The position numbers were made by a program, and so were the translations under genes. This document shows, one piece after another, positions 1 through 64,000 of a stretch of DNA of 64,000 bases (its first letter is position 1; every line of letters starts with the position of its first letter). This DNA is from Nitrososphaerota archaeon (GTDB lineage Archaea > Thermoproteota > Nitrososphaeria_A > Caldarchaeales > Calditenuaceae), in NCBI GenBank assembly GCA_033581555.1, contig JAVQSZ010000004.1, forward strand, positions 64,001-128,000. The letters are read 5' to 3'. Below the pieces are notes generated by a model. It saw only the letters and a program-made list of their open reading frames with translations. It was not told the origin of the DNA and searched no databases.

Positions 1-826
1 GGTTCTCGGGGGTGATGGTGAAGGGCATGTCGTCCGTCGATATCTTCATGTTCCTCCCCCCGATGATCGCGGGGATGTATCCGGCCCTCGCTCCCATCCC
101 CCAGCCCTTGTCTCTCGCGTAGCTGCTCATCATCAGGTTGAAACCGAACCCGGCCGGTATGTACGCGATCGCCGCAGCGAGGACGAACCAGTCCACGTTC
201 CTCGGCAGGTTGACGGTGAAGATGCCCTTACCCACCTCGATCCATGCCGAGGTCGGCGCGGCGATCACCACCGCGGCTGAGATCGTCACGAGCATCAGGA
301 TCACAATGGGCCAGCTCAACAGCTCGAGCGTTCTCTCGATCTTCCTCCCCACGTGCAGCACACCGAGCCCCACGACCATCGCTATCACACCCCAGGTGAG
401 CACTAGGCTCGAGTGCGCTGGGCCCGGGATGGTCCCCAGCTGCAGCGCCACAGCTGCCGTCGCCGACGAGATCGCCCAGGCAGGCCACATGACGGGTATG
501 AACAGCAGGACGGCCCACACCCAGGCCCACGCGAGACCTCCAGGCCAAAGCCTCTGGTAGAACTTATGGACCGGCTGTCCGCAGTAGACGACGGTCTTCA
601 TCGATTCGACCGCGAGCACCGCTTGGAGGACGCAGGAGAAAGCCGCAGCCCACATCAGGTATGGCCCGAACCTCACGACCGCTGCCGGGAAGAGGATCCA
701 CTCGCCAGCGCCGATTGCCAGCGACGTCATGATCACACCGGGTCCTACAGCCCTAAGGTAAGACCACAGACCGGGCCTCGGCGGCTCGGGAAGCTCGATG
801 ACCTCCGATGGCTTTGCGGCCGTCAA
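1..826 (-). CDS. Nramp/YcsG-like divalent-cation or APC-fold transporter, truncated by the window edge
   Basis: Not in the ORF track. Manual translation from TTG at 826 gives ...LRAVGPGVIMTSLAIGAGEWILFP... and later GFNLMMSSYARDKGWGMG; multi-TM. Confidence 0.75.
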   Translation of the reverse strand, partial: MTAAKPSEVIELPEPPRPGLWSYLRAVGPGVIMTSLAIGAGEWILFPAAVVRFGPYLMWAAAFSCVLQAVLAVESMKTVVYCGQPVHKFYQRLWPGGLAWAWVWAVLLFIPVMWPAWAISSATAAVALQLGTIPGPAHSSLVLTWGVIAMVVGLGVLHVGRKIERTLELLSWPIVILMLVTISAAVVIAAPTSAWIEVGKGIFTVNLPRNVDWFVLAAAIAYIPAGFGFNLMMSSYARDKGWGMGARAGYIPAIIGGRNMKISTDDMPFTITPEN

Positions 827-1681
827 GGCGATCAGGCGAATGAGAGCGCAATAATATAACTATGAACGAAGAGGGACGTCGAAGTCGGGGCGACGCGAGG
901 AGACGGTCCTCTCGCGTCTCAGTCTGTCAACCTTGTTTGCCGCCCAGAGTATGGAGACCGTGAAACTCGGGCTCAGCCCCAAAACTCCGACCTCTCGGAT
1001 CTCCGCCCGGCGTGCGCAGAGTCGGTCGTGAGCTCCACTCGCCCACACCAATCCCCTCGATCGCTACCACCAGCTTCACCCACTGCTTGTCGTTCCTCGG
1101 AAGCTCATCCACGATGTCCGGCATCAGCGCGTCGGCAGACCGTCCAGTTCGGGGGCTCGCCCTACGCCCGGATCGAAGGCTATAGACCGTTCTCGGGGAC
1201 CGCCCGCCTTCCCTAAGGCGATGAGTTCCGCCCCCTCCCCCACTGAAAAAAAAAACAGCACTCCGCTAAACCCGTAGTTATTCCAATGGTTTTGACGGAG
1301 ACCGCCGGGCTCGGTCGATTGAGGTCCATTCTAACCATTCAGGTCGAGCCGGTGCCTGGAAATAACTGCGGATGCGGCCCTTAATCTCTCTTTAAGTTTG
1401 ATATTCTTAAAACATCTATAATATTTACCGCGTCGACGTTCTTTCACCAAACAGATATCTTCACCCAAAACGACGCTACTTACATAGTCTTGACCGGTCC
1501 ACCGCCGTATCGGAGGCATTTTAATTAAAAAGTAAGATTACGAGCTCAAACTCTATATATAATGTGACGATGAAACACTACTACAAAACGAGCTCCAACC
1601 AACGGTTCGCACGTGGCGTAAACTCAGTAATTGAATTAAGGCTTTTTACCCGCGGCCCCATTAACGGTCAACGGGAGAGGC

Positions 1682-2394
1682 ATGGCATTTGACTTGAAGC
1701 GGGAGATGCTGAGGCTTCTCGACGAGGACGAGGAGTTCCGGTACGCGGTCGCAGGCCGGATAGGCTTGCTCGAAATACTGAAGCGGCTGGACAAGCTGGA
1801 AGAGGGGCAGCGAAACCTTCTAGAAACCGTCGCTAGGCTCTGGGAGAACCAGAACAAGCTTTGGGAGGAGGTGCGAAGCCTACGAGAAGGCCAGAACAAG
1901 CTCTGGGAGGAGGTTCGAAACCTACGAGAAGACCAGAGAAAACTATGGGAGACCAGAACAGACTATGGGAGGAGGTTCGGGACATCAGGATAAGCCTAAA
2001 CCGGGTTTCGGTCACCCTTGAGAGGCTTACGATAAGCGTCGAAGAGGGGGCGCTCAGCTTCATCAAACACAGGCTGAAGAACGAGCTTGGCATCGACGTA
2101 GAGCTCGACAGGGTTTTCATAGACTCGAAGGAGGTCAACATCTACGGCGCCGTGGACGACCTCTGCGTGGTCGGTGAGGCAGCTGTCAGACTAGGTACAG
2201 CTCTCGTTGACGAAGTCGTGGACAAACTGAATTTGATGAGGGCGAAGAGACCCGACCTGCTGAGGAAGAGGGTTGTCAAGGTGATTTACACAGATTACGC
2301 GACCCCGGATGCTTTGAAGCGTGCTGCTGAAAACAACGTCTGGGTCCTCAAATGGAGCGGCGACCTAACACCGCTCAAAATCGAGCAAGCCTAA
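1682..2394 (+). pseudogene. Archaeal heptad-repeat coiled-coil protein with PD-(D/E)XK-like C-terminus (DUF3782/paREP-like), split by a 1-nt frameshift near 1952
   Basis: N-terminus LKREMLRLLDEDEEFRYAVAG and LWEEVRxLRExQ repeats lie in ORF 1682-1993; the C-terminal domain lies in ORF 1861-2394. TGGGAGACCAGAAC at 1946 is one base shorter than TGGGAGAACCAGAAC at 1841. Confidence 0.75.
1838..1980 (+). repeat. Coding 21/42-bp imperfect tandem repeat
   Basis: CCAGAACAAGCTYTGGGAGGAGGTKCGAARCCTACGAGAAG occurs twice, plus partial copies. Confidence 0.85.
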
Positions 2395-2536
2395 GGCCTA
2401 TCTCGAACACTCGACGCGTCGGTCGACGATGTGAATTCGTAGTTCTACTGTCCATATTCCCCGCTTTCAATTCCCTGATATAAATAATCAGGTATTGCTT
2501 GCAACAAAAAATAATTAGGGCTTCATCAACGATAAA

Positions 2537-2760
2537 ATGATGACTGAAACTAAGAGGGTGATAAGTAAACAAGGTTATATCGCGTTAGGAATTGTCAGTG
2601 CTGTGGTTTCATTATTTTTGTTTCCGCCATTTTCCGGCGGTATTTCAATACTTTGTGGCATACAGCTCTTCAAAAAATATGACGAAGGGTTGGGTTTGGC
2701 AATAATAATATATGTCTTACCATAGGAGCTATCCTAGGAATGATTACATGGAGCACTTAA
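2537..2760 (+). pseudogene. Small AT-rich membrane protein with probable frameshift near 2705-2712
   Basis: Hydrophobic ORF 2537-2725. A hydrophobic continuation ICLTIGAILGMITWST* lies in another frame after the ATAATAATATAT run. Confidence 0.5.
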
Positions 2761-2976
2761 AATGGACTCCTCATAGCTTCAACTACTGGCTGTCGCGGCA
2801 CATCCGCCCGACCAGCTCCTCACCCGCTCAGCAGCAACCCACGGAACCGGCGCACCATCAGCACTCTCAGCGACCTCAAACCCCAACGCGATAAGTCTCT
2901 TTCACCGGACCAGGAATAGGCGCCAGCCAATCCAAACCAGCTGGGAGCACTTCGAAGTTTCACCGTATGTTTTGTG

Positions 2977-2992
2977 TGAAAACCCTTAAATC
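2977..2992 (+). promoter_or_regulatory. BRE/TATA promoter of tes (leaderless)
   Basis: GAAAACCCTTAAAT about 26 nt upstream of ATG 3017. Confidence 0.55.
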
Positions 2993-3016
2993 ACGTTCGG
3001 GGCCCGATCGGCCGAG

Positions 3017-4654
3017 ATGGCGGTCACGATCGAGGAGGTCAGGCAAGAGCTGAAGCGGAAGGTCGTGACGACGACCAGGAGCGTCTGCCCGGAGTGCAAC
3101 AGGATCCTGCCGGCCGAGGTCTTCGAGGAGGACAACAGGATCTACATCCGGAAGGTCTGCCCGGTCCACGGCGAGTTCGACGAGCTCTACTTCGGGGACG
3201 CCAAGATGTACTACAAGTTCGCGAAGTGGCTGAAGGACGGCAAGGGGACGGGGAACCCCGACGTCGAGATGCCGAGGTGCGCCTGTCCCGCGAACTGCGG
3301 CCTCTGCAGCAGCCACCTGAGCCACACCGGCCTCGCGAACCTCGTGATCACGAACCGCTGTGATCTCCACTGCTGGTACTGCTTCTTCTACGCCGAGAAG
3401 GCCGGCTACATCTACGAGCCGACCCTCGAGCAGATCAGGGAGATGGCCCTGAACTTGAGGGCCGAGAGGCCCGTCCCGGGCAACTCGATCCAGATCACGG
3501 GTGGCGAGCCTACCCTCAGGGACGACCTCCCAGAGATCGTGAGGATACTGAAGCAGGTCGGCGTGGACCACATCCAGCTCAACACCAACGGCATAAGGCT
3601 CAGCAAGGACTTCGAGTACTTCAAGAGGCTGAAGGAGGCCGGGATCAGCAACCTCTACCTCAGCTTCGACGGCGTCACGCCAAGGACTAACCCGAAGAAC
3701 CACTGGGAGGTGCCAGGCGTCCTCGAGAACGCGAGGAAGCTCGGGATCGGAGTCGTACTGGTGCCCACGGTGATCAAGAGCGTCAACGACCAGGAGCTAG
3801 GCGACATCGTGCGATTCGGGTTCGCGAACATCGACGTCGTCAGGGCGGTCAACTTCCAACCCGTCAGCCTCACGGGCAGGATGCCGAAGAAGGAGCGTGA
3901 GAAGTACAGGATCACGATCCCCGACTGCATCGCGAGGATCGAGGATCAGACAAACGGCGAGATCCCGAGGGATGCATGGTTCCCCGTTCCAGCCTGCACA
4001 CCTCTCACAGGCTTCTTGGAGGCCCTGACGAGAAGGGCCCACTACGAGCTGAGCATTCACTTCGTCTGTGGCGCCGGCACCTACGTCTTCAAGGACGGCG
4101 ACCGGATGGTCCCGCTGACCGCCTTCGTCGACGTCGAGGGCCTGATCAAGTACCTCCAGGACAAGGCGGAGGAGATCGAGGCCGGCCGTAACAGGGCCTG
4201 GGTCGGGCTGAAGGTCCTCTGGAACATCGGGAAGTTCATCAACGAGAGGAGGCAGCCGGCGGGCATGAACCTCAAGAGGATGCTCTTCGACATCTTGGTC
4301 AAGCACGACTACAAGAGCGTCGGCGACTGGCACAGGAGGTCTCTCTTCCTAGGGATGATGCACTTCCAGGACAAGTACAATCACGACGAGGAGCGGCTCA
4401 GGCGGTGCGACATTCACTACCTCACTCCCGACAACAGGATCATCCCGTTCTGCGCCTTCAACGTCATCCCGGAGTGGTACAGGGACAGGATCCAGTCGGT
4501 CTATGGCGTCTCGATCGAGGAGTGGGAGAGGAGGACGGGAAGGAAGCTCTCGGACGACTTCTACAAGAGGAAGCTCCCGGTGAAGCAGGCCGCGGTGCCA
4601 ATGGCCTCGACGAAGACCGCCGGCTTCGGCGGACTGGTCCAGGAGACTGCCTGA
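3017..4654 (+). CDS. tes: Tetraether lipid synthase (radical SAM, Tes/GDGT-MAS)
   Basis: N-terminal CPEC...CPVHG rubredoxin-like site, CPANCGLCSSH cluster, CDLHCWYC radical SAM motif, C-terminal FVCG...RCDIHY...IPFCAFN. Confidence 0.9.
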   Translation: MAVTIEEVRQELKRKVVTTTRSVCPECNRILPAEVFEEDNRIYIRKVCPVHGEFDELYFGDAKMYYKFAKWLKDGKGTGNPDVEMPRCACPANCGLCSSHLSHTGLANLVITNRCDLHCWYCFFYAEKAGYIYEPTLEQIREMALNLRAERPVPGNSIQITGGEPTLRDDLPEIVRILKQVGVDHIQLNTNGIRLSKDFEYFKRLKEAGISNLYLSFDGVTPRTNPKNHWEVPGVLENARKLGIGVVLVPTVIKSVNDQELGDIVRFGFANIDVVRAVNFQPVSLTGRMPKKEREKYRITIPDCIARIEDQTNGEIPRDAWFPVPACTPLTGFLEALTRRAHYELSIHFVCGAGTYVFKDGDRMVPLTAFVDVEGLIKYLQDKAEEIEAGRNRAWVGLKVLWNIGKFINERRQPAGMNLKRMLFDILVKHDYKSVGDWHRRSLFLGMMHFQDKYNHDEERLRRCDIHYLTPDNRIIPFCAFNVIPEWYRDRIQSVYGVSIEEWERRTGRKLSDDFYKRKLPVKQAAVPMASTKTAGFGGLVQETA

Positions 4655-4839
4655 GTTCAGAACCGGTATTTCTCAGCCGCTTTAACGCATCCTCTGACCC
4701 TTCTGCGTAGCCTATAAAGACCCTTGTCACCCCAGTTGACGCGGACGTAGATAACGATCACCGTGTAAGCGAGCGTGGTAAGGCATGCGTGACCGCGCCA
4801 AAAAGATCGAGGGGTGCCATAAGCGGGTTTCGCGCTTTT

Positions 4840-6216
4840 TCAGCGTACGCTGGAGTATAGAACATGACCCGGGTCGAGAGCGTCCTTTATCTTAGAGAGG
4901 ATGGTCAGCGCCGGTCCCGGATCACTTTCAAGCCATCTCCTCCTCAACTGTCCGACGCCGTGGTGATGGCTTATCGTCGCACCGACCTCCAGCGCCGTTT
5001 CGAAAGCCGTCTCCACAATCTTCCAGTATAAGTCTGGATCCTTCTCGTACACGACGGTGAAGTATAGTGCGCCTCCGTTCGCGTAAAAGTGCGAGGCGTG
5101 AGCCAGGACTCCAGCGACTCCGGGAAGCTTACTGATCCTGCTCCGAATCGCCTCGTGGAGACCCGGGAGCTTGGACCACGTAGACGCGACGTCTATGGTC
5201 TCGAACCACAAGCCCATAGAGTCCAGGAGCTTAATTTCATTCAGGTAGTCGAACCTAGACTTGAGCCATGAGTCGTAGGGCCCGTCGCCCACGAAGTAGC
5301 CGCCCAGTTCCTCGACCCTCTTTCTGACCTTCTCCCACGTGGCCGTCACGAGCTCATGTTCGTAACCCTCGTAACCCAAAAGCAGCACCGATTTACTCGA
5401 ACCGAACCTCATTGCCGATTCGGCCTCGTCGGACAACCGGGCCAACGATGGCTTCATCCCCCTGATCATCAGCTCCTTCACGATCTTCAGGCCTCCGCTG
5501 AAGCTCGGCGTCTCAAAGGCTGCCTTGACCGAGTGCTTGGGCACCGGGAGCACCCTCAGCGTTGCCTTGGTGATCACGCCGAAGGCACCCTCGGATCCGA
5601 CGAAGAGGTGAACGAGGTTAGGGCCCATGGACGACCGAGGAGTTAGCACGTTCCTGGTCCACAGGATGTCCCCAGTGGGCGTCACGACCTCGAGGTTCAG
5701 GACCAGGTCCTCGACGTTGCCGTAACCCGTGCTGTACTGGCCTGAGCTCATCGACGCTATGCAACCGCCCACGGAAGCCAGGTGGAAAGACTGGGGCACG
5801 TGCCTCAGGGTGTACCCCCGTCCCATGAGCCAGTCTTCGAGGTCGCAGAGCAGGACGCCCGCCTCGGCCGTGACCGTTAGGTCCTCCTCGCTGAAGTCGA
5901 TCACCCTGTTCATCCTGCTCAAGCTCAGCACCACGCAGTCGTCCGAAGGGGCGGAGGCCCCCGTGACGCTCGAGCCGCCTCCGTGCACGACGACGCGGAC
6001 TCGGTGCTCGTTGGCCTTCCTGAGCACGTAAGAGACCTCCTCGGCGCTCTCGACGAATATCACGGCCCTAGGTTTGAACTTCCACGAGCCCAGCTTCTCC
6101 AGCAGCATCGCCAGAGGCCACCAGTCCCTCGAGTACTTGCTGGTCACCTCCGCGTCAGTTCTGACGTCGTCGCCCAAGGACCAGCTCACGTCCCTGATGA
6201 ACTCCTCTAGGCCCAT
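4840..6216 (-). CDS. Alkyl-dihydroxyacetonephosphate synthase-like FAD-linked oxidase (VAO/PCMH family)
   Basis: GGGSSVTG, HVPQSF..ASVGG, SGQYSTGYGNVED, GSEGAFGVIT, and ADPS-type ISHHHGVG. Start reassigned to MGLEEF. Confidence 0.8.
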   Translation of the reverse strand: MGLEEFIRDVSWSLGDDVRTDAEVTSKYSRDWWPLAMLLEKLGSWKFKPRAVIFVESAEEVSYVLRKANEHRVRVVVHGGGSSVTGASAPSDDCVVLSLSRMNRVIDFSEEDLTVTAEAGVLLCDLEDWLMGRGYTLRHVPQSFHLASVGGCIASMSSGQYSTGYGNVEDLVLNLEVVTPTGDILWTRNVLTPRSSMGPNLVHLFVGSEGAFGVITKATLRVLPVPKHSVKAAFETPSFSGGLKIVKELMIRGMKPSLARLSDEAESAMRFGSSKSVLLLGYEGYEHELVTATWEKVRKRVEELGGYFVGDGPYDSWLKSRFDYLNEIKLLDSMGLWFETIDVASTWSKLPGLHEAIRSRISKLPGVAGVLAHASHFYANGGALYFTVVYEKDPDLYWKIVETAFETALEVGATISHHHGVGQLRRRWLESDPGPALTILSKIKDALDPGHVLYSSVR

Positions 6217-7598
6217 CTCAATGCCCTCCTCCAGGCGTCCACGTCGACTACGACCTCCAGTTCGCCGGGCTCGACGACCAGGTCGACGTCGACCCTCTCC
6301 TCCAGGTCCCGCATGGATATCCTGCCGTCGTACAGCGCCAGCAGCATGGCCACGCCTCTGCTCGAGGCGTCCGCTCCCCTCACCCTCTCGATCCTGCGGC
6401 CGCACGCCGTCGAGAGCAGCTTGAGGTAGCAGGTGCTGTTGCTGAGGCCACCGTCGACCCGTATCACGCTTCGTCTCCCAGCAACCTCCTCGACGGCTTC
6501 TACGATACTGTGAGCAGCCAGTACGAGGCCCTCCAAAACCCCTCTGACCAAGTCGCTCCTAGTGTGTGCCAGCGATAGTCCGTAGAGCAGTCCCGTGCAT
6601 CCCCTCCTCCTGGGGAACCTGGTCTCGGTAAGCGATGGCACGAAAACCGCCGAGTGCTTAGCCTCCGTGACAGCCTTGTCGAGAGCCTCCACTTCGTCGA
6701 GAAGACCGATCCTGCAGAGCCACTCCACCGTCGATCCACCTGCAGAAGTGTATCCCTCGATGGCGTAGGCCCTGCGACCGCCGATGTTGTAGACCACCAG
6801 CGGTATGAGCTCGCCACGCGGAATCGTGAAGTCGGATACCGACGCATCCACGAACGTCCCGGTGCCGCAGGTGATCTTCAGGCAGTCTCTCCCAAGACAC
6901 GAAGAGCCTATGATCGCGGACTGCTGGTCGGCTATCAGGGCAGCGAAGTCGACTCCGTCCATCGACCCGATGTGGCTGCAGTTGTCCACGATTTCGGGGC
7001 TCACCGACTCAGGTATGCCCAGCAGGTTGTAGACGATCTCGAGCCTCTTCGCCGTCTTGGGGTGAATGAGGCCTGTAAGGGCCTCGTTGGAGAGATCGTT
7101 GACGTACCTGTTCGAGGCGACGTAGGCGACGTAAGAGCTCAGCGTTCCGACGAACGCCTCCCCCTTCGAGACCATCTCCCTGAGCGCGGAGTCGTTCTCA
7201 AGGAGCCACTTGATCCTGACCGCGGGGCTGTCCGGCCGTATCACCTTTCCCAGCACGGGGACGAGCCTGAGCGCCCTGTATACCGGCCGTGAGGTTATCG
7301 CCCTGCCTCTGGCGTCGAGCCACGTGATCACGTCGGTCAGGGGCCGTCCGCCCTTGTCCCACGCCAGCACCGAGCCTCTGTAGGTGGTTATGCCGGCCAG
7401 CCTGACGCCGAGTTCCTTAAGCCTCCTCGCGAACCCCAGGAACGTCTCCCTTATCGCGGTCGCGCTCTGCTCGACGTGACCCTCAGCGGTCCTCCGGAGG
7501 GGCACGCTAACCCCCTCCTTGAGGACGCAGTTCAGCTCATCGTCGTAGACGCTCAGCTTGATGCTGCTGCTCCCTACGTCGACGACGCCGTACTTCAT
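6207..7598 (-). CDS. FGGY-family kinase (glycerol kinase-like)
   Basis: VDVGSSSIK, ITWLDAR, ADQQSA, KITCGTGTF, VDGGLS. Start reassigned to MKYG. Confidence 0.85.
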   Translation of the reverse strand: MKYGVVDVGSSSIKLSVYDDELNCVLKEGVSVPLRRTAEGHVEQSATAIRETFLGFARRLKELGVRLAGITTYRGSVLAWDKGGRPLTDVITWLDARGRAITSRPVYRALRLVPVLGKVIRPDSPAVRIKWLLENDSALREMVSKGEAFVGTLSSYVAYVASNRYVNDLSNEALTGLIHPKTAKRLEIVYNLLGIPESVSPEIVDNCSHIGSMDGVDFAALIADQQSAIIGSSCLGRDCLKITCGTGTFVDASVSDFTIPRGELIPLVVYNIGGRRAYAIEGYTSAGGSTVEWLCRIGLLDEVEALDKAVTEAKHSAVFVPSLTETRFPRRRGCTGLLYGLSLAHTRSDLVRGVLEGLVLAAHSIVEAVEEVAGRRSVIRVDGGLSNSTCYLKLLSTACGRRIERVRGADASSRGVAMLLALYDGRISMRDLEERVDVDLVVEPGELEVVVDVDAWRRALRWA

Positions 7599-8545
7599 CC
7601 CGCGAATACCTCCACGCGCTCGACGTCGCCAGTAACGTCGATCACCGCGTAACCCTCTCTCAGCTCGTACGTCTTTCCCTCGATCAGAGCTCTGGATCCC
7701 CTGTGACCTATCACGAGGAACCTCCTGAGGCATTCGCAGACGGTATGGGGGAAGACTCTCAGGTTCCCCCTCGCGATCACCTTCACGGTCTTCCCGCACT
7801 CGCAGGACATCCTGTCCGCCATCATCTCAGAGGCCTTCACCAGGACCTTCGGGTCGTAGACGTCAATTGCCGCGTGTCCTGCCGCGGGGAACTCCGGGAA
7901 CGGGTTCCAGGGTTCGAACATCGCTATCACGAGCGTGTCGACATCGAGGGCCTCTCCGTTGACGTACACGGACGAAAGTCTGCCGCGCCCCCTGACCCGC
8001 TCGACCCTGCCCCTCAGAACCGAGACGTCGTCGGGGACCATCGACTCGAGGTCGTCTCCTGATGGGCCGGAGGGGTCCACTATGACGACCCTTCTGGTGC
8101 GCTCCAGAAGCTTCACGGCGAGCAGCGCGCTGTACCTGTTTAGGCCGTATAGGACCACGTGTCTGCCCGGCAAGAGCCCCTCCATGAGGAGGTCTAAGAC
8201 CGCGTGGTAGGGGTACACGCCGGAGGGCCTGTCTCCGAGGATTCCTAGCTCGAGGGGCGTAAGGACTCTGAAGCCTGTGGCCACCACGCAGCCCTTCAGG
8301 CCTTCGACCCCGTCGCTCGAGACGGCCACCAGTTCGGATCCGACCCTCACGGCGGTCTTCTCGGTTTCCACCTTGACCTCCCGCGAGAGCTCGTCCACGA
8401 CGCTCATGGCCTCGGGGTCGATCACGGAGATGCCGCCCAGCTGGCGCCTCGTCTCGATGACCCTCGCGTCGATCCCCCTGTCGAGCAGATGTTTGGAGAG
8501 CGAGAGCCCGGCCAGCCCAGCCCCTATGACCGTTCTACCAGCCAT
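7595..8545 (-). CDS. NAD(P)/FAD-dependent oxidoreductase, partner of GlpA-like dehydrogenase
   Basis: GAGLAG Rossmann motif, ATGFR..GDRPSGVY, C-terminal CEC..CEC. Confidence 0.75.
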   Translation of the reverse strand: MAGRTVIGAGLAGLSLSKHLLDRGIDARVIETRRQLGGISVIDPEAMSVVDELSREVKVETEKTAVRVGSELVAVSSDGVEGLKGCVVATGFRVLTPLELGILGDRPSGVYPYHAVLDLLMEGLLPGRHVVLYGLNRYSALLAVKLLERTRRVVIVDPSGPSGDDLESMVPDDVSVLRGRVERVRGRGRLSSVYVNGEALDVDTLVIAMFEPWNPFPEFPAAGHAAIDVYDPKVLVKASEMMADRMSCECGKTVKVIARGNLRVFPHTVCECLRRFLVIGHRGSRALIEGKTYELREGYAVIDVTGDVERVEVFAG

Positions 8546-9936
8546 GAGCCCTCACCCCCCTTGACGAAGACTTCGGGTCTCAGACCAGTAAACCTGAACA
8601 CCTCGACTATCGCCCTGCCCAAGCAGTGCTGACCCTGACAGGACCCCATGCCTAGTCTTGTCCTGAACATGACGCCATCGAGCGTCTTAGAGCCTGCCCT
8701 GATCGCGTCCTCGATGTCAGCCGAGCTGACGGCCATGCAGGGACAGACGACGGTGCCTCTCGGGCCCTTGACCGCGAGCGGGTCGATCTGAAGGAGCTCC
8801 CGGGTCCTATGCGCGAAGTCGGGATTCCTGAGGCCGCTCTTCGGCTTGAGATCCAATCCGGCCCTCTTGAGCATGTCCAGCACTGTCACGGCGATGGCCG
8901 GTGCTGCCGTGAGCCCCGGCGACTCCACGCCCACCAGGTTCACGACCCTGAAGGTCTTCGGGGAATAGGCGATGACGAAGTCGCCGCGGACGTGTGAGGG
9001 CCTCACGCCGGCGTACGCCTTGAGGGGTCTGCCCTTGGTCCTGACGAGCCCGCCGAACCTCGCCACGAGCACCTCGACGTCCTCAGGATAGACTCCCTTG
9101 TCGTCCCTCGAGCCCCCTCTGACCAGGTTAGGGCCCCAGATGGTGTTGCCCCAGACCGTTGGGATTATGCCGCCGCCCTTGGTCTCACCTCCGCGGACCA
9201 GCTGGAGGGGCGCAACGACGCTCCTCACTTGAAGCCCGTCGAAGACCAGCATCGCCCCCCTCTTCGCGACTAGGGACTCCTTCGCTCCGCTGAGGTTCGC
9301 TATCCTGTCGGACTCTAAACCGGCAGCGTTGACGAGGAACTTCGACTTTATTGGACCTCGGTTGGTCCATAAGACAATATAATTCGGCTCGACTTCTATT
9401 CCTTCGACTTTGGTGTTGAAACGGAACTTCACACCACGAAACCTCGAGACGTCGTGCAGCTTGTACACTAGATCGAAGGAATCGATGACGCCGTAGCCAG
9501 CTATCCTGATAGCCGCATAACCAATCACGTTGGGCTCCATGGCCCTCAGCTCCGTACAGTTCACAACCGATACGTCGAAACCCTTGGTTCCGTAGTAGAG
9601 CCTCAGGACCGCGTAGACGAGCGGCAAGAGGAGGAGCTGCCCTAACGAGCGAGCTACCAGAAGCGCCGGAAGGCGCCAGAGTTTCACCTTCAGATCCGCG
9701 GCCACCGCGTCGTACATCCTGTTGCCCCGCAGAGCTAGCGCGCTCTTCACGGACTTAAGGGGTAGCTGGACGACGTGCAAAACGCCCGCGTGTCCCTTTG
9801 AAACACCGAAACCCGGCTCTGCCTCGCTCTCTACCACTACGACATCGACCTCGTATTTCGATAACTCATAAGCAACGAAAAGCCCCACAACGCCGGCGCC
9901 GATTATCGCGACGTCGTGAGCCCTGTTACCCTCCAT
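8524..9936 (-). CDS. FAD-dependent glycerol-3-phosphate dehydrogenase-like protein (GlpA/LhgO family) with BFD [2Fe-2S] domain
   Basis: IIGAGVVG, AGVRP, ESPGLTAAPAIA, VCPC...RTRLGMGSCQGQHC. Confidence 0.8.
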   Translation of the reverse strand: MEGNRAHDVAIIGAGVVGLFVAYELSKYEVDVVVVESEAEPGFGVSKGHAGVLHVVQLPLKSVKSALALRGNRMYDAVAADLKVKLWRLPALLVARSLGQLLLLPLVYAVLRLYYGTKGFDVSVVNCTELRAMEPNVIGYAAIRIAGYGVIDSFDLVYKLHDVSRFRGVKFRFNTKVEGIEVEPNYIVLWTNRGPIKSKFLVNAAGLESDRIANLSGAKESLVAKRGAMLVFDGLQVRSVVAPLQLVRGGETKGGGIIPTVWGNTIWGPNLVRGGSRDDKGVYPEDVEVLVARFGGLVRTKGRPLKAYAGVRPSHVRGDFVIAYSPKTFRVVNLVGVESPGLTAAPAIAVTVLDMLKRAGLDLKPKSGLRNPDFAHRTRELLQIDPLAVKGPRGTVVCPCMAVSSADIEDAIRAGSKTLDGVMFRTRLGMGSCQGQHCLGRAIVEVFRFTGLRPEVFVKGGEGSWLVERS

Positions 9937-11632
9937 GAGACTCCTTCCCCCGACGGAGCCGATAGTTCAACCACCTTGAAGCGAAGAAGGCCACGCTTGC
10001 GACCACCATCAGAGGCGCGCCGAAGAACCCAGTGAAGGCCGATCTCATTAGCGAGTTGAAGAAGAACAGAGCGTCGTTCATGTCAGGGGACGGGAACCTG
10101 AAGCTGGCGCCGTAATCGACGTAGAACGGCAACGCGTAAGCTAAGCTGACCAGTATTGCGGCCAGTGCCGTGAAAACAGAGATCACGAGAGCCCTGAACA
10201 AGTCCCTCCTCGAAGGCACGAACTCTACTACCCCGATGATGGCGCCCGCGACCAGCCCTCCGACGATTGCGCTCGTCTGAATTCTGCTGATCAGCCATCC
10301 GAACGACTCTATGTCTGAGAGGCTGAAGGGGCCATTGTTCAGCGCGTAGGAAGCCCAGAAAGACAGCTCATACGCCAGCAGTCCGATGATCAGCGAAATC
10401 AAGTGCCTCCGCAAGCCTCTGACCACGGTCACTTTGACCGCGAGTCCTGTCACAACGACGGCGAAGGAAGTCGCCGCGGCGGCCAGGGCTAACCTGAGGT
10501 TTCCGCCTCCCTTCCTCAGGTCCTTGGTCATCGAGTCGTAACGGCTTACGGGATCCGTTGTGGGATCCGTCCTGAGTCCGGTCGCCTCGCTTAACGCTCC
10601 GACCACCCTCAGCCCCTGATCGATCGATGCTCTGAGGTAACGCTCAACGGTATCACCCGGAAGTGCAAAGCCTCCACCCAACACGACGCCTATGGAGTTC
10701 GCGGGAATCTTCCATCCCATCACCATCGATACTGTGGGAGCGACGTCGTTGTGCGTGAACGCATCGTCATAGACGCCGGGCTTCACGACGGGTCCTAAGA
10801 ACAACAGGAAGACCCTCCTGACTTCGCGCTCTGGTCCTCCGTGATGTGCTCCTCTCTTGAACCCGTGATCGGTTAAAATGACTATCAATGTGTCATCGCT
10901 TAAGCCGTCCCTTTTCAAAGAATTCAGGAAGTTCATGGTCAATTGGACTATGTTCACTACGGTCGCGTTGTACTCCTCTCCTGGAAACCCAGCTTTGTGT
11001 CCCATAATGTCTACGTCATTTACCCCAACCCACAGGAAGACCTTATGGCCCATGTTTGCGTGCCTCTTGAGGAGCTCGAGGCCTTTGCTCAATGAAAGGG
11101 CGCCGTGCCCTCCACCGTCGCCGACGCTCACGCACTCGTCGATGAGGTGCGAGAACAGGGTTCTGAAGGAGTCGTCGCCGCTGCAGAGTATCCTGTACCC
11201 AGATTCCTTGGCGACTTTGACGAGACTGTCTACCTTGAGGGTCCTCTTGAAGTCATTCGAGGACGCCTCGTTCAGTTCTGGAGGGGTCCCGGTAAGTATG
11301 GATGCCCTGGCGGGCAAGGAGTAGGAGGGCATGTTAGACAGGCCGTTCGGGTAAAACGCGCCGAGTGAAAGGAGCGATGCTATGTGGTCGTGCTTGCGGC
11401 TCAGGTCGGTCAAGACTCTCACGTCTAGGCCGTCGAGCAGAACGAAGACGACGTGCTTCGCTGCGGCCTCTCCCGAGACCTCTACGCGATCGACTTCGGT
11501 CAGCGCGTCCAGGTACGGGTTCCTGTAATCGATCCAGCCGTTGTAGGCGCTAAGGGCCGTGGAGGCCGCAGCATAGGAGAGGGCCGGAACGAGGATGAGG
11601 GCGATCGCGAGGGACGCGTAGAATAGCTTCAC
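9926..11632 (-). CDS. Alkaline-phosphatase-superfamily membrane protein resembling GPI ethanolamine-phosphate transferases
   Basis: N-terminal TM, LLDGL, PSYSLP nucleophile region, DVDIMGH, TDHG..HHGG, HNDVAPT..IPANSIG, about 5 C-terminal TMs. Start is 11632 or 11647. Confidence 0.7.
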   Translation of the reverse strand: MKLFYASLAIALILVPALSYAAASTALSAYNGWIDYRNPYLDALTEVDRVEVSGEAAAKHVVFVLLDGLDVRVLTDLSRKHDHIASLLSLGAFYPNGLSNMPSYSLPARASILTGTPPELNEASSNDFKRTLKVDSLVKVAKESGYRILCSGDDSFRTLFSHLIDECVSVGDGGGHGALSLSKGLELLKRHANMGHKVFLWVGVNDVDIMGHKAGFPGEEYNATVVNIVQLTMNFLNSLKRDGLSDDTLIVILTDHGFKRGAHHGGPEREVRRVFLLFLGPVVKPGVYDDAFTHNDVAPTVSMVMGWKIPANSIGVVLGGGFALPGDTVERYLRASIDQGLRVVGALSEATGLRTDPTTDPVSRYDSMTKDLRKGGGNLRLALAAAATSFAVVVTGLAVKVTVVRGLRRHLISLIIGLLAYELSFWASYALNNGPFSLSDIESFGWLISRIQTSAIVGGLVAGAIIGVVEFVPSRRDLFRALVISVFTALAAILVSLAYALPFYVDYGASFRFPSPDMNDALFFFNSLMRSAFTGFFGAPLMVVASVAFFASRWLNYRLRRGKESHGG

Positions 11633-11668
11633 AACGCACTCACACATGCAATTCGGGCTGAACGCGAT

Positions 11669-13495
11669 TTAAGGGTTGCAGCCATCTTCGTCGTGAATCG
11701 GAACAGACCGACTGGACTTGTTGAGTAGCGCTTCTTGGGCTGCGGTAATTGGTGGGGCGCTCTTCGACGCAGTGAGCTCACGGGTGAACGCACGGGTCAT
11801 TCGCGCGCTCTCGGACCGGTAACGGGTCCCACGTTCACGGTCGAGTCCTAGTACGTAATTTCGCAGCAAGTAAGTCATGACGCCCGCCACCAGCGCGGTG
11901 ATCAGGTTGCCGACCGCATGGAACTGACCATATGCTACTCCCAGGAGCAGGTACCACGCGATCAGGGGCCCGAGGAAGATCCTCTCTCCGAACTCGATCA
12001 GGAGCATCAAGAACGTGGTGAGGCCCGCGACCAGCAGGAGGGCCCTGACAGGCCTCCGCCTCACGAACGGTATCCACGGCCAGAGCGTGAGGATCGGTGC
12101 GAGTAGGACCACTGTCCCGAACCTGTTGTAGAGGAGCGAGGCGACGGCTGCGACCGAGAGTGCGACCATCACGGGGAACGGGTGCGCACGTCCCCTCTGA
12201 CGGAACATGACTGCGGCCGCGACCGGAGGAGCGAGGAAGAGGGCGAAGACCAACGGGTCCGGCGAGTAAAGGTATGGATGCCGCGGCGGAGGAGGGTAGG
12301 TGTCGTACCTCGGTATCAGGCCGAGGGCCGGCGAGACCGATACGAGCGAGAAGGAGACGACGAAGGCGGCCGCGTAGACGCCGAGCTCGAGGAACGCGCC
12401 CTTGACCTCCCTCCTCCTCTCCCAGAGCGATGCCGCGTGGACGATGACCGGTATCGCGAGGACCGAGGGAGCGACGTACGTCACCGGACCAGGCACGTAA
12501 CGGCCGTCCAGCGCGAGGTAATCGTCGTCGTATGGAGGTACGCGGTCGGCCTCGTCGAGGCTCTTGACCAGTGCGTAGACGTAGCGGCCGTAGGCCTCGA
12601 AGGAACTGACCCTCATGTTCTCCATCGTGTCCTTGGGAGTGTGGTAGACCTCCCTCGCGAGCTCGGGAGCGTCGCCCCTGGTCGATACCTCGATCGCGGG
12701 GATTCCCTTAGCGATGATGGGCCCCTGATCCGTGAAGGAGATGTCGACCGCCCTATAGACGTACTCCCACAGGCCGCTCGGGTCCTCGACGCGGACTCCC
12801 AAGCGATCGCCCACGTCCCTGCAGAGCCTCCTGAGCCATAGCGGAGCGTACCCGGAGAATTGGCCCATCGACTCGAGGTAGATCGACGTCAAGTTGCCGA
12901 CCGTGAGGTCCTCGGCGACCACCACAGCTCTGATCGGCGGGCCCTCGTACCGCTCGACGAAGTGCCTCGCTCCCTGCATCCCCCACTCCTCCGAGTCGAC
13001 GAAGGCGAAGACGATCTCGCGCCTGTTGGGGACTTCCCTCAACGACCGCGCCAGCTCGAGAAGGACTCCGACGTGACCGGCCGTGTCGCTCGCTGCCTGG
13101 TAGCTCGTGGGGGCCATGTCGTAGTTGACCAGGACGACGACCGCATCGGGGACGCTTCCTTTGAGCGACGCGTAGACGTTCCTCCCGTTCCTGGGCCGCT
13201 CGAGGACCACCTCGAACTCCTGGACCTTTACCTCGTAGCCCATCTCGCGTAGCCGGTCGCTGATCCAGAGGAACGCCCGGAAGGCGTCCTCGCTCCCTGT
13301 AGTCCTATATGGGAAGCGGGACGCTAGCTCGGCGGCGTACTCGTAGGCTTTGGTCGCGTTGAACCTGATCTCCTGGACGACCGGCTCGATCTCCGGCACG
13401 ACCGGCTCCGAGACGAGGTGGAGCAGCAGGAAGGCAGCGACGCATGACACGTAGACCGCGGCCAGAACCCTATTGTCTCTCAACGTCGACGCCAA
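11669..13495 (-). CDS. Membrane M28-family metallopeptidase-like protein (N-terminal TM, M28 domain, multiple C-terminal TMs)
   Basis: RTTGS, VNYD, ASDTAG, DSEEWGMQGA, TDQGP, YHTPKD. Confidence 0.8.
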   Translation of the reverse strand: MASTLRDNRVLAAVYVSCVAAFLLLHLVSEPVVPEIEPVVQEIRFNATKAYEYAAELASRFPYRTTGSEDAFRAFLWISDRLREMGYEVKVQEFEVVLERPRNGRNVYASLKGSVPDAVVVLVNYDMAPTSYQAASDTAGHVGVLLELARSLREVPNRREIVFAFVDSEEWGMQGARHFVERYEGPPIRAVVVAEDLTVGNLTSIYLESMGQFSGYAPLWLRRLCRDVGDRLGVRVEDPSGLWEYVYRAVDISFTDQGPIIAKGIPAIEVSTRGDAPELAREVYHTPKDTMENMRVSSFEAYGRYVYALVKSLDEADRVPPYDDDYLALDGRYVPGPVTYVAPSVLAIPVIVHAASLWERRREVKGAFLELGVYAAAFVVSFSLVSVSPALGLIPRYDTYPPPPRHPYLYSPDPLVFALFLAPPVAAAVMFRQRGRAHPFPVMVALSVAAVASLLYNRFGTVVLLAPILTLWPWIPFVRRRPVRALLLVAGLTTFLMLLIEFGERIFLGPLIAWYLLLGVAYGQFHAVGNLITALVAGVMTYLLRNYVLGLDRERGTRYRSESARMTRAFTRELTASKSAPPITAAQEALLNKSSRSVPIHDEDGCNP

Positions 13496-14549
13496 GCCCC
13501 TTCAGTCCCTCCAGGAAAGACGCGGGGTCGATGACCGCCTCGGGCGGGAGCACACCCCTCTCCGACACCTCGCCCCTCAGGATCGAGTGAGCGCCGAGGG
13601 CGGCGGGCGCAGCCGTCAGCTTCCTCATCCTGTTCACGGAGCAGTAGCTAACCCGCCTCTCGCCCCTCACGGCCTCGACCCTGACGCCGCTGAGCCCGAC
13701 CCCTCCGACCCTGAAGACGCCCTCGATTCTGTGGATCGCCCTCGAGAGCTGCTCGAGCCTCTCCTCGGTCGAGGTCAGCCGCATTCCGACTAGCGTCCTG
13801 AGCAGACCGTTCTGCCACGCCGGGACTAGGCCCCCTCTCACGGTCACGTTCCTAGAGACCCTGAGGTGACTTGGTATCGTGAGCGGCTCTGGGTGGCCCA
13901 CGTAGTACAGCTTCAGCTTCCCGATGAAGGGGAACTCGAAGACGGCCGGAGACGATCCTGCCCTCACCTTGGTCAGCCTGCCCTCGAGGTACATCGGGAC
14001 CTCGCCCGTGACGGTGTGGAGGAGGTGCATCACGACCGCGAGCCCCTTCGAGTCGGCGGCCGACCCGAACCAACCTATGTTCACCTCGTCGACCTCTCCT
14101 CCTAGCTCCTCGCAGCACCTCTTCGCAATGACATTAGAGAGCCCTGGCGTCCACCCGAGACCGGTTACGAAGGTGACGTCCTTCTCGATGGCTCGCCGGT
14201 GCAGGCCGAGGATCCTCTCGGTGGCGTCGTGGTCGTCGCAGACGTCGACCGCGTCGATCCCCAGCTCGATCAGGGCTGAGGCCACGACGTGCCCGTACTT
14301 GAAGAACGGCCCCACGGCGCTCACGACGACCTCATACCCTCTCGCTGCGGTCATGTCCTCCCTCGAGGTGACGTCGACCTTGACGGCCCCAACGTCGCCC
14401 AAGTCTTTCAGGGACCGTGCGACCTCGAGCGCTCGCTGGACGTTCACGTCGCCTATGTCGACCTCCTCTCCGAGCTTCACCAGCTCCTCGACTATTCCGC
14501 CCCCGATGTCGCCGGCTCCGCCGAGCACCAGGACGCGCCTGGACCTCAT
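13470..14549 (-). CDS. Saccharopine dehydrogenase / lysine 6-dehydrogenase-family oxidoreductase
   Basis: LGGAGDIG, SAVGPF, GLGWTPGLSN, GHPEP, GVLPPE. Confidence 0.8.
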   Translation of the reverse strand: MRSRRVLVLGGAGDIGGGIVEELVKLGEEVDIGDVNVQRALEVARSLKDLGDVGAVKVDVTSREDMTAARGYEVVVSAVGPFFKYGHVVASALIELGIDAVDVCDDHDATERILGLHRRAIEKDVTFVTGLGWTPGLSNVIAKRCCEELGGEVDEVNIGWFGSAADSKGLAVVMHLLHTVTGEVPMYLEGRLTKVRAGSSPAVFEFPFIGKLKLYYVGHPEPLTIPSHLRVSRNVTVRGGLVPAWQNGLLRTLVGMRLTSTEERLEQLSRAIHRIEGVFRVGGVGLSGVRVEAVRGERRVSYCSVNRMRKLTAAPAALGAHSILRGEVSERGVLPPEAVIDPASFLEGLKGLGVDVERQ

Positions 14550-15643
14550 AGCGATGCGCTGCTTAGGGCCTTCGGGAGCTTAGTCGTGTTCTCGTAACCC
14601 GTCGATCCCAGAACCACGTCGTCCTCCAGCCTCACTCCGAATTTCCCGGGCAAGTATATTCCGGGCTCGATCGTAAATATCATTCCAGACACCAGCGGAG
14701 ATTTGTCGCCCTCGACTATGTACGGCGCCTCGTGGACCTCGACCCCGAGCCCGTGGCCGGTGCGGTGTATGAAGAACGAAGCGTAACCCTCATGCGCAAT
14801 GACCGACCTCGCGGCCCTGTCGACCTCCTCAGCAGAAACTCCAACGGCTATCGCGTCCAAGGCCCGCTGCTGCGCCTCCAACACGACGCTGAAGACGCGC
14901 TCCTGCTCCGGGTCTGGTCTATCTAGCACAAAGGTCCTAGTGAAGTCGGCGTAGTAGCCCCTGTAACAGACCGAGGCGTCGAAGACTATCGCGTCGCCCT
15001 CACGGATCCTCCTCGACGTGGGCTCGAGGTGTGGGTTCGCGCCGTTCGGTCCGGACTGGATCAGGCAGTAAACGCTCTCGGCTCCCAAGTCGTAGCAACG
15101 ACGGAGGAACGTGGTCATCGCGTCCCTCTCAGTCATCCCGGGCCTGAACTCCGCCATCGTCTCGAGCATCGCCTCCTCCAAGACGCGGGCGGCCATCACG
15201 TGTCTGACGACCTCATCGGGGTCCTTCGGAAGCCTCATGCTGACGATAACGTGGTCGACTATGTCGAACTTCAGTCCCGGAGCCCTTTGCACGAGGTTCC
15301 TGTAAAGCCACACCGGCGTCCTCGACTCCACGCCGATCACCCCCGAGAGTCCGGAGAGCAGTCTCTCCACGAAGCCCCAGGGTCCCGTCCCGTCGCCGTA
15401 GGGGAGGACCTCACAGTAGCGTCCTATCGCCTCCTCGACCCTGTCCCTGTCGAGCTGTGGGACGACCATAACCGGCTCCCGGTCGAACCCGGCAAGGAGG
15501 AACGCGGGCCTCTCGAAGACCTCCAGCGTGAAGTCGAGGAGGTACCTCATGTTTGGGCCGGGCACGACTATCGCACCATCGAAACCGGACGCCCTGCAGA
15601 GCTCGAGGAACCTCTTCAGCCTCGAATCGACGCGGACCGGCAC
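14546..15643 (-). CDS. pepQ: Xaa-Pro dipeptidase (M24B prolidase)
   Basis: ANPH, YYADFTRT, HRTGHGLGVEVHEAP, TIEPGIY, GVRLEDD. Confidence 0.9.
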   Translation of the reverse strand: MPVRVDSRLKRFLELCRASGFDGAIVVPGPNMRYLLDFTLEVFERPAFLLAGFDREPVMVVPQLDRDRVEEAIGRYCEVLPYGDGTGPWGFVERLLSGLSGVIGVESRTPVWLYRNLVQRAPGLKFDIVDHVIVSMRLPKDPDEVVRHVMAARVLEEAMLETMAEFRPGMTERDAMTTFLRRCYDLGAESVYCLIQSGPNGANPHLEPTSRRIREGDAIVFDASVCYRGYYADFTRTFVLDRPDPEQERVFSVVLEAQQRALDAIAVGVSAEEVDRAARSVIAHEGYASFFIHRTGHGLGVEVHEAPYIVEGDKSPLVSGMIFTIEPGIYLPGKFGVRLEDDVVLGSTGYENTTKLPKALSSASL

Positions 15644-15782
15644 GCTCCGAATATGCGCCGGTGGGACTTAAGGTGAGAGGTCTCGCCGTCGATCAGGGCG
15701 CAACGCGATGCTCCTCTGACCCTCAGCGGATGCTGGGAGGAGCCGGAAAGCCAAAATACTGAACGTCATCGCTCAGCGGAGG

Positions 15783-16751
15783 ATGGGCGCGGATCCGCTC
15801 CTCACGGTGAAGGGCCTAAAGACCTACTTCTACACCTCGATGGGCGTCGTGAAGGCCGTCGACGGCGTCAGCCTGAGGGTGGGGAGGGGGTCCGCTGTCG
15901 GGATAATCGGGGAGTCGGGCTCGGGGAAGACGATGACCGGACTCTCGATCCTCAGGCTCGTGCCATATCCCGGCCGCATAGTCGCGGGTGAGGTCCTCTT
16001 GGACGGGGTAGACTTGCTCAAGCTCAGCGAGGAGGAGATGAGGAGGATAAGGGGGAAGAGGATCTCGATCGTCTTCCAGGACGCGCTCACCAGCCTGAAC
16101 CCCGTGTTGACGGTCGGCGAGCAGCTGGCCGAGCCCCTGATGACCCACCTCGGCCTCAGTAGGAAGGAGGCCTATGAGCGTGCCACGGAGATACTCAAAA
16201 GGGTCGGGATACCGGACGCGAGCAGGAGGCTCACCAACTACCCTCATCAGTTCAGCGGCGGCATGAGGCAGCGCGTCCTGATAGGCATGGCGATCTCTTG
16301 CAACCCGGAGCTCCTGATCGCGGACGAGCCCACGACGGCCCTCGACGTGACCACTCAGAAGCAGATCATGGACCTATTCAGGGAGCTGATGGAGAGGATG
16401 AAGATGACGCTTCTGCTGATCACTCACGACATAGGCGTGGCCGCAGAGGTGTGCGACTACATCTACGTGATGTACGCGGGCCAGATCGTCGAGGGCGGAC
16501 CGACTGAACAGATCATCTCGGACCCTAAGCATCCGTACACGAGAGGGCTGATAGAGTCGATCCCGAGGGGCTTCAAGACGGAGGCGAGGGCCAAGCCGAT
16601 CAGTGGGACGGTGCCCTCGCTCCTCAACCTACCTACCGGGTGCAGGTTCCATCCCCGCTGTCCTCTCGCGATGGAGAAGTGCAGGAGGGAGGAGCCCGAT
16701 CTCATAGAGCTCGGGGACGGAAGGAGCGTGAGGTGTCTGCTGTATGAGTGA
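15783..16751 (+). CDS. dppD: Peptide ABC transporter ATPase (DppD/OppD)
   Basis: GESGSGKT, FSGGMRQR, ADEPTT, GCRFHPRC. Confidence 0.92.
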   Translation: MGADPLLTVKGLKTYFYTSMGVVKAVDGVSLRVGRGSAVGIIGESGSGKTMTGLSILRLVPYPGRIVAGEVLLDGVDLLKLSEEEMRRIRGKRISIVFQDALTSLNPVLTVGEQLAEPLMTHLGLSRKEAYERATEILKRVGIPDASRRLTNYPHQFSGGMRQRVLIGMAISCNPELLIADEPTTALDVTTQKQIMDLFRELMERMKMTLLLITHDIGVAAEVCDYIYVMYAGQIVEGGPTEQIISDPKHPYTRGLIESIPRGFKTEARAKPISGTVPSLLNLPTGCRFHPRCPLAMEKCRREEPDLIELGDGRSVRCLLYE

Positions 16752-17709
16752 CGGCGAGCTCCTGATCCGGCTTGAGGACGTGAGGAAGTACTTCCCTGTC
16801 TACAGGGGGATCCTGAGGAGGAAGGTCGGGGAGGTCAAGGCCGTCGACGGCGTCTCGCTCGGTGTGAGGGCAGGGGAGGTCTTCTCCGTCGTCGGGGAGT
16901 CGGGGAGCGGGAAGACCACCCTCGGGAGGATCGCCTGCGGCCTCATCGAACCGGACAGCGGCTCGGTCTACCTCAGGGACACCCCCCTGAGCGAGCTGAA
17001 CGGCCGGAACGCGGCCCATGTCAGGAGGCGGCTCCAGATAATCTTCCAAGACCCGGACTCATCCCTTAACCCCAGGATGACCGTCGAGGCGACCCTCCGA
17101 GAGGCGCTGAGGGCCGCGGGGAAGGCCGGCACCCGCGCCGAGGCCCTAGAGCTCCTTCACATGGTGGGAATGAGGGCCGAGCACCTAGTCCGGTACCCGC
17201 ACGAGCTGAGCGGCGGCCAGAAGCAGAGGGTCTGCATTGCAAGGGCGCTTGCGGTCGACCCGGTCTTCATCGTCGCCGACGAGCCCGTATCCTCCCTCGA
17301 CGTCTCGATCAGGACGTCCATCCTGAACCTGATGCTGGACCTCCAGAGGAGTCTGAACCTCACTTACCTCTTCATCTCGCACGACATGGCGGTGACGAAG
17401 TACGTGGCCGACAGCGTCGCGGTGATGTACTTGGGGAAGATCTGCGAGATGGCACCGGCAAGCGCGTTCTTCAGCAACCCACTCCACCCCTACTCGAGGG
17501 CGCTGCTCTCATCGGTCCCGCAGTTCTACAACCTATGGTCCGGGGAGCACGTGAAGCTCACGGGAGACCCTCCGTCCGCTATGAGCCCGCCTCAGGGGTG
17601 CAGGTTCCACACGCGTTGCCCCTACGCGTTCGAGAGGTGCAGGGTAGAGGAGCCGAAGCTGATCGAGGCCGCTCCGGGTCACTTCGTCGCGTGTCACCTT
17701 TACGGCTAG
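16744..17709 (+). CDS. dppF: Peptide ABC transporter ATPase (DppF/OppF)
   Basis: GESGSGKTT, LSGGQKQR, DEPVSSLD, GCRFHTRC. Confidence 0.92.
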   Translation: MSDGELLIRLEDVRKYFPVYRGILRRKVGEVKAVDGVSLGVRAGEVFSVVGESGSGKTTLGRIACGLIEPDSGSVYLRDTPLSELNGRNAAHVRRRLQIIFQDPDSSLNPRMTVEATLREALRAAGKAGTRAEALELLHMVGMRAEHLVRYPHELSGGQKQRVCIARALAVDPVFIVADEPVSSLDVSIRTSILNLMLDLQRSLNLTYLFISHDMAVTKYVADSVAVMYLGKICEMAPASAFFSNPLHPYSRALLSSVPQFYNLWSGEHVKLTGDPPSAMSPPQGCRFHTRCPYAFERCRVEEPKLIEAAPGHFVACHLYG

Positions 17710-18605
17710 AGGAGCCTCATCCTAGGGTCGAGGGCGTCTCGGAGTCCGTCACCTATTAGGTTGAAGGAGAGGACGGTCAGGAAGATCGCGAGGCCCGGAG
17801 CCAACACGAGGTGCTGCTGCGAGAAGATGTAGAGGTAGTACTCCCCGAGCATCTGGCCCCACTCCGGCGTCGGCGGCTGTACCCCCACACCTAGGAACCC
17901 GAGTCCCGCAGCAACCAGTATCGCGGTCCCCATGTATAGCGTGGCCTGAACGATCACCGGCGAGAGCGCGTTGGGGAGGACGTGCCTGAACATGATCACG
18001 TAGCTGGGTAGCTGAAGGGCCCTCGCCGCCTCGACGTAGTGCATCTCCCTTATCGTCAGGACCGAGGCCCTCACGAGCCTCGTGAAGACCGGGATCGCTG
18101 TCACGCCGACCGAGATGATCACGTTCTGAAGTCCGACCCCGAGCATCGCGACCAGTGATAAGGCCAAGAGGAAGGTCGGGAAGGAGAGCAGGACGTCGGT
18201 GACCCTCTGGACCACCATGTCAACCCACCTCGAGAAGTACCCGGAGAGTAGTCCGAGGACGACCCCGATCGCCGCCCCGAAGGAGACTGCCGCGAGCCCC
18301 ACTAGAAGGGACATCCTGCTCCCGTAAAGGATCCTTGAGAGGACGTCCCTCCCCAACTGATCCGTCCCAAGCGGGTGCTGCGGGCTCGGAGGCCTCAACG
18401 CGTTAGCGAGGTCCTGCTTGATCGGGTCGTGTGGGTAGTAGTCGGCGAGCAGGGCGCTAGCGACGAACCCCATGAGTATCATCAGTCCCGCGACTGCGGC
18501 CCTGTTCCTCCTATACCTCCTCCAGAACTCCCCGAGGAGAGCGAACCTCGTCCTCTCCTCGACGCCCTCGAGCTCCCTGAGCAGCTCGGCCTCCTGGCTA
18601 GTCAT
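17706..18605 (-). CDS. dppC: Peptide ABC permease (DppC)
   Basis: HPLGTDQLGRD, YVEAARA, PEWG. Confidence 0.92.
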   Translation of the reverse strand: MTSQEAELLRELEGVEERTRFALLGEFWRRYRRNRAAVAGLMILMGFVASALLADYYPHDPIKQDLANALRPPSPQHPLGTDQLGRDVLSRILYGSRMSLLVGLAAVSFGAAIGVVLGLLSGYFSRWVDMVVQRVTDVLLSFPTFLLALSLVAMLGVGLQNVIISVGVTAIPVFTRLVRASVLTIREMHYVEAARALQLPSYVIMFRHVLPNALSPVIVQATLYMGTAILVAAGLGFLGVGVQPPTPEWGQMLGEYYLYIFSQQHLVLAPGLAIFLTVLSFNLIGDGLRDALDPRMRLL

Positions 18606-19527
18606 ATCTGATCCGCGGGTCTATGTAGGAATAAATTATGTCTACGATTATGTTGATCACTATGAAGATCGTCGCGGTCATCAGGACAACGCCCTGAATC
18701 ACCGGGTAGTCCCTCGCCATCAGCGACTCGTAGAGCAGCCTTCCGATGCCCGGCCACGCGAAGACCGTCTCTGTCAGGACTGCTCCCCCGAGCAGGTTCC
18801 CGAACTGGAGGCCCACTACGGTGACGACAGGGATCAGCGCGTTCCTGAGGGCGTGCTTGTAGACCACCGTCCTCTCCTCGAGCCCCTTCGACCTAGCTGT
18901 CCGGACGTAGTCCTGGCTCATCGCCTCGATCATGCTAGACCTGGTCATCCTGACTATGAGCGCGGAGGAGAAGAGCGCGAGCGTCAGGGCCGGAAGGACA
19001 ACGCTCTCGGGCCTCTCGGCCCCCGCAGCGGGAAGGAGGCGGAGGTTCACCGCGAAGACCAGGATGAGTATGATCCCGAGCCAGTAGACGGGCATCGAGA
19101 CACCGAAGAGCGAGGCAGTCGTTATTGCGTAGTCCGCCTTAGTGTAACGGTGCCTGGCAGAGAAGACGCCGACCAGAACCCCTATGATTATCGCGATGGC
19201 CATCGCGGCGAGCGTGAGAGCGAATGTGTAGGGAAGGCGCGACGCTATCTCCACGATGACCGGGTTCCCCGTCCTCGCGGAGGTCCCCAGATCGCCTCTG
19301 ATCAGGTTTGAGAGGAAGATGAAGTACTGCTCGTGTATGGGTTTGTCGAGCCCCAGGAACACCCGGATCCTCTGAACCTCCTCCTCGCTCGCTAGTAGAC
19401 CTGCGATCACCCTCGCGGGATCGCCGGGAAGGAGCCTGACCATTAGGAAGACTATGAGCGAGACGCCGAAAAAAGTGGGGATCGAAATCAGGACTCTCCT
19501 AACGACGTAGTTGAGGAGTCCACCCAC
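18598..19527 (-). CDS. dppB: Peptide ABC permease (DppB)
   Basis: PGDPA, DYVRTARSKG, ETVFAWPG. Confidence 0.92.
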   Translation of the reverse strand: MGGLLNYVVRRVLISIPTFFGVSLIVFLMVRLLPGDPARVIAGLLASEEEVQRIRVFLGLDKPIHEQYFIFLSNLIRGDLGTSARTGNPVIVEIASRLPYTFALTLAAMAIAIIIGVLVGVFSARHRYTKADYAITTASLFGVSMPVYWLGIILILVFAVNLRLLPAAGAERPESVVLPALTLALFSSALIVRMTRSSMIEAMSQDYVRTARSKGLEERTVVYKHALRNALIPVVTVVGLQFGNLLGGAVLTETVFAWPGIGRLLYESLMARDYPVIQGVVLMTATIFIVINIIVDIIYSYIDPRIRYD

Positions 19528-19534
19528 TTTCGGA

Positions 19535-21133
19535 TCACGCCGGCTCAGCGTTCACTATGACGAACTTCTCGTTCGGCAGGTAGGACACCCCTTTGATCTT
19601 CGCTGAGTAAGCAATGGGGAAGGTCTGCGACCAGAGGAATATGAGCGGAGCGTCGTCCCAGACGATCTTAGCTATCTCGCAGAGGACCTTCGCCCTCTCA
19701 GCGGGTTCGGTGATCCCCCTTTGCCGCTCGAACAGCTCATCGACCCGCGGGTTCTTGTAATACGAGGTGGCTAAGCCAGCCGGCGGCCAGTACTTCGACC
19801 AGAATATCAGGAACATGTAGTCACCGTCAAGGTATGGCGGCGCCCACCCGAGGAAGTGGAGGTGATGGGTGACCTTGTCCGGGGGCCTGTTGATCGTCGC
19901 GATGTACGTCGGCCAGTCCATGGTCCGCATCTCGACATCGAAGCCGACCTCCCTCAGGTATCCGGCTATCGCCTGAGACGCAACCGCGTCGTTGATGTAC
20001 CTGCCGGTCGGATAGAGGAAGAGGATCTTCGTGCCCGGCATAACTCCCGCTTGTCTGAGCAGTTCCCGCGCCTTAGCGGGGTCATAGGGGTATTGTCCTA
20101 CGGGACAGTAACCGAAGAGGCTCTTGTGCATCGGGGCATCGACAGGGTCGACGACACCGAACATCACGTTCTTGATGATTGCCTCCTTATCGATCGCGTA
20201 GTTCAGGGCCTGACGCACCCGCTTGTCGTTGAAGGGTTCTACCTGGTTGTTGATCGACACGAACATCAGTCGGTCGCTTGGTGCGAGCAGCACTCTGAAG
20301 TTCGGGTTGGCCTTCAATCTCTCTATCTCCGCAACAGGTGGGAGCATTATCACGTCTACTTCCCCTGCCAACAGCAGAGAAAGTCTAGTTGCTGCGTCAG
20401 GGACTATTCTGAAGACGATTTGGTCGTAATAGGGCTTCTTCCCCCAGTAATCGGGAGCCCTCTTGAGGACCAGCCTGTCACCTCGCACGTACTCGCTTAT
20501 GACGTAGGGTCCCGTTCCTATCGGTCTGGTGACGTGCGTGTAGTTGTTCCCTGCCGTCTCGACAGTCTTGGGCGAGATGATCGCTGACGTCGTGAAGGTT
20601 AAGGCGTTTATCAGCGGTGCGAAGGGGTGTTTCAGGACGAGCCTGACGGTGTAATCGTCGACGACCTCAACGCGCTCGATGGCTATGTAGGGGGCCCTAA
20701 CCGGTACCCTGACCTTTGGGTCGAGGACCCTGTCCAGAGAGAACTTGACCGCTTGAGCGTTGAGGGGTGTGCCGTCGTGGAACTTGACGCCGGTCCTCAG
20801 CTTGATGATCACAGTCTTGCCGCCGTCCTCGTACCTGTACTCGGTCGCGAGGTTCGGCAAGACTTCTCCCTTCTCGTTTATCGTGAAGAGCGTCTCCACG
20901 ACGTGGTCGAGCATGTTGGCGACGGTCGTCGTGGTCTGGCCAGCTGGGTCGAACGTGTCGAGGTCGATGCTCACGGCCATCCTCAGGACCTTGGGAGCCG
21001 GGGGCTGCGCTGGCTGGAGGAGGAAGAACCCGGCGACCAGAGCGGCTACAACGACTACCGCGCCCAGAATCAAGAGGTATCGACTCATTCCCATCTGACC
21101 TCTCCTCGGACTCACGGGTCCCCCCTTATTCAA
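19535..21133 (-). CDS. Family 5 peptide/glutathione-binding protein (DppA/GsiB-like)
   Basis: N-terminal TM anchor, KFHDGTPLNA, PIGTGPY, RVRQALNYAID. Confidence 0.9.
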   Translation of the reverse strand: MNKGGPVSPRRGQMGMSRYLLILGAVVVVAALVAGFFLLQPAQPPAPKVLRMAVSIDLDTFDPAGQTTTTVANMLDHVVETLFTINEKGEVLPNLATEYRYEDGGKTVIIKLRTGVKFHDGTPLNAQAVKFSLDRVLDPKVRVPVRAPYIAIERVEVVDDYTVRLVLKHPFAPLINALTFTTSAIISPKTVETAGNNYTHVTRPIGTGPYVISEYVRGDRLVLKRAPDYWGKKPYYDQIVFRIVPDAATRLSLLLAGEVDVIMLPPVAEIERLKANPNFRVLLAPSDRLMFVSINNQVEPFNDKRVRQALNYAIDKEAIIKNVMFGVVDPVDAPMHKSLFGYCPVGQYPYDPAKARELLRQAGVMPGTKILFLYPTGRYINDAVASQAIAGYLREVGFDVEMRTMDWPTYIATINRPPDKVTHHLHFLGWAPPYLDGDYMFLIFWSKYWPPAGLATSYYKNPRVDELFERQRGITEPAERAKVLCEIAKIVWDDAPLIFLWSQTFPIAYSAKIKGVSYLPNEKFVIVNAEPA

Positions 21134-21226
21134 TAATCATAAAAGGTTTTTGGTTTTTGGGGGAAACCATTTATGAGTCGCCAAAATTGAAAATGTCGAT
21201 ATTCTGCTTCGGTAGAAGTTTGAGCG

Positions 21227-22279
21227 ATGAACCCACCCGTGATCGACCTGCACGAGGACATCTCGCTCTATTACATGCTCGCGGGGCACGGCCTGAGGTT
21301 CGGTCCCGCGGACTTCGACGCCGACTTGCCGGGAAGGCACGGCGACATTCCGAAGTACAGGAGGGCGAACGTGCGGCTCGTCTTCGCGGCGATCGCGTTC
21401 GTGGTGCCGACGGTCAGCGGGTACAGGTCTGCGCAGCTGACGGACGGCTATGGGATGAGGTTCGGGACCTACAGGGTCAGGGCTCCCCTCTCCGTCGCGC
21501 TTGAGCACGTCAGGGTCTACTACAGCCTCCTCTCGAGGCACGGCCGCGACCTGGGACTCGTCAGGCGGCCGGAGGACGCGAAGGAGGTCGAAAGGGGCGA
21601 CGGGAGGACTTGGTTCCTGATGGCCCTCGAGGGCGCCGAGCCGCTGGAGGACGTCGAGGACCTCGACCTCTTCTACGCGTTGGGGCTTAGGTCCCTCCAG
21701 CTGACCTGGAACTTCGACAACAAGTACGCGGCGTCGTGCATGTCGAAGAGAGATTACGGCCTGACGGGCGACGGTGCCGAGCTGGTAAGGAGGTGCAACG
21801 AGTTGGGGGTCATCTTGGACCTCGCTCACGCGAGCAGGAGAACTGCGTTGGAGGTCCTCGAGACATCGGAGTTCCCGGCCGTGATAAGCCACGCGAACGC
21901 CTCTGCTGTTCACCAGCACAGGAGGAACGTAGACGACGAGGTCCTCGAGAAGCTGAGGAGCAACGGAGGAGTCATCGGGGTCACCCTAATAGGACCCACG
22001 ATTGGGGCGGAAGCGGACTTCAGGAGGCTCGCGGACCACGTGATGCACGTACGCAGGAGGATCGGGATCGACCACGTCGCGCTCGGCACGGACTACTTCG
22101 GGCTGCTGAACATGCGGGAGCCGGATGGCCTCGAGGACGTTACCAAGCTCGAGAACCTCTGGAGAGAGCTGCGATCGAGGGGCCTGAGCGAGGAGGAGGT
22201 CGAGAAGGTCGCCTTCCGGAACGCCCTCAGGGTGATCAAAGCCAACGCGGAGAGGTGGGCCGACCTCTTCGGGCGCTGA
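21227..22279 (+). CDS. Membrane dipeptidase family M19
   Basis: DLHED, LEGAE, LTWN, DLAH, SHAN, RNVDD, LGTDY. Confidence 0.9.
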   Translation: MNPPVIDLHEDISLYYMLAGHGLRFGPADFDADLPGRHGDIPKYRRANVRLVFAAIAFVVPTVSGYRSAQLTDGYGMRFGTYRVRAPLSVALEHVRVYYSLLSRHGRDLGLVRRPEDAKEVERGDGRTWFLMALEGAEPLEDVEDLDLFYALGLRSLQLTWNFDNKYAASCMSKRDYGLTGDGAELVRRCNELGVILDLAHASRRTALEVLETSEFPAVISHANASAVHQHRRNVDDEVLEKLRSNGGVIGVTLIGPTIGAEADFRRLADHVMHVRRRIGIDHVALGTDYFGLLNMREPDGLEDVTKLENLWRELRSRGLSEEEVEKVAFRNALRVIKANAERWADLFGR

Positions 22280-22335
22280 TCTGAGGGCCGCCCCGCGTCG
22301 TCATCGGGTCCAACGGCATCTGGCTCGCGAGGGGC

Positions 22336-24111
22336 TCACTTCACCGTGACGCTCTTCGCGAGGTTCCTCGGTCTGTCGATCTCTGCGCCCCTCTCCAGTG
22401 CCAGGTAATAGGCCAGAAGCTGGAGCGGGAGGGCTTCGAGGAGGACGGCCGCGAACTTGGACTCCGTGCGGGGGAGCCTGAGGAAGTAGTCGTAGGACCT
22501 GTGGTGAACGTCGGAGATCCCGATCACCTTCGCTCCTCTTGCCCTCACCTCCATGCAGTTGGCGAGGGTGTCGTGGTAGGTCTCGTCCATGGGATTAAGA
22601 ACGACGACCGGTGTGCCCTTCTCGATCAGGGCGAGGGTTCCGTGCTTCAGCTCTCCGGCAGCGAGGCCCTCCGCGTGGACGTAGGCGAGCTCCTTCACCT
22701 TCAGGGCTCCCTCGAGTGCCAAGGGGTAGTGGATCCCCCTCCCGATCACGTAGAGGTCCTTCGCGTCCCTCAGCTCCTTAGCGATCTCCGAGATCGACTG
22801 CTCCAGTTCCAATACCTCCTCGACTGCCTCCGAGACCCTCCCCGGGTCGAAGGGCATCGGTGATCCGGAGAGCCTCAGCGCGATCCTCAGCATGGTCGCG
22901 ACCTGAGACGTGAAGCTCTTCGTCGCAGCGACTCCGACCTCTGGGCCGGCCAAGATGTTGAGGTGGAGGTCCGAGAGCCTCTCGAGGCTCGAGCCGGGCA
23001 TGTTGACGATCCCGATGATCTTAGCGCCCCTCGACTTCGCGTCCCTGACTGCCTCAAGGACGTCCGCGGTCTCGCCGCTCTGGCTCACCGCCACCACAGC
23101 GCAGTCCCCGTTGACCCACCTCGCGTGGGGGGAGTACTCGCTCGCCAGCACCGGGTGGACCTCGATCCCCGAGATCTCGGCGAAGATGTACTTCGCGACG
23201 AGGCAAGCGTGGTAACTTGTCCCCGCCGCTACCAACAGGACCCTCCTGGCGGACCTGATCGCCTCTGCGACCTCGTCGATCGGCCCCAGGTCGGCGGTCA
23301 GGGTCCTCAGGAGGGTGGTCCGCTGGTCGTGGATCTCCTTCAGCGTGTGGTGGACGTAGCCCCGCTTCTCGATGTCGGCGACCTCGATCGCTACCTTGAC
23401 GGGCTTCAGCTCGAGGGGTTCTCCGGAGATCAGCCAGGCCTCGACCCTTCCGGGCTCGATGACCGCGCAGGACTCGTTCTCGAGGAAGACCGCGTCGTCT
23501 GTGAACTCAAGGAAGCTGAGCACGTCGCTGGACGGGATGCAGGCGTCCCTCCTGTAACCGACGACCAGCGGAGGGCCGACGCGGGCCGCGAGGATCTTGT
23601 CACCCAACTGGGCGGCTATCGCGATGAACGCGAAGCTGCCCCGAAGTGACCTTACGACCCTCGTGAGGCTCTCCTTCGGGTCCGCGCCAGGCTTGCCCAG
23701 CTCCTCCTCGAGCAGGTGTGCGATCACCTCGGTGTCGGTCTCGCTGGCGAAGACGTGGCCCCTGGACTCGAGCTCGGACCTGAGGGCTTCGTGGTTCTCG
23801 ACGATCCCGTTGTGGACCACGGCGACTCGGCCGTCGCAAGAGAGGTGAGGGTGAGCGTTCCTATCGGAGACGCCACCGTGGGTCGCCCACCTCGTGTGCC
23901 CTACGCCGACGCTAGACCTGGGCGCCCCGATCTCCCCGATGGCTCCGATCAGCCCGTCGACACTCCCGGCCCTCTTCGCGACCCATATCCGGTCTCCCTG
24001 TAGGAGGGCCACCCCTGCCGAGTCGTACCCCCTGTACTCGAGCCTCTTGAGGCCCCTCAGGATCACCTCAAGGGCTTCACCCCTCCCGGTGAACCCGATG
24101 ATCCCGCACAA
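22336..24111 (-). CDS. glmS: Glutamine-fructose-6-phosphate aminotransferase
   Basis: MCGIIG, LEYRGYDSAG, HTRWATHG, PRNLAKSVTV. Confidence 0.97.
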   Translation of the reverse strand: MCGIIGFTGRGEALEVILRGLKRLEYRGYDSAGVALLQGDRIWVAKRAGSVDGLIGAIGEIGAPRSSVGVGHTRWATHGGVSDRNAHPHLSCDGRVAVVHNGIVENHEALRSELESRGHVFASETDTEVIAHLLEEELGKPGADPKESLTRVVRSLRGSFAFIAIAAQLGDKILAARVGPPLVVGYRRDACIPSSDVLSFLEFTDDAVFLENESCAVIEPGRVEAWLISGEPLELKPVKVAIEVADIEKRGYVHHTLKEIHDQRTTLLRTLTADLGPIDEVAEAIRSARRVLLVAAGTSYHACLVAKYIFAEISGIEVHPVLASEYSPHARWVNGDCAVVAVSQSGETADVLEAVRDAKSRGAKIIGIVNMPGSSLERLSDLHLNILAGPEVGVAATKSFTSQVATMLRIALRLSGSPMPFDPGRVSEAVEEVLELEQSISEIAKELRDAKDLYVIGRGIHYPLALEGALKVKELAYVHAEGLAAGELKHGTLALIEKGTPVVVLNPMDETYHDTLANCMEVRARGAKVIGISDVHHRSYDYFLRLPRTESKFAAVLLEALPLQLLAYYLALERGAEIDRPRNLAKSVTVK

Positions 24112-24262
24112 GCCTCGACTACCTGACCTCGTCTCGTCCCGTCCTCGATTTAAGCTGTGAGAACCTCTAACCCGCTCGAATCGAGGTTCTATCGTTAGAA
24201 CGGTGCGTGAACCCGAGGCCGGCGCGGCTCACCTATATCACGGGCTCCGGGCGAGGATCGCC

Positions 24263-25183
24263 GTGGGAAGGGTCCTAGTGGCCTGCAGGCTCGACGGGGC
24301 CGGAGTCGAGATGATGAGGGATGCCGGACTCGAGGTCGTCTACAGGGAGGACATCACGCAAGAGGAGTTCGACAAGGTCTACTCCGACTACGACGCGGTG
24401 ATCGTGAGGAGCAACGTCATGGTCAGGCCGGTCAAGGGGAGGGGGAACCTCAAGGTGGTCGTGAGGGCAGGGGTCGGGCTCGACAACGTCGACGTCGCAG
24501 GGTTCTCGGGGCTGGGGGTCAAGGTGCTCAACACCCCCGAGGCCGTCACGAGGGCGGTTGCCGAGCTGACGATTGGGCTGATGCTCTGCCTCGCGAGGGA
24601 CATCGTGAGGCTCGCCTCGGACCTGAAGGAGGGGAAGTGGTCGAAGGCGCGGGCTCACGGGATCGAGCTCTCCGGGAAGACGGTCGGGGTCGTCGGGTGC
24701 GGGAGGATAGGAAGAGAGGTCGCGAGGATCGCGAGGGCCTTCGGGATGAGGATCCTGGTGAACGACGTCATTGAGGTCCCGAGGTCCTTCCTCGAGGAGG
24801 TGGGGGCCAGGCAGGTCGACCTCGAGACGCTCCTGAGGGAGTCGGACTTCGTGACCGTCCACGTCCCCCTCGACCCGAGCACGAAGGGGCTCATCGGCGA
24901 GAAGGAGCTGAGGTCGATGAAGCGGACCGCCTTCCTGATCAACACCTCGAGGGGCGGGGTGGTCGACGAGGGTGCGCTGAAGAGGGCCCTCAACGAGGGG
25001 TGGATCGCGGGTGCAGCGCTCGACGTCTTCTCGAAGGAGCCTCCGGAGGACCTCGAGCTCCTCCGGCACCCGAGGCTGATCCCTACCCCGCACGTCGGCG
25101 CGCAGACATCGGAGGCCCAGAGGGCCGCCGGGATCGAGGCCGCGAAGCTAGTGATCTCGGAGCTCGGTACGCGGCGAATGTAG
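24263..25183 (+). CDS. D-isomer 2-hydroxyacid dehydrogenase (short SerA-like)
   Basis: RAGVGLDNVD, GCGRIG, INTSRG, LDVF..EP, TPHVGAQT. Start reassigned to GTG 24263. Confidence 0.85.
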   Translation: MGRVLVACRLDGAGVEMMRDAGLEVVYREDITQEEFDKVYSDYDAVIVRSNVMVRPVKGRGNLKVVVRAGVGLDNVDVAGFSGLGVKVLNTPEAVTRAVAELTIGLMLCLARDIVRLASDLKEGKWSKARAHGIELSGKTVGVVGCGRIGREVARIARAFGMRILVNDVIEVPRSFLEEVGARQVDLETLLRESDFVTVHVPLDPSTKGLIGEKELRSMKRTAFLINTSRGGVVDEGALKRALNEGWIAGAALDVFSKEPPEDLELLRHPRLIPTPHVGAQTSEAQRAAGIEAAKLVISELGTRRM

Positions 25184-25232
25184 CGGATACGCGGGCGAAA
25201 GGACAATTATAGGGCGGGACCGACTCCGTGAC

Positions 25233-26651
25233 GTGAGGCGAGGGAGAGAGCTGGCTCTGGTCGGGCTATTGGTGGTCGCGTTGGCGCTGAGCCTCGACTC
25301 CGTTCAGGCCTCGAACTTCATCAGCTCGGTCCACGACGACAGGTTAACCGTAACGCTCACTTACCCTGCGGAGGTCAAGAGGGGCTCCTGCTTCCAGGTC
25401 AGGGTCGAAGCATTCGCCCACGAGCCGCTCTCCAAGCTGAACCTTACTGTCAGGCTCGAGCTGCGCTCTGGTGCGACGGTCATCGTCCTCCTTTCGGCGC
25501 CGGTAGTTACGCTCTGGTCGGGCTCTCCAGGTCCGGTGATGAACACCCACGTAGGGGCCTGCGTGACCACCTCGCACCCAATCGGTGTTATAGTGGCGAG
25601 GCTCTACTTCGAGTACCTTCACTCCGGGACCGAGTTCAACCTGACGAACCTCTTCCAGATGTCGTTCGTGAGGGACCAGACCTATGAGGAGTTAGCGGCC
25701 CTCCTGAGTTCGGCGGCCTCCGAGGTGAACAGCCTCCGCAACGCTCTGAACGAGGCGATGAGGACGATCGGGTCGCTCACGGAGGAGGTAAGGAGGCTCA
25801 GGTCGGAGCTGGAGAGGAGCAGGACCGAAGTCGCTGCGCTCCTGAGGGAGAAGTCAGAGCTCGAGAGCAGGCTCCAATCCCTGAACGCCCTCTACGAGAG
25901 GCTGAGGAGGGACTACGAGTCCCTCCAGTCGAGCCACGAGAGGCTCCTAAGGGAGCATGCGGCGCTCCAGAGCGCGGAGGCTTCCCTGAGGAGGTCCTAC
26001 GAGGAGCTCGTGAAAGCCCACCGCGACCTTCAGAGGGACTTCGCGTCCCTTCAGGAGGCCTACGCGAGGCTCCGGGAGGAGCACTCTACACTGAGGGCGC
26101 TCCATGAGGACCTAAGGGCCAGACACGAGAGGCTGAGCGCGGCCTACGAGGAGTCGGTGAGGACCGCGGGCTCTTTGAGCGGGGCCCTCGAGGAGAAGGC
26201 GAGGCAGGTCGAGGTCTTGACGGCAATGCTCGACGGAGCCCTCAGGGAGAGGGCGATCTTCAGCAACATCGTGATAGGGCAAGCGCTGGGGCTCGGAGGA
26301 CTTGGAGCCCTGTACCTGCTCGAACGCAGGAGGAGGGCCGGTAAGGGCGCTACGGGACAGACCTCGACGGCTAGCAACGGCGCCTCAGGTCCCCCGTCCC
26401 CCGAGAACGGTAACGGCGACAGCGAGTCCCTCGTCCAAAGAGTGATATCGGGCAGGAGGATAACGATACCGAAGTCGATCGCGGAGAGGCTAGGGATCAA
26501 GGTCGGAGACCTCGTCGAGCTCTCGCTCGCTAACGGACACGTTTCCATCAAGCCGATCTCCCAAGCTACGCAGACTAAGCAGCAGCCCGAGACATCAGAG
26601 CAGCAACGGCAGTCGTCAGATCGTCAACCCGAGGGCACCAAGAGCAAGTAA
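25233..26651 (+). CDS. Signal peptide, beta-sandwich, long coiled coil, TM and C-terminal AbrB/SpoVT-like domain protein
   Basis: Heptads over roughly aa150-340, TM IVIGQALGLGGLGALYLL followed by ERRRR, C-terminal GRRITIPKSIAERLGIKVGDLVEL. Confidence 0.75.
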   Translation: MRRGRELALVGLLVVALALSLDSVQASNFISSVHDDRLTVTLTYPAEVKRGSCFQVRVEAFAHEPLSKLNLTVRLELRSGATVIVLLSAPVVTLWSGSPGPVMNTHVGACVTTSHPIGVIVARLYFEYLHSGTEFNLTNLFQMSFVRDQTYEELAALLSSAASEVNSLRNALNEAMRTIGSLTEEVRRLRSELERSRTEVAALLREKSELESRLQSLNALYERLRRDYESLQSSHERLLREHAALQSAEASLRRSYEELVKAHRDLQRDFASLQEAYARLREEHSTLRALHEDLRARHERLSAAYEESVRTAGSLSGALEEKARQVEVLTAMLDGALRERAIFSNIVIGQALGLGGLGALYLLERRRRAGKGATGQTSTASNGASGPPSPENGNGDSESLVQRVISGRRITIPKSIAERLGIKVGDLVELSLANGHVSIKPISQATQTKQQPETSEQQRQSSDRQPEGTKSK

Positions 26652-26731
26652 GCGGTGAGGCCTCTGGGCCCGATCGGAGACTGGAGGGGAGGCAGTCGGT
26701 TTGTGGTTAGGGTTAATGCTTGAGGCCCGGG

Positions 26732-27676
26732 TCAGGCCTTCGTCTCGACGAGCAGCCGGTCGACCTCCTCCTGGGCCTGCCTGACCTTCTCGACGCTCCT
26801 CTCGAGCTCCGCCCTCTCGTCTGGGTCGAGGTCGATCTCAATTACCTTCTTGACCCCCTCGCTCCCCAGGACCGCGGGCACGACCGAGCAGACCCCGCTG
26901 AACCCGTACTCCCCCTGGAGGTAGTAGGAGACTGGGACGACGAGGTCCCTGTCCCTGACGATCGCCTCGACCATCACCGCAGCTCCCGCACCCGGCGCGT
27001 GGCTCGCGGACCAGCCCTTCAGCGAGATGACCTTCGCCCCCATCCCCCTCGTCTCCCTCACGATCTCCTCGACCTTCTCCCTGCTCAGGAGGTCGGTCAA
27101 CCTCCTCCCGCCGATCGAGGTCTTCTTCGGCAGGAGGACCATCGAGTCGCCGTGCTCGCCGAGGATCGGCGCCTCGATCGAGTTCCAGGAGACACCGAGG
27201 GCCTTCGCGATCAGGGTCTTGTACCTCCCGACGTCGAGGAGGCCGCTGAACCCCATCACCCTGTTCCTCTCAAAGCCCGTGTGCCTAAGGGCGACGTAGG
27301 TCATGACGTCGAGCGGGTTCGTGACCACGATCACCTTGGACTTCGGCGCGTGCTCCCTGATCTTGAGCGATACGTCCCTGATTATCCCTGAGTTCTTCGT
27401 GAGGAGGTCCATCCTGGTCATGTCGGCCCTCCTGATGAAGCCGGCCGTCACCACCACGACCTCCGAGCCCTCTATGTCCCTATAGTCGTTGGTCCCAGTG
27501 TACTCGACGTCGAGCCCGAGGATCGCAGCCATGTGGTTCAGGTCGAGCGCCTCTCCCTGGGGAAGGCCCTGGACTATGTCTACCAGCACGACGTCCCCGA
27601 GGGACTTGAGACCGATGTGGAGCGCGGCCGAGGTCCCCACCCTACCACTACCGATCACGGAGATCTTGGGCCTCAA
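26732..27676 (-). CDS. mdh: Malate dehydrogenase (LDH-like)
   Basis: GSGRVG, TAGFIRRADMTRMDL, TNPLD, GEHGD. Confidence 0.9.
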   Translation of the reverse strand: MRPKISVIGSGRVGTSAALHIGLKSLGDVVLVDIVQGLPQGEALDLNHMAAILGLDVEYTGTNDYRDIEGSEVVVVTAGFIRRADMTRMDLLTKNSGIIRDVSLKIREHAPKSKVIVVTNPLDVMTYVALRHTGFERNRVMGFSGLLDVGRYKTLIAKALGVSWNSIEAPILGEHGDSMVLLPKKTSIGGRRLTDLLSREKVEEIVRETRGMGAKVISLKGWSASHAPGAGAAVMVEAIVRDRDLVVPVSYYLQGEYGFSGVCSVVPAVLGSEGVKKVIEIDLDPDERAELERSVEKVRQAQEEVDRLLVETKA

Positions 27677-27722
27677 TTGGCCTCGATACGTCCGGTGGTG
27701 TGCCGCTAGAAATAGGTGAGCG

Positions 27723-29057
27723 TCAGGCGGTCGGCCTCGTGAACCGCACGTCCCTAACCAGGAGGTAGGGGGCCCTTACCGGCGTCTCGACCTCCCACCA
27801 CTTTATCGGGAACTTCTCCGAGGAGACCTCCTCGACGTTCCTGAGGAGACGGAGGAAGTTGTCGGAGAGCCTGAGTCCCTTCACCGCGTGCTCGATCGTC
27901 CCTCCCCTGACCAGGAAGAGGCCGTCCCTGGTGATGGTCGAGAAGTCGCCCCTGCTGATGTCCTGGTAGCGGAGGTACCAGTCGTTGGTCACGAAGATCC
28001 CCCTGTCGAGCTTCGAGAGGAGCTTGCTGAAGGGCGAAGTCCCTCCCTCGACGACCAGGTTGAACGGCTGGGGAACGATCAGCCCCGCGTTCCCCGTCGA
28101 GGAGGTCTCGAACTTCCTCGCGGTCGCGCTGTTGTGGAGGTAGCTCCTGAGGACGCCGGCGTCGACGATGACGGTCCTCCTCGTAGGGAGGCCCTCCTCG
28201 TCAAAGGGCTCGGCGCCGTAGGCGCTGGGGACCGTCGGGTCGTCGACCAGTGTGAGCGCCCTCGACGAGACCTCCTTCCCGAGGAGCCCCGCGAGGAAAG
28301 ACATCCCGCTATCGACGTAGAATGCGGAGGCGACCGACCCGACCTCTTCGAGGAGATTCGCGGAAGTCATCGGGCCTATCACCGCGTCGTAGTTCCCCTC
28401 CGGCACATCCTTCGGGTCCTTCGCGGCCTTCGCGACCTCTCCCGCCTCCCTCCCCACCTGCTCAGGGTCGAACTCGGAGAGGTTCCCGGTCCCTACGGCG
28501 AACTGGCCGCTCGACTCGCCGTCCAGGAACGCCCTGACAGAGAGCTCGATCGTGTCCTTGTGGGCCTCGGCCTCGACGCCCCCTGTCGTGACGAGGCTCC
28601 TGTGGGTCCTGGTGAGGACGAGGGAGCCCGCGACCCTGCTCGCACCGGCGCTCAGCGCCGCGTTAACCGCTGCCTCAACCGAGTCGACCAGCTTCTCCCT
28701 CCCGATCCCCTTCAGTCTCATGTCGAGCAGCCTCGGGTCGTAAGTGAAGGGGCCCGAGGGCAGGGGCGCGTAGAGGTCTGAGGGCGGCGTGCTCCTCGCG
28801 AGCCTCAGCGCGTCCCTCACGAGCGACTTCAGACCGGAGGCAGTCACGTCGGTCGTCCCGGTCACAGCCCTCTGGGGCCCGAAGGACACGTAGAGCGAGA
28901 CGCTCTCCTCCTCGAACCTCTTCGAGACCGTTACCTCGTTGTTCGCGAACCTGATCATGTAGGTCGTCGTGGTGAAGGACTCCACCGCGCAGTCGGTCGC
29001 GCCCTCCGCCTTCACGGCCTTGATCAAGGCCTTCGCCCTCCTCGAGCTCAGGACCAA
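27723..29057 (-). CDS. TldD/PmbA family protein (PmbA/TldE type)
   Basis: IRFANN, PFDEEG, STGNA; no HExxxH motif seen. Confidence 0.85.
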   Translation of the reverse strand: MVLSSRRAKALIKAVKAEGATDCAVESFTTTTYMIRFANNEVTVSKRFEEESVSLYVSFGPQRAVTGTTDVTASGLKSLVRDALRLARSTPPSDLYAPLPSGPFTYDPRLLDMRLKGIGREKLVDSVEAAVNAALSAGASRVAGSLVLTRTHRSLVTTGGVEAEAHKDTIELSVRAFLDGESSGQFAVGTGNLSEFDPEQVGREAGEVAKAAKDPKDVPEGNYDAVIGPMTSANLLEEVGSVASAFYVDSGMSFLAGLLGKEVSSRALTLVDDPTVPSAYGAEPFDEEGLPTRRTVIVDAGVLRSYLHNSATARKFETSSTGNAGLIVPQPFNLVVEGGTSPFSKLLSKLDRGIFVTNDWYLRYQDISRGDFSTITRDGLFLVRGGTIEHAVKGLRLSDNFLRLLRNVEEVSSEKFPIKWWEVETPVRAPYLLVRDVRFTRPTA

Positions 29058-29148
29058 GCCCCCTCGAGGGTCCTCGCGGCCAGGAGGTAAAAAGCCGATC
29101 GGGAGGCTACAGGTTCATAGGAGCGGGAGGCCGGGTTAGGGCAGGAGG

Positions 29149-30675
29149 ATGCTCTTCGCGGTCAGGTATCCGGTCGCGTCGAGGAGGGGCGTTTACCGGG
29201 AGAGGCTGGAGGTCGTCAGGTCGAGGGACGGCGCGCTCAGCACGTCCTCCGAGGAGGGCCTCAGGAGGGTGGTCGTGGACGTCGCGACGCTCACGGCTGA
29301 CGTGAGGAGGTCCGCGTACGGAGAGGTGCTCGCTGCGAGGCTCCTGACGCCGTTTGAGGCGGAGGGCGACCTCAGGGCGCTCCGGTCGCTGCTCAATGCG
29401 TACGTCAGGAGGTCGGTGGAGGACTCGCTGGTGGACATCCAGAGGGACTACGGGAGGGCCGCCGAGGAGTTGCTGATCGACCCGAGCCACTTCGTCCTGA
29501 GGAAGGTCAGGGGGCTAGTCGCGCTCTACCCGCCGCTCTGGAGGGTCCTCTGGTGGGCCTCGAGGTCCTCGACGAACATGGAACTGCTGAGGAGGGTGGC
29601 GGAGAACTTCAGGCCGGTGCTCGAGGAGCTAGTGAGAGAGGGCAGGCTTATCGCGGACGAATCTACGGGCCTTTACAGGATCGCGAGGGGAACCGGAAGG
29701 GAGGAGGTCGGCGCGTCGAGGGGGGCTGGGTTGGTGAGGAGGCTCGAGTCGCTCTTGATCCCCGGAAGGCTCGGCGTCGGTCTCCCGAGGCTCGTCTTCG
29801 AGGAGGCCATCGAGGGCGGATGGGAGGCGACGCTCCCGCCGGACCCGGAGGAGGCGCTCTCGATCAGGACCGAGACCGGGCTTCAGCCGCTCGCCTTTGA
29901 GGGCGATGTCGCGGAGTTCGTCAAGAGGCTCTGCGGAGGCGGCGTCGACTCCGTCAGGGTCCAGAGAGCCGGCTGGCTCTTCAACTCGACCTACCTCGTC
30001 GAGGTCGAGCAGGGCGGCGACGTGAGGAGGCTCTTCGTGAAGAGGTACCTCGCGTGGACCGACGTCAAGTGGGTCGCAGCGAAGCTCTGGTCATTTCCGC
30101 TCAGGAACTTCCACCTCTCGCCGACCGTGAGGCTCAGCAACGAGCTCTTCTTCATCTCGTACCTGAGGGAGAGGGGATTGAGGACGCCGCACGTCTACGG
30201 CGTGAGCTGGAGGAAGAGGGTCCTCCTCGAGGGTGCGATACAGGGGAGGTCGTTGAGGGAGCTCTGGACCTCCGACGGCGTTGAGGATGACTCGCTCGGG
30301 GAGGCGACGGTCAATTCCGGTGAGGCCGTTGCGAGGGCCCACTCGATGGGCGTGACGCTCGGCGACTGCAAGCCCGACAACGTGATCGTCGACCAGAGGG
30401 GACAGGTCTGGCTGGTGGACCTCGAGCAAGCGTCGCTGGGCGGTGACAAGGCCTGGGACGTGGCCGAGTTCGTCCTCTTCACCGCGAGGTACCTGGACCT
30501 GAGGAGGATCAGGGAGTTCGCGAGGCTCTTCGGGGAGGGCTACCTGAGGCACGGCAACCCCAGGGACGTCGAGAGGGCCCTGGACCCGAAGTACGTCCTG
30601 GTGATGGTCCCGGTCTCGCCGGTCTGGACTCAGGTCGCTGCGCTCGAGGGGCTAAGGAGCGCCCTCCGCACGTGA
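29149..30675 (+). CDS. Protein with uncharacterised N-terminus and C-terminal Kdo/RIO/Bud32-like kinase domain
   Basis: LFVKRY, LGDCKPDNV, LVDLEQA, AWDVAEF. Confidence 0.7.
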   Translation: MLFAVRYPVASRRGVYRERLEVVRSRDGALSTSSEEGLRRVVVDVATLTADVRRSAYGEVLAARLLTPFEAEGDLRALRSLLNAYVRRSVEDSLVDIQRDYGRAAEELLIDPSHFVLRKVRGLVALYPPLWRVLWWASRSSTNMELLRRVAENFRPVLEELVREGRLIADESTGLYRIARGTGREEVGASRGAGLVRRLESLLIPGRLGVGLPRLVFEEAIEGGWEATLPPDPEEALSIRTETGLQPLAFEGDVAEFVKRLCGGGVDSVRVQRAGWLFNSTYLVEVEQGGDVRRLFVKRYLAWTDVKWVAAKLWSFPLRNFHLSPTVRLSNELFFISYLRERGLRTPHVYGVSWRKRVLLEGAIQGRSLRELWTSDGVEDDSLGEATVNSGEAVARAHSMGVTLGDCKPDNVIVDQRGQVWLVDLEQASLGGDKAWDVAEFVLFTARYLDLRRIREFARLFGEGYLRHGNPRDVERALDPKYVLVMVPVSPVWTQVAALEGLRSALRT

Positions 30676-30762
30676 GGCCTCCGCGATCTTTGACCTTTAG
30701 ATGCCCGGTGCGTCCACCGCTTCAACGGCTTTATCTATCAGCCCGGGGAGGCTTCGGCCGGA

Positions 30763-30930
30763 ATGGGGCTCAGGGACTTCGTCAGGTCGACGGTCGTCCT
30801 CTTCAGGGTCTCGAGGAAGCCCTCGAGGGAGGAGTACTTCGTCTTAGCGAGGATCGTCCTGATCGGGGTCGCGCTGCTCGGCCTGATCTCGATGGTCATC
30901 AGGTTCGTCTTCCTCGCGGTCCTGGGGTGA
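30763..30930 (+). CDS. secE: Protein translocase subunit SecE/Sec61-gamma
   Basis: Not in the ORF track. 55 aa MGLRDFVRS..SRKPSREEYF plus one TM; directly precedes spt5. Confidence 0.9.
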   Translation: MGLRDFVRSTVVLFRVSRKPSREEYFVLARIVLIGVALLGLISMVIRFVFLAVLG

Positions 30931-30936
30931 GGGGGC

Positions 30937-31374
30937 TTGGGTAAGCTCTACGCGGTCAGGACGACGGTCGGGCAGGAGAGGAACGTCGCCCAGCTGATCT
31001 GGGGGAGGATCGAGCCCGGGTCGAGGGACGTCCACGCGATCGTCACTCTCCCCAACCTGAAGGGCTTCGTCTTCGTCGAGGGCGCGGAGAGGGACAGGGT
31101 CGCGGTCCTGGTGAGGGAGCTGAGGCACGTGAAGTCGCGAGGGATCGTCCAGATATCGCACGAGGAGGTCCTCAGGCACATGGTCGAGAGACCGCTGATC
31201 GAGACGATATCGGAGGGGATGACTGTCGAGGTCGTCGCTGGTCCCTTCAAGGGGTTCACGGGCAAGGTCACCAGGGTCGACAGGATCAGGAAGGAGGTAA
31301 CGCTCGAGCTCCTCGAGAGCAGCTACCCGTTCCCGATCTCGATACCCGTTAACCAGGTCAAGCCCGCCCAGTAG
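30937..31374 (+). CDS. spt5: Transcription elongation factor Spt5/NusG
   Basis: YAVRTTVGQE, KGFVFVE, KOW motif VEVVAGPFKGFTGKV. Confidence 0.95.
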   Translation: MGKLYAVRTTVGQERNVAQLIWGRIEPGSRDVHAIVTLPNLKGFVFVEGAERDRVAVLVRELRHVKSRGIVQISHEEVLRHMVERPLIETISEGMTVEVVAGPFKGFTGKVTRVDRIRKEVTLELLESSYPFPISIPVNQVKPAQ

Positions 31375-31385
31375 GTAGGTCCGCG

Positions 31386-31883
31386 ATGGGCTTCAGGGAT
31401 CTCCTCTCGGAGGTCTCCCTGAACGGCCGCAAGGTCGTCCAGTTCGGCTTCGCCGGGGTCGCGGCCCAGAGCGACGTGGTCAGGGCGATCGGGAGCGATG
31501 GGGAGCTGCTGGTACTAGTGAACAGCGAGAGGCTCAGGTCGAAGGCCGAGGCTTCCCTCCACGGGACCGGGCTGAAGCACAGGGTCGTTTACTCTCCGGT
31601 GATCGAGCACAACCCGGAGCTCGCGCCTTCGAGCTTCGACGCAGCCCTCTTCTTGAACGCGCTGGTCTCTGTGAGGGGGAAGAGGGAGCTGGTCAACGAG
31701 GCCTACAGGCTGCTCGGGCCGGGGTCGGGCGCGGTCGTTTACGAGTGCTACTGGCCGACGGCCTTCGGGCTCAGACGGACGTTGAGGAGGGTGCTGACGG
31801 AGAGGCCGGTCTTCAGGGTGAAGAAGATGAGTGTGGGGCTCGACACGCTGACCGCGGTCCTCGAGAAGGCGAGAGGGCCTTGA
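31386..31883 (+). CDS. Degenerate class I SAM methyltransferase-like protein
   Basis: SSFDAALF, EAYRLLGPGSG; glycine motif degenerate. Confidence 0.45.
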   Translation: MGFRDLLSEVSLNGRKVVQFGFAGVAAQSDVVRAIGSDGELLVLVNSERLRSKAEASLHGTGLKHRVVYSPVIEHNPELAPSSFDAALFLNALVSVRGKRELVNEAYRLLGPGSGAVVYECYWPTAFGLRRTLRRVLTERPVFRVKKMSVGLDTLTAVLEKARGP

Positions 31884-32119
31884 CGCAGCTTGAGCTCCTC
31901 CTGTTGGGGTTCGCGCTCCTGCTGGCAGGGGCCTTCCTGCTCCTCCTCGCGCTTATCGGTCAGGCCAGAGCGCCCCGCGAAGGCGGGTCTGAGGGGTTCG
32001 GATTAGTGCTGATTGGCCCGATACCGATCGTCTTTAAGGGCAGGGTCACTCACGTTCTGCTGATTGCGGCCGTCGTGTTAGTCCTGGTCCTCCTGCTGGT
32101 GCTGGGTGTGCTGGGTTGA
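31880..32119 (+). CDS. Small membrane protein, DUF131/TIGR00304 family
   Basis: GFGLVLIGPIPIVF between two TMs; TTG start overlaps upstream stop. Confidence 0.75.
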   Translation: MTQLELLLLGFALLLAGAFLLLLALIGQARAPREGGSEGFGLVLIGPIPIVFKGRVTHVLLIAAVVLVLVLLLVLGVLG

Positions 32120-32334
32120 GGGTCGTCGTTGTAGCTCTGCTCCTGATCGTCGTGGGGATCGCGCTGATGCTGTTAGCGGCGTCGCAGACCGAGGGCGCGG
32201 AGTTCAGGGGCTTCGGGTTCATCCTGATAGGCCCGATCCCGGTGTTCGTCTCGGACGGCCAGGCAGTCCTCATGACGGCCCTAATCGCCCTGACGGTCTT
32301 CGTCGCGGTCCTGCTGAGAGCGCTCAGGCGGTAG
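32116..32334 (+). CDS. Small membrane protein, DUF131/TIGR00304 family
   Basis: GFGFILIGPIPVFV between two TMs. Confidence 0.75.
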   Translation: MRVVVVALLLIVVGIALMLLAASQTEGAEFRGFGFILIGPIPVFVSDGQAVLMTALIALTVFVAVLLRALRR

Positions 32335-32346
32335 AGGGGCCTCAGG

Positions 32347-33132
32347 TCACGCGCCCTTCAGGTACTTCTCCTCGATTCCCTTGTACCCGACCCTCTCGAG
32401 CTCCTCGGCGAGCTCGTAGCCTCCGCTGACGATGATCCTCCCGTCGTACATGATGTGGACGTAATCAGGCCTCAGGTAGTTCAGGATCCTCGCGTAGTGT
32501 GTGATGACCAAGACGCCGACGTTCTCCCGCTCGACCATGCCCTTCACCGCAGCCGCGACGACCTTGACGCCGTCGATGTCGAGGCCTGAGTCGGTCTCGT
32601 CGAGGACCGCGATCTTCGGCTTAAGGGTCAGCATCTGCACGATCTCGGACCTCTTCTTCTCACCGCCGGAGAAGCCCTCGTTCAGGTACCTCCTCGTGAA
32701 GGACTCGTCGAACTGGAGCGCCCTGAAGTTCTCGACGAGCGTCTTGTGGAACTGGGAGGGCGAGACCTTCTTCCCCTCATCGCCGTAGATCGAGAGGTAG
32801 GCCTTCCTGAGGAAGTTCGCCGTCGTGAGCCCCGTAATCTCCTGCGGGTACTGGAACGCGAGGAAGAGCCCCCTCTTCGCCCTCTGGTCAGGCGTCAGGT
32901 CGAGGATGCTCTCGCCGTCGAGCCTGATGTCGCCGCCCTCGACCGTGTACTTCGGGTGGCCCATGATCACGTAGGCGGTCGTGCTCTTCCCGGACCCGTT
33001 CGGTCCCATCAGCGCGTGTATCTCGCCCTGAGACACGGTCAGGTTCAGGCCCTTGATGATCTGCTTCCCCTCCACTCCAGCGTACAGGTCGACGATCTCC
33101 AGCCTCAAGCCTCTTTGCCCGGAACTCCCCAC
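32347..33132 (-). CDS. sufC: Fe-S cluster assembly ATPase SufC
   Basis: MGPNGSGKST, LAFQYP, GFSGGEKKR, LDETDSGLD. Confidence 0.95.
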   Translation of the reverse strand: MGSSGQRGLRLEIVDLYAGVEGKQIIKGLNLTVSQGEIHALMGPNGSGKSTTAYVIMGHPKYTVEGGDIRLDGESILDLTPDQRAKRGLFLAFQYPQEITGLTTANFLRKAYLSIYGDEGKKVSPSQFHKTLVENFRALQFDESFTRRYLNEGFSGGEKKRSEIVQMLTLKPKIAVLDETDSGLDIDGVKVVAAAVKGMVERENVGVLVITHYARILNYLRPDYVHIMYDGRIIVSGGYELAEELERVGYKGIEEKYLKGA

Positions 33133-33175
33133 AATATCTACCTCGGCGCTCCACCGGGCCAGGGCGCGAAGGCCC

Positions 33176-33334
33176 TCACTTGGTCCTCTCTTCCTCCCCC
33201 CAGAGCTCCCTCCTCAGGAGGTCCCTGACCGCGGCCCTGAGGAGCGCGGACCTGCTCGGGTAAACCCCCCTTCGTATCAGCTCGTCCATCCCCTCGACGA
33301 GGGCCTCCGGGAGCTTTACGCTGATGAGCTTCAT
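33176..33334 (-). CDS. Ribbon-helix-helix (CopG/Arc) regulator
   Basis: MKLISVKLPEALVEGMDELIRRGVYPSRSALLRAAVRDLL. Confidence 0.85.
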   Translation of the reverse strand: MKLISVKLPEALVEGMDELIRRGVYPSRSALLRAAVRDLLRRELWGEEERTK

Positions 33335-33467
33335 AGCCGGTATGACCGATCTCCTGCCACCCATTTGAGCTTTGCGCTGGATGACGGTCCAGAATGCGGG
33401 GCTCCGGAAGGGGTCGGGGAACGTTTTAAAGATGGGCGGGAGCTCTAGGGCCCGAGCAGGGAGCGCG

Positions 33468-33758
33468 ATGGACGTCAAGACCGAGCTGAGGGTTCTCAGG
33501 AGGACCGGGAAGGTCGTCTTCGGGTTCAGGCAGTCTTACCTGGCGTTGATGCGGGGCGAGGCGTCGGTCGTGCTGGTCTCCAGCGACTGCCCGGAGAGGT
33601 TCAGGAGGGAGCTGCAGGTGGCTGCCGCGATGAAGGGCGCGAAGGTCGTCGATGCCGGGGTCAGCTCCAGCGAGCTCTCGAGGCTCCTGGGGAAGCCCTT
33701 CCACGCGTCGACGGTCGCGGTGATCGACGCGGGCTCCAGCAACCTCGGCAAGGGGTGA
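33468..33758 (+). CDS. rpl30e: Ribosomal protein L30e
   Basis: TGKVVFG, SSELSRLLGKPF, VIDAGSS; precedes nusA. Confidence 0.9.
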   Translation: MDVKTELRVLRRTGKVVFGFRQSYLALMRGEASVVLVSSDCPERFRRELQVAAAMKGAKVVDAGVSSSELSRLLGKPFHASTVAVIDAGSSNLGKG

Positions 33759-34204
33759 GCTCGGTGGCTGAAGGAGGGAAGGCATCGGTCAAGATCACGG
33801 AGAGCGAGCTCCGGTACATCTCGCTGTTCCAGGGCGTGACCGACGTCCAGCCGCTCGACTGCGTCGTGATCGACGACATGGTGGTCTACGTCGTCAACGC
33901 GGGCGACGTCGGGAAGGCCGTGGGCAAGGGGGGGAACGTCGTTCAGGAGCTGAGGAACCTCCAGAGGAAGCGGGTCAAGATCGTCGAGTTCTCGGACGAC
34001 CCGAGGAGGTTCATCGCCAACGCCCTTCAGCCCGCGACGGTGACCGCGGTCGAGCTGGTCGAGAGGAACGGCCGGCTGCTCGCGATCGCGAAGGTCCCCG
34101 ACGAGGAGAAGGGCAGAGCTATTGGGAAGGGAGGTGTGAACCTGAAGGCCGCGGCCGAGCTCGCCCGGAGGCACTTCGGCGTGGAGAGGATAGTCATCAG
34201 GTAG
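33755..34204 (+). CDS. nusA: Archaeal NusA (two KH domains)
   Basis: GKAVGKGG, VEFSDD, GRAIGKGGVN. Confidence 0.92.
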   Translation: MSSVAEGGKASVKITESELRYISLFQGVTDVQPLDCVVIDDMVVYVVNAGDVGKAVGKGGNVVQELRNLQRKRVKIVEFSDDPRRFIANALQPATVTAVELVERNGRLLAIAKVPDEEKGRAIGKGGVNLKAAAELARRHFGVERIVIR

Positions 34205-34207
34205 CGG

Positions 34208-35317
34208 ATGAAGCTCGTCGTCAGGACACCTATCGGACTCGAGTCGGTCGTCAAGTCCAAGATCGAGCTCTTGGACCCCAGCGCGCAGGTCGTCCAGGCG
34301 CCCTACGGGCTGAAGGGGCTCGTTGTGGTGGAGAGCTGCTCCGACCCGGACCGGCTGATGAGGCTGATCGAAGAGGAGGTCCCCGAGGCCGAGAGGGTGA
34401 TCAAGCCCGACGCCGTCGTCCGCACGGAGGTCGACCTGATCCTCGAGGCAGCCACCAGGGTCTCGAAGGAGAGGATCTCGCCCCACGAGAGCTTCGCGGT
34501 CAGGACGAGGAGGAGGGCCCACGGCGGCTTCACGAGCCTCGAGCTGAACGCGAGGGTCGGTGCCTCGGTCCATCAGGCGACCGGCGCAAGGGTCGACCTG
34601 GAGTACCCCGACAAGGTCGTCGCGATAGAGGTAGTGGGCGAGAGAACCGCGATCGCGGTCGTCGATGGGAGCTCAGAGTACAGGAAGATGACCCCAACGA
34701 AGCGGAGCTCGTGGAGGTTCTTCAACAGGGTCTCGGTCGTCCAGATGCCGTACCTCGGGACCGTCGAGGGCGCGAGGGAGGTCGGGAGGAGGGTCGGGAG
34801 GTTCGTCCAGGCCTTCGAGGTCGGTGAGCTGGTGGTCGCGCCGATCGGCGCGGTCGACGCGAGGGAGCTCGCGGCCTTCCTCGAGGCGGTCTTCGAGGGC
34901 ATCTCTTCGAGGCTCGAGGTGCAGAGGAGGAGCTACGGCAGGCCGGCGAGGGAGGTCAAGGTCCTAGTCCAGGACCTCTACCAGCTCGTCCTAGAGAGGC
35001 GCCACGAGCCGATCCTGGTCTTCGAGCCCGAGGGCAGGGAGATCTACAGCGCGCTTACGGAGGTGGCTGAGGCCGTCGCGAGGGCCGAGAGGGTCAACGT
35101 CCTCCTGGGCTCGAGGGAGGGGATCCCGAAGGGCGTCTTCAGGATGGCGACCGCGGTCTTCGACCTCTGCCCTGACGTGACGCTGCCGACGGAGCTGGCC
35201 GCACCCGCGGCGCTAATCGCGCTTTACAACCTCCTCAAGCGCGAGGGCCTGGAGGTCGAGGACTCACCTGGTGGCGGCCCCGAGGAGGAAGGCGACCAAG
35301 GCGACGAACATCCATAG
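34208..35317 (+). CDS. THUMP plus SPOUT-like RNA methyltransferase
   Basis: THUMP SFAVRTRRRAH..VDLEYPD; SPOUT knot FEPEG, LGSREGIP. Confidence 0.75.
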   Translation: MKLVVRTPIGLESVVKSKIELLDPSAQVVQAPYGLKGLVVVESCSDPDRLMRLIEEEVPEAERVIKPDAVVRTEVDLILEAATRVSKERISPHESFAVRTRRRAHGGFTSLELNARVGASVHQATGARVDLEYPDKVVAIEVVGERTAIAVVDGSSEYRKMTPTKRSSWRFFNRVSVVQMPYLGTVEGAREVGRRVGRFVQAFEVGELVVAPIGAVDARELAAFLEAVFEGISSRLEVQRRSYGRPAREVKVLVQDLYQLVLERRHEPILVFEPEGREIYSALTEVAEAVARAERVNVLLGSREGIPKGVFRMATAVFDLCPDVTLPTELAAPAALIALYNLLKREGLEVEDSPGGGPEEEGDQGDEHP

Positions 35318-36118
35318 CAGGTACTGGTTCTTCACGCTCCTCGAGACGTGGGGCGTCGGACCCGTGAGCAGGCGATACGAGGAGTAGGCGAAGCCTGCGT
35401 CCGCGAGCGCCACGACAGGCAAGTAGGCCCACCCGAGGATGCCCGTGAGGTAGGGCAGCGGGCTGAGCGCGACCGCGGTCATCACGGCGCTGGCGCCCAG
35501 CCTCGATGCGAAGACCGCTCCCCTCACCCTCGCAACCGTCCTGACGCCCCTCACCGAGTCTCCCTCGACGTCCGCTATCCCCTTGACCACCTCCCTCCCG
35601 AGGCTCGAGAGGAACGCGAGGGCCGCCAACGTCGCAGCCCCGAGGTCCGGTACCCCCACGGCCACTGCAGACCCGAAGAGGAAGGGAGCCGCGACGGTCG
35701 CGCTGACCGCTGCGTTGCCGATCAGCCCTGTCTGTTTGAGGCTCACGTTGTAGAAGAGGGCCAGCGCGTACGAGAAGGCCGCGATCGCAAGGGGAACGAT
35801 GCCGAGCGGGACCGAGGCCGCGAGGCCCATGACCCCGAGTGAGGTCGCGAGGACCTTCGCCTCGGCGGGACTCACCGCGCCTGAAGGTATCGGCCTCTCT
35901 GGGGCGTTGACCCTGTCGACCTCGACGTCGACCAGGTCGTTGACGACCATAGAGGAACCGTTGAGGCAGTAGGCCGCGAGGAACGAGAGCGTCAGCGGCT
36001 GGAGTTCCGGAAGCCTCCCTGAGGAGACGAAGTGGCCCGCGAGGACCGCGACGAACATCATCAGGCCGTTCGGAGGCCTCGTCAGCCTGATCAGCCCCGA
36101 GAGCCTGTCCAACTTCAA
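35264..36118 (-). CDS. Digeranylgeranylglyceryl phosphate synthase (UbiA family)
   Basis: NDLVDVEVDRVNAPERPIPSG, REVVKGIADVEGD. Confidence 0.88.
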   Translation of the reverse strand: MKLDRLSGLIRLTRPPNGLMMFVAVLAGHFVSSGRLPELQPLTLSFLAAYCLNGSSMVVNDLVDVEVDRVNAPERPIPSGAVSPAEAKVLATSLGVMGLAASVPLGIVPLAIAAFSYALALFYNVSLKQTGLIGNAAVSATVAAPFLFGSAVAVGVPDLGAATLAALAFLSSLGREVVKGIADVEGDSVRGVRTVARVRGAVFASRLGASAVMTAVALSPLPYLTGILGWAYLPVVALADAGFAYSSYRLLTGPTPHVSRSVKNQYLLWMFVALVAFLLGAATR

Positions 36119-36654
36119 CCACCGGCGACGTTGACCGGCGAGACCTCGGAGCAGGCGTAGTAGACGACCTCGCCTCGTCTATCGACGATCGCGAGCAGCA
36201 GCTGCTTCCCCACGTTCTTCGAGTGCCAGACCAGTTCGATCAGGTCCGAGACCTTGACGGGGAAGCCCTCGAAGATCGGGAAGACGAAGTACTTCGCGCT
36301 GTCGGTCTTCCCCCTCTCGTAGACCATCAGGTAGAGGCTGGGGAACGGCCCGTGCCTGACGTGGTACCTCCTCCTCTTCAGGTCCCGATAGACGACGTAG
36401 TTGATCCAGAAGCCCCTCATCGAGCCCGAGAACCTCCTAACGAGGGACGTGAAGTCGAGGGCGTCGCCCACCTCGTCGAGGACGACCAGCTCGCCCTCCT
36501 CGGTCAGGTAGGCGGCCTCGTAGGGCGTGAGCTCGAGCTCCCCGGGCTCGACGAGCTCGCCGTATCCCCTGCTGTAGAGCCTATTGGCGGCCGCGCCCCT
36601 TACGACGACCCTCCCGTCGCCGACCAGCCTGCCCTCCGCGACTACCTCCATCAC
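36115..36654 (-). CDS. endA: tRNA-splicing endonuclease subunit (probably the structural beta subunit)
   Basis: LTPYEAAYL, YVVYRDLKRR, LLAIVDRRGEVVYY; catalytic His not evident after VYERG. Confidence 0.8.
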   Translation of the reverse strand: MMEVVAEGRLVGDGRVVVRGAAANRLYSRGYGELVEPGELELTPYEAAYLTEEGELVVLDEVGDALDFTSLVRRFSGSMRGFWINYVVYRDLKRRRYHVRHGPFPSLYLMVYERGKTDSAKYFVFPIFEGFPVKVSDLIELVWHSKNVGKQLLLAIVDRRGEVVYYACSEVSPVNVAGG

Positions 36655-36746
36655 CGCACCGTTCGGGCTCGACGCTTATTAGCGATGAGCGTCTCGCGCT
36701 TACGGGCCGCAGTTAATCCCCGGAATCCAAATATCCGGGCGCCCCC

Positions 36747-37532
36747 GTGCCATCGGAGGTGCAGAAGCCGAATAGGATCGCGCCGGCCCTCTTGGCGGCT
36801 GCGCTACTCCTGCTCTTATTGAACAGCCCTCCGCTAGGCAACGGCTCGAAGCAGCTCGTCGAGGTCTTCTACTTCGCGGAGTTCGGGACGGGTCAGCCCC
36901 TGCTCTATGAGGTCGAGGTCGTCGTCCTCCACTCGGTCGACTGGGGCTCCCCCAGGAAGGCCAGGCCGGGCGAGGCGGTCGTCTTCATCGCGGGCGATGT
37001 CAGGAGGGTCGGGCAGGACGGATCGGTCAGGCTCAAGGTCCCGAGGGGGAACCACACGCTCTCGGTCTACTGGGCCGACGGAAGGCTCGCGCCCCTGAGG
37101 ACGAAGGTCTCCGTCGACAAGGACCTCAGAGTGACTGTGACGTTCACCGAGGTCCGCCTCAAGCCGGCCGCGCTCTCGATGTCGCCCGACGTGACCAAGG
37201 GCGTGACCTCTCTGACCGTCGCGTTCGACCTCTTCAGGTTCGAGGACGTCTACTTCGCTCCCCCGATCGTGAGGTATTTCACCTCCACAGGCGAGTTGAG
37301 GGCCGTCCCGCCGGTCGTCAGGCCCGAGATGGTCTCCGCGCTTCCGTACTCGGTGAGGCCGAGCTCCCTGTTCGCGGGGCAGGTCGACGAGACCGCGCTC
37401 GAGGAGGGCGCGGCGCCTCTTCAGGCGTCGATCAGCGTCGAGCTCCCCGGGATAGCCGCGACGGTGTTGTCTGACAGTTACATCCCCATGCTCGTGATAG
37501 ACTACTCGGTGCAAGAGGTTGAGCGCGACTGA
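36747..37532 (+). CDS. Exported beta-rich hypothetical protein
   Basis: N-terminal hydrophobic signal; prealbumin-like segment DGSVRLKVPRGNHTLSV. Confidence 0.55.
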   Translation: MPSEVQKPNRIAPALLAAALLLLLLNSPPLGNGSKQLVEVFYFAEFGTGQPLLYEVEVVVLHSVDWGSPRKARPGEAVVFIAGDVRRVGQDGSVRLKVPRGNHTLSVYWADGRLAPLRTKVSVDKDLRVTVTFTEVRLKPAALSMSPDVTKGVTSLTVAFDLFRFEDVYFAPPIVRYFTSTGELRAVPPVVRPEMVSALPYSVRPSSLFAGQVDETALEEGAAPLQASISVELPGIAATVLSDSYIPMLVIDYSVQEVERD

Positions 37533-38010
37533 ACTGTTTTACAGCCCGGCCTTCTGGGTCGCGGTGAACGCCGCGATCGCCGCGGCCCTGCTTCACGTGG
37601 TCAGGAGGCTGAGGAGGAAGAGGGCCGTGGAGCTCACGCTCCGGGAGCGGTTCGGGGAGGTGAAGTCGCTCCTCAGGTCCGGAGGTTCCGGAAGGGAGTA
37701 CGTCCTGGCGGTCTCGAGGGCGCTCCTCAGGGACCTAAGGGCCGAGGGCTTCAGCATAAGGGGCTCGATGAGCTTCAGGGAGGTCGTCTCAGCTGTCCTC
37801 AGGTCGACGGGTTCCGGAGACCGGTTCGAGGAGATCGTCAGGTCCTTCGAGGACGCGAGGTACGGCGGGTCCGACCCCGACGAGCGGGAAGTCGAGGTCT
37901 TCAGGCGCAGGATGAGGGAGCTCATCGGCGTCCTAGAGGCCTCTCAACCAGCACCCGGTGAAGCTCGACGATCGCGCGGCGAGGGTCAGGACCGAGCGGC
38001 CCTCCGATGA
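37519..38010 (+). CDS. Membrane-anchored DUF4129-like protein
   Basis: N-terminal TM; SMSFREV...FEDARYGG. Confidence 0.6.
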   Translation: MSATELFYSPAFWVAVNAAIAAALLHVVRRLRRKRAVELTLRERFGEVKSLLRSGGSGREYVLAVSRALLRDLRAEGFSIRGSMSFREVVSAVLRSTGSGDRFEEIVRSFEDARYGGSDPDEREVEVFRRRMRELIGVLEASQPAPGEARRSRGEGQDRAALR

Positions 38011-38887
38011 TCAGGCCGTCGAGGTCTTCGAATGGCAGCCCCTCGATCGCTCTCCGGACGTCCTTTGCGGTTCCCGCGAGGGCCATGGACGACGCCACGT
38101 CGTCCGGAAGCGACTCCCTCACCTCCTGCCACCTCCCGGCCTTCACGAGCTCCCTGACGCGGGCGACCAGGTCCTCTTCGACGCCCAACCTCGCGGTGTA
38201 ATCGGTCGGTGATCCTGTGAGCACCACCGCGACGTACGGCTTGACCGCAGCGAGAGCCTTCGCGCGGTCCTCGTGGACCGAGACCATCAGCCCGGCCTCG
38301 ACCGCGACCGTCCTCCCGACCCTCCCGGCGGAGGACCTCACGAGCCTGACCGAATCCTCGAGGAAGGGGAGGTTAGTCGAGTTGATCAGGACGCCGTCGC
38401 CCTCCTCGCCCGCCAGCTCGAGCATCTTTGGGCCCTGCGCCGCGACGTAGATCCTGACGTCCGAGGCGGGCCTGAAGTCGAGCCTCACCCCGTCGTCGAG
38501 ACCCTCGCCGCTCAGCAGCGCCCTCACGGACCTCACGCATTCCCTAACCCTCTCGACCGGCCTCTCCCTCCGGTAACCGAGCGCCTCGAGGGTCGTGGCG
38601 TCCCCGGCGCCGATCCCCAGGACCACCTTGCCCGACCCGACCTCGGTGAGCGTCGCCGCGACCTGAGCGATCACCGCGGGGTGGAAGACGAAGGGGTTGA
38701 GGACGCCGAGACCGACCTCGGCTCTCCTCAGCCTTGAGAGGAGGTGAGCAGCCGCGACCACCGACGACCTGTTGAAGAAGTGCTCCGTTAGCCAGACCGC
38801 GTCGAACCCCAGCCTCTCGACCAACCCCGCCAGCAGCCCGATCTCCCAAGTCGGTTCCTTCGGCGATAGCTCGACCGAGAGCCTCAT
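37922..38887 (-). CDS. LLM-class (probably F420-dependent) oxidoreductase, Mer-like
   Basis: WLTEHFFNR, LGIGAGD, AAQGPKMLELAG, GGPLGPD. Confidence 0.8.
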   Translation of the reverse strand: MRLSVELSPKEPTWEIGLLAGLVERLGFDAVWLTEHFFNRSSVVAAAHLLSRLRRAEVGLGVLNPFVFHPAVIAQVAATLTEVGSGKVVLGIGAGDATTLEALGYRRERPVERVRECVRSVRALLSGEGLDDGVRLDFRPASDVRIYVAAQGPKMLELAGEEGDGVLINSTNLPFLEDSVRLVRSSAGRVGRTVAVEAGLMVSVHEDRAKALAAVKPYVAVVLTGSPTDYTARLGVEEDLVARVRELVKAGRWQEVRESLPDDVASSMALAGTAKDVRRAIEGLPFEDLDGLIIGGPLGPDPRRAIVELHRVLVERPLGRR

Positions 38888-39042
38888 GACCTAGCGACTC
38901 GCCTCTGAGCTCCTCGTATCCCCGGCAGCGTAAAGACCTTCGGCCGACGATTCCGCCAGCGGTCCGCGGAGGCGACTTCCCTCGACGCGGGCCCGAGGCA
39001 CCTCGCGATCCTCCTTTTTAGCGAGGGCGGAGGTCGCAGGCT

Positions 39043-39741
39043 GTGCTGGGCTACGTCAGTCCGAGGGCGACCGTGAAGGGGATCGTGATTCAGGGCGCAG
39101 TCGTGCTAGGGCCCTCTAGGATCGGCGAGGGTTCGATCGTGGACTCGTTGGCGACGGTGGGCTATCCGACGAGGTCGAAGCTCCTTGGCGTGAAGGGGTC
39201 GGGGATCGAGTCGCTCGACGAGGTCAGCTCCGGGAGCGAGCTCGGCAGGAGGTGCGTCGTGAGGAGGGGGTGCGTCGTCTACGAGGGCGCGGTCCTGGCG
39301 GACGAGGTCGAGCTCGGCCACGGCGTCCTGATCAGGTCTGGGAGCAGGGTCGGGAGGGGGACGAGGATAGGCACGGGGACGCAGCTGGACGGCGAGGTCA
39401 CGGTCGGAGAGGGGTGCTCCATACAGTCGATGTGCTACCTGCCCCATCTGACCAGGGTCGGGTCTGGGGTCTTCATGGGCCCTAACGTCGTCGTGATGAA
39501 CGACCGCTATCCGCCCAGCGACAGGCTCGAGGGCGCGGAGATCATGGACGGGGCCGTGATAGGCGCTGGCGCCCTGATCGTGGCCGGCGTCAGAGTCGGA
39601 AAGGGGGCCGTGGTGGGCGCGGGGGCGGTCGTGACGAGGGACGTCCCAGAGGGGGCAGTCGTGATGGGGGTCCCAGCGAGGGTCACTTACGCTCGGGAGG
39701 CCTACGAGGCGAAGAGGAGGGCCGCGGTCAGTCGAACCTGA
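39043..39741 (+). CDS. Hexapeptide-repeat acetyltransferase
   Basis: Left-handed beta-helix repeats, NDRYP, GAGAVVTRDVP. Confidence 0.85.
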   Translation: MLGYVSPRATVKGIVIQGAVVLGPSRIGEGSIVDSLATVGYPTRSKLLGVKGSGIESLDEVSSGSELGRRCVVRRGCVVYEGAVLADEVELGHGVLIRSGSRVGRGTRIGTGTQLDGEVTVGEGCSIQSMCYLPHLTRVGSGVFMGPNVVVMNDRYPPSDRLEGAEIMDGAVIGAGALIVAGVRVGKGAVVGAGAVVTRDVPEGAVVMGVPARVTYAREAYEAKRRAAVSRT

Positions 39742-40390
39742 TCCCGATGACCGTGCAGGGCGCCCCGTCGATCCTCTCGACCCTGAGCGGCGCGACCACC
39801 ACGAGGTCATAGCTCTCCGGCTTCCCCTCGAGGTCCATATCCTCTACGATCAGGAACCTCCTCGAGACCAGGAGCCTCCTGTGGGCCTCTCTCCCCATCT
39901 CCCTCCTGAGCGGCGAGCTGATGCTGATCGCGTCGATCCCGAGGGCCCTCAGGTTCCCGAAGCCGGCCAAGTAGGAGGCGGCATCGGGGTGGAGCGATAT
40001 CCCCTCGCCCGAGTACCTCGGAGGGTCGGACCTCCTGTAGGCCTGCAGCCCCGTCCTCACCATCAGCATCCCGCATGCCCCGATCAGCCGCTCGTGGGGT
40101 CTCAAGTCCTCGACGCCGATCACGCCGCCGGGCTCCTTCGGCACGTCCAGTACAACCCCGCGCTCGATCACGAGGTCTTCCGCCCCGAGGTCCTCAACCC
40201 TGAGTCCGGAGTCGTCGAAGTGTTTCGGCGCGTCGACGTGCGTCCCGACGTGGTTCCCTGTGCTCAGCCTCCAGGAGTTCGAGCTGTCACCGCGGGCTAT
40301 GCTCCTCACCTGCTCGAGCCTCAGCGGCGGCGTACCGGGGTAGAGAGGGTCTTCCTCCCTCAGGACGTGCGAGAGCAGGTAGACCCGCAT
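39728..40390 (-). CDS. Cyclase-family / kynurenine formamidase-like metal hydrolase
   Basis: HVGTHVDAPKH, GIDAIS, IVEDM, DGAP. Confidence 0.88.
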   Translation of the reverse strand: MRVYLLSHVLREEDPLYPGTPPLRLEQVRSIARGDSSNSWRLSTGNHVGTHVDAPKHFDDSGLRVEDLGAEDLVIERGVVLDVPKEPGGVIGVEDLRPHERLIGACGMLMVRTGLQAYRRSDPPRYSGEGISLHPDAASYLAGFGNLRALGIDAISISSPLRREMGREAHRRLLVSRRFLIVEDMDLEGKPESYDLVVVAPLRVERIDGAPCTVIGIRFD

Positions 40391-40490
40391 CGGGCCCCGT
40401 CTGGCGCCCTCGGTAAAAACGGTCTCCGCGTCATCGGCGTCCTCCTAGCCACCGGCGAAGGTATTTAGCGAGTCTGGAGCAGGTCGACGA

Positions 40491-40586
40491 GGGGCCGTAG
40501 TCCAGCATGGAGTGGACGCCCGGCTAGCACGGAGGAGTGCCCGGACTGGGCCCGGGAGGTCGCCGGTTCAAATCCGGCCGGCCCCA
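40491..40586 (+). tRNA. tRNA-Pro(UGG) with a 21-nt intron at 33/34 (40526-40546)
   Basis: Acceptor GGGGCCG/CGGCCCC-A, T-arm GCCGG-TTCAAAT-CCGGC. BHB CCGG-CT^A-GCAC..GTGC-CCGG-AC^T gives loop CU-UGG-GC. Confidence 0.9.
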
Positions 40587-40635
40587 TCGACGGGAAAGAG
40601 GCGGCCTCGGCGCCGATCCTGCGAGTCGGTGGAGC

Positions 40636-40980
40636 TCAGAGCCTGACCCTTATCCCCTTCGTCACCGCCTCCCGGACCACCGTCTTCCTCTCCCTGAACG
40701 CTTCAACCTGCGCGGGCGTGTAGGGGAAGGCCTCTATGGTGAACGACCCCTCCCAGAGGCCGCTGACCAGCATCGCGTTCTCCACGAAGCTCCGCTTCCC
40801 GAACTCCTCTGAGACGACCAGCAAGTCGAGGTCGCTGTCGACCAGCGGAATGCCGTAGACCCTCGATCCGAACAGGTAGACCTCGGTGACGTTCAGCTCC
40901 CTCTTCAGCCTCCTCAGGAACCTGACGAGCTCAACCCTCTGCCTCCTCGAGAGCCTGACGCGCCCAAGGGCCTCTCTCAA
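40636..40980 (-). CDS. Minimal nucleotidyltransferase (MNT antitoxin)
   Basis: LFGSRVYG..DSDLDLLVVS; TTG start overlaps HEPN stop. Confidence 0.85.
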   Translation of the reverse strand: MREALGRVRLSRRQRVELVRFLRRLKRELNVTEVYLFGSRVYGIPLVDSDLDLLVVSEEFGKRSFVENAMLVSGLWEGSFTIEAFPYTPAQVEAFRERKTVVREAVTKGIRVRL

Positions 40981-41375
40981 GGAAGCGCCGCCCTCGACCT
41001 GACCCATCCTATCACCCTCTCCGCTGCCTGTAGGCACCTCAGGACGATCTCCCTGCTGTAGGCCTCGCTCGGGACCGTGTTCGCGGCGTTCGGGTACCTG
41101 GCGATCGTGTAGTGAGGGTTGAGTGCCTTCAGGTCGTCCATCAGCTCGTCGGCCTCCAGCGCCCTCCCGAGCTTGACGAGGTCGTGCCCCCTCGGAGGCA
41201 GCCTCGACTTCGCGACGATGTAGAGGGCCTTCAGCGCCTTCTCGGCTGCCTGATGGGCGAGGAAGGCCGAGACGCTGTACTCCTCGATCTCGTAGTTCCT
41301 CCTCGCCTGCCTGAGGTTGTGGAGGGCCTCGCGCCACCAGTCCATCGCCTCCTCCCTGACCTCGCCGGTCGGCAA
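40977..41375 (-). CDS. HEPN domain protein
   Basis: AHQAAEKALKA, GHDL, YTIARYP. Confidence 0.88.
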   Translation of the reverse strand: MPTGEVREEAMDWWREALHNLRQARRNYEIEEYSVSAFLAHQAAEKALKALYIVAKSRLPPRGHDLVKLGRALEADELMDDLKALNPHYTIARYPNAANTVPSEAYSREIVLRCLQAAERVIGWVRSRAALP

Positions 41376-41524
41376 GCCTCTCCAAGCCCTTCGAGCGCCT
41401 CCGGATAGATAACGTTGCACCGATCTGGCGCATACGCCTCTCCCCGATGCGAGCTCCAGCCCCGTTCGGGGGATCGGGCCGATGGGCTCGCAAAGTATAA
41501 CCCCTGGCCTCTGGAGGGAAGGTC

Positions 41525-42007
41525 ATGCAGCTCCACGTGGTCAAGGTCGAGTTCCCGGAGGGCGTCCAGCTGATACTCGCGCAGAGCCACTTCATCAAGA
41601 CCGTCGAGGACGTCCACGAGGCCCTCGTCACGGCGTTCCCCGGGATCAAGTTCGGGGTCGCGTTCTGCGAGTCCTCCGGGAAGAGGCTGGTCAGGCACTC
41701 GGGGACCGACGAGGAGCTCGAGAGGGTCGCGGTCGAGAACGCGCTGAGGCTCGGGTGCGGCCACCTCCTCGTGATCCTGTTGAGGAACGCGTACCCGATC
41801 AACGTCCTCCCAAGGCTGAGGGAGGTCCAGGAGATAGTCGGGTTCTACTGCGCGACCGGGAACCCGGTGCAGGTGGTGGTGGCCGAGACCGACCAGGGAA
41901 GGGGCGTGCTGGGCGTGATAGACGGCCAGACGCCGCTTGGCGTCGAGGGCCCCGAGGAGATCAGGGAGCGGAAGGAGTTCCTCAGGAAGATCGGGTACAA
42001 GCTCTGA
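41525..42007 (+). CDS. Adenosine-specific kinase / DUF355 family
   Basis: QSHFIKTVED, FCESSG, CATGNP, GVIDG, FLRKIGYK. Confidence 0.88.
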   Translation: MQLHVVKVEFPEGVQLILAQSHFIKTVEDVHEALVTAFPGIKFGVAFCESSGKRLVRHSGTDEELERVAVENALRLGCGHLLVILLRNAYPINVLPRLREVQEIVGFYCATGNPVQVVVAETDQGRGVLGVIDGQTPLGVEGPEEIRERKEFLRKIGYKL

Positions 42008-42013
42008 GGACCT

Positions 42014-42316
42014 TCAGTACCTGATCCTGAACCCTGACTCCGAACCGGTGTAATCCTCCCAGCTCACGTCGACGCGCTCCACGACCGCGAGCGGAGGCCC
42101 CCTCCTGCACCACTCGACCGCCTTGAGCACCGCCTCCTCGGGCCCCTCGAAGACCGCCTCGACCCTGCCGTCGGGGAGGTTCCTGACCCAACCGCTCAGC
42201 CCGAGCTCGTCCGCGACCCTCTTCGCGTTCGCCCTGAAGAAGACGCCCTGGACCCTCCCGGAGACCCAGACGTGGGCCCTGACCATTCTGGGCATCCCGA
42301 AGCGCTCCAGGACCAC
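42014..42316 (-). CDS. acyP: Acylphosphatase
   Basis: GRVQGVFFR, GWVRNLPDGRVE. Confidence 0.95.
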   Translation of the reverse strand: MVLERFGMPRMVRAHVWVSGRVQGVFFRANAKRVADELGLSGWVRNLPDGRVEAVFEGPEEAVLKAVEWCRRGPPLAVVERVDVSWEDYTGSESGFRIRY

Positions 42317-42348
42317 GCTTTATCAACCTCAGCTGCCTCCACGGATCG

Positions 42349-43050
42349 GTGGGGCTCGAGTCGGTCGCTTACAGGAGGGTCGTCTACGACCGGGCAAGGT
42401 GGAGGGTCCTCTCGGAGAAGCGGGGGAGGGCCGTCTCGATCATGTCGGTCCTCAGGTCGAAGGGGATCGCGGACGCGTTCGTCTACGGCAGCGTCGCGAG
42501 AGGCGACGTGAGGTCCGGGAGCGACGTCGACGTCTTCATACCGAGGGTTGTGAACCCGGAGCTGCTCCAGTTGATCGCGGAGTCGGAGCTCGGAGGCCAC
42601 TCGAAGAGGACGGTCGTCCAGGCGACGCCCGGCTACGTCGTTAAGGGCTACATCTACCTCGACGAGCTCACGTCGATCTCCTTCCCACTGATAGAAATGC
42701 TCCCTACGGAGCACGAGTTCTACACCATCGCCGGGAAAATAGAACTCGAGGGTCTGGCACAGGGGAAGAGGGTCCCGGGGATGAACAAGTCCCTGACCGT
42801 TGTGGTCCCCGTCGAGGACGGTCACCTGGAGTTCCCCGCGGAGTCGGCCCCGGAGATCGCCGCGAAGCTGATCGGTTGCGACCCGAGGGCCCTCAGGGAG
42901 AGGATCAGGGTCCTGAAGAGGAGGCAGGAGCACGGCAGGACCGGCGTCTACCGGGAGCTAGTGCTCGAAGAAGACCAGACCTTCTCGTGGGCGCTGAAGA
43001 GGCTCGTCGAGGAGAACCCCGTCCTGAGGAGGAGGCTGAGGTCCGCGTGA
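42349..43050 (+). CDS. Archaeal Pol-beta-type nucleotidyltransferase (COG2413-like)
   Basis: YGSVARGDV..SDVD, RVPGMNK, GRTGVY. Confidence 0.8.
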   Translation: MGLESVAYRRVVYDRARWRVLSEKRGRAVSIMSVLRSKGIADAFVYGSVARGDVRSGSDVDVFIPRVVNPELLQLIAESELGGHSKRTVVQATPGYVVKGYIYLDELTSISFPLIEMLPTEHEFYTIAGKIELEGLAQGKRVPGMNKSLTVVVPVEDGHLEFPAESAPEIAAKLIGCDPRALRERIRVLKRRQEHGRTGVYRELVLEEDQTFSWALKRLVEENPVLRRRLRSA

Positions 43051-43139
43051 TCGGTGCGACCGCTCCCTCGTGACCTGGAGCCACAGGGGCTCGAGCCCTT
43101 CGGGATACCTCTATCTCGGGGCTCGCGGCAGGGGGCGGA

Positions 43140-44417
43140 ATGAACGCTCAGGACGCCGCTGCCGGGGCGCTGGTCCTCGGGATACTCCTGGGAGGTACTG
43201 CCCTGAGGAGCAAGTTCCCAAGAGTCCCCCTCTGGTCGGTGATGATGCTCTGTACCGCCGTGACGCTCGTGACCGATCTCGTCCCCGTCGACGAGGCGTT
43301 GGCGCTCGTGGACCTCGACGTGATCACCCTGCTGATCGGGATGTTCGCGCTGGTGGGGATGGCGGAGAGGTCGGGGCTGCTAGACTTCCTCGCGTACTAC
43401 TTCCTCTCGAGGTTGAGGACTACCAGGTCTATAGTCCTGGGCTCCGCGCTCCTCTTCGGCCTGATGCCGGCCTTCTTCGTCAACGACACCGTCGCCCTGA
43501 TGGGCCCTCCGATAGCCGTGACGATAGGAAGGGCCCTCGGGGGCAACTACGAGTTCGCCTTCCTACTCCTCTGCTTCTCGATCACGATAGGGTCGACGAT
43601 GACGCCGATCGGTAACCCGCAGAACGTCCTGATCGCGATCCAGTCGGGGATGAGGGCGCCCTTCCTGGAGTTCCCGATCCACCTCGCGGTCCCGACGCTC
43701 CTCTCGCTGGTCGTCGCGGCCCTCCTGATGGCGCGGCTATACAGGCTGCCCAACGTCAGGTCGCAGGTCGTCGTATCGCCCTGGGAGGCGATCAGGTCGA
43801 GGAGGGAGTTCACCTTGGCACTCGTTGGAGGGGGAGTCACGGTGGCGGTCCTGATGATCAACGACGTCAACGCGGCCCTTGGCCTTCCCCACGTGACCGC
43901 CAGGGGCCTTATACCGTTCACCGCGGCGGCAGCGCTCATCGCGTTCTCCGAGAGCCCTAGGGACGTCCTCGCGAGGGTCGACTTCGGGACGATCCTCTTC
44001 TTCATCGGGATGTTCATCACGGTCGAGGGGGTCTGGAGGTCCGGCGTCCTTCAACCGGTCTTCTCGGCCCTGATGCTCGACGACCCTTCGACGCCCCAGG
44101 GACTCGCGTCCCTAGCGGTCCTCTCGCTGATAATGAGCCAGCTGATCAGCAACGTCCCCTACGCGAAGCTCGCGATCCACCAGCTCAAGGAGCTCGGAGT
44201 GACGGGGAGTGAGACCGACGTCTGGATGACCTTAGCAGCCGCCGCGACGCTAGCGGGCAACCTCACGATACTCGGCGCGGCTTCGAACGTGATCGTCCTC
44301 GAGGTCCTCGAGAGCAGGTACGGTACCACGATCTCCTACGTGAAGTTCGCGAAGGTCGGCGCCCTCGTGACGGCCGCGACGGTCCCCCTCTTCCTCCTCT
44401 ACCTCGTTCTCCTCTGA
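43140..44417 (+). CDS. ArsB/NhaD (CitMHS) anion permease
   Basis: FVNDT, TPIGNPQN, ISNVP, GNLTILGAASN. Confidence 0.85.
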   Translation: MNAQDAAAGALVLGILLGGTALRSKFPRVPLWSVMMLCTAVTLVTDLVPVDEALALVDLDVITLLIGMFALVGMAERSGLLDFLAYYFLSRLRTTRSIVLGSALLFGLMPAFFVNDTVALMGPPIAVTIGRALGGNYEFAFLLLCFSITIGSTMTPIGNPQNVLIAIQSGMRAPFLEFPIHLAVPTLLSLVVAALLMARLYRLPNVRSQVVVSPWEAIRSRREFTLALVGGGVTVAVLMINDVNAALGLPHVTARGLIPFTAAAALIAFSESPRDVLARVDFGTILFFIGMFITVEGVWRSGVLQPVFSALMLDDPSTPQGLASLAVLSLIMSQLISNVPYAKLAIHQLKELGVTGSETDVWMTLAAAATLAGNLTILGAASNVIVLEVLESRYGTTISYVKFAKVGALVTAATVPLFLLYLVLL

Positions 44418-44468
44418 ACCCACCGGGATCGGTTAATCACTGGCACGGACAGGTCTTCGCCGGAGGGC

Positions 44469-45551
44469 GTGAGGGCGGTAGCGGTCGACGAGGTCAGGAG
44501 GTCCGTGAGGCTCGTCCCGGAGTCGGGAGTCGACCTGATCAACCTCTACAGGTCCGTCGAGAGGGGGGACCTGGTCTTCGCGGAGACGACTAGGGAGATC
44601 AAGAGGGAGAGGGCCTCGGGGGAGGTCGACAGCAAAAGGGTCGCGATCAGGGTCGGGATCGAGGTCGAGAGGAAGTCCGCGGACCCCGGCGTCAGGAGGA
44701 TCTCCTTCCTGGGCAGGATCGTCGAGGCGGAGGGGCACGAGGACCTGCTGAAGAAGCACCACACCGTCCACGTAGAGAGGGGGAGGGAGGTCGAGGTCGT
44801 CTCTAGGGAGAGGTTCGGGAGACTGGTCGCGCTGGCCGAGGCCGGGAGGCGGAGGGCCATGAAGTCGATGCTGGTCCTCTCCGCGGACGACGAGAGGGCA
44901 GTCCTGGTCCTGATCAACAACGAGGGCTATCAGGTACTCGCGTCGGCTCAGGTCTCCTCAGGCCCGAAGTTCTTTGGCGCGAAAGACCTGACGAGCTGGA
45001 AGGAAGAGCTCGTGGAGGCCGTGAGGGACGCGGCGCTCGGTGCGATCGAGAGACATGGCGTCTCGGAGCTGGTCGTCGTGGCGCCCCAACCGCTCGTGGA
45101 TGGTCTCGCGGCCGAGCTGAGGAGGTCGCTCTCCTCGAGGGCCGAGGTGTTGAGGAGGACTGTACCTGCCTCGGTCGGAGGGGTCGAAGGTCTGATGGAG
45201 GTCTTGAGGAGGGGGGGGCTGGGGAAGGAGCTGAGGCCGCTCTACGACGCTCTCCTGGTCGAGAGGGCGCTCGAGCTAGCCTCTGAGGAGCCGGGGTCGG
45301 CCGCCTTCGGGACGTCGGACGTCCTCAAGATGGTGAGGGAGGGAAGGGTCGGGCTGGTGTTGGTGTCGGAGGACCACCTCTGGCTGAACCTCGAGAGCCC
45401 CGAGCTCGACGAGGTCCTGAGGGGTTCGGAGTCCGGCAGGTACAGGCTCAGGGTGGTTGGCCCCAAGGGTCTCGCGTCGGAGAGGGTGGAGGCCCTGGGA
45501 GGGGTCATAGCGCTGGACAAGGCCCTCGCATCCAGGCTCCCCGCGGAGTGA
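44469..45551 (+). CDS. pelA: Pelota/Dom34 ribosome rescue factor
   Basis: PES..DL..L, GDLVFAETTR, GRIV..HHT, LGGVIAL. Confidence 0.8.
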   Translation: MRAVAVDEVRRSVRLVPESGVDLINLYRSVERGDLVFAETTREIKRERASGEVDSKRVAIRVGIEVERKSADPGVRRISFLGRIVEAEGHEDLLKKHHTVHVERGREVEVVSRERFGRLVALAEAGRRRAMKSMLVLSADDERAVLVLINNEGYQVLASAQVSSGPKFFGAKDLTSWKEELVEAVRDAALGAIERHGVSELVVVAPQPLVDGLAAELRRSLSSRAEVLRRTVPASVGGVEGLMEVLRRGGLGKELRPLYDALLVERALELASEEPGSAAFGTSDVLKMVREGRVGLVLVSEDHLWLNLESPELDEVLRGSESGRYRLRVVGPKGLASERVEALGGVIALDKALASRLPAE

Positions 45552-45590
45552 GGCACGGTTTTCTTTAGGCCGAGCCGACTCTGACCCGAG

Positions 45591-46268
45591 TTGCCGCTGG
45601 TGGTCAAGATCGGTGGACACGTCTTCGCGAGGGGCGAGCCGGACGTCGAGCTGATCAGGGCCTACGCCCGGGTCCTCAGGGAGTCCCACGACGGCTCCGA
45701 CAGGTGGGTCGTCGTGATGGGAGGTGGGGAGCCCGCGAGGGCCTACATCGGGGCAGCGAGGTCGCTCGGCGCGGACGAGGTCACCTGCGACGAGATCGCG
45801 ATCGCGGTCACGAGGATCCACGCGACCCTGATGCTCCTCGCGCTGGGCGACCTGGCGTACCCGGAGGTCGTGAGGGACGTGGCGTCCCTGAGGAGGGCCC
45901 TCGCGGTGAAGAGGGTCGCCGTCGCCGGAGGGCTCTGGCCGGGACAGTCGACGTTCGCGGTATCTGCGCTCTGCGCGGGCGCGATCGGTGCCGACAGGCT
46001 CATCGTCGCGACCGATGTCAAGGGCGTCTACGACAAGGACCCGAAGCTCCACCCGGACGCGAGGCTCATCCCGAGGATGACCTACGACGAGCTCCTCTCA
46101 AGGCTCGGCTCGGTCTCCCACAGCGCGGGGGAGTACAAGCTGGTGGACTCGGTGGGCCTCTCGCTGCTGAAGAGGTCGAGGGTGAGGCTGCTCTTCGTCG
46201 ACGGCACCGACCCGGAGAACGTCAGGAGGGCGATACTCAGGGGCGAGGCGGGCACGGTCGTCGAGTGA
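45591..46268 (+). CDS. pyrH: Uridylate kinase (archaeal)
   Basis: VVKIGG, GGGEPAR, PGQST, DVKGVYDKDP. Confidence 0.9.
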   Translation: MPLVVKIGGHVFARGEPDVELIRAYARVLRESHDGSDRWVVVMGGGEPARAYIGAARSLGADEVTCDEIAIAVTRIHATLMLLALGDLAYPEVVRDVASLRRALAVKRVAVAGGLWPGQSTFAVSALCAGAIGADRLIVATDVKGVYDKDPKLHPDARLIPRMTYDELLSRLGSVSHSAGEYKLVDSVGLSLLKRSRVRLLFVDGTDPENVRRAILRGEAGTVVE

Positions 46269-46274
46269 ACGAGG

Positions 46275-47945
46275 TCAGGAGGGCCTCCTCGCCATCATGG
46301 CGACCACGAACGCACCGGCGTAGACCAGCACGGTCGCGGCTCCCACGTTGGCGTCCAAGACCCACGCGATCGCTAGGCCGCCGAGCGCCAAGAAGGCCGG
46401 GATCGCGGCCGAGGCCGCCATGTAAGCGCCGGGGCTCCTGGTGAGCAGGTACGCGGTTGCAGGCGGTATGATGAATGAGGCCACCGTAGGAATAGCTCCG
46501 ACGGTCATGAAGGCGGTGATGACGGTCCCCGAGAGAAGCGCTAAGAGGCCGTAGTGGAGGAGCGACGTCCTGAGCCCGACCGATTCGGCGAAGACGGGGT
46601 CGACGCAGTAGACCGTCAGGGGTTTCCTCGCCGCGAGGACGGCCGCTATCGAGGCCGCGGAGAGGGCCAGCGACCTGAGGAGGAACTCGTCAGAGACCGC
46701 GAGGACGTCTGCGAAGAGCACGTCCTCGATGTTGAGGGTCGCCCCGCCGGCCATGGAGAGCATCACGACCGCGAGGGCAAGCATAGAGGTGAAGGTCACC
46801 GCGATCGCGACGTCGCCCCTCAGCTTAGTCCTCCGCTCGATGTAGGAGACTGAGAGGGCCACCGCGAGGCCGGCTGCGAGCGCACCGAGGTAGAAGTCGG
46901 CCCCGACCACGTACGCCGCGACCAGACCGGCTATCGCTCCGTGGGAGAGAGCGTCGCCGAAGATCGCCCAGCCCCGCATCAGCGCGAAGCTCCCAACCAG
47001 CGAGGAGGTGACGGTGACCGCCACGAGCGCCACCATCCCGACCGCGACCACGGCGATGAACGCGTCGGCGCGGGGCCTCTGCCCGTGATAGCTCAGGGCC
47101 TCGACGACCTGCATGACGTTCCACATGACTAGGTCTGAGTAACCCCTTATCCCGCGCTCAGTGTCGAGTCTCTCGTAGTAGACCGGCCCGAGTACCTGGA
47201 CCCCGGACCTCGAGGCGATGTTGACCGCGACCTCCCTCAGCGTCGTCCCCTCCTCCTCTGCCTCCAGGAGGATCGGGGCACCGAGCCGACCGGCCTCGGC
47301 CAGGACCCGCTCCAGCCTCGAGAGCTGCTGCTCGTAGGTCCCGAAGCCCCCGGTGAGCGCGATAACCCTCACGCCTCCCATCTCCCGCAACAGGTCGACA
47401 AGCGAGGGCCTGATCGTCAAGACCGCGGCTCCGGCGCCGATCGTTCGGCCCATCTCGTCGACCCATGCTTCGAGCCGTCTCAGCTCCACGAGGACCCTCT
47501 GCCTGTTGAGCTCGATCTTCTCCGAGGCCTGGGGGAAGTGTCTGGAGAGTATCGAGGCCAAGGCGTCGACGATTTCGGCGGCGCCTTCGGGCGAGAGCCA
47601 GAACGCGGACCTGACCTCACCGACCCCAAGCAGCTCCGAGAGCCTGTAAGTCGGGAGACCCCTCCTGACCGCGGAGGCCAGCTCTCCGACCCTCGCCTCG
47701 GAGCCATAGCCGATGTAGACGAAGACGTCCGCCCTGACGATCCTCTCGACAACGCTCGGCCTCATCCTGAAGGTCGCGGAGCTCGTCTCGCCGAGGATGC
47801 TCTCGACCCTGACCACGCCCTCGCCCACGGCCCCGGCCAAGTCCGCGAGGACCTCCGTCGTGACAAGGACCAGCGGTCGCTCTGAGGCCCCTGACGCGTT
47901 CGAGAGGAGCGCAGCTGCGGCCAGCAGCACGACTAGGGCCGGCAA
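46275..47945 (-). CDS. Fused TroA/PsaA-type binding protein and ZnuB/MntB permease
   Basis: SBP: ADVFVYIG, FWLSP; permease: GDALSHGAIAG. Confidence 0.85.
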   Translation of the reverse strand: MPALVVLLAAAALLSNASGASERPLVLVTTEVLADLAGAVGEGVVRVESILGETSSATFRMRPSVVERIVRADVFVYIGYGSEARVGELASAVRRGLPTYRLSELLGVGEVRSAFWLSPEGAAEIVDALASILSRHFPQASEKIELNRQRVLVELRRLEAWVDEMGRTIGAGAAVLTIRPSLVDLLREMGGVRVIALTGGFGTYEQQLSRLERVLAEAGRLGAPILLEAEEEGTTLREVAVNIASRSGVQVLGPVYYERLDTERGIRGYSDLVMWNVMQVVEALSYHGQRPRADAFIAVVAVGMVALVAVTVTSSLVGSFALMRGWAIFGDALSHGAIAGLVAAYVVGADFYLGALAAGLAVALSVSYIERRTKLRGDVAIAVTFTSMLALAVVMLSMAGGATLNIEDVLFADVLAVSDEFLLRSLALSAASIAAVLAARKPLTVYCVDPVFAESVGLRTSLLHYGLLALLSGTVITAFMTVGAIPTVASFIIPPATAYLLTRSPGAYMAASAAIPAFLALGGLAIAWVLDANVGAATVLVYAGAFVVAMMARRPS

Positions 47946-47948
47946 GGG

Positions 47949-48656
47949 CTACCACTTGCCGTTGTAGGCCTCGGAGAGCAGCCTCCTCTCGGAGAGGACC
48001 TCGTAGGGCCTCCCGACCGCGAAGACGCGCCTGTTGAGGAGCACGACCCTGTCGAAGGGCGTCGGGTCTGGGACGTGGTGCTCCGAGAGGAGAACGTGCT
48101 TCCCCTTACGCTTCTCCTCCTCGAGCGCCGAGATCACCGCCTCCTCGCTGGGCCTGTCGATCGACTCGAAGGGCTCGTCGAGTAGGTAGACGTCAGGGTC
48201 CTGAGCCAGCGCCCTCGCGATCAGCGCCCTCGCGAGCTGTCCACCGGAGAGCTCCGAGAGCCTCCTGTGCCTCAGCCCAGAGATCCCGACCCTCTCCGTC
48301 GCCTCGTCCGGGTCTGCCCTGAGGCCTCGCCCCCTCGCGATCTCCGAGCCCATCTCCACCAGGTCCACCACCCTCAGCGGCGAGCCGAGCGCGATCGACC
48401 TCTGCTGCGGGACGTAAGCGACCCTCCTCCTGAGCGCCCTGTCGGACCAGGGGTCCGAGCCGAGGACCTCAACCCTCCCGCGGATGGGCCTCACTAGTCC
48501 CGCGAAGGCCTTGAGGAGCGTCGACTTGCCCGCGCCGTTCGGGCCCATCAGCAGCACCATCTCGCCGGCCGCCCCCTCGAAGTTGACGCCCTCCAGAACC
48601 GCGTTCCCGTTGTAGCCCGCGTATAGGTCGACCGCCCTCACTAGGACCCCCGACAT
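47949..48656 (-). CDS. Mn/Zn ABC transporter ATPase
   Basis: GPNGAGKST, YVPQ, LSGGQ, LLDEPF. Confidence 0.9.
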   Translation of the reverse strand: MSGVLVRAVDLYAGYNGNAVLEGVNFEGAAGEMVLLMGPNGAGKSTLLKAFAGLVRPIRGRVEVLGSDPWSDRALRRRVAYVPQQRSIALGSPLRVVDLVEMGSEIARGRGLRADPDEATERVGISGLRHRRLSELSGGQLARALIARALAQDPDVYLLDEPFESIDRPSEEAVISALEEEKRKGKHVLLSEHHVPDPTPFDRVVLLNRRVFAVGRPYEVLSERRLLSEAYNGKW

Positions 48657-48664
48657 CCTTTGGA

Positions 48665-48680
48665 GTTAACCATGGTTAAC
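48665..48680. promoter_or_regulatory. Perfect 16-bp palindrome, probable metalloregulator operator
   Basis: GTTAACCATGGTTAAC between a minus-strand TTAAAA box (about 48683-48688) and ATG 48656. Confidence 0.7.
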
Positions 48681-48744
48681 AATTTTAACCTTCCTTCACC
48701 TCCCACACAGCTCAGGGATAAATCGGGCGGCCGGGGATTTCTGA

Positions 48745-48809
48745 GCGCGGCGATGACCGGTCAGGGTTACCGCGACCGAGTGAGCGGAGGGCGTTTGAGT
48801 GAGCCGCGC
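48745..48809 (+). ncRNA. Candidate small RNA (C/D-box-like)
   Basis: 7-bp terminal stem GCGCGGC/GCCGCGC, GCGATGA C-like box, GTGA D-like box, ATAAAT about 24 nt upstream. Confidence 0.3.
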
Positions 48810-48872
48810 CGAATCGTCGGGCCTCGCTGACAACCTTTATCACAAGCCCGAGGACCGTATTGTGACCACAAA

Positions 48873-49559
48873 ATGCGTCTCGGTCTCGTGATCGGAGCGG
48901 TCATCGCGTTGACGTTACTGCTCGCGTTGTCGCCGGTCGCTCAAGCTTCGAGGCCGCTTCCGGGAACAAACTTCGCGAACGCGCCGTCGCTCAGGCCAGG
49001 CTCCTACACCTACGACCTCCAGCCCGGCGACCTCCACTTCTTCAGGGTCGACCTCGTCAAGGGCCAGACGATCTTCGTGGTGGTCAGGGTGCCGGTAGGC
49101 CAGGACTTCGACCTGATCCTGTTCTCGCCGGAGAGGGACCCGATAGAGCAGGGCGTGAGGCCGAGTGGGTTCTACGAGCGGGTCTCCTACAAGGCCGTCG
49201 CCTCAGGCCCCCACTACGTCGTGGTCTATCCATTCGGCCCGTCGAGGGGAGCCTACACGCTTGAGATCTCGGTGCTCGACGAGCCCGCGGTGACGGTCAC
49301 GGTCACCGCGACGGAGCTTAGGTACGTCACGGTGACGGTTCCGGGAGCGACCGTTACCGCGCAGGTAGTGTCCTTCAGGACCGTGATGCTCGAGCCGAAG
49401 GACGTCGGGACCGAGGCCTGGGGCGCCATGGGGATGGGGCTGGTCGCGATCGGGCTGGTCGCGACGGCGCTCATCGTCCACGACTCCATCTCGAGGCTGA
49501 GGGGGTCTCCGGGCGCCGAGGCACGTCCGAGGCAGGAGGGAGGGGGTGAGGGAGGGTGA
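48873..49559 (+). CDS. Surface protein: signal peptide, PPC-like domain, Thr/Val-rich linker, C-terminal TM
   Basis: DLHFFRV..GQT..DFDLILF..GPHYVVV..GAYTL; VTVTVT. Confidence 0.7.
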   Translation: MRLGLVIGAVIALTLLLALSPVAQASRPLPGTNFANAPSLRPGSYTYDLQPGDLHFFRVDLVKGQTIFVVVRVPVGQDFDLILFSPERDPIEQGVRPSGFYERVSYKAVASGPHYVVVYPFGPSRGAYTLEISVLDEPAVTVTVTATELRYVTVTVPGATVTAQVVSFRTVMLEPKDVGTEAWGAMGMGLVAIGLVATALIVHDSISRLRGSPGAEARPRQEGGGEGG

Positions 49560-50317
49560 CTCGCGCTTTCAGCGGAGTGGTCCTGCTGGTCGCGGTGCTA
49601 GTCGTAGCGCTGGCGATGGGCTTCTCGGGCTACTTCCTCGGTTACTCGGTAGGACGCGATGAGGCGCTCGCGGAGTTCAGGCAGCTCAGGTCGGTGAACG
49701 AGAGGCTCGGGGCCGAGCTCGAGTCTCTCAACGCGCAGCTCTCCCAGCTCAGGCTCGAGCGGGACGACCTCAGGGTACGGGTCAGCTCGCTGCAGGCGAA
49801 CCTCGCCTCGCTCAGCGAGTCCGTTACCGAGCTCCAGTCGAGGCTCAGGGCGGCGGAGTCGGCCTCCGCGGAGCTCAACAGGAGAGCCGAGAGGGCCAGG
49901 TCCGTGATCTCCGGTCTCGAGAAGGCGATCGCCATCTACACCCAGATCTCGGGGAGGGACCTGCTCCTCCAGCTCCTCTTCGTCGGCGTAACGGACATCC
50001 GGCAGCTGAACGAGACCCGCGTCAGGACCTTCCTCACCAATTATTGGTCCGGGCTGAAGTCGACGGTCGCGGAGTACGAGCCGCAGCTCACGTCCTCAGT
50101 TGACAGGATCATCGGCAACATCGGCGGCGTGATCGACTACATCAGGTGGCTCCAGCGACAGCCGCCCGCAGGGGCGAGCTCCGAGGAGGTCCTCAGGTGG
50201 CTCCTCGCCTACCCCACGAGCTTCGACGCGTATCAGGAGTCGGTCCTGCGGTTCCTCGATGAGTTCATGCTCTCCGTCTCCTCCAAGATAATCGCGCTCC
50301 GCGACGTCGGCCTCTGA
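49556..50317 (+). CDS. Membrane-anchored coiled-coil protein
   Basis: N-terminal TM followed by heptads; overlaps upstream stop. Confidence 0.65.
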   Translation: MTRAFSGVVLLVAVLVVALAMGFSGYFLGYSVGRDEALAEFRQLRSVNERLGAELESLNAQLSQLRLERDDLRVRVSSLQANLASLSESVTELQSRLRAAESASAELNRRAERARSVISGLEKAIAIYTQISGRDLLLQLLFVGVTDIRQLNETRVRTFLTNYWSGLKSTVAEYEPQLTSSVDRIIGNIGGVIDYIRWLQRQPPAGASSEEVLRWLLAYPTSFDAYQESVLRFLDEFMLSVSSKIIALRDVGL

Positions 50318-50365
50318 CCTCCGAGAACGTCTAAATCGACCCTTCAGCAAGCCGTTACTGCGGGA

Positions 50366-50476
50366 AGCCCGGTCGTCTAGCGGTCAAACTGGCCAGAGGA
50401 CCAGGGATTCCGGGCTTTGGATCCCCTCCTGGGGAGAGGCGACCCGGAGACGTGGGTTCGAATCCCACCCGGGCTA
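50366..50476 (+). tRNA. tRNA-Gln(UUG) with two introns: 21/22 (50388-50404) and 37/38 (50421-50441)
   Basis: Acceptor AGCCCGG/CCGGGCT-A, T-arm GTGGG-TTCGAAT-CCCAC, anticodon CT-TTG-G; both introns form BHB motifs. Confidence 0.92.
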
Positions 50477-50598
50477 TCCGGCGCAGAGGGGCGAGTTGCC
50501 CCGTTCAGAGTCACTCTGAGGACCGACGGCCCCTGCTGAAGCACCGCAAGCCATCCGGAGGGCGTCGCTGCGCAAATATACTGCACCTACGATCGTCC

Positions 50599-51534
50599 AT
50601 GGGGTTGACCGGGTTCGGCGAGGTCATCGCGAGGCTCGAGCGCGAGAGGAAACCCTATGCGATCGCGACCATCGTCAAGGTCGAGGGCTCCTCGCTCGGG
50701 AAGCCGGGGTTCAAGATCGTCGTCGACGATGAGGGCAGGATCCTCTACGGGACGTTGGGGGGCGTCTGCCCCGAGGGCCCGATAGTCTCGGTCGCGGTCG
50801 AGGCGATCAAGCAGGACAGGCCGAGGCTCGTCTCGGTCCACCTGGTGGGTCCGGAGGAGTCGGTGGCTCGGATGGCGGCGGGGAGGGCGTCGGAGGACGA
50901 GGTCTTCGTCGAGACCTTCTGCGGCGGGAGGCTAGAGATCTTCGTCGAGCCGAGGTCGCCCAGGAGGAGGCTCGTGATCGTCGCTCAAGGGGGGAGGGAC
51001 GACGTCGAGGAGGCGCTGGTCAGCTTCGGGAGGATTCTGGGTTTCGAGACGGTCGTCGTGAACCCCGCCCCCGCCCTGACCGTTGAGCCCGACGTCCTGA
51101 TCACCGACCTCTCCTTCGACATCGGCTCTCTGAACCTCGGGGAGCGGGACTACGTCGTCGTCCTGACGAAGGGCGGCAGGGACCTGGAGGTCCTGGAGAG
51201 CCTCTCGAGGACGAAGGTAGGCTACGTGGGGTTGGTCGCGAGCAGGAAGCGGGTCGCGAGGAACCTGGAGCTCCTGAGGTCGAGGGGCGTCAGCGAGGAG
51301 TTCATCAGGTCCCTCAGCGCCCCCGCGGGGATCGACATCGGTGCCTACACGCCGGAGGAGGTGGCTCTGGCAGTCGTCGCGGAGGTCGTCGCGAAGATCC
51401 GGGGCGTAAAGGTGCGGAGGAAGGGAGAGGAGGAGCAGGCACAGGCACCGACGCAGACCTCAACGACTGAGGCCGCCGGAGAGGTCAGGGTAGTGAGTGG
51501 GGCCTGCGAGCCGTCACCGAGGGCCGGGGCCTAA
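50599..51534 (+). CDS. XdhC/CoxF-family molybdenum cofactor chaperone
   Basis: ATIVKVEGSS, GTLGGVC, CGGRLEIFVEP, YVGLVASRK, APAGIDIG..TPEEVA. Confidence 0.88.
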   Translation: MGLTGFGEVIARLERERKPYAIATIVKVEGSSLGKPGFKIVVDDEGRILYGTLGGVCPEGPIVSVAVEAIKQDRPRLVSVHLVGPEESVARMAAGRASEDEVFVETFCGGRLEIFVEPRSPRRRLVIVAQGGRDDVEEALVSFGRILGFETVVVNPAPALTVEPDVLITDLSFDIGSLNLGERDYVVVLTKGGRDLEVLESLSRTKVGYVGLVASRKRVARNLELLRSRGVSEEFIRSLSAPAGIDIGAYTPEEVALAVVAEVVAKIRGVKVRRKGEEEQAQAPTQTSTTEAAGEVRVVSGACEPSPRAGA

Positions 51535-51580
51535 GGTGGCGACCGGCTCACGCTTATACCCCGCTCTCTCTGACTAGGTT

Positions 51581-51877
51581 GGGGACGGGCAGCTGGGCGG
51601 GCTTCGGGGAGATCCCGGGGAAGTTCCTCCCTCCCACGGTGGGCCCGGTGCCGTGAGGCACGGGGGGAGACCTCCGGCAACGCCACAGAAACGATACCCC
51701 TCCGGCCGGATGCGGGCTGACGCGGGAGGTCCCGCCGACGACGGCCGGAGACCGGATGAAACGGGCGTCCCGGGCGGAGAAAGTGGTCGGGGCCGTGAGC
51801 CCCACCGTCGAGCCCCGGAGCGACGAGAAGACGGATCCCGCCTAGAACAGAAGGAGGGCTACGGGCTGCCCGTCCCC
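51581..51877 (+). ncRNA. rnpB: Archaeal RNase P RNA
   Basis: P1 GGGGACGGGCAGC/GCTGCCCGTCCCC; CR-I GGGGAAGTTCCTCC; ACAGAAA and TGAAAC; CR-V AACAGAAGGAGGGCTA; TTATA about 25 nt upstream. Confidence 0.9.
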
Positions 51878-51878
51878 G

Positions 51879-53114
51879 CTACCCCTTCCTCCCCCTGCCG
51901 AGCCTCTCGTGGGCCCTGGCGAGGTGGTGCGCCGAGAGCGCCGACGTCAGCGAGAGCTCCCCCGCGAGCGCGGCCCCGGCCAGCACCTCCGCGAACTTCT
52001 TCGCGTTGGTCCCCGGAGGGTCACCGGGCCCTGCGACGCCCATGATCGAGAGCGCGGCCCTCTGCGCTGGGAGCCAGGTACCTCCGCCGACGGTCCCGAC
52101 CTCGAGGCTGGGCATCGTGAGGCTGAAGTAGAGGTCGCCCTCCTGAGTTACGTCAGCGTAGGTGATCGACATGCTGGACTCGACGACCTGCGCCGGGTCC
52201 TGGCCGGTCGCGATGAAGACCGCCGCCACCACGTTCGCGACGTGAGCGTTGAAGCCCCCGAGGGCTCCCGCGAGCGCCGAACCGACGTAGAGCTTCGCAG
52301 AGACGACCCTGACCACGGCCTCGGGAGTGGTCTTCAGGACTGATGCGACGACCTCCCTCTTGATCACGGCCTCCGCGGAGACGGTCTTCCCCCTTCCGGT
52401 CACCCAGTTGACCGCGGCGGGCTTCTTGTCGGTGCAGAGGTTGCCGCTGAGGGAGACGTGCCTGACCCACTCGAGCCTCGACGTGATCTCCTCGACGACG
52501 CGCTCCGCGGCCCTCGTGACCATGTTCATCCCCATCGCGTCGCCCGTTGTGGCCTCCATCCTGAGGAAGACGTACTTCCCGGCGACGAAGGGCTTGACTG
52601 CCCTGAGGTCGCCGTGGGACGTCGTCGACCTGAAGGCCTCCCTGAGGACCTGGAAGTTCTCCTCGACCCACCTCGCGAGCCTCAGGCTCCACTCGAGGCC
52701 CGGAGTCTCGAGCGCAGGGGCTCTGGTCATCTTGTCGTCCAAGACCCTCGCCCTCACCGAGCCCGACGCCCTTATCGCGGAGGCTCCCCTGTTCACCGTC
52801 GCGACCAGCGCGCCCTCCGTCGTAGCCAGGGGGACATAGGCGTTCCCCCTGAAGTGCTCGCCCTCGACCGGGATCGGTCCCGCAATCCCCACAGGTATCG
52901 TGACGCCCCCTATCGTGTTCTCGCAGTTCCTGCCTACTATCCCCTCGAACGGCAGGTCGACGTCCAGGGCAGAGAGGTCCAGGCCGAGCTTGCTCTCGAG
53001 GAACCTCCTCCGGAGCGCAGTCGCGTCCTGAGGACCGACGATCTCGTCGAGCGCGTGGAGCTTCACCCTCCCGGTCAGGAGGTCCTCGAGCGAGACGGCC
53101 TCAGACCCGCCCAG
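51879..53114 (-). CDS. hmgA: HMG-CoA reductase (class I, NADPH)
   Basis: CENTIG, LATTEGAL, GDAMGMNM, GNLCTDKK, TGQDPAQ, GTVGGGT. Start is 53066 (GTG) or 53114 (CTG). Confidence 0.95.
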   Translation of the reverse strand: MGGSEAVSLEDLLTGRVKLHALDEIVGPQDATALRRRFLESKLGLDLSALDVDLPFEGIVGRNCENTIGGVTIPVGIAGPIPVEGEHFRGNAYVPLATTEGALVATVNRGASAIRASGSVRARVLDDKMTRAPALETPGLEWSLRLARWVEENFQVLREAFRSTTSHGDLRAVKPFVAGKYVFLRMEATTGDAMGMNMVTRAAERVVEEITSRLEWVRHVSLSGNLCTDKKPAAVNWVTGRGKTVSAEAVIKREVVASVLKTTPEAVVRVVSAKLYVGSALAGALGGFNAHVANVVAAVFIATGQDPAQVVESSMSITYADVTQEGDLYFSLTMPSLEVGTVGGGTWLPAQRAALSIMGVAGPGDPPGTNAKKFAEVLAGAALAGELSLTSALSAHHLARAHERLGRGRKG

Positions 53115-53115
53115 C

Positions 53116-54657
53116 TCACCTCACCACCTTCGGGACCGTCGGCGCGTACCTCATCCTCTCCCTGATGGGCTTCGGCCAGTCGTCGACCTCGAACCCGTGC
53201 CTCGCGAGGAAGGCCGCAGCCCACCTCGATATCCCGTGGCCGACGCAGCCGGTCCAGACCGGCCTCTCCTTCACCTCCTTTATCCTGAAGGCGTTGACGT
53301 AGAAGTCCCTGTGGACAGTCGCGGCCGTGATCTCGAGCCACTCGGCCTCCTCCCTCTCGCCCCTGTAAGCCATGTAGACCTCTACGTCCAGCGTCGGGAT
53401 CTTAGCCGACGTCGATACGTCGATCACCCTCTTCCTGGCCTCCTCAGGCGAGAGGTAAAAGGGCGCGCCCGCGACGACCCGCCACTCGAGGTCTAGGTCC
53501 TTGTCTACTACCTCTACCGTTCTGTCGATTATCGAGTCCCTCAGCTCTACGACGTCCTCCGGCGAGCCTAGCACCACCATCTCCATCCTGAGGAACTCGT
53601 TGGTCCTGACGATCCCCTCGACCCCTCCTGCCTCGTTCCTCCAGGTCCACCCTCCCATCACGTCGAAGGCCTTCACGGGGAGGTCCTCGAGCCTGACGTA
53701 CTCCTGGCTGAAGAACTGGTAGAAGGGCGGGCACTGGACCGCGTCCAGGACGTACCTCGGGTCCTCGAGGACGTTCCTCAGCAAGTCGACCCTGAGCTCC
53801 CTCCTTAGCGAGTACTCCCTCTTGAACTCGGCGAAGGCGCTCGGGTCTCTCGGTGGCGGACAGACGTAAAAGAGGCCCTCGGGGAGGTGCTCGACGTAAG
53901 TAGAGAGCTTCTGGAGGACCTCTATCGGCAAGAGCCTCGGGAAGACCCACTCCTGGAAGCCGAGCGGCAGGCAGATCCGGTCTATTATCAGCTGAACTAT
54001 GGACCTGACGAGCGAGGCCATGGGAGGAGCGTAGATCCACTGGCCCCTCCCTGGGAAGCGTTTGATCCAACCGAGCGACTCCGCCACCTGCCCCACGTCC
54101 TCGATGACCTTTTGGGGCCTCGCGGGGCCCCTCTTCAGGACGGTCCCGAAGGTCGCCGGGACCGCGATCTCCTCCGCGACCGCGGAGACCCTCACCCTCC
54201 TCAGCGCCCTCTCGACGAGCCTGTCTTGTAGCTCCCTCTCGGTGATGCCCGTGAACCTTATTTCGAGCGAGTCCCCGACCTGTGAGACCTCCGCGACGCC
54301 CTCCAGCTCCCTCGCAGCCCTCTCGCGGTCGAAGCCCCTCTCGAGCCTGACGGTCAGCTCCTCGACCAGCGTCCCTCTGACCCCGACCCTGTAGGACCTC
54401 CCCATCGACTCGGCGACCGCGTTCTTCAGCCTCAGGACCGCGTCGGTCGCCCAGACCGCTGTCCCTGACTCGACCTCGAACTGGACCTCGTTCCCCCTCA
54501 GCTCGAACCTCAGCAGCTTCGCACCTTCCGTCGCCCTCTCCGGCGGAACGCCCTTTGAGAGGGCCGCGTTCAGGTCCGCGATGAGCCTCTCTAGACCGTC
54601 AGCGCTGACGGCTGGTGCTGCGCTGAGGACGAATTTGCCTCTCGCGAGCATCCTCAA
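53116..54657 (-). CDS. serS: Seryl-tRNA synthetase, methanogen type
   Basis: N-domain KGVP..GAK..VESG..LRLKN..YRVGVRG; QCPPF, WRNEAGG..GIVR.NEF.RME, WTGCVG. Confidence 0.88.
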   Translation of the reverse strand: MRMLARGKFVLSAAPAVSADGLERLIADLNAALSKGVPPERATEGAKLLRFELRGNEVQFEVESGTAVWATDAVLRLKNAVAESMGRSYRVGVRGTLVEELTVRLERGFDRERAARELEGVAEVSQVGDSLEIRFTGITERELQDRLVERALRRVRVSAVAEEIAVPATFGTVLKRGPARPQKVIEDVGQVAESLGWIKRFPGRGQWIYAPPMASLVRSIVQLIIDRICLPLGFQEWVFPRLLPIEVLQKLSTYVEHLPEGLFYVCPPPRDPSAFAEFKREYSLRRELRVDLLRNVLEDPRYVLDAVQCPPFYQFFSQEYVRLEDLPVKAFDVMGGWTWRNEAGGVEGIVRTNEFLRMEMVVLGSPEDVVELRDSIIDRTVEVVDKDLDLEWRVVAGAPFYLSPEEARKRVIDVSTSAKIPTLDVEVYMAYRGEREEAEWLEITAATVHRDFYVNAFRIKEVKERPVWTGCVGHGISRWAAAFLARHGFEVDDWPKPIRERMRYAPTVPKVVR

Positions 54658-54777
54658 AGCCTATCCCTGACCGGTGGTCCTCCGGTAACATAAACTTACG
54701 GGGAAACCGGCTGCGGTCTCCCTCTTCGACCTCCGCCGTAGACTGATATAGGACCAGGGGTCGAGGGTGATGCGAGG

Positions 54778-55119
54778 ATGGAGTTCTGCCCGAACTGCGG
54801 CAGCTTCATGACGACCGCGAGGACGAGCGGAGGTGTCGCGCTGGTCTGCAGGCGATGCGGCTACAGGAAGGCCGGAAGGACGGTTGAGATCAAGCTGAGG
54901 ACCTCCAACAGGCCGACGGGGAGGCAGAGGGTCGGGATCGTCGTGGAGGAGGCCGGCGAGGAGTCCTCGGTCCACCCGAAGACGACCGACGTGGTCTGCC
55001 CGGAGTGCGGGAACAGGGAGGCCTACTGGTGGACGGTGCAGACGAGGTCCGCAGACGAGCCGATGACCCAGTTCTTCAGGTGCACCAAGTGCGGCCACAC
55101 CTGGCGCGAGTACGCCTGA
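54778..55119 (+). CDS. tfs: Transcription factor S
   Basis: Two zinc ribbons; QTRSADEPMTQFFRC. Confidence 0.95.
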   Translation: MEFCPNCGSFMTTARTSGGVALVCRRCGYRKAGRTVEIKLRTSNRPTGRQRVGIVVEEAGEESSVHPKTTDVVCPECGNREAYWWTVQTRSADEPMTQFFRCTKCGHTWREYA

Positions 55120-55129
55120 AGCCCCGCGC

Positions 55130-55858
55130 TCACCTCTCGACCAAGACCGCCTTCTTCCTACACCCCACTGGGAACCTGACGGAGTTCCAGACCTCCTCCC
55201 GGGCGAGGAGCGAGTAGACCCCGGAGCACCTGATCCCCTTGTCCTGGAGGAGGGAGATGAAGTCCGTGAGCGGATGGGGCGACCCGACCGAGCTCGCGAA
55301 GACCAGCACTCCGTCCTTGTAGGACTTGATGACCGATGGTACCCAGAGGTGCCTCGAGGAGTAGTCGCCCTTCGGCTTGTAGGTGACCGGGAAGTACTCC
55401 TCCGTGTCACACATCGGCCGCTCACCGACCAACACCAGCCCGCAGCCAGTGACGAGCGAGAACGCGACCGTCAAGGGGATAGCCGGCGGGTCCAGGTTCG
55501 CGGCCGCGACCACCCTAGTCCCCTCGAAGGCCCCGAGCGCGTGGTACGCGAGGATCTTCAGGGCCTGGCCGTCGGAAGCTAGCCTGATCGACCACCGGTC
55601 CCGATAGCTCTCGACGTACTCCCTCACGAGCTCTTCTGGCCTGATGATCTCGAGGGCCCGCCTCATGATCTCCCTCGCGACCCGGGGCCTCGGGACGGTC
55701 TTCCTGTGGAGGTACCTCGCTAAGGTGGACTGCGAGATGCCCAGCAGCTTCGAGAGCTTTCTGTAGTTGTACCTGCTCTTGAGGAAGTATAGGACGTCGA
55801 CCGCCGCGGTCACGTTCTGCGTCGTGATCACCGTCCTCTGGGCTGTCATCCCTCTCAC
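55130..55858 (-). CDS. HTH plus degenerate phosphoribosyltransferase-fold regulator
   Basis: HTH YRKLSKLLGISQSTLARY..P; PRTase-like body without the DD motif. Confidence 0.65.
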   Translation of the reverse strand: MRGMTAQRTVITTQNVTAAVDVLYFLKSRYNYRKLSKLLGISQSTLARYLHRKTVPRPRVAREIMRRALEIIRPEELVREYVESYRDRWSIRLASDGQALKILAYHALGAFEGTRVVAAANLDPPAIPLTVAFSLVTGCGLVLVGERPMCDTEEYFPVTYKPKGDYSSRHLWVPSVIKSYKDGVLVFASSVGSPHPLTDFISLLQDKGIRCSGVYSLLAREEVWNSVRFPVGCRKKAVLVER

Positions 55859-55904
55859 GACCGAACGTCCGAAATTAAGCAGTATTCCCGAGGTCAGGAT
55901 GGGC

Positions 55905-56426
55905 TCAGCCGCGGAGCCTCAGGCTTCTCCTGTGGTGCTCAGGGAGGACGCCGAGGAGCCTCTCGTAGGTCCCGGAGAGGAGCTCGGGAAGCACCTTGGT
56001 GTCGCTTATCACCGGCATGAAGTTCGTGTCGCCGACCCACCTGGGGACCACGTGGACGTGGATGTGGTCCTCGATCCCCGCTCCGGCCGCCTTGCCCAAG
56101 TTCATCCCTATGTTGAAACCCGAGGGCCTGTAGGCCTTGTTCAGCAGCTCTACGGAGAGCCTCGTCAGGCCCATCAACTCGGTCAGCTCGTCGTCGCGGA
56201 GCCTCATGATGTCGCCCTCGTGTCTCACCGTCGCGATCATGAGGTGCCCGGTGTTGTACGGGAAGGCGTTCAGAATGACGAAGGCCCTCCTGCCCCTGAC
56301 CAAGATGAGGTTGGCCCTGTCGTCGCTGCCGTTGAACTTCTGGCAGAAGACGCATCCCTCCTTCGAGCCCGACTTCACAGCCCTCTCGATGTAGCCCATC
56401 CTCCACGGCGCCCAGAGCCTCTCCAC
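55905..56426 (-). CDS. HIT family hydrolase (Ap4A phosphorylase type)
   Basis: LWAPWRM, FPYNTGH, HIHVHVVPRW. Confidence 0.92.
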   Translation of the reverse strand: MERLWAPWRMGYIERAVKSGSKEGCVFCQKFNGSDDRANLILVRGRRAFVILNAFPYNTGHLMIATVRHEGDIMRLRDDELTELMGLTRLSVELLNKAYRPSGFNIGMNLGKAAGAGIEDHIHVHVVPRWVGDTNFMPVISDTKVLPELLSGTYERLLGVLPEHHRRSLRLRG

Positions 56427-56482
56427 GCACTTCGGTCGCCGACCACGCCCTTAAAGCTTGAGCACCCGGCGGGAGATCGTTA

Positions 56483-56719
56483 TTGACGGGCTTCGACCGC
56501 ATCGGACAGGTGGCGGAGTTGTTCTACGTCGTGAAGTGTCCGAGGTGCTCAGGGATCTCCGTCACGAGGGCGAGGACGGCCTACAGGTGTCCGTTCTGCG
56601 GCCTGAAGGTCTCAGTAGACGAGACGACGGTCCTACACGTCGCGAGGGACGCCAAGAGGGCGAGGGAGGTCGCGTCACGGCTGAAGGTCAAGGGCTCGGG
56701 TTCGGGTCAGACCGAGTGA
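56483..56719 (+). CDS. Small zinc-ribbon protein (DUF1922-like)
   Basis: CPRC..CPFCG; start uncertain. Confidence 0.6.
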   Translation: MTGFDRIGQVAELFYVVKCPRCSGISVTRARTAYRCPFCGLKVSVDETTVLHVARDAKRAREVASRLKVKGSGSGQTE

Positions 56720-57843
56720 AGCTCCACGACCTCCGACTCCCCGGTTAGGGCCATCGGTCTGGAGGGTGAGGCCCACTCTGCCTCCCTCCCGTGGATCACG
56801 GCTTCGATGAGGAGCTCGGCGACGCCCGCTGACCTCATCAGCCCGTAGCCGTCGAGGCCGTCGACGATGAAGCAGTTGCTGGTCCCCGGCACCCTGCCCA
56901 CCAGCGGCATCCCGTCGTGAGTCGAGCTGCACGGCCCCGCCCATCCGCCCTCGACGAGGATCGCCTCGGGGCGCCTCAGCCTCTCCGAGAGCAGGTCCAC
57001 GATGTGGTAGACGTACTCGGGCTCGGCAGGCCCTATCGCGCCCTCGGCCGTTTCGACCACCCTCGAGTATCCGTTCCCCGCCAGCGAGGTCCTGCCGACG
57101 TCATGCCGCATGTAGAGGTGGTTCTCGGAGACGTAGAAGGGAACGTAATCCCACGGCTCGAGGAACCTTAACTTCACCACTTGACACTTGTATATCACAG
57201 TGGGCACGTCGTAGATCCCGAGCTCCGACATCAACGGCTTGTTCCACGGCCCCGCCGCGAAGACCACGTTATCGGCCCTCAGGCTCCCCTTGCCGTCGAG
57301 CTGAACGCTCTCCACCGAGTCGCCCGAGAACCGAACGCCGGTTATCCTGTTCCTCAAGTAGACCTCCACGCCCAACAGGTCGAGGAGCCTCGAGTAGGCC
57401 CTCCCAAGCCCCTCCGGGTCGACGACCCTGTCGACTCCCGTGTAGACGCCGAGCTCGTGGTCCTTAGTCAGAAGCATCGGGATCCGCTCCCGCAGCTCGT
57501 CGTGGTCAAGGAGCGTGCAGTTCACGCCCTGTGAGGTAAGCATCCTCGCGGTCTCCTCCGCCATCCACTGAGGCTCGACGGTCACGAAGCCCGTCTCCTC
57601 CATGAACTTCACCTCCGAGAGCTTCTCTACTTCCTCGAGGACCTCTATCGTCCTCAGGGCCAGCCTCACGTCCTGTTCAAGGCTCAACTGGGCTGTCACT
57701 ATTCCGGCGCTGAACCCCGTGGCCCCGCTCAGCACGTTGTGCCGCTCGATCAGTGCCACGTTCATTCCCCTCTTCGCGGCAAGGTACGCGATGGCAAGTC
57801 CTACCGCTCCACCACCGATCACCACGATGTCGTGTGAGGTCAT
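56707..57843 (-). CDS. FAD-dependent amino-acid oxidoreductase (DadA/SoxB family)
   Basis: IGGGAVG, GATGFSAG, AAGPW, DGMPLVG. Confidence 0.85.
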   Translation of the reverse strand: MTSHDIVVIGGGAVGLAIAYLAAKRGMNVALIERHNVLSGATGFSAGIVTAQLSLEQDVRLALRTIEVLEEVEKLSEVKFMEETGFVTVEPQWMAEETARMLTSQGVNCTLLDHDELRERIPMLLTKDHELGVYTGVDRVVDPEGLGRAYSRLLDLLGVEVYLRNRITGVRFSGDSVESVQLDGKGSLRADNVVFAAGPWNKPLMSELGIYDVPTVIYKCQVVKLRFLEPWDYVPFYVSENHLYMRHDVGRTSLAGNGYSRVVETAEGAIGPAEPEYVYHIVDLLSERLRRPEAILVEGGWAGPCSSTHDGMPLVGRVPGTSNCFIVDGLDGYGLMRSAGVAELLIEAVIHGREAEWASPSRPMALTGESEVVELHSV

Positions 57844-57977
57844 GACCTTTCACCCGTTGTTTCGTTTCCTGCACCCAATATAACCGTAGGTTCTTTTATT
57901 TTCAGTAATACGGCGAACTGATATAATAAAAGGCCTGCTCTTAAAACATGTTGCATGAAATCACATGAATAATGAAC

Positions 57978-59342
57978 TTATATTGATTCGGATGATGGTA
58001 AGTAGCTATTAAGGATCCTCTGGAACTTTTTTACAACGTCGACAGCATTAAAACCGAATATAAGAGTCATAGGCTCTTTCCCGTAATCTCCGGTGTGGTA
58101 GATTAAGTCCGTCACTCTGCCAGAGGACTTTATGGCTTCGCCGACGCCCCACCTGATCGTCATCCCTTCGACCTGCTTTATGGACGGTGGCTCCTTGGAG
58201 CGGTCGTAGCTCGAGACCGAATACCCTAGGGACTTCGCGACCTCGATGAACCTCGCGTCGAACCTCACGTTCATCGCGGACCTTACCCTCCTGTCGAAGG
58301 AGTGTGCGACCAGGACAGCTGAGGCCACGTGCCTCGAGCCGCCAGGCGTGGGGCAAGTGCTGGCCCTGAGCTTGTCCCCGACCCTCACGATCCTCCCGGG
58401 ATATCCGACCACGTCCTCGGCGGTCTGTCCGTATTCTATCGTCTCGACCAGGTTGATCATGGACTCTGGGCACATACGACCCGCGCCCTCTATCGACTCG
58501 AGGAGCTCAGTCGCGGCCCTAACGCTCTCACAGGCTTCGAGCAGCCGGGCCTTGCGGACCGCAGCCCAGACCGGATTCACTGGACCCGAACCGCGACCTA
58601 GGTCCAGGCCGTAGCGTATCGCGTCTTCGACGAACCGCTTCGCCAGCTTCACCGACTCGACGACCTCCCTCCCATGTGCCAGATGCGCGGCTATCGCTGA
58701 GGCGAAGACGCATCCGGTGCCGTGCGTGTTCCTCGTCTCGATCCGGTCACCCTCGAGCTCGGCGATCTCGCCCTCGTAGTAGACGACGTCGACGACCTTC
58801 CGGCCAGGGACGTGTCCTCCCTTCACGACGACGGCCTTGGAACCGAGCTGAGCGATCTCCTTCGCGGCCTTGACCTGGTCCTCGACCGACTTGACCTCGA
58901 AGCCGCAGAGCCTCTCCGCCTCCCGAGCGTTGGGCGTGACGACAGTCGCGATCGGGAGGAGCTCGGACTTCAGAGTCTCGACGGCATCGGGCCTCAGCAA
59001 CGGCGCCCCGCTCTTAGCGACCATCACGGGGTCGACGACTATCGGGGCCCTGATCCTCCTGAGCTCCCCTGCGACCGCCCTGATTATCTCGCTTGTGTGG
59101 AGCATCCCGGTCTTAACGGAGTCGACCCCGATGTCCTCGACGCAGACCCTGATCTGCTCCACGACCATCTCCGGGTCCAGGTCGACTACCCTGGTCACCT
59201 CGTGCGTGTTCTGGGCCGTGATCGAGGTGATCGCGGACATGCCGTGGACGCCTAGCGCGGCGAACGTCTTCAGGTCTGCTTGTATCCCCGCGCCCCCTCC
59301 GGAGTCTGAGCCTGCGACCGTGAGGGCCCTCGGCAAGCGCAT
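57978..59342 (-). CDS. thiDN: Bifunctional HMP/HMP-P kinase and thiamine-phosphate synthase
   Basis: AGSDSGGGAGIQAD, THGTGC; ThiN GGSRHVA, YDRSKEP, GKEPM. Confidence 0.93.
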   Translation of the reverse strand: MRLPRALTVAGSDSGGGAGIQADLKTFAALGVHGMSAITSITAQNTHEVTRVVDLDPEMVVEQIRVCVEDIGVDSVKTGMLHTSEIIRAVAGELRRIRAPIVVDPVMVAKSGAPLLRPDAVETLKSELLPIATVVTPNAREAERLCGFEVKSVEDQVKAAKEIAQLGSKAVVVKGGHVPGRKVVDVVYYEGEIAELEGDRIETRNTHGTGCVFASAIAAHLAHGREVVESVKLAKRFVEDAIRYGLDLGRGSGPVNPVWAAVRKARLLEACESVRAATELLESIEGAGRMCPESMINLVETIEYGQTAEDVVGYPGRIVRVGDKLRASTCPTPGGSRHVASAVLVAHSFDRRVRSAMNVRFDARFIEVAKSLGYSVSSYDRSKEPPSIKQVEGMTIRWGVGEAIKSSGRVTDLIYHTGDYGKEPMTLIFGFNAVDVVKKFQRILNSYLPSSESI

Positions 59343-59439
59343 GGAGATCGACCTCGATGACGTCCGGAGTCGACCTCGCCCATAAGGGTGACCGGACCGG
59401 CTCGAGCCGTGTAGGGCGCGTCCGACCCGACCGGTCCGC

Positions 59440-60390
59440 TCACACCTCCCTAACCATCCTGTTCATCAGCAGTCCGATCCTCTCGATCTCGGCCTCGACG
59501 ACGTCTCCGTGCTTCAGGAACTCCCTTCCGGCCGCAGCAACACCAGCTGGAGTCCCGGTGGCCAAGATGTCGCCGGGCATGAGGGTCAGGCCGTCGGAGA
59601 GGTGCTCGATCAGCTCCCCGACCTTGAAGACCATGTCCTCGGTCGTTCCGTCCTGCCTTAGCTCCCCGTTCACCCTCAGGGTCAACCTCAGGGGATACGG
59701 GCTGCCGACCTCGTCCTTTGTGACCAAGTAAGGACCGCAGGGAGCCGCGGTGTCGAGGCTCTTCCCGTGAACCCAGTTGAACCCGAACCGATTCGTCCTC
59801 TGCGGCCAGCCCGGCGGGATCTGTTTGTCCCTGAAGCTGACGTCGTTGAAGACCGTGTACCCTGCTATGACCTCCTCCGCCTCCCTCCTCGAGACGTACT
59901 TCGCCCTCCTCCCTATCACCACCGCTAGCTCCACCTCGTAGTCGACCTTGGTTGAAGTCCGGGGAATCAGCACGTCTGACCCGTGGCCTACCAGCGCGTT
60001 GGCGAACTTCGCAAAGAAGTAGGGCCTCTCGGGAACCTCGACCGACATCTCCCTTCCGTGGGAGTGGTAGTTGACCGCGACGCAGACGATCTTCTGCGGG
60101 TCCGGGACCGGAGGTAGGAACTCGACATCGGCCGGATCCTTCAGGACCGCGGCCGCGGTCTGGGGCCCTTCGTCCAGGACCCTCTCCGCCCTCTCTCCCA
60201 GCCTCCTGACGAACTCCATCGCCTCCTCTCCCGCCGAGAGCAGGGCCCTCATCGACCTGAGCCATCGGGGGACCGACTCCTCACCGTAGACGAGCCTGTA
60301 CGCGGACCCGACGTCCACTATACCCCTCCTCAAGAGGAGCCCGAGCCTCGCGTCCTCATCGCCCTTCGCCCTGAACGATAGGAGCTTCAT
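59440..60390 (-). CDS. Fumarylacetoacetate hydrolase family protein
   Basis: DYEVELAVVIG, NDVSFRD, GKSLDT, ATGTPAG. Confidence 0.9.
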   Translation of the reverse strand: MKLLSFRAKGDEDARLGLLLRRGIVDVGSAYRLVYGEESVPRWLRSMRALLSAGEEAMEFVRRLGERAERVLDEGPQTAAAVLKDPADVEFLPPVPDPQKIVCVAVNYHSHGREMSVEVPERPYFFAKFANALVGHGSDVLIPRTSTKVDYEVELAVVIGRRAKYVSRREAEEVIAGYTVFNDVSFRDKQIPPGWPQRTNRFGFNWVHGKSLDTAAPCGPYLVTKDEVGSPYPLRLTLRVNGELRQDGTTEDMVFKVGELIEHLSDGLTLMPGDILATGTPAGVAAAGREFLKHGDVVEAEIERIGLLMNRMVREV

Positions 60391-60534
60391 GATCTGGACC
60401 TCGGACTCGGACGGCACTCTTGAGAGTAAAAGCTTGCGCGAGGCTGGGAGCAGATCGTCGGAAGCGAGGCCGGACAGCTCGCTCCCCCGGTGAGCTTTCG
60501 ATGCCCTAATCTCGAGCCGTGAGGGCGGAGGGGC

Positions 60535-61659
60535 GTGGGTCGCGTTGCGGTCGTCGGCGCCGGTCCAGCAGGCCTGACCGCCGCGAGGGAGTTAGCTGGG
60601 CTGGGGCACGAGGTTACGGTCTTCGAGGAGGACGAGGTAGTGGGGAGGCCGGAACACTGCGCGGGCCTCTACAGCATCAGCGGCCTAAGGAGGATGGGCG
60701 CGTGGAGTCCGAGGTACGTCTTGAACTACGTGAGGGGTGCGGTCTTCAGGTCGTCGAGGGGGAGGGAGCTGATCGTGAGGAGGCCGAGTCCGATCGCCGT
60801 TGTCGCGAGCAGGGAGGAGCTAGATCGACACTTGGCGGAGCTCGCTGCCTCGAGGGGGGCCGAGATAGGGCTGGGCGCGAGGGTGACCGGCCTGAGCCTG
60901 AAGGGCAGGCCCGAGCTGCGCGTCGGTGGCGACCAGAGGGAGTTCGACGCGGTGGTCGTCGCGGAGGGGATGAAGAGGTCGCTGGCGAGGGCGCTCTTCG
61001 GACGAATAACTGAGGCCCAGCCGATCCCGATCGTTCAGTCGCTGGTCAGAGGTCACGGACTAGAACCCGACGCGGTCCACGTCTGGTTCGAGCAGTACCT
61101 GAGGGACTACTTCGCCTACGCCGTCCCCATCGACGAGGAGCTGGCGAGGATAGGGCTCGCCTCGAGGAGCGGGCCGCTCGAGCTGTTGAGGAGGTTCGTG
61201 AAAGAGAAGTTCCCGGGGGCGAAGGTCCTGGGCTACCAGGTCCACTCGCTCTGGCTGGAGGGGCCCCTTGACGTCGGGCTCGAGGGTCGAGCGGTGTTGG
61301 TTGGGGACTGCGCCGGTCAGACCAAGCCGCTCACGGGCGGGGGCGTGGTCGTGGGCGGGCTCTGCGCGATCGCGGCCGCGAAACACGTCCACGCGCTCCT
61401 CGAGGACGGGAGGGACGGGACCTACAGGAGGTCGGTGAGGTGGATCTACCGGGACCTGAGGGCGACGAAGCTCCTCAGGGACCTGCTGACGCGGAGGGTG
61501 GGCGTCGACGAGCTGATAGAGGCCGCGGCCGACTCGGGAATTGAGAGGAGGATATCGAGCGTGGGAGACATGGACTTCCACGCTCTTACCGCGCTCAGGG
61601 CCCTACCCTCCCTGAGCGGAGCGAGGTTCCTGGCGAGGCTCCTCAGAGCTCTGTTCTAG
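60535..61659 (+). CDS. Geranylgeranyl reductase-family flavoprotein
   Basis: GAGPAG, PEHCAG, R..LD..LA, GDCAGQTKPLTGGG. Confidence 0.82.
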   Translation: MGRVAVVGAGPAGLTAARELAGLGHEVTVFEEDEVVGRPEHCAGLYSISGLRRMGAWSPRYVLNYVRGAVFRSSRGRELIVRRPSPIAVVASREELDRHLAELAASRGAEIGLGARVTGLSLKGRPELRVGGDQREFDAVVVAEGMKRSLARALFGRITEAQPIPIVQSLVRGHGLEPDAVHVWFEQYLRDYFAYAVPIDEELARIGLASRSGPLELLRRFVKEKFPGAKVLGYQVHSLWLEGPLDVGLEGRAVLVGDCAGQTKPLTGGGVVVGGLCAIAAAKHVHALLEDGRDGTYRRSVRWIYRDLRATKLLRDLLTRRVGVDELIEAAADSGIERRISSVGDMDFHALTALRALPSLSGARFLARLLRALF

Positions 61660-62819
61660 TGGCGCTCCTCGATCGGGACGTACTTCTGCCCGACGGGTGG
61701 ACCGACGTAATGGTGCAGCGGCCTGATCAGCCTGTTGTCCCTCCAGTACTCGAGGACGTGGGCTACCCAGCCGACCACCCTGCTGACCGCGAAGACCGCG
61801 GTGAAGTAGTTGGGAGGTATCCCGACCGCGGTGTAGACCATCGGGGTCCAGAAGTCGAGGTTCGGGAAGAGCCCCTTTGGCCCGAGCTTCGCGATCGCGG
61901 CCTCCTCGAGCCTCATTGCGATCTCGTAGAGGGTCCTTACCTTTCCTCCGACGATTTGGGCGGCCCTGGCGGCCATCGCCTTGACGACCTTCGCCCTCGG
62001 GTCGTAGATCTTGTAGACCCTGTGGCCGAATCCCATCACGCGCCTCTTCTCGGAGAGGGCCTTCTCGAGCCAGGCCTCAACTCTGTTCGGGTCGCCGATC
62101 TCCATGAACTGCTGGTACGCCGCCTCCGCCGCGCCTCCGTGCAGGGGCCCCTTGAGGGTCATGATGCCCGAGACGATTGAGGAGTAGACGTCGCTGAGGG
62201 TGGAGGCGGTGACGACGGCCCCGAAGGTAGAGGCGGGGACACCGTGCTCCGCGTGGAGGATGAGGATGTCGTCGAGGAACTCGAGCTGATAGGGCTCCGG
62301 CCTCTTGGACGTGACCAGGTGGATCAGGTTGCCGGCTATGCCCAGTGACGGGTCCGGCGGGATGGGCTCCTCGCCCCCTTGGACCCGAATCACGTTCCCG
62401 AGGACTGACCCGGCCTTCGCCAGCGCCCTCAACGCGTGGCGCATGTGGTCTCCGTCGCCCGTTGCGCGCTTCTCGGTCAAAATGTAGTACGCCGCAAGCG
62501 CGTCCATCCCTCCGACCCTCTTCGCCGCGAACTTCACGGTCTCGAGCTCGTCGCCGTCGAGGACCATCTCCTCCTTCAGCCTCGTCAGGAACTCCCCGAA
62601 CTCGGTCCTGTTGGGGAGCCGACCGTTCAGCAACAGGTACGAGACCTCCTCGTAACTGCTCTTCGCGACGAGCTCTTCGACGTCGTAACCGACGTAGTAG
62701 AGCTTGCCGTTCTCGGTGTCTATCAGGCAGAGCGAGCTCTCGAGCACGTGAACGCCCTCGAGACCCTTATAGACCTTGGGCGAAGCCTCCATGATCGACT
62801 TCTGTATGACGCTCGCCAT
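61656..62819 (-). CDS. Citrate / 2-methylcitrate synthase
   Basis: HAEH, GPLHGGA, GFGHRVYK, PNLDF; follows prpD. Confidence 0.9.
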   Translation of the reverse strand: MASVIQKSIMEASPKVYKGLEGVHVLESSLCLIDTENGKLYYVGYDVEELVAKSSYEEVSYLLLNGRLPNRTEFGEFLTRLKEEMVLDGDELETVKFAAKRVGGMDALAAYYILTEKRATGDGDHMRHALRALAKAGSVLGNVIRVQGGEEPIPPDPSLGIAGNLIHLVTSKRPEPYQLEFLDDILILHAEHGVPASTFGAVVTASTLSDVYSSIVSGIMTLKGPLHGGAAEAAYQQFMEIGDPNRVEAWLEKALSEKRRVMGFGHRVYKIYDPRAKVVKAMAARAAQIVGGKVRTLYEIAMRLEEAAIAKLGPKGLFPNLDFWTPMVYTAVGIPPNYFTAVFAVSRVVGWVAHVLEYWRDNRLIRPLHHYVGPPVGQKYVPIEERH

Positions 62820-62844
62820 TAATAGTCTTTACACCCAAAAGAGA

Positions 62845-64000
62845 TCAGGTTCGCCTTACGTAGAACTCGGTCAGCTCCGAGACCGAACGGAGGTCCTCGA
62901 CGTAGGTGGCAAGCCGGAGCAGCCGCTCGGAACGCGAGGGGCCGAGCACGGGCTCCGCGAGCCTTCTGAACTTCTCGGCCAGCTGGCCGTCGGACATCGG
63001 GTTCCTGAAGTGGCCGGTCGGGTAGATGACCTCCTTGGAGAGCGTCCGACCATCGGAGGTCCTCAAGGTCACCCTGTTCGGGACGGCGCCGGGGTAGATC
63101 TCGTCGTACCTCGGGTCGACCTCGACTCGCGTCCTGGAGATGACCTCGAGCAGTAGGGGGTCGTTGAGCTTTGCGTCGGTATAGGAGTCGATCCAGATGT
63201 CGCCGTCGATCAAGGTCCTCGCGGTGATGTAGGGGAGGCTGTGGTCGGCCGTCTCCCTGGTCCTCGGCCTCCACTTCTCGGGGTCCTTGACGATGATCTT
63301 GTGCGAGACCGTGAACGTGTGGATCTCCACTCCCGCTATCCTCCTCGGGTCCCCGACCTCCCTCCTCAGCTCGATCGCCGCCTCCACCGCCGACATCGAG
63401 TGATACTCTACCGGCCACCTCTTGATGCTGGTCATAAGGGTCCTGAAGGGCTGGCCGTCCCTGCCTCCTAAGGTTGGTAGCGAAGGAGCGGTCCCCGCTA
63501 TCACCCTCCAGTAACCCATCTCGCCCTCGAAGATCGGAGCAGGGCCCGTCATCCCCTCTGCTGCAAGCATCGCCGCGAAGACGCCGTGCCGGGCCGCGTA
63601 GGCCGCCGCGCAACCCTTCCACATGCTCAGCTCGCCCGCCCTGGTCTGTCTTAGAGCGGCTGCGTTGACGCCCGCGATGTTGATCGCTTGCGCGGTCCTC
63701 GCTTGGTCAAGCCCTAGGAGCTTCGCGGCCCCGGCGGCCGCGCCGAACGCGATGTTCGAGACGTGGTCGAAGCCCCTGTCCCTGAGGGTGGCCGTGTCGG
63801 CCAGCGCGAGGGCCACCTCGTAGCCCGCGACGATCGAGGTGACCAGCTCGCGGCCCGTCGCGCCTACGGACTCGGCCAGGCCGATCAGCCCGGGTATCAT
63901 GTCGCTCGGGTGGAGCGCCTCCTTCGAGAGGTAGGTGTCGTTGAAGTCGAGGTACCTCACCGCGACGCCGTTTGCGAACGCAGCCATGTCCGGAGATACC
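62845..64000 (-). CDS. prpD: 2-methylcitrate dehydratase (MmgE/PrpD), 5' end outside the window
   Basis: RYLDFNDT, HPSD, GELSMWK, ETADHS. Confidence 0.9.
   Translation of the reverse strand, partial: VSPDMAAFANGVAVRYLDFNDTYLSKEALHPSDMIPGLIGLAESVGATGRELVTSIVAGYEVALALADTATLRDRGFDHVSNIAFGAAAGAAKLLGLDQARTAQAINIAGVNAAALRQTRAGELSMWKGCAAAYAARHGVFAAMLAAEGMTGPAPIFEGEMGYWRVIAGTAPSLPTLGGRDGQPFRTLMTSIKRWPVEYHSMSAVEAAIELRREVGDPRRIAGVEIHTFTVSHKIIVKDPEKWRPRTRETADHSLPYITARTLIDGDIWIDSYTDAKLNDPLLLEVISRTRVEVDPRYDEIYPGAVPNRVTLRTSDGRTLSKEVIYPTGHFRNPMSDGQLAEKFRRLAEPVLGPSRSERLLRLATYVEDLRSVSELTEFYVRRT

Follow-up and report, generated by a model that had tools for sequence, protein, structure and literature searches.

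A conserved gene module with an ADPS-type flavoenzyme and an altered FGGY kinase in a Calditenuaceae archaeon: a possible route for glycerol derivatives

The closest described relative of the flavoenzyme analysed here is AGPS/ADPS (EC 2.5.1.26; mammals, 4bby; Dictyostelium, 2uuu), which shares its two-domain FAD fold (454/458 residues, rmsd 2.2), is its best PDB sequence match and has the Arg, the catalytic Tyr and the HHH loop in common with it. However, the protein of the window (the whole 64,000-nt stretch of contig JAVQSZ010000004.1 analysed) is approximately 100-200 residues shorter, with a cap shorter by about 30 residues, no acyl-DHAP-forming acyltransferase was detected in its genome (90.6% complete), and Fe-S or ETF partners, seen with its relatives, go unmentioned in the portions of the ADPS literature consulted for comparison. 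The D-2-hydroxyacid dehydrogenases GlcD, LctD and LDHD share the fold as well (Z 40.2, rmsd 2.7, 438 residues aligned), and a CCG Fe-S protein or ETF can accompany them as well as the window protein's relatives, but H-x-Y-x2-G-x3-Y and HHH replace their H-x-GDGN-x-H and EHG motifs, which we take to be metal binding. Regarding the neighbouring genes, the Thermococcales GlpTk-NOX-MOX G3P dehydrogenase, described by Schmerling et al. 2025 (PMC11962113) with no mention of an ADPS-like neighbour in the sections consulted, shows the same order as the window, a NOX-type flavoprotein coming after a DAO-fold dehydrogenase that carries a BFD domain; in the window, however, the NOX subunit is shortened to 316 aa and there is no DUF1667/MOX subunit.

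At the operon level, PA3026-PA3025-PA3024(-PA3023) of the P. aeruginosa GliR regulon was published without an assigned function (PMC8151288). According to the consulted sections of that paper, it encodes an equivalent trio (an FAD-binding oxidoreductase placed on the alkylglycerone-phosphate map, a GlpD homologue and an FGGY kinase), PA3026-PA3024 are co-induced with a lipid kinase and with phospholipase C (PLC PA3464, a phosphoesterase link), and their deletion leaves growth on glycerol intact; the membership of PA3026 in the HHH family follows the paper's description. The dehydrogenase is of the GlpD type there and accompanied by the lipid kinase, whereas the window has a GlpTk-type enzyme, a reduced NOX and an alkaline-phosphatase-type ectoenzyme. 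In turn, E. coli YgcU (30% identity and 198 bits to the window protein) presents the HHHG, Tyr and Arg and scores higher against AGPS than against lactate/glycolate enzymes, but the FGGY kinase YgcE encoded nearby is remote from the window kinase (27 bits), and the ygc cluster has no G3P dehydrogenase, having instead an ETF (YgcQR) and ETF-QO-like proteins (YgcNO).

In the window, which comes from an archaeon of hot springs, the four overlapping co-directional genes reported by the first-pass annotation were confirmed on the minus strand (4840-9936), at the downstream part of an operon (Table 1), with overlaps of 10, 4 and 22 nt. The esterase gene, fifth and upstream, overlaps the dehydrogenase gene by 11 nt, and three further genes in the same direction lie upstream with gaps of at most 21 nt; these three are syntenic in a genome of the same genus (G002) and possibly belong to the operon's transcript, co-transcription being presumed. 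For the ADPS-like protein, the 458-aa form matches the database record, and what the longer GTG frame, reaching 6405, adds to it is low-complexity Arg/Gly sequence. For the kinase, the start was placed where its Pfam match sets in, which is Met68 of the long frame. A Tes gene is also found adjacent to the module in convergent orientation; it is kept beside the module only in G002, and no Tes match was obtained by tblastn in any of 100 other loci.

Table 1. Genes of the module and its upstream neighbours in the window
Feature	Coordinates	Strand	Remarks
ADPS-like FAD enzyme	4840-6216	-	458 aa, ATG at 6216; operon's last gene; PF01565+PF02913
GlpK-derived FGGY kinase	6207-7598	-	463 aa; FGGY_N+FGGY_C
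Reduced NOX-type flavoprotein subunit	7595-8545	-	316 aa; hhalign
GlpA/GlpTk-like FAD dehydrogenase + C-terminal BFD [2Fe-2S] domain	8524-9936	-	470 aa; PF01266, PF04324
Membrane-anchored alkaline-phosphatase-superfamily esterase	9926-11647	-	573 aa; PF01663 54 bits, PF00884 46 bits
M28 peptidase, saccharopine-dehydrogenase-like, M24 Xaa-Pro dipeptidase	11669-15643	-	Pfam/NCBIfam

The HHH motif on which the ADPS assignment had been proposed (ISHHHGVG, residues 415-422) aligns with LSHHHGVG of both solved ADPS enzymes, and Arg260, Tyr385 and His417-419 align with the ADPS Arg, Tyr and HHH. Moreover, the best PDB sequence matches were the two ADPS (165 bits for 2uuu and 160 for 4bby), above LctD (121 bits) and LDHD (98 bits), so that in the comparison set beforehand the protein did not group with GlcD/Dld. 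Among the ADPS-like rows, Arg260 was conserved in 81/82, and both Tyr385 and His376 in 82/82, while the conservation of HHH in the 80 loci is circular because these were found via that motif; HHH also occurs in the window protein and YgcU. The genome's own GlcD-type paralog carries GHLGDGNIH and AEHG, shows E, H and AEH at the columns of the ADPS residues, and reaches 269 bits against D-lactate DH but 98 against AGPS, opposite to the window protein. In the AF2 model (pLDDT of 88.6), Foldseek ranks 1-29 were all AGPS, and mLDHD and AGPS were tied by VIA-align Z (40.2 vs. 39.8, respectively). Asn stands where Dictyostelium ADPS has its second catalytic Arg (R447), and neither the sequence nor the VIA-align comparison gave a counterpart to the N-terminal AGPS residues before 159, where the ADPS gate helix is presumably located. 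Overall, the enzyme is of the ADPS type in its active-site residues (Arg, Tyr, HHH), and not of the GlcD type.

The adjoining genes had been described as a G3P dehydrogenase pair, which holds in spirit, the pair being of the Thermococcus GlpTk/NOX kind and not GlpA/GlpB. The dehydrogenase matched PF01266 (152 bits) and PF04324 (41 bits), its nearest NCBIfam being type 2 G3P oxidase (139 bits, cut-off 460), and its four Cys were invariant among eight homologues. Residues 2-247 of the flavoprotein matched the NOX subunit of GlpTk-NOX-DUF1667 clusters (hhalign 99.3%, E 4.9e-20), and no DUF1667 similarity was found for it. In other genomes, canonical GlpD occurs beside the module's own copy in Binatia and Bradyrhizobium, and in Streptomyces the module-linked GlpD-like protein is the lowest-scoring of three, none of which reaches the cut-off.

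The kinase scored 187 bits with TIGR01311 (cut-off 590), and its best PDB matches were glycerol kinases (139 bits). Arg83, Glu84, Tyr135, Asp245 and Phe270 form the GlpK signature and are called 'extremely well conserved' in the consulted part of Zhang et al. 2011 (PMC3245297). The window kinase reads R-G-W-D-D-Q-F, with Gly for Glu84 and Asp for Tyr135, so that two of these five glycerol-kinase-defining positions are lost, an outcome that does not speak against the first-pass annotation. Across 40 module-linked kinases (the window, 21 and 16 from two locus sets, and two fusions), Glu84 was replaced in all, and Tyr135 was lost in all but one of the 38 readable ones; the latter column differs in the window, in 20/21 and 14/16 of the first and second sets, respectively, and in both fusions, L066 keeping Tyr135 and L105 and L118 being gapped there. 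Furthermore, canonical REWYDQF kinases were encoded elsewhere in nine genomes, including 5/5 archaeal module-bearing genomes tested.

The linkage of the genes proved to be conserved. Among the best 80 of at least 598 loci, many of them close kin, 71 had a GlpD- or GlpA/GlpTk-like gene with the ADPS-like gene, and kinase, dehydrogenase and ADPS-like genes appeared together in 16/20 further archaeal loci. A module-type kinase was present within 10 kb in only 22 of those best 80, and in about 50 of them, mostly of Streptomyces type, a divergent GlpD-like gene was the sole neighbour of the kind; thus, the trio is not universal. Fusions were found as GlpD::ADPS-like (P0146, P0147, P0149), ADPS-like::GlpD (P0148) and ADPS-like::FGGY (P0151, P0152), with a further one of 1070 aa in L008, and three-gene GlpTk-NOX-MOX versions occurred in the module loci L006, L014, L030, L066, L069, L103, L110, L114 and L118.

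Phosphoesterase genes also lie at the edges of the module. The window esterase has an N-terminal anchor, an outside catalytic domain with S-L-P-A-R-x4-T-G and C-terminal membrane spans, its hydropathy and motif being conserved in three homologues and its PDB matches weak (sulfatase, phosphonate-monoester-hydrolase). Alkaline-phosphatase-type genes adjoin the module in the window and in G002, G049 and G223, in three families of the phylum, and PF04185 phosphoesterases do so in L002, L099, L105, L106 and L107, so two unrelated phosphoesterase families occur as module neighbours.

The earlier interpretation as a whole was partly upheld: the ADPS-type enzyme, the altered kinase and the synteny stood, but nothing archaeal supports the specific proposal of ether-lipid cleavage or remodelling. 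The module is shared with E. coli (YgcU cluster), Pseudomonas, Streptomyces and numerous further bacteria, has a scattered distribution within the order to which the window belongs (3/61 genomes; 29/301 in the phylum sample), and its ADPS-like proteins often have Fe-S/ETF partners. In addition, the presumed gate-helix region is absent, and the adjacent Tes gene is convergent and gave no tblastn match in the 100 other loci. Archaeal core lipids are dialkyl, making C2 oxidation impossible. Ether cleavage is a candidate minority reading for this module.

Our preferred reading, a tentative one that falls short of an even chance, is a dedicated catabolic or salvage route for a glycerol derivative that is substituted distally, at the C1 oxygen or position, and distinct from housekeeping glycerol metabolism. 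It is built on gene order, domains, ADPS-type residues, linkage, fusions, the kinase signature and the canonical paralogs elsewhere. An outside phosphoesterase would free the compound, being of the alkaline-phosphatase type in the window and of the PLC/acid-phosphatase family in Vulcanisaeta-like genomes, and the GlpK-derived kinase would phosphorylate the free primary hydroxyl. C2 would then be oxidised by the GlpTk-like dehydrogenase and the NOX-type partner to give a C1-substituted DHAP. Finally, the ADPS-like flavoenzyme would enolise the ketone through its conserved Tyr, with attack on flavin N5 and expulsion of the C1 substituent, either hydrolytically (as in the ADPS half-reaction) or oxidatively via a hemiacetal, to DHAP or its 2-oxoaldehyde. 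These chemical steps, the redox-neutrality of the last one and the substituent (alkyl ether, acyl, glycosyl or thioether as candidates) are what we infer; no assay of any module member was found in print and, to our knowledge, C1-substituted substrates are not known for FGGY kinases or G3P dehydrogenases.

It is rather unlikely that the module serves plain glycerol catabolism, in which the kinase would yield G3P, the GlpTk-like enzyme DHAP, and an accessory ADPS-like true dehydrogenase would oxidise G3P, G1P, DHAP or a DHAP by-product, with electrons passing to Fe-S, ETF or O2. In three clades, ADPS-like genes show translational coupling to genes for Fe-S proteins (CCG, Fer4) or ETF, an arrangement that speaks for net redox: CCG proteins adjoin in 10 of the best 80 of at least 598 loci, a Fer4_8 protein in L009, Fer4 or CCG proteins in 9/20 archaeal loci and ETF in L069 and E. 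coli, and in L049 the CCG gene lies 2.6 kb away. GlcD-GlcE-GlcF-like sets exist among some relatives (tandem ADPS-like genes with CCG in L074 and L049, and the tandem fusions P0126, P0128 and P0135). Given such abutting genes, an ordinary dehydrogenase is no worse a fit than a group-expelling enzyme, and the fold tie with D-lactate dehydrogenase agrees with it. Moreover, several module kinases exceed the GlpK subfamily model NF000756 (L006 553, L007 549 and L014 594 vs. 498), and no other GlpK-like gene, canonical GlpK included, was found elsewhere in the window's genome (90.6% complete) nor any Fe-S or ETF partner gene in its operon, so the kinase here could be the sole glycerol kinase. Against this, according to the consulted part of PMC8151288, Pseudomonas can lose its operon and still grow on glycerol. 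Likewise, Glu84 is absent from all module kinases and Tyr135 from all readable but one, canonical GlpK and GlpD are encoded in the same genomes as well, and the ADPS set replaces the GlcD-type motifs.

An erythritol-type polyol-phosphate pathway, analogous to EryA and EryB of Brucella, is improbable; the kinase and GlpD-like enzyme would act on a C4/C5 polyol or ketose, and the ADPS-like enzyme would oxidise or rearrange the ketose phosphate. ETF-clade kinases are indeed XylB-like, not GlpK-like (L069 255 bits to XylB, L066 237; signatures RDWVDKT and RSWYDKV), and the E. coli cluster has a sugar-acid-type SDR, two MFS transporters and a GlpP-like antiterminator, but GlpK is the nearest match for window-type kinases and for most bacterial ones of the module, which keep Arg83, Trp103, Asp245 and Gln246, and the annotated loci show no conserved isomerase/aldolase neighbours of the module. 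A biosynthetic ADPS of the eukaryote/myxobacteria type, turning acyl-DHAP and a long-chain alcohol into alkyl-DHAP for archaeal G3P-type ether lipids, is very improbable, as, despite the nearness of sequence and model to AGPS, the kept Arg, Tyr and HHH and a JGI/KEGG-style annotation of homologues as alkyldihydroxyacetonephosphate synthase, the genome (90.6% complete) gave no match to a PF01553 acyltransferase and only weak, partial matches to PF07993, the AGPS residues before 159 are unmatched, the module is rare in the order and phylum, and it occurs in E. coli, from which ether lipids are not known. The Pseudomonas authors, in the consulted part, drew this route from database maps (PMC8151288), and a preprint (10.1101/2025.10.10.681575), with an AGPS filter of 500-700 aa, reports no archaeal plasmalogen pathway in the part consulted.

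Returning to the preferred reading, the conserved linkage, the altered kinases and the canonical GlpK encoded elsewhere point to a dedicated glycerol-derivative pathway and not to housekeeping glycerol catabolism, and a modified glycerol, not glycerol itself, is the probable substrate of the trio that recurs in bacteria and archaea.

Five minus-strand genes that overlap successively by 11, 22, 4 and 10 nt (4840–11647) constitute the module under study, the last of them encoding an enzyme resembling alkyl-DHAP synthase (ADPS, also AGPS). Genes for an M28 peptidase, a saccharopine-dehydrogenase-like protein and an M24 dipeptidase precede the set co-directionally with gaps of 21 nt at most, and we infer a single transcript for the five genes and these three. 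The latter also belong to a peptide-scavenging block in line with the operon, whose Dpp/Opp-type peptide ABC transporter, divergent from the whole gene array, is complete with two ATPases, two permeases and a binding protein. The gene for the tetraether (GDGT) lipid synthase Tes is convergent with the last gene of the operon, 185 nt separating the stop codons. Tes was rejected as a part of the module, with no tblastn match in the 80 module-type loci or the 20 further archaeal loci described below; it adjoins the module elsewhere only in a genome of the same genus (G002), and is treated as a neighbour outside the operon system. Two further isoprenoid lipid genes, for HMG-CoA reductase and a geranylgeranyl-reductase-family protein, are unlinked to the operon. 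The genome measures 1.43 Mb and is 90.6% complete, and near-identical DNA was found in hot-spring metagenome runs of four studies, with three rows flagged as possible sources.

Coordinates of the module and of other features in the window
Feature	Position	Strand	Remark
Tetraether (GDGT) lipid synthase Tes	3017–4654	+	714 bits vs cut-off 450
458-aa FAD-linked ADPS-like enzyme	4840–6216	-	
FGGY kinase	6207–7598	-	
316-aa flavoprotein (reduced NOX subunit, predicted)	7595–8545	-	
DAO-fold FAD dehydrogenase with BFD [2Fe-2S] domain	8524–9936	-	
Membrane-anchored alkaline-phosphatase-superfamily esterase	9926–11647	-	
Peptide-scavenging block	11669–21133		
HMG-CoA reductase	51879–53066	-	473 bits, above cut-off
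Seryl-tRNA synthetase, rare methanogen type	53116–54657	-	TIGR00415 serS_MJ 423 bits vs cut-off 490; NF002120 473 bits vs cut-off 611
Geranylgeranyl-reductase-family protein	60535–61659	+	

The ADPS-like enzyme matched PF01565 and PF02913, a VAO/PCMH-type FAD-binding domain plus cap domain, and its closest relative comes from a Candidatus Caldarchaeales MAG (81% identity). The first-pass annotation had read an HHH motif typical of alkyl-DHAP synthase in it, and this loop is present, ISHHHGVG aligning with LSHHHGVG of the solved ADPS enzymes 2uuu and 4bby (His615–617 in the guinea-pig enzyme). Its assignment to ADPS rather than to the GlcD and D-lactate dehydrogenases was borne out as well: in a sequence search of the PDB, the Dictyostelium and guinea-pig ADPS scored 165 and 160 bits, compared with 121 for LctD and 98 for LDHD. 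Both controls gave the expected result, the sole paralog in the same genome scoring 269 bits to D-lactate/glycolate enzymes vs. 98 to AGPS, and E. coli YgcU 142 bits to AGPS vs. 95 to the next family. According to PMC3509576, residues R352, Y508 and R447 of Dictyostelium ADPS are essential by mutagenesis. Arg260 (ARLSD) and Tyr385 (ALYF) of the window protein align to R352 and Y508 and correspond to the Arg419His entry 4bc7 and the Tyr578Phe entry 4bca, respectively, with a SEQRES offset of +3 derived from the same alignment. This Tyr was kept in all 82 ADPS-like rows and the Arg in 81 of them, while the R447 column, which holds Asn326 in the window protein, lies in a gapped stretch and is variable across rows; the nearby Arg321 was kept in 80 of the 82. 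Moreover, the GlcD/LDHD motifs H-x-GDGN-x-H and (G/A)EHG are replaced by AHASHFYANGGALYF and SHHHG, whereas the GlcD-type paralog of the genome carries GHLGDGNIH and AEHGIG.

Structural comparison was made with an AlphaFold2 model (pLDDT 88.6). AGPS chains filled ranks 1–29 in Foldseek (E 1e-35, TM 0.90), above mLDHD (E 1e-30, TM 0.86). VIA-align gave Z 40.2 for mLDHD (438 residues aligned, 2.7 Å) and Z 39.8 for AGPS 5ae1_B (454 residues, 2.2 Å), a tie by which the fold does not discriminate, so that the active-site set decides; as judged from these residues, the last enzyme is of the ADPS type and not of the GlcD type. It differs from ADPS in having no counterpart of the residues before guinea-pig 159 or of the first 92 of the Dictyostelium chain, the N-terminal part where the gate helix presumably sits, and in a shorter cap domain. 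That gate-keeping helix belongs to an extra domain found only in ADPS and controls the lipid channel, as described in PMC3509576. In the Protein Atlas the window protein fell only in generic FAD-oxidoreductase clusters, and a complex prediction with the GlpA-like dehydrogenase, run without controls, scored 0.00 (mark 0.32) and bears neither way.

The kinase showed FGGY family Pfam matches of 64 and 81 bits, reached about 185–187 bits against the TIGR01311 equivalog (cut-off 590), and was closest to glycerol kinases among solved structures (139 bits). The GlpK signature, Arg83, Glu84, Tyr135, Asp245 and Phe270, is 'extremely well conserved and identical' across GlpK clusters in the words of Zhang et al. 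(PMC3245297). Against E. coli GlpK, the signature of the window kinase is R-G-(W)-D-D-(Q)-F, with Glu84 replaced by Gly in a column adjoining the invariant Arg, and Tyr135 replaced by Asp in a column that sits in a variable loop. In all module-linked kinases examined, Glu84 gave way to Gly, Ala, Ser, Thr, Leu or Asp (21/21 in the first set, 16/16 in the archaeal set, and both fused kinases). Tyr135 was kept only in Chloroflexia locus L066, its column being gapped in archaeal L105 and L118 and filled by another residue in all remaining module kinases. Full REWYDQF kinases were found 4 kb from the module in a Streptomyces locus (L050), away from it in Vulcanisaeta, Binatia and Acidimicrobiaceae genomes, and elsewhere in all five archaeal module-bearing genomes tested (633–676 bits). 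By the GlpK family's own signature, the module kinases would not be glycerol kinases.

The window dehydrogenase combines PF01266 and PF04324, is closest to type 2 G3P oxidase and GlpA, and scored under every curated NCBIfam cut-off for G3P dehydrogenases; its BFD cysteines (Cys398, 400, 433 and 438) were invariant in eight homologues, while a literature search on G3P-binding residues of the dehydrogenase turned up no paper. Elsewhere, the GlpD-like copy of the module scored under a canonical copy in Binatia and Bradyrhizobium, and in Streptomyces it was the lowest-scoring of three, none of which exceeded the cut-off. The small flavoprotein matched the NOX subunit with an hhalign probability of 99.3% over residues 2–247, at 316 instead of about 415 aa, and is predicted to be a shortened version of the NOX subunit found in GlpTk-NOX-MOX. 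A GlpB/GlpC reading was rejected in its favour, the C-terminal cysteines varying among homologues. The GlpTk-NOX-MOX G3P dehydrogenase is known from Thermococcales (PMC11962113). The window shares its DAO/BFD and NOX subunits but lacks the DUF1667 (MOX) subunit, for which the flavoprotein gave no Pfam match up to E=5 and an hhalign probability of 0.5%; the interval 4840–11647 contains no gene for it.

To assess conservation, an SHHHG-type pattern scan with one genome per species returned at least 600 stretches; 598 of them passed confirmation, and the 80 best were retained. The linkage on which the first-pass annotation had built extends far beyond archaea, a GlpD- or GlpA/GlpTk-like gene being present in 71 of these 80 loci (tblastn; best 80 of at least 598). 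The full trio is common but not universal, since a module-type FGGY kinase was found in only 22 of the same 80 and in about 50 Streptomyces-type loci a GlpD-like gene, placed divergently, was the sole partner. The nine loci without a dehydrogenase-like gene were four short contigs and five with a gene for a CCG Fe-S protein next to the ADPS-like gene; in a sixth locus with CCG (L049) this gene was 2.6 kb away. When 12 loci were annotated with Pfam and NCBIfam, the orders found were GlpTk-NOX-DUF1667-kinase-ADPS-like-CCG in Thermoproteota (L006), the same set otherwise ordered in Thermoplasmata (L014 and L030) and Chloroflexia (L066), ADPS-like-CCG-kinase in Archaeoglobus (L022), GlpD-ADPS-like-kinase in Binatia and Acidimicrobiia, and GlpTk-NOX-DUF1667-ADPS-like-ETF-kinase in Peptoniphilaceae (L069). 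Furthermore, a 1070-aa GlpD::ADPS-like fusion adjoined a kinase::HAD fusion (L008:8219-11431 and 11549-13705), and longer proteins included four further GlpD/ADPS-like fusions in both orders (P0146–P0149) and two ADPS-like::FGGY fusions (P0151, P0152), all with HHHG. The FGGY::HAD phosphatase fusion of L008 is accounted for by none of the readings. Tandem or fused FAD-linked oxidase modules, one with HHHG, were also observed (loci L049 and L074; long proteins P0126, P0128 and P0135), with a CCG gene directly after them in L074; this layout resembles GlcD-GlcE-GlcF and may be a trace of a redox origin of the ADPS-type set.

Of 301 genomes sampled within the phylum of the window, 29, from 16 of 128 genera, had a match at E ≤1e-60; for its order the figure was 3 of 61 genomes. 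Among the 20 of 32 matching places examined at locus level, kinase, dehydrogenase and ADPS-like genes occurred together in 16, a Fer4 or CCG Fe-S gene abutted the ADPS-like gene in nine, and a phosphoesterase lay beside the module in five, counts that overstate independence because many of these genomes are congeners. An effectively unrooted FastTree of 43 rows, chosen from 83 by setting aside 40 near-duplicate actinobacterial ones, separated three context-specific clades, namely the window type (support 100), a CCG-linked type (support 98) and a GlpD/GlpK plus ETF type (support 93), and does not settle their deep order. Vulcanisaeta-like genomes bear a second ADPS-like paralog (36–37% identity to the window protein) that is solitary, neither a kinase nor a dehydrogenase gene adjoining it (L018; L099:12013-13356; L111). 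In Vulcanisaeta sp. JCM 14467 (L002:4222-7203; G061:C12:82276-83798), the PF04185 phosphoesterase, the module dehydrogenase and canonical GlpK each lie across two reading frames, owing to frameshifts or sequencing errors.

Homologues of the window ectoenzyme adjoined the module in genomes of three different families of the phylum (G002, G049 and G223), sharing an N-terminal anchor, an S-x-P-x-R-x4-T-G motif and C-terminal membrane spans. This motif, of the sulfatase-like Ser type, was conserved in three homologues (including L087:25-1761 and L118:5434-6984). As Pfam rates Phosphodiest and Sulfatase about equally for the window enzyme, candidate substrates are a phosphodiester, a phosphonate monoester or a sulfate ester. 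An unrelated gene of the PF04185 phospholipase-C/acid-phosphatase family directly preceded the dehydrogenase in Vulcanisaeta-like genomes (L002, L099 and L105–L107). In Pseudomonas aeruginosa, induction of the equivalent operon exceeded 40-fold and went together with that of a phospholipase C and a lipid kinase (PMC8151288). According to that paper, the operon could be deleted without any phenotype, growth on glycerol included; its route from glycerol to alkylglycerone phosphate is taken solely from database maps.

A dedicated pathway for a glycerol derivative would be the simplest account of the module and is put forward tentatively. In the kinase pocket, both residues that grip the distal hydroxyls would be gone, a C2 dehydrogenase reserved for this pathway would act after the kinase, and the last enzyme, built to enolise a DHAP-type ketone, would bond C1 to flavin N5. 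Such ADPS chemistry expels the C1 substituent, as given in PMC3509576. The last step may be redox-neutral or oxidative; the Fe-S and ETF partners of relatives speak for net electron flow, and the operon of the window is without either. The main rival, in which glycerol is catabolised in the ordinary way and the ADPS-like protein acts simply as a dehydrogenase, is less likely, given ADPS-type residues in the last enzyme and kinases without the GlpK signature; the window's own genome is the exception in having no separate canonical GlpK, no other GlpK-like gene being found in its 90.6%-complete sequence.

Under a dedicated pathway, the bond broken could be an ether. The O2-independent ether-lipid cleavage or remodelling suggested in the first-pass annotation, recast as cleavage of an ether (or other non-hydrolysable C1-O/C1-S) bond in monoradyl glycerols, is improbable in this specific form. 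Phosphorylation, C2 oxidation and ADPS-type carbanion/flavin-N5 chemistry would then free the alcohol and send the backbone to glycolysis. A long alkyl chain as the substituent, the original idea, is possible but disfavoured because the gate region is missing, the cap is shorter, the core lipids of archaea are dialkyl, and the module occurs in some bacteria that, to our knowledge, lack ether lipids; such bacteria could meet ether lipids as food. In contrast to the ADPS pathway, suppliers of acyl-DHAP and fatty alcohol were not found with the archaeal enzyme: PF01553 (GNPAT-type acyltransferase) had no match in this 90.6%-complete genome and PF07993 (FAR) had three weak partial ones (35–44 bits).

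Already published (PMC8151288) are the bacterial trio and the 'alkylglycerone' label that it takes from databases. No open-access main text was found to describe the GlpTk-type variant of archaea, the systematic disappearance of the GlpK signature beside coexisting canonical paralogs, or the fusions, Fe-S/ETF wiring and recurrent phosphoesterases, nor to assay any short prokaryotic ADPS-like member; abstract-level searches gave no function for YgcU or Rv2251. These short homologues (about 430–480 aa) are named 'alkyl-DHAP synthase' in many genome annotations, and a 2024 reconstruction recovered alkyl-DHAP synthase among the lipid genes of LUCA (PMC11383801). They retain the catalytic residues of ADPS. 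Nearly always they come with a diverged G3P dehydrogenase of their own, often with a likewise diverged glycerol kinase, and many lineages wire them to Fe-S or ETF carriers, which makes the name unsafe as evidence of ether-lipid synthesis. Ether cleavage, if true, would account for 'ADPS' turning up in reconstructions of ancient gene sets. It would also be the first ether-lipid-cleaving system besides alkylglycerol monooxygenase, which depends on O2 and tetrahydrobiopterin, and would be spread through bacteria and archaea. Were the substrate something else, the module would still be a widespread three-enzyme pathway without an assigned role; with an ether-linked glycerol as substrate, it would be a new, anaerobic-capable ether cleavage bearing on ether-lipid turnover in sediments and hot springs.

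Follow-up and report, generated by a model that had tools for sequence, protein, structure and literature searches.

Two adjacent genes of a hot-spring archaeon encode membrane proteins with folds like those of GPI machinery parts, but most likely belong to two unrelated gene modules

Introduction

GPI anchoring is regarded as a eukaryotic invention. Its ethanolamine-phosphate (EtNP) transferases PIG-N, PIG-O and PIG-G (Mcd4, Gpi13 and Gpi7 in yeast) are chains of about 920-1090 aa in which an N-terminal TM helix is followed by a non-cytoplasmic AlkP domain, with D..GH and DHG...HGG type motifs, and by a C-terminal helical bundle. They move ethanolamine phosphate from phosphatidylethanolamine onto a mannose of GPI. 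Other AlkP-type enzymes are built differently: EptA/MCR-1, LtaS and PbgA/YejM carry the TM domain N-terminal to the catalytic domain, and NPP and PafA, which use a Thr nucleophile, are soluble or single-pass proteins that lack a polytopic C-terminal domain. The transamidase subunit GPAA1 (Gaa1), whose partners are the C13 cysteine peptidase PIG-K and PIG-T, PIG-S and PIG-U, has an N-terminal TM helix, a lumenal M28 domain and a multi-TM domain; ERMP1 and yeast Pff1 also join an M28 domain to many TM helices, and the glutaminyl cyclases are mono-zinc M28 enzymes. In alkyl-dihydroxyacetonephosphate synthase (AGPS), which also has a bearing on the locus described here, a His-His-His loop and a Tyr are catalytic, and this loop is characteristic of AGPS-type enzymes, unlike the usual dehydrogenase motif.

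A 2026 study assigns the GPI machinery an Asgard ancestry (PMC12872458). A full-text literature search returned no account of the function of prokaryotic relatives of GPAA1 or PIG-N/O/G.

Here we describe a 64,000-nucleotide stretch of a Calditenuaceae genome (hereafter the window; contig JAVQSZ010000004.1, positions 64,001 to 128,000), in which a gene for an AlkP-domain membrane protein (AlkP-TM, P0001) adjoins one for an M28-domain membrane protein (M28-TM, P0002). The original prediction took the pair for a possible GPI-anchor-like lipidation system, coupled to an ether-lipid module in the same operon. We find that the homology reading of both proteins is supported and that their functional coupling is not.

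Results

Organization of the locus

The AlkP-TM and M28-TM genes share a strand, are separated by 21 nt and form part of a tightly packed run:

3017..4654, plus strand: tetraether lipid synthase Tes (radical SAM), on the opposite strand to the run and adjacent in this genus only
4840..6405, minus strand: AGPS-type FAD-linked enzyme, whose best solved relatives are alkyl-DHAP synthases
6207..7799, minus strand: FGGY kinase, glycerol-kinase-like, far under the GlpK cut-off
7595..8545, minus strand: FAD/NAD(P)-binding protein of 316 aa (NOX-like partner of the G3P dehydrogenase-like gene)
8524..9936, minus strand: DAO-family flavoprotein with a C-terminal BFD-like [2Fe-2S] domain, glycerol-3-phosphate dehydrogenase/oxidase-like, overlapping the AlkP-TM stop by 11 nt
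9926..11647, minus strand: AlkP-TM gene P0001, 573 aa from ATG (568 aa from the database start at 11632)
11669..13495, minus strand: M28-TM gene P0002, 608 aa, TTG start
13470..14549, minus strand: saccharopine-dehydrogenase-like (SacDH) NAD(P) oxidoreductase, overlapping the M28-TM start by 26 nt and a conserved M28-TM neighbour elsewhere
14546..15643, minus strand: M24 Xaa-Pro dipeptidase-like, first gene of the minus-strand run, sharing 4 nt with the start of SacDH
15783..22279: genes for peptide utilisation beside the run, OppD and OppF (plus), OppC, OppB and OppA (minus) and M19 membrane dipeptidase (plus)

Judging from where their homologues begin to align, two of these reading frames probably start further downstream: the kinase near 7598 (homologues align from residue ~68) and the AGPS-type gene near 6216 (from residue ~64). 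The AlkP-TM gene had been predicted to span 9926-11632. Its open reading frame continues to an ATG at 11647, but the GTG at 11632, six codons 3' of that ATG, agrees with the database entry P0003 (568 aa) and with the start of the nearest homologue. The AlkP-TM and M28-TM families returned 36 and 101 homologue hits, respectively, many of them intact, which indicates that both genes are real and not chance ORFs. When the surroundings of Tes were compared with the same-genus genome G022, Tes alone matched, and no island boundary could be drawn.

P0001 shares the whole-chain fold of PIG-N/O/G

The AlphaFold2 model of P0001 (pLDDT 89.2) shows one N-terminal TM helix, an extracytoplasmic alkaline-phosphatase-superfamily domain at residues ~59-330 and five C-terminal TM helices, and a hydropathy scan gives the same topology. 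The Pfam families Phosphodiest (PF01663, also matched by PIG-N/O/G; 54.4 bits) and Sulfatase (45.9 bits) both exceed their curated cut-offs. All of the AlkP motifs that had been predicted are present, namely DVDIMGH at 211-217, DHGFKRGAHHGG at 260-271 and PTVSMVMGWKIPANSIG at 304-320, and every one of the 20 aligned homologues has the core residues of all three. Equally invariant across these sequences are D72, S110-x-P112-x-R114, D211, D213, H217, D260, H261 and H269. Conservation extends to the five-helix domain, in the loops of which Y434, S444, Y512, G513, P519 and P521 do not vary.

Predicted structures of P0001 and the GPI-EtNP transferases superpose over the whole chain: against model clusters of transferases 1, 2 and 3, 508-534 of the 573 residues align, with TM-scores by query of 0.72-0.79. 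The predicted architectural likeness thus holds, and the order of one TM helix, catalytic domain and five TM helices separates P0001 from EptA/MCR-1, LtaS and PbgA/YejM, as its polytopic C-terminal domain does from NPP and PafA. Nevertheless, P0001 differs from PIG-N/O/G in its length of ~570 aa, its far fewer TM helices, its Ser nucleophile within S-x-P-x-R and its genomic partners, described below. No PigN (PF04987) or PIGO_PIGG (PF19316) match was found at E<=10, where the Pfam scan returned only Phosphodiest, Sulfatase, PglZ, DUF229 and DUF1240. NCBIfam gave no equivalog for P0001 or P0002. No GPI-EtNP transferase chain appeared among the PDB matches listed for P0001, though the PDB copy searched may contain none. 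Longer fused forms (1004-2865 aa) were not found either, in a search that is weak as evidence.

The conserved S110-L-P-A-R114, followed by ..LTG, is of the (C/S)-x-P-x-R type. A type I sulfatase would also need a formylglycine-generating maturase, and a search of the genome for anSME (TIGR03942) does not support one: the sole match reaches 19.1 bits, where the cut-off is 349, and lies inside the Tes gene.

P0002 is a GPAA1-fold protein with most of its metal ligands

P0002 was modelled with similar confidence (pLDDT 90.1). Its N-terminal TM helix is followed by an extracytoplasmic M28 domain (~35-326), by a multi-TM domain (~336-548) in which the motifs YPPPPRHP and AYGQF are conserved, and by a tail of ~55 aa that is poorly modelled. 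As for P0001, the hydropathy scan agrees, and the topology predicted for both proteins was therefore borne out. Peptidase_M28 (PF04389) matches at 80.1 bits, exceeding its curated cut-off. In a search of solved structures the top five matches of P0002 are GPAA1 chains, aligned over ~615 columns with the TM domain included, as had also been foreseen. No ERMP1 structure was among the matches listed.

The likeness to GPAA1 is one of fold, with no match at the level of sequence. Gaa1 (PF04114) did not match P0002 at E<=10 or any other protein of the genome, although the control genomes gave no match either. GPAA1 was not within the best 60 of the 99 PDB profile hits, and phmmer with the TM domain alone against PDB sequences retrieved no GPAA1 chain and only chance-level DNMT3B hits (E about 0.07). 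By sequence P0002 lies closest to active enzymes, namely aminopeptidases (YwaD, 1.1e-29) and glutaminyl cyclases (about 7e-19). The latter are also the next-best structural and profile hits, and they have no TM domain of this kind. A profile of the P0002 TM domain gave 270 hits among 1.84 billion representatives, the best 150 of which were examined; all 16 of the weaker full-length hits that we checked are M28-TM proteins with PF04389, and none of the 16 has Gaa1. At 50% identity, the M28-TM family comprises ~270 representatives in Caldarchaeales and several bacterial phyla.

In an alignment with di-zinc YwaD, N124 of P0002 takes the place of the first His (metal site 1), while sites 2-5 are retained as D137, E170 (with E169), D196 and H285. 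Closer homologues read NYDM, NHDM or NFDM at site 1, and H occurs in distant ones only. P0002 is therefore not a co-catalytic di-zinc M28 aminopeptidase with all five ligands (H, D, E, D, H), since the first of these is Asn in the window's clade. With site 1 lost, P0002 probably binds one zinc, and with the canonical D/E/D/H ligands and the Glu-Glu pair in place it looks catalytically competent. GPAA1 shows the same pattern, with the site-1 His lost and liganding residues at sites 2-5 (PMC4111754).

Alternatively, P0002 may not be a peptidase. It would then be a membrane protein that handles lipids or amines, whether without catalysis or as a 'metallo-peptide synthetase', and would act jointly with the SacDH-like reductase on some component of the envelope that bears an amine; a role of this kind has been proposed for GPAA1 (PMC4111754). 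The TM domain of P0002 is conserved and its fusion to M28 is constant among the 270 representatives, with PF04389 in all 16 of the weaker full-length hits checked; the link to SacDH is conserved, and the distant members P0117-P0121 lack the Glu-Glu pair and the site-5 His but keep the fold and the TM domain. Within the window's clade, however, the ligands of sites 2-5 are all retained, as is the general-base Glu; together with the active enzymes found nearest by sequence, and the peptidase or peptide-transport genes that neighbour it in several loci, this makes such a role quite improbable.

The two genes belong to different conserved gene sets

We examined 17 archaeal AlkP-TM loci. The AlkP-TM gene is followed by counterparts of the window's four downstream genes (G3Pox, FAD316, FGGY and FADox) in L001, L002, L003, L006 and L007, and in L017 by G3Pox, where the locus ends. 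The four genes are not adjacent to AlkP-TM in 11 of the 17 loci. In genomes G054 and G047 the same four genes adjoin an AlkP-TM homologue of ~30% identity. At the level of the order, the genomes with an AGPS-like hit at E<=1e-60 are precisely those that encode AlkP-TM, five of 76. In a sample of 401 genomes of the phylum, the AGPS-like gene is found in six of eight genomes with AlkP-TM, compared with 31 overall; 25 sampled genomes have it without AlkP-TM, and two of the eight have AlkP-TM with no AGPS-like gene at the threshold used.

The flavoenzyme at the end of the run has FAD_binding_4 and FAD-oxidase_C domains, and its best match among solved enzymes is AGPS (2uuu, E 2.6e-47; LctD, 8.9e-34). 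In an alignment to 2uuu and 4bby, 'ishhhgvg' corresponds to 'SHHHGVG' and 'shfYangg' to 'SHTYTNG' or 'TQTYDAG', so that both the loop and the aligned Tyr are conserved. Because this last gene keeps the SHHHGVG loop, the ether-lipid module of the original prediction is real. The archaeal protein lacks the long N-terminal extension of eukaryotic AGPS, its activity is putative, and neither a DHAP acyltransferase nor an alkyl-DHAP reductase was recognized beside its gene.

Alternatively, P0001 might be only a scavenging ecto-phosphodiesterase or phosphatase in the role of GlpQ or PhoA, which would release glycerol, its phosphate or inorganic phosphate from glycerophosphodiesters outside the cell to feed an ordinary glycerol-catabolic operon; the AGPS-like protein would then be a D-lactate or 2-hydroxyacid dehydrogenase. 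We consider this unlikely. The conserved five-helix TM domain, of the PIG-N/O/G pattern, would be needless in a hydrolase of soluble substrates; the kinase and the dehydrogenase score far under their equivalog cut-offs (187 versus 590 and 139 versus 460 bits); the flavoenzyme has the AGPS-type HHH loop in place of the usual dehydrogenase motif; and in L002, L003, L007 and L014 the module is bordered by genes of the SCP2-like, Zn-ADH and acyl-CoA dehydrogenase kinds.

The M28-TM gene keeps other company. A SacDH-like gene lies directly upstream of it in L026, L027, L028, L029/L031, L033, L034, L037 and L040, and L038 and L039 have Opp genes in the vicinity. The bacterial neighbourhoods are heterogeneous, with SacDH as the only conserved partner and scattered peptidase and Opp genes. 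In the window, M24, Opp and M19 genes flank the run that holds M28-TM.

In the genomes sampled, the pairing is confined to one genus

We then asked whether the two genes could nonetheless form a GPI-like lipidation pair, in which P0001 would add a phospho-amine headgroup to a lipid or glycolipid and P0002, on the outside of the cell, would then present that amine or itself link it by an amide bond to the C-terminus of a protein. The whole-chain folds resemble both eukaryotic proteins, the genes are close neighbours on one strand of a packed run, metal site 1 is lost as in GPAA1, the genome encodes an inositol-1-phosphate synthase, and the 2026 study states an archaeal (Asgard) ancestry for GPI synthesis and the transamidase complex (PMC12872458). 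But in the 401-genome sample, AlkP-TM occurs in eight genomes and M28-TM in six, and the two families meet only in the window's genome (G000) and in G027, both of one genus. An M28-TM gene is present in one of the 17 archaeal AlkP-TM loci and absent from the other 16, and none of the M28-TM loci L026-L060 contains an AlkP-TM homologue. Thus, of the two findings that the original prediction named as telling against it, the lack of co-occurrence in other genomes was observed, whereas structural matches to generic enzymes alone were not.

Within the genus, AlkP-TM and M28-TM are present or missing together: G000 and G027 have both modules, and in G022-G026 none of the four genes searched (AlkP-TM, M28-TM, SacDH-like and AGPS-like) was found. 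This suggests that the modules may travel here as one block. Such shared presence is one evolutionary event, and has no statistical weight either way.

A search for further GPI genes, which had been proposed along with the original prediction, found neither Peptidase_C13 (PIG-K, PF01650) nor PIG-L (PF02585) in G000 (90.56% complete); the same PF02585 and PF01650 searches gave matches in 7 and 1 of 14 control genomes, respectively. A weak PIG-U/GT-C-type match (29.6 bits) lies on another contig and also scores for ALG3 and GT87. An exosortase/archaeosortase (PF09721) was not found in the genome, which is weak evidence, the control having matched in only 1 of 14 genomes. With each gene in its own conserved set of partners and no match to Gaa1, PigN or PIGO_PIGG, we regard a coupled GPI-like pair as very improbable.

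As a counter-point, two proteins of a single eukaryotic pathway have whole-chain look-alikes encoded here with 21 nt between them on one strand, a striking coincidence for families this rare (8 and 6 of 401 genomes). A second M28 gene (P0140), near the AlkP-TM homologue of G054, encodes a soluble PA-domain M28 protein unrelated to P0002 (BLASTP E 0.096), and we take its position to be coincidental.

Discussion

We favour, with some confidence, the reading that AlkP-TM and M28-TM are separate polytopic ecto-enzymes encoded where two independently inherited modules abut, rather than a GPI-like pair. What follows on substrates and chemistry we infer, with the folds, conserved residues, synteny and phyletic patterns above as observed.

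The first module would consist of AlkP-TM and the four genes downstream. P0001 would be a six-TM AlkP-superfamily enzyme with the PIG-N/O/G whole-chain fold and an outward-facing site formed by Ser110 and a two-metal centre (D72, D260/H261; D213/H217, H269). Its TM bundle may hold a membrane phospholipid, the headgroup phosphodiester of which Ser110 would attack; a phospho-enzyme intermediate could then hand the phospho-headgroup on, either to water or to the hydroxyl of an acceptor. The FGGY, G3P-dehydrogenase-like, NOX-like and AGPS-type partners would place P0001 in glycerol-phosphate/DHAP-centred (ether-)lipid turnover. The second module would consist of the SacDH-like gene and M28-TM, which borders on a peptide-uptake island (M24, Opp, M19), and P0002, with its GPAA1 whole-chain fold, may be an exopeptidase or another amide-bond enzyme that acts on peptide N-termini at the cell surface.

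A bolder proposal would make M28-TM the prokaryotic counterpart of GPAA1, joined here with a PIG-N/O/G-type transferase in one operon as a transamidase-independent, C13-free minimal relative of GPI anchoring, in which a phospho-amine headgroup on an archaeal lipid is amide-joined to a surface protein or peptide. We think this highly doubtful. The conserved partner of P0002 is a SacDH-like reductase, with no C13 partner found, and that of P0001 is a set of glycerol/DHAP and AGPS-type enzymes. Because each gene belongs to a different conserved set, GPI-like protein anchoring is unlikely in this hot-spring archaeon, even though two of its neighbouring genes encode proteins that fold like GPI machinery parts. 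Most likely, the claimed anchoring system is two unrelated modules that happen to abut.

The lipid module that combines PIG-N-like and AGPS-like proteins is a more interesting lead than the GPI-like pair. Across Thermoproteota and Archaeoglobaceae, it ties a PIG-N-fold enzyme to glycerol/DHAP enzymes and a flavoenzyme of the AGPS type. Such chemistry calls for an explanation in organisms that make their own ethers by another route, and could bear on oxygen-free salvage or degradation of ether lipids. P0002, as a compact and apparently competent protein of the GPAA1 fold, could in turn reveal what the GPAA1 scaffold did before it joined the transamidase.

An eight-gene run encodes both membrane proteins

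The AlkP-TM protein P0001 (573 residues) and the M28-TM protein P0002 (608 residues) are encoded by neighbouring genes, and both open reading frames were recovered where the original prediction had placed them. The end that it had assigned to P0001, 11632, corresponds to a GTG six codons inside the ATG at 11647 and agrees with a 568-residue database entry. We found that the two genes belong to an unbroken, dense run of eight minus-strand genes, in which neighbours overlap or lie at most 21 nt apart and from which a tetraether lipid synthase (Tes) gene diverges.

Genes of the run and the divergent Tes gene
14546-15643, minus: M24 Xaa-Pro dipeptidase-like
13470-14549, minus: SacDH, saccharopine-dehydrogenase-like
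11669-13495, minus: P0002, M28 + TM
9926-11647, minus: P0001, AlkP + TM
8524-9936, minus: G3Pox, DAO + BFD flavoprotein
7595-8545, minus: FAD316, 316-aa FAD/NAD protein
6207-7799, minus: FGGY kinase
4840-6405, minus: FADox, FAD-linked oxidase
3017-4654, plus: Tes (NCBIfam 713.7 bits, cut-off 450)

Upstream of the run come genes for Opp/Dpp ABC transport and for an M19 dipeptidase, and a peptide-utilisation island spans 14546-22279 (M24 prolidase-like protein, OppD/F/C/B/A and M19 membrane dipeptidase). Tes is 91-94% identical across all five other searched genomes of the genus, and its neighbours are not kept in genome G022. Elsewhere in the window, which spans G000:C4:64001-128000, one 556-aa open reading frame (46275-47945, minus) fuses a ZnuA-type substrate-binding domain to an ABC-3 permease domain and adjoins an ABC ATPase gene (47949-48656). 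The closest named relatives of P0001 and P0002 are MAGs labelled Candidatus Caldarchaeales, and DNA of the locus is present in hot-spring metagenomes.

P0001 shares the architecture of GPI ethanolamine phosphate transferases

P0001 matches the Pfam families Phosphodiest (54.4 bits) and Sulfatase (45.9 bits). Its AlphaFold2 model (pLDDT 89.2) begins with a single N-terminal helix, continues with a globular domain spanning residues ~59-330 and ends in five long helices within 382-570. A hydropathy scan is consistent with the modelled topology of this protein and of P0002, and the C-terminal tails of both bear Lys/Arg, with six such residues among the final 40 of P0001. The three motifs that had been recognised in P0001 were found at residues 211-217, 260-271 and 304-320, with key residues invariant in 20 of 20 homologues.

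The original prediction had also likened this architecture to that of eukaryotic GPI ethanolamine phosphate transferases. The likeness is real, because the alignment of P0001 with ESM Atlas clusters named GPI ethanolamine phosphate transferase 1, 2 and 3 spans 508-534 of its 573 residues (predicted models; TM by query 0.72-0.79). A closer match in the same atlas, again among predicted models, is to clusters of bacterial proteins of 555-585 aa named "alkaline phosphatase family" (TM 0.84). Solved structures were matched by the catalytic domain alone, the partners (scores in brackets) being PafA (30.7), ENPP7 (29.3), Xac NPP (29.0), sulfatases (26-27 in the best rows), PbgA (24.3), LtaS/LtaP (22.9-23.9) and MCR-1 and EptC (20.7); Foldseek returned a likewise generic list. 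EptA and LtaS differ from P0001 in having the opposite domain order, and the Pfam models PigN and PIGO_PIGG gave no match in P0001.

The nucleophile of P0001 lies within a conserved S-x-P-x-R...LTG sequence that mimics the sulfatase formylglycine motif. No anaerobic sulfatase maturase scored above the cut-off in the source genome, G000, and Ser110 most likely acts directly as the nucleophile. One homologue (L014:10043-11591) is divided between two frames, possibly through sequencing error or decay.

P0002 belongs to a prokaryotic M28-TM family

P0002 matches Peptidase_M28 (80.1 bits), and its AlphaFold2 model (pLDDT 90.1) places a helical bundle (336-548) after a single N-terminal helix and an M28 domain (about residues 35-326). 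The final ~55 residues (11669-11840) are poorly modelled (pLDDT 43-72) and are missing from P0040, a 550-aa homologue that is 86% identical.

At the level of sequence, and in contrast to the solved-structure matches of P0002, the proposed relationship to GPAA1, a GPI transamidase subunit, was not recovered by profile searches: Pfam Gaa1 did not match P0002 at E<=10, and GPAA1 was not within the best 60 of 99 hits of the P0002 family profile, which matched the di-zinc aminopeptidase YwaD at 1.1e-29 and glutaminyl cyclases at ~7e-19. The TM domain alone retrieved nothing real from the PDB. Its profile found 270 proteins at E<=0.001 among 1.84 billion representatives; full-length relatives have ~540-630 residues, with the domain at ~330-570. 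The 16 weaker family members scanned all carried PF04389 and none carried Gaa1. Together, the count of 270 and the presence of PF04389 in every member scanned identify the M28 and TM combination, at the level of sequence, as a small, coherent prokaryotic family. In the ESM Atlas clusters nearest to P0002, the commonest phyla are Acidobacteriota, Actinomycetota and Chloroflexota.

When P0002 is aligned with YwaD, Asn124 falls on the first metal-binding His, and D137, E169-E170, D196 and H285 are kept. Asn at this site is common to the closer homologues, and His is kept in some distant ones. In the account of Eisenhaber et al. (PMC4111754), five M28 metal positions are described, the alignment of GPAA1 covers positions 2-5 and leaves out position 1, and GPAA1 is predicted to bind a single metal, as glutaminyl cyclase does. 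P0002 has the same pattern of metal positions as is given there for GPAA1. Its site would thus agree with a GPAA1-like mono-metal centre, a likeness of little weight because it amounts to a single substitution.

The most distant members in alignment A2 of the family (P0117-P0121, actinobacterial) have neither the Glu-Glu pair nor the last His, keep the fold and membrane domain, and are probably not peptidases. Another homologue (G005:C3:29492-31128) is broken in two and interrupted by in-frame stops, which could reflect sequencing error or decay.

The two genes differ in distribution and in partners

Conserved co-occurrence of the pair, as expected of a coupled GPI-anchor-like lipidation system, was not borne out. 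A tblastn search of all window proteins against 17 archaeal loci encoding a P0001 relative placed an M28-TM gene beside that relative only in L001, from a sister species. Of the order's 76 genomes, five have a P0001 relative (G000 and G027, and G047, G050 and G054 at ~29% identity) and six a P0002 relative (G000, G027, G005, G007, G010 and G018), with both in G000 and G027 alone. When 401 genomes were sampled evenly from the phylum, the overlap was the same: the AlkP-TM profile matched eight genomes and the M28-TM membrane-domain profile six, these six all being within the window's own order, and again no genome but G000 and G027 held both families. An AlkP-TM homologue was absent from all the M28-TM loci L026-L060 (genomes and metagenomes; distant homologues also queried), only ~10 of which have flanks longer than 5 kb. 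Nor did a search of the G000 assembly (1.43 Mb, 72 contigs, 90.56% complete) find PIG-K (Peptidase_C13) or PIG-L homologues, which the original prediction had proposed to look for.

On another contig, a membrane protein of 737+ aa (L032:1321-3531; G000:C2, about 167005-169215) weakly matches PIG-U, at ~29.6-29.8 bits and over the cut-off. It also scores for ALG3 and GT87, which suggests a generic GT-C-type membrane glycosyltransferase, all three being GT-C families; the protein is unconnected with the finding.

The partners of P0001 are the four genes downstream. G3Pox, FAD316, FGGY and FADox follow the P0001 gene in the same order in L001, L002, L003, L006 and L007, and in L017 the homologue is followed by G3Pox, where the locus ends. 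In G054 and G047, from a different family of the order, the same four genes (32-44% identity) adjoin an AlkP-TM homologue of ~30% identity in convergent orientation, and G050 has the same adjacency, judged by coordinates. FADox relatives at E<=1e-60 occur within the order in exactly the five AlkP-TM-holding genomes, and in the phylum sample in six of the eight AlkP-TM genomes versus 31 of 401 overall.

The best solved relatives of FADox are alkyl-DHAP synthases (AGPS; 2uuu, 2.6e-47; 4bby, 8.4e-46), with LctD behind at 8.9e-34; these scores led us to reject a generic GlcD assignment. The alignment shows a conserved SHHHGVG loop and an aligned Tyr, presumably the AGPS signature. The FGGY kinase and the DAO + BFD protein score well under the GlpK and G3P-oxidase cut-offs. 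As a set, the DAO + BFD, NOX-like and kinase genes resemble the GlpTk arrangement described for Thermococcales and Desulfurococcales (PMC11962113).

SCP2-like, Zn-ADH and acyl-CoA dehydrogenase genes precede the module in L002, L003, L007 and L014, and thus provide lipid-metabolic surroundings for the AlkP-TM module in Thermoproteota. The small SCP2-like frame neighbours the AlkP-TM gene on its upstream side (L002:9336-9767; L003:9320-9781; L007:1635-2054; L014:7520-7966), and at most of the four loci the Zn-ADH and acyl-CoA dehydrogenase genes stand beside it. The gene found ahead of the module in Archaeoglobaceae (L005 and L012) encodes a hydroxyacyl-CoA dehydrogenase/enoyl-CoA hydratase.

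P0002 homologues keep other company. A SacDH-like gene lies immediately before the homologue in L026, L027, L028, L029/L031, L033, L034, L037 and L040, the last with an M24 gene as well, and Opp genes lie no more than a few kb from M28-TM in L038 and L039. The remaining bacterial neighbourhoods vary, with peptidase-related genes scattered among them.

We consider it probable that P0001 and P0002 belong to two separate modules without GPI-like coupling. The coincidence of two GPI-machinery look-alikes at one locus, their spacing of 21 nt, the joint presence of both modules within the genus in G000 and G027, and the failure to find any of the four module genes searched for in G022-G026 speak for the coupled, GPI-like system of the original prediction, which we nevertheless judge very improbable given the distributions described here.

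Proposed roles and relation to published work

GPI-anchor synthesis and the transamidase complex are described as being of Asgard ancestry (Nature 2026, PMC12872458), so prokaryotic relatives of the GPI machinery are already in print at that level. A full-text literature search, judged by titles and abstract openings, gave no paper on the M28-TM family, a Caldarchaeales locus or the AlkP-TM/AGPS-type module; supplements and the Extended Data of PMC12872458 may list homologues.

Under the two-module reading, P0002 would be an M28 enzyme with a single metal, held at the surface of the membrane, whose substrates are the N-termini of peptides or a related amide. It would be tied to an amine oxidoreductase of the SacDH type and, in G000, to peptide uptake. 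P0001 would present Ser110 and a two-metal phosphoryl-transfer site outward. With a membrane lipid held in its helical bundle, it would act on that lipid's headgroup phosphodiester and hand the phospho-headgroup to an acceptor or to water. The cytoplasmic partners of P0001 may convert glycerol, glycerol phosphate and DHAP into one another and perform ether chemistry of the AGPS type, in a biosynthetic, salvage or catabolic role. FADox, the last of them, is an archaeal flavoenzyme of the AGPS type.
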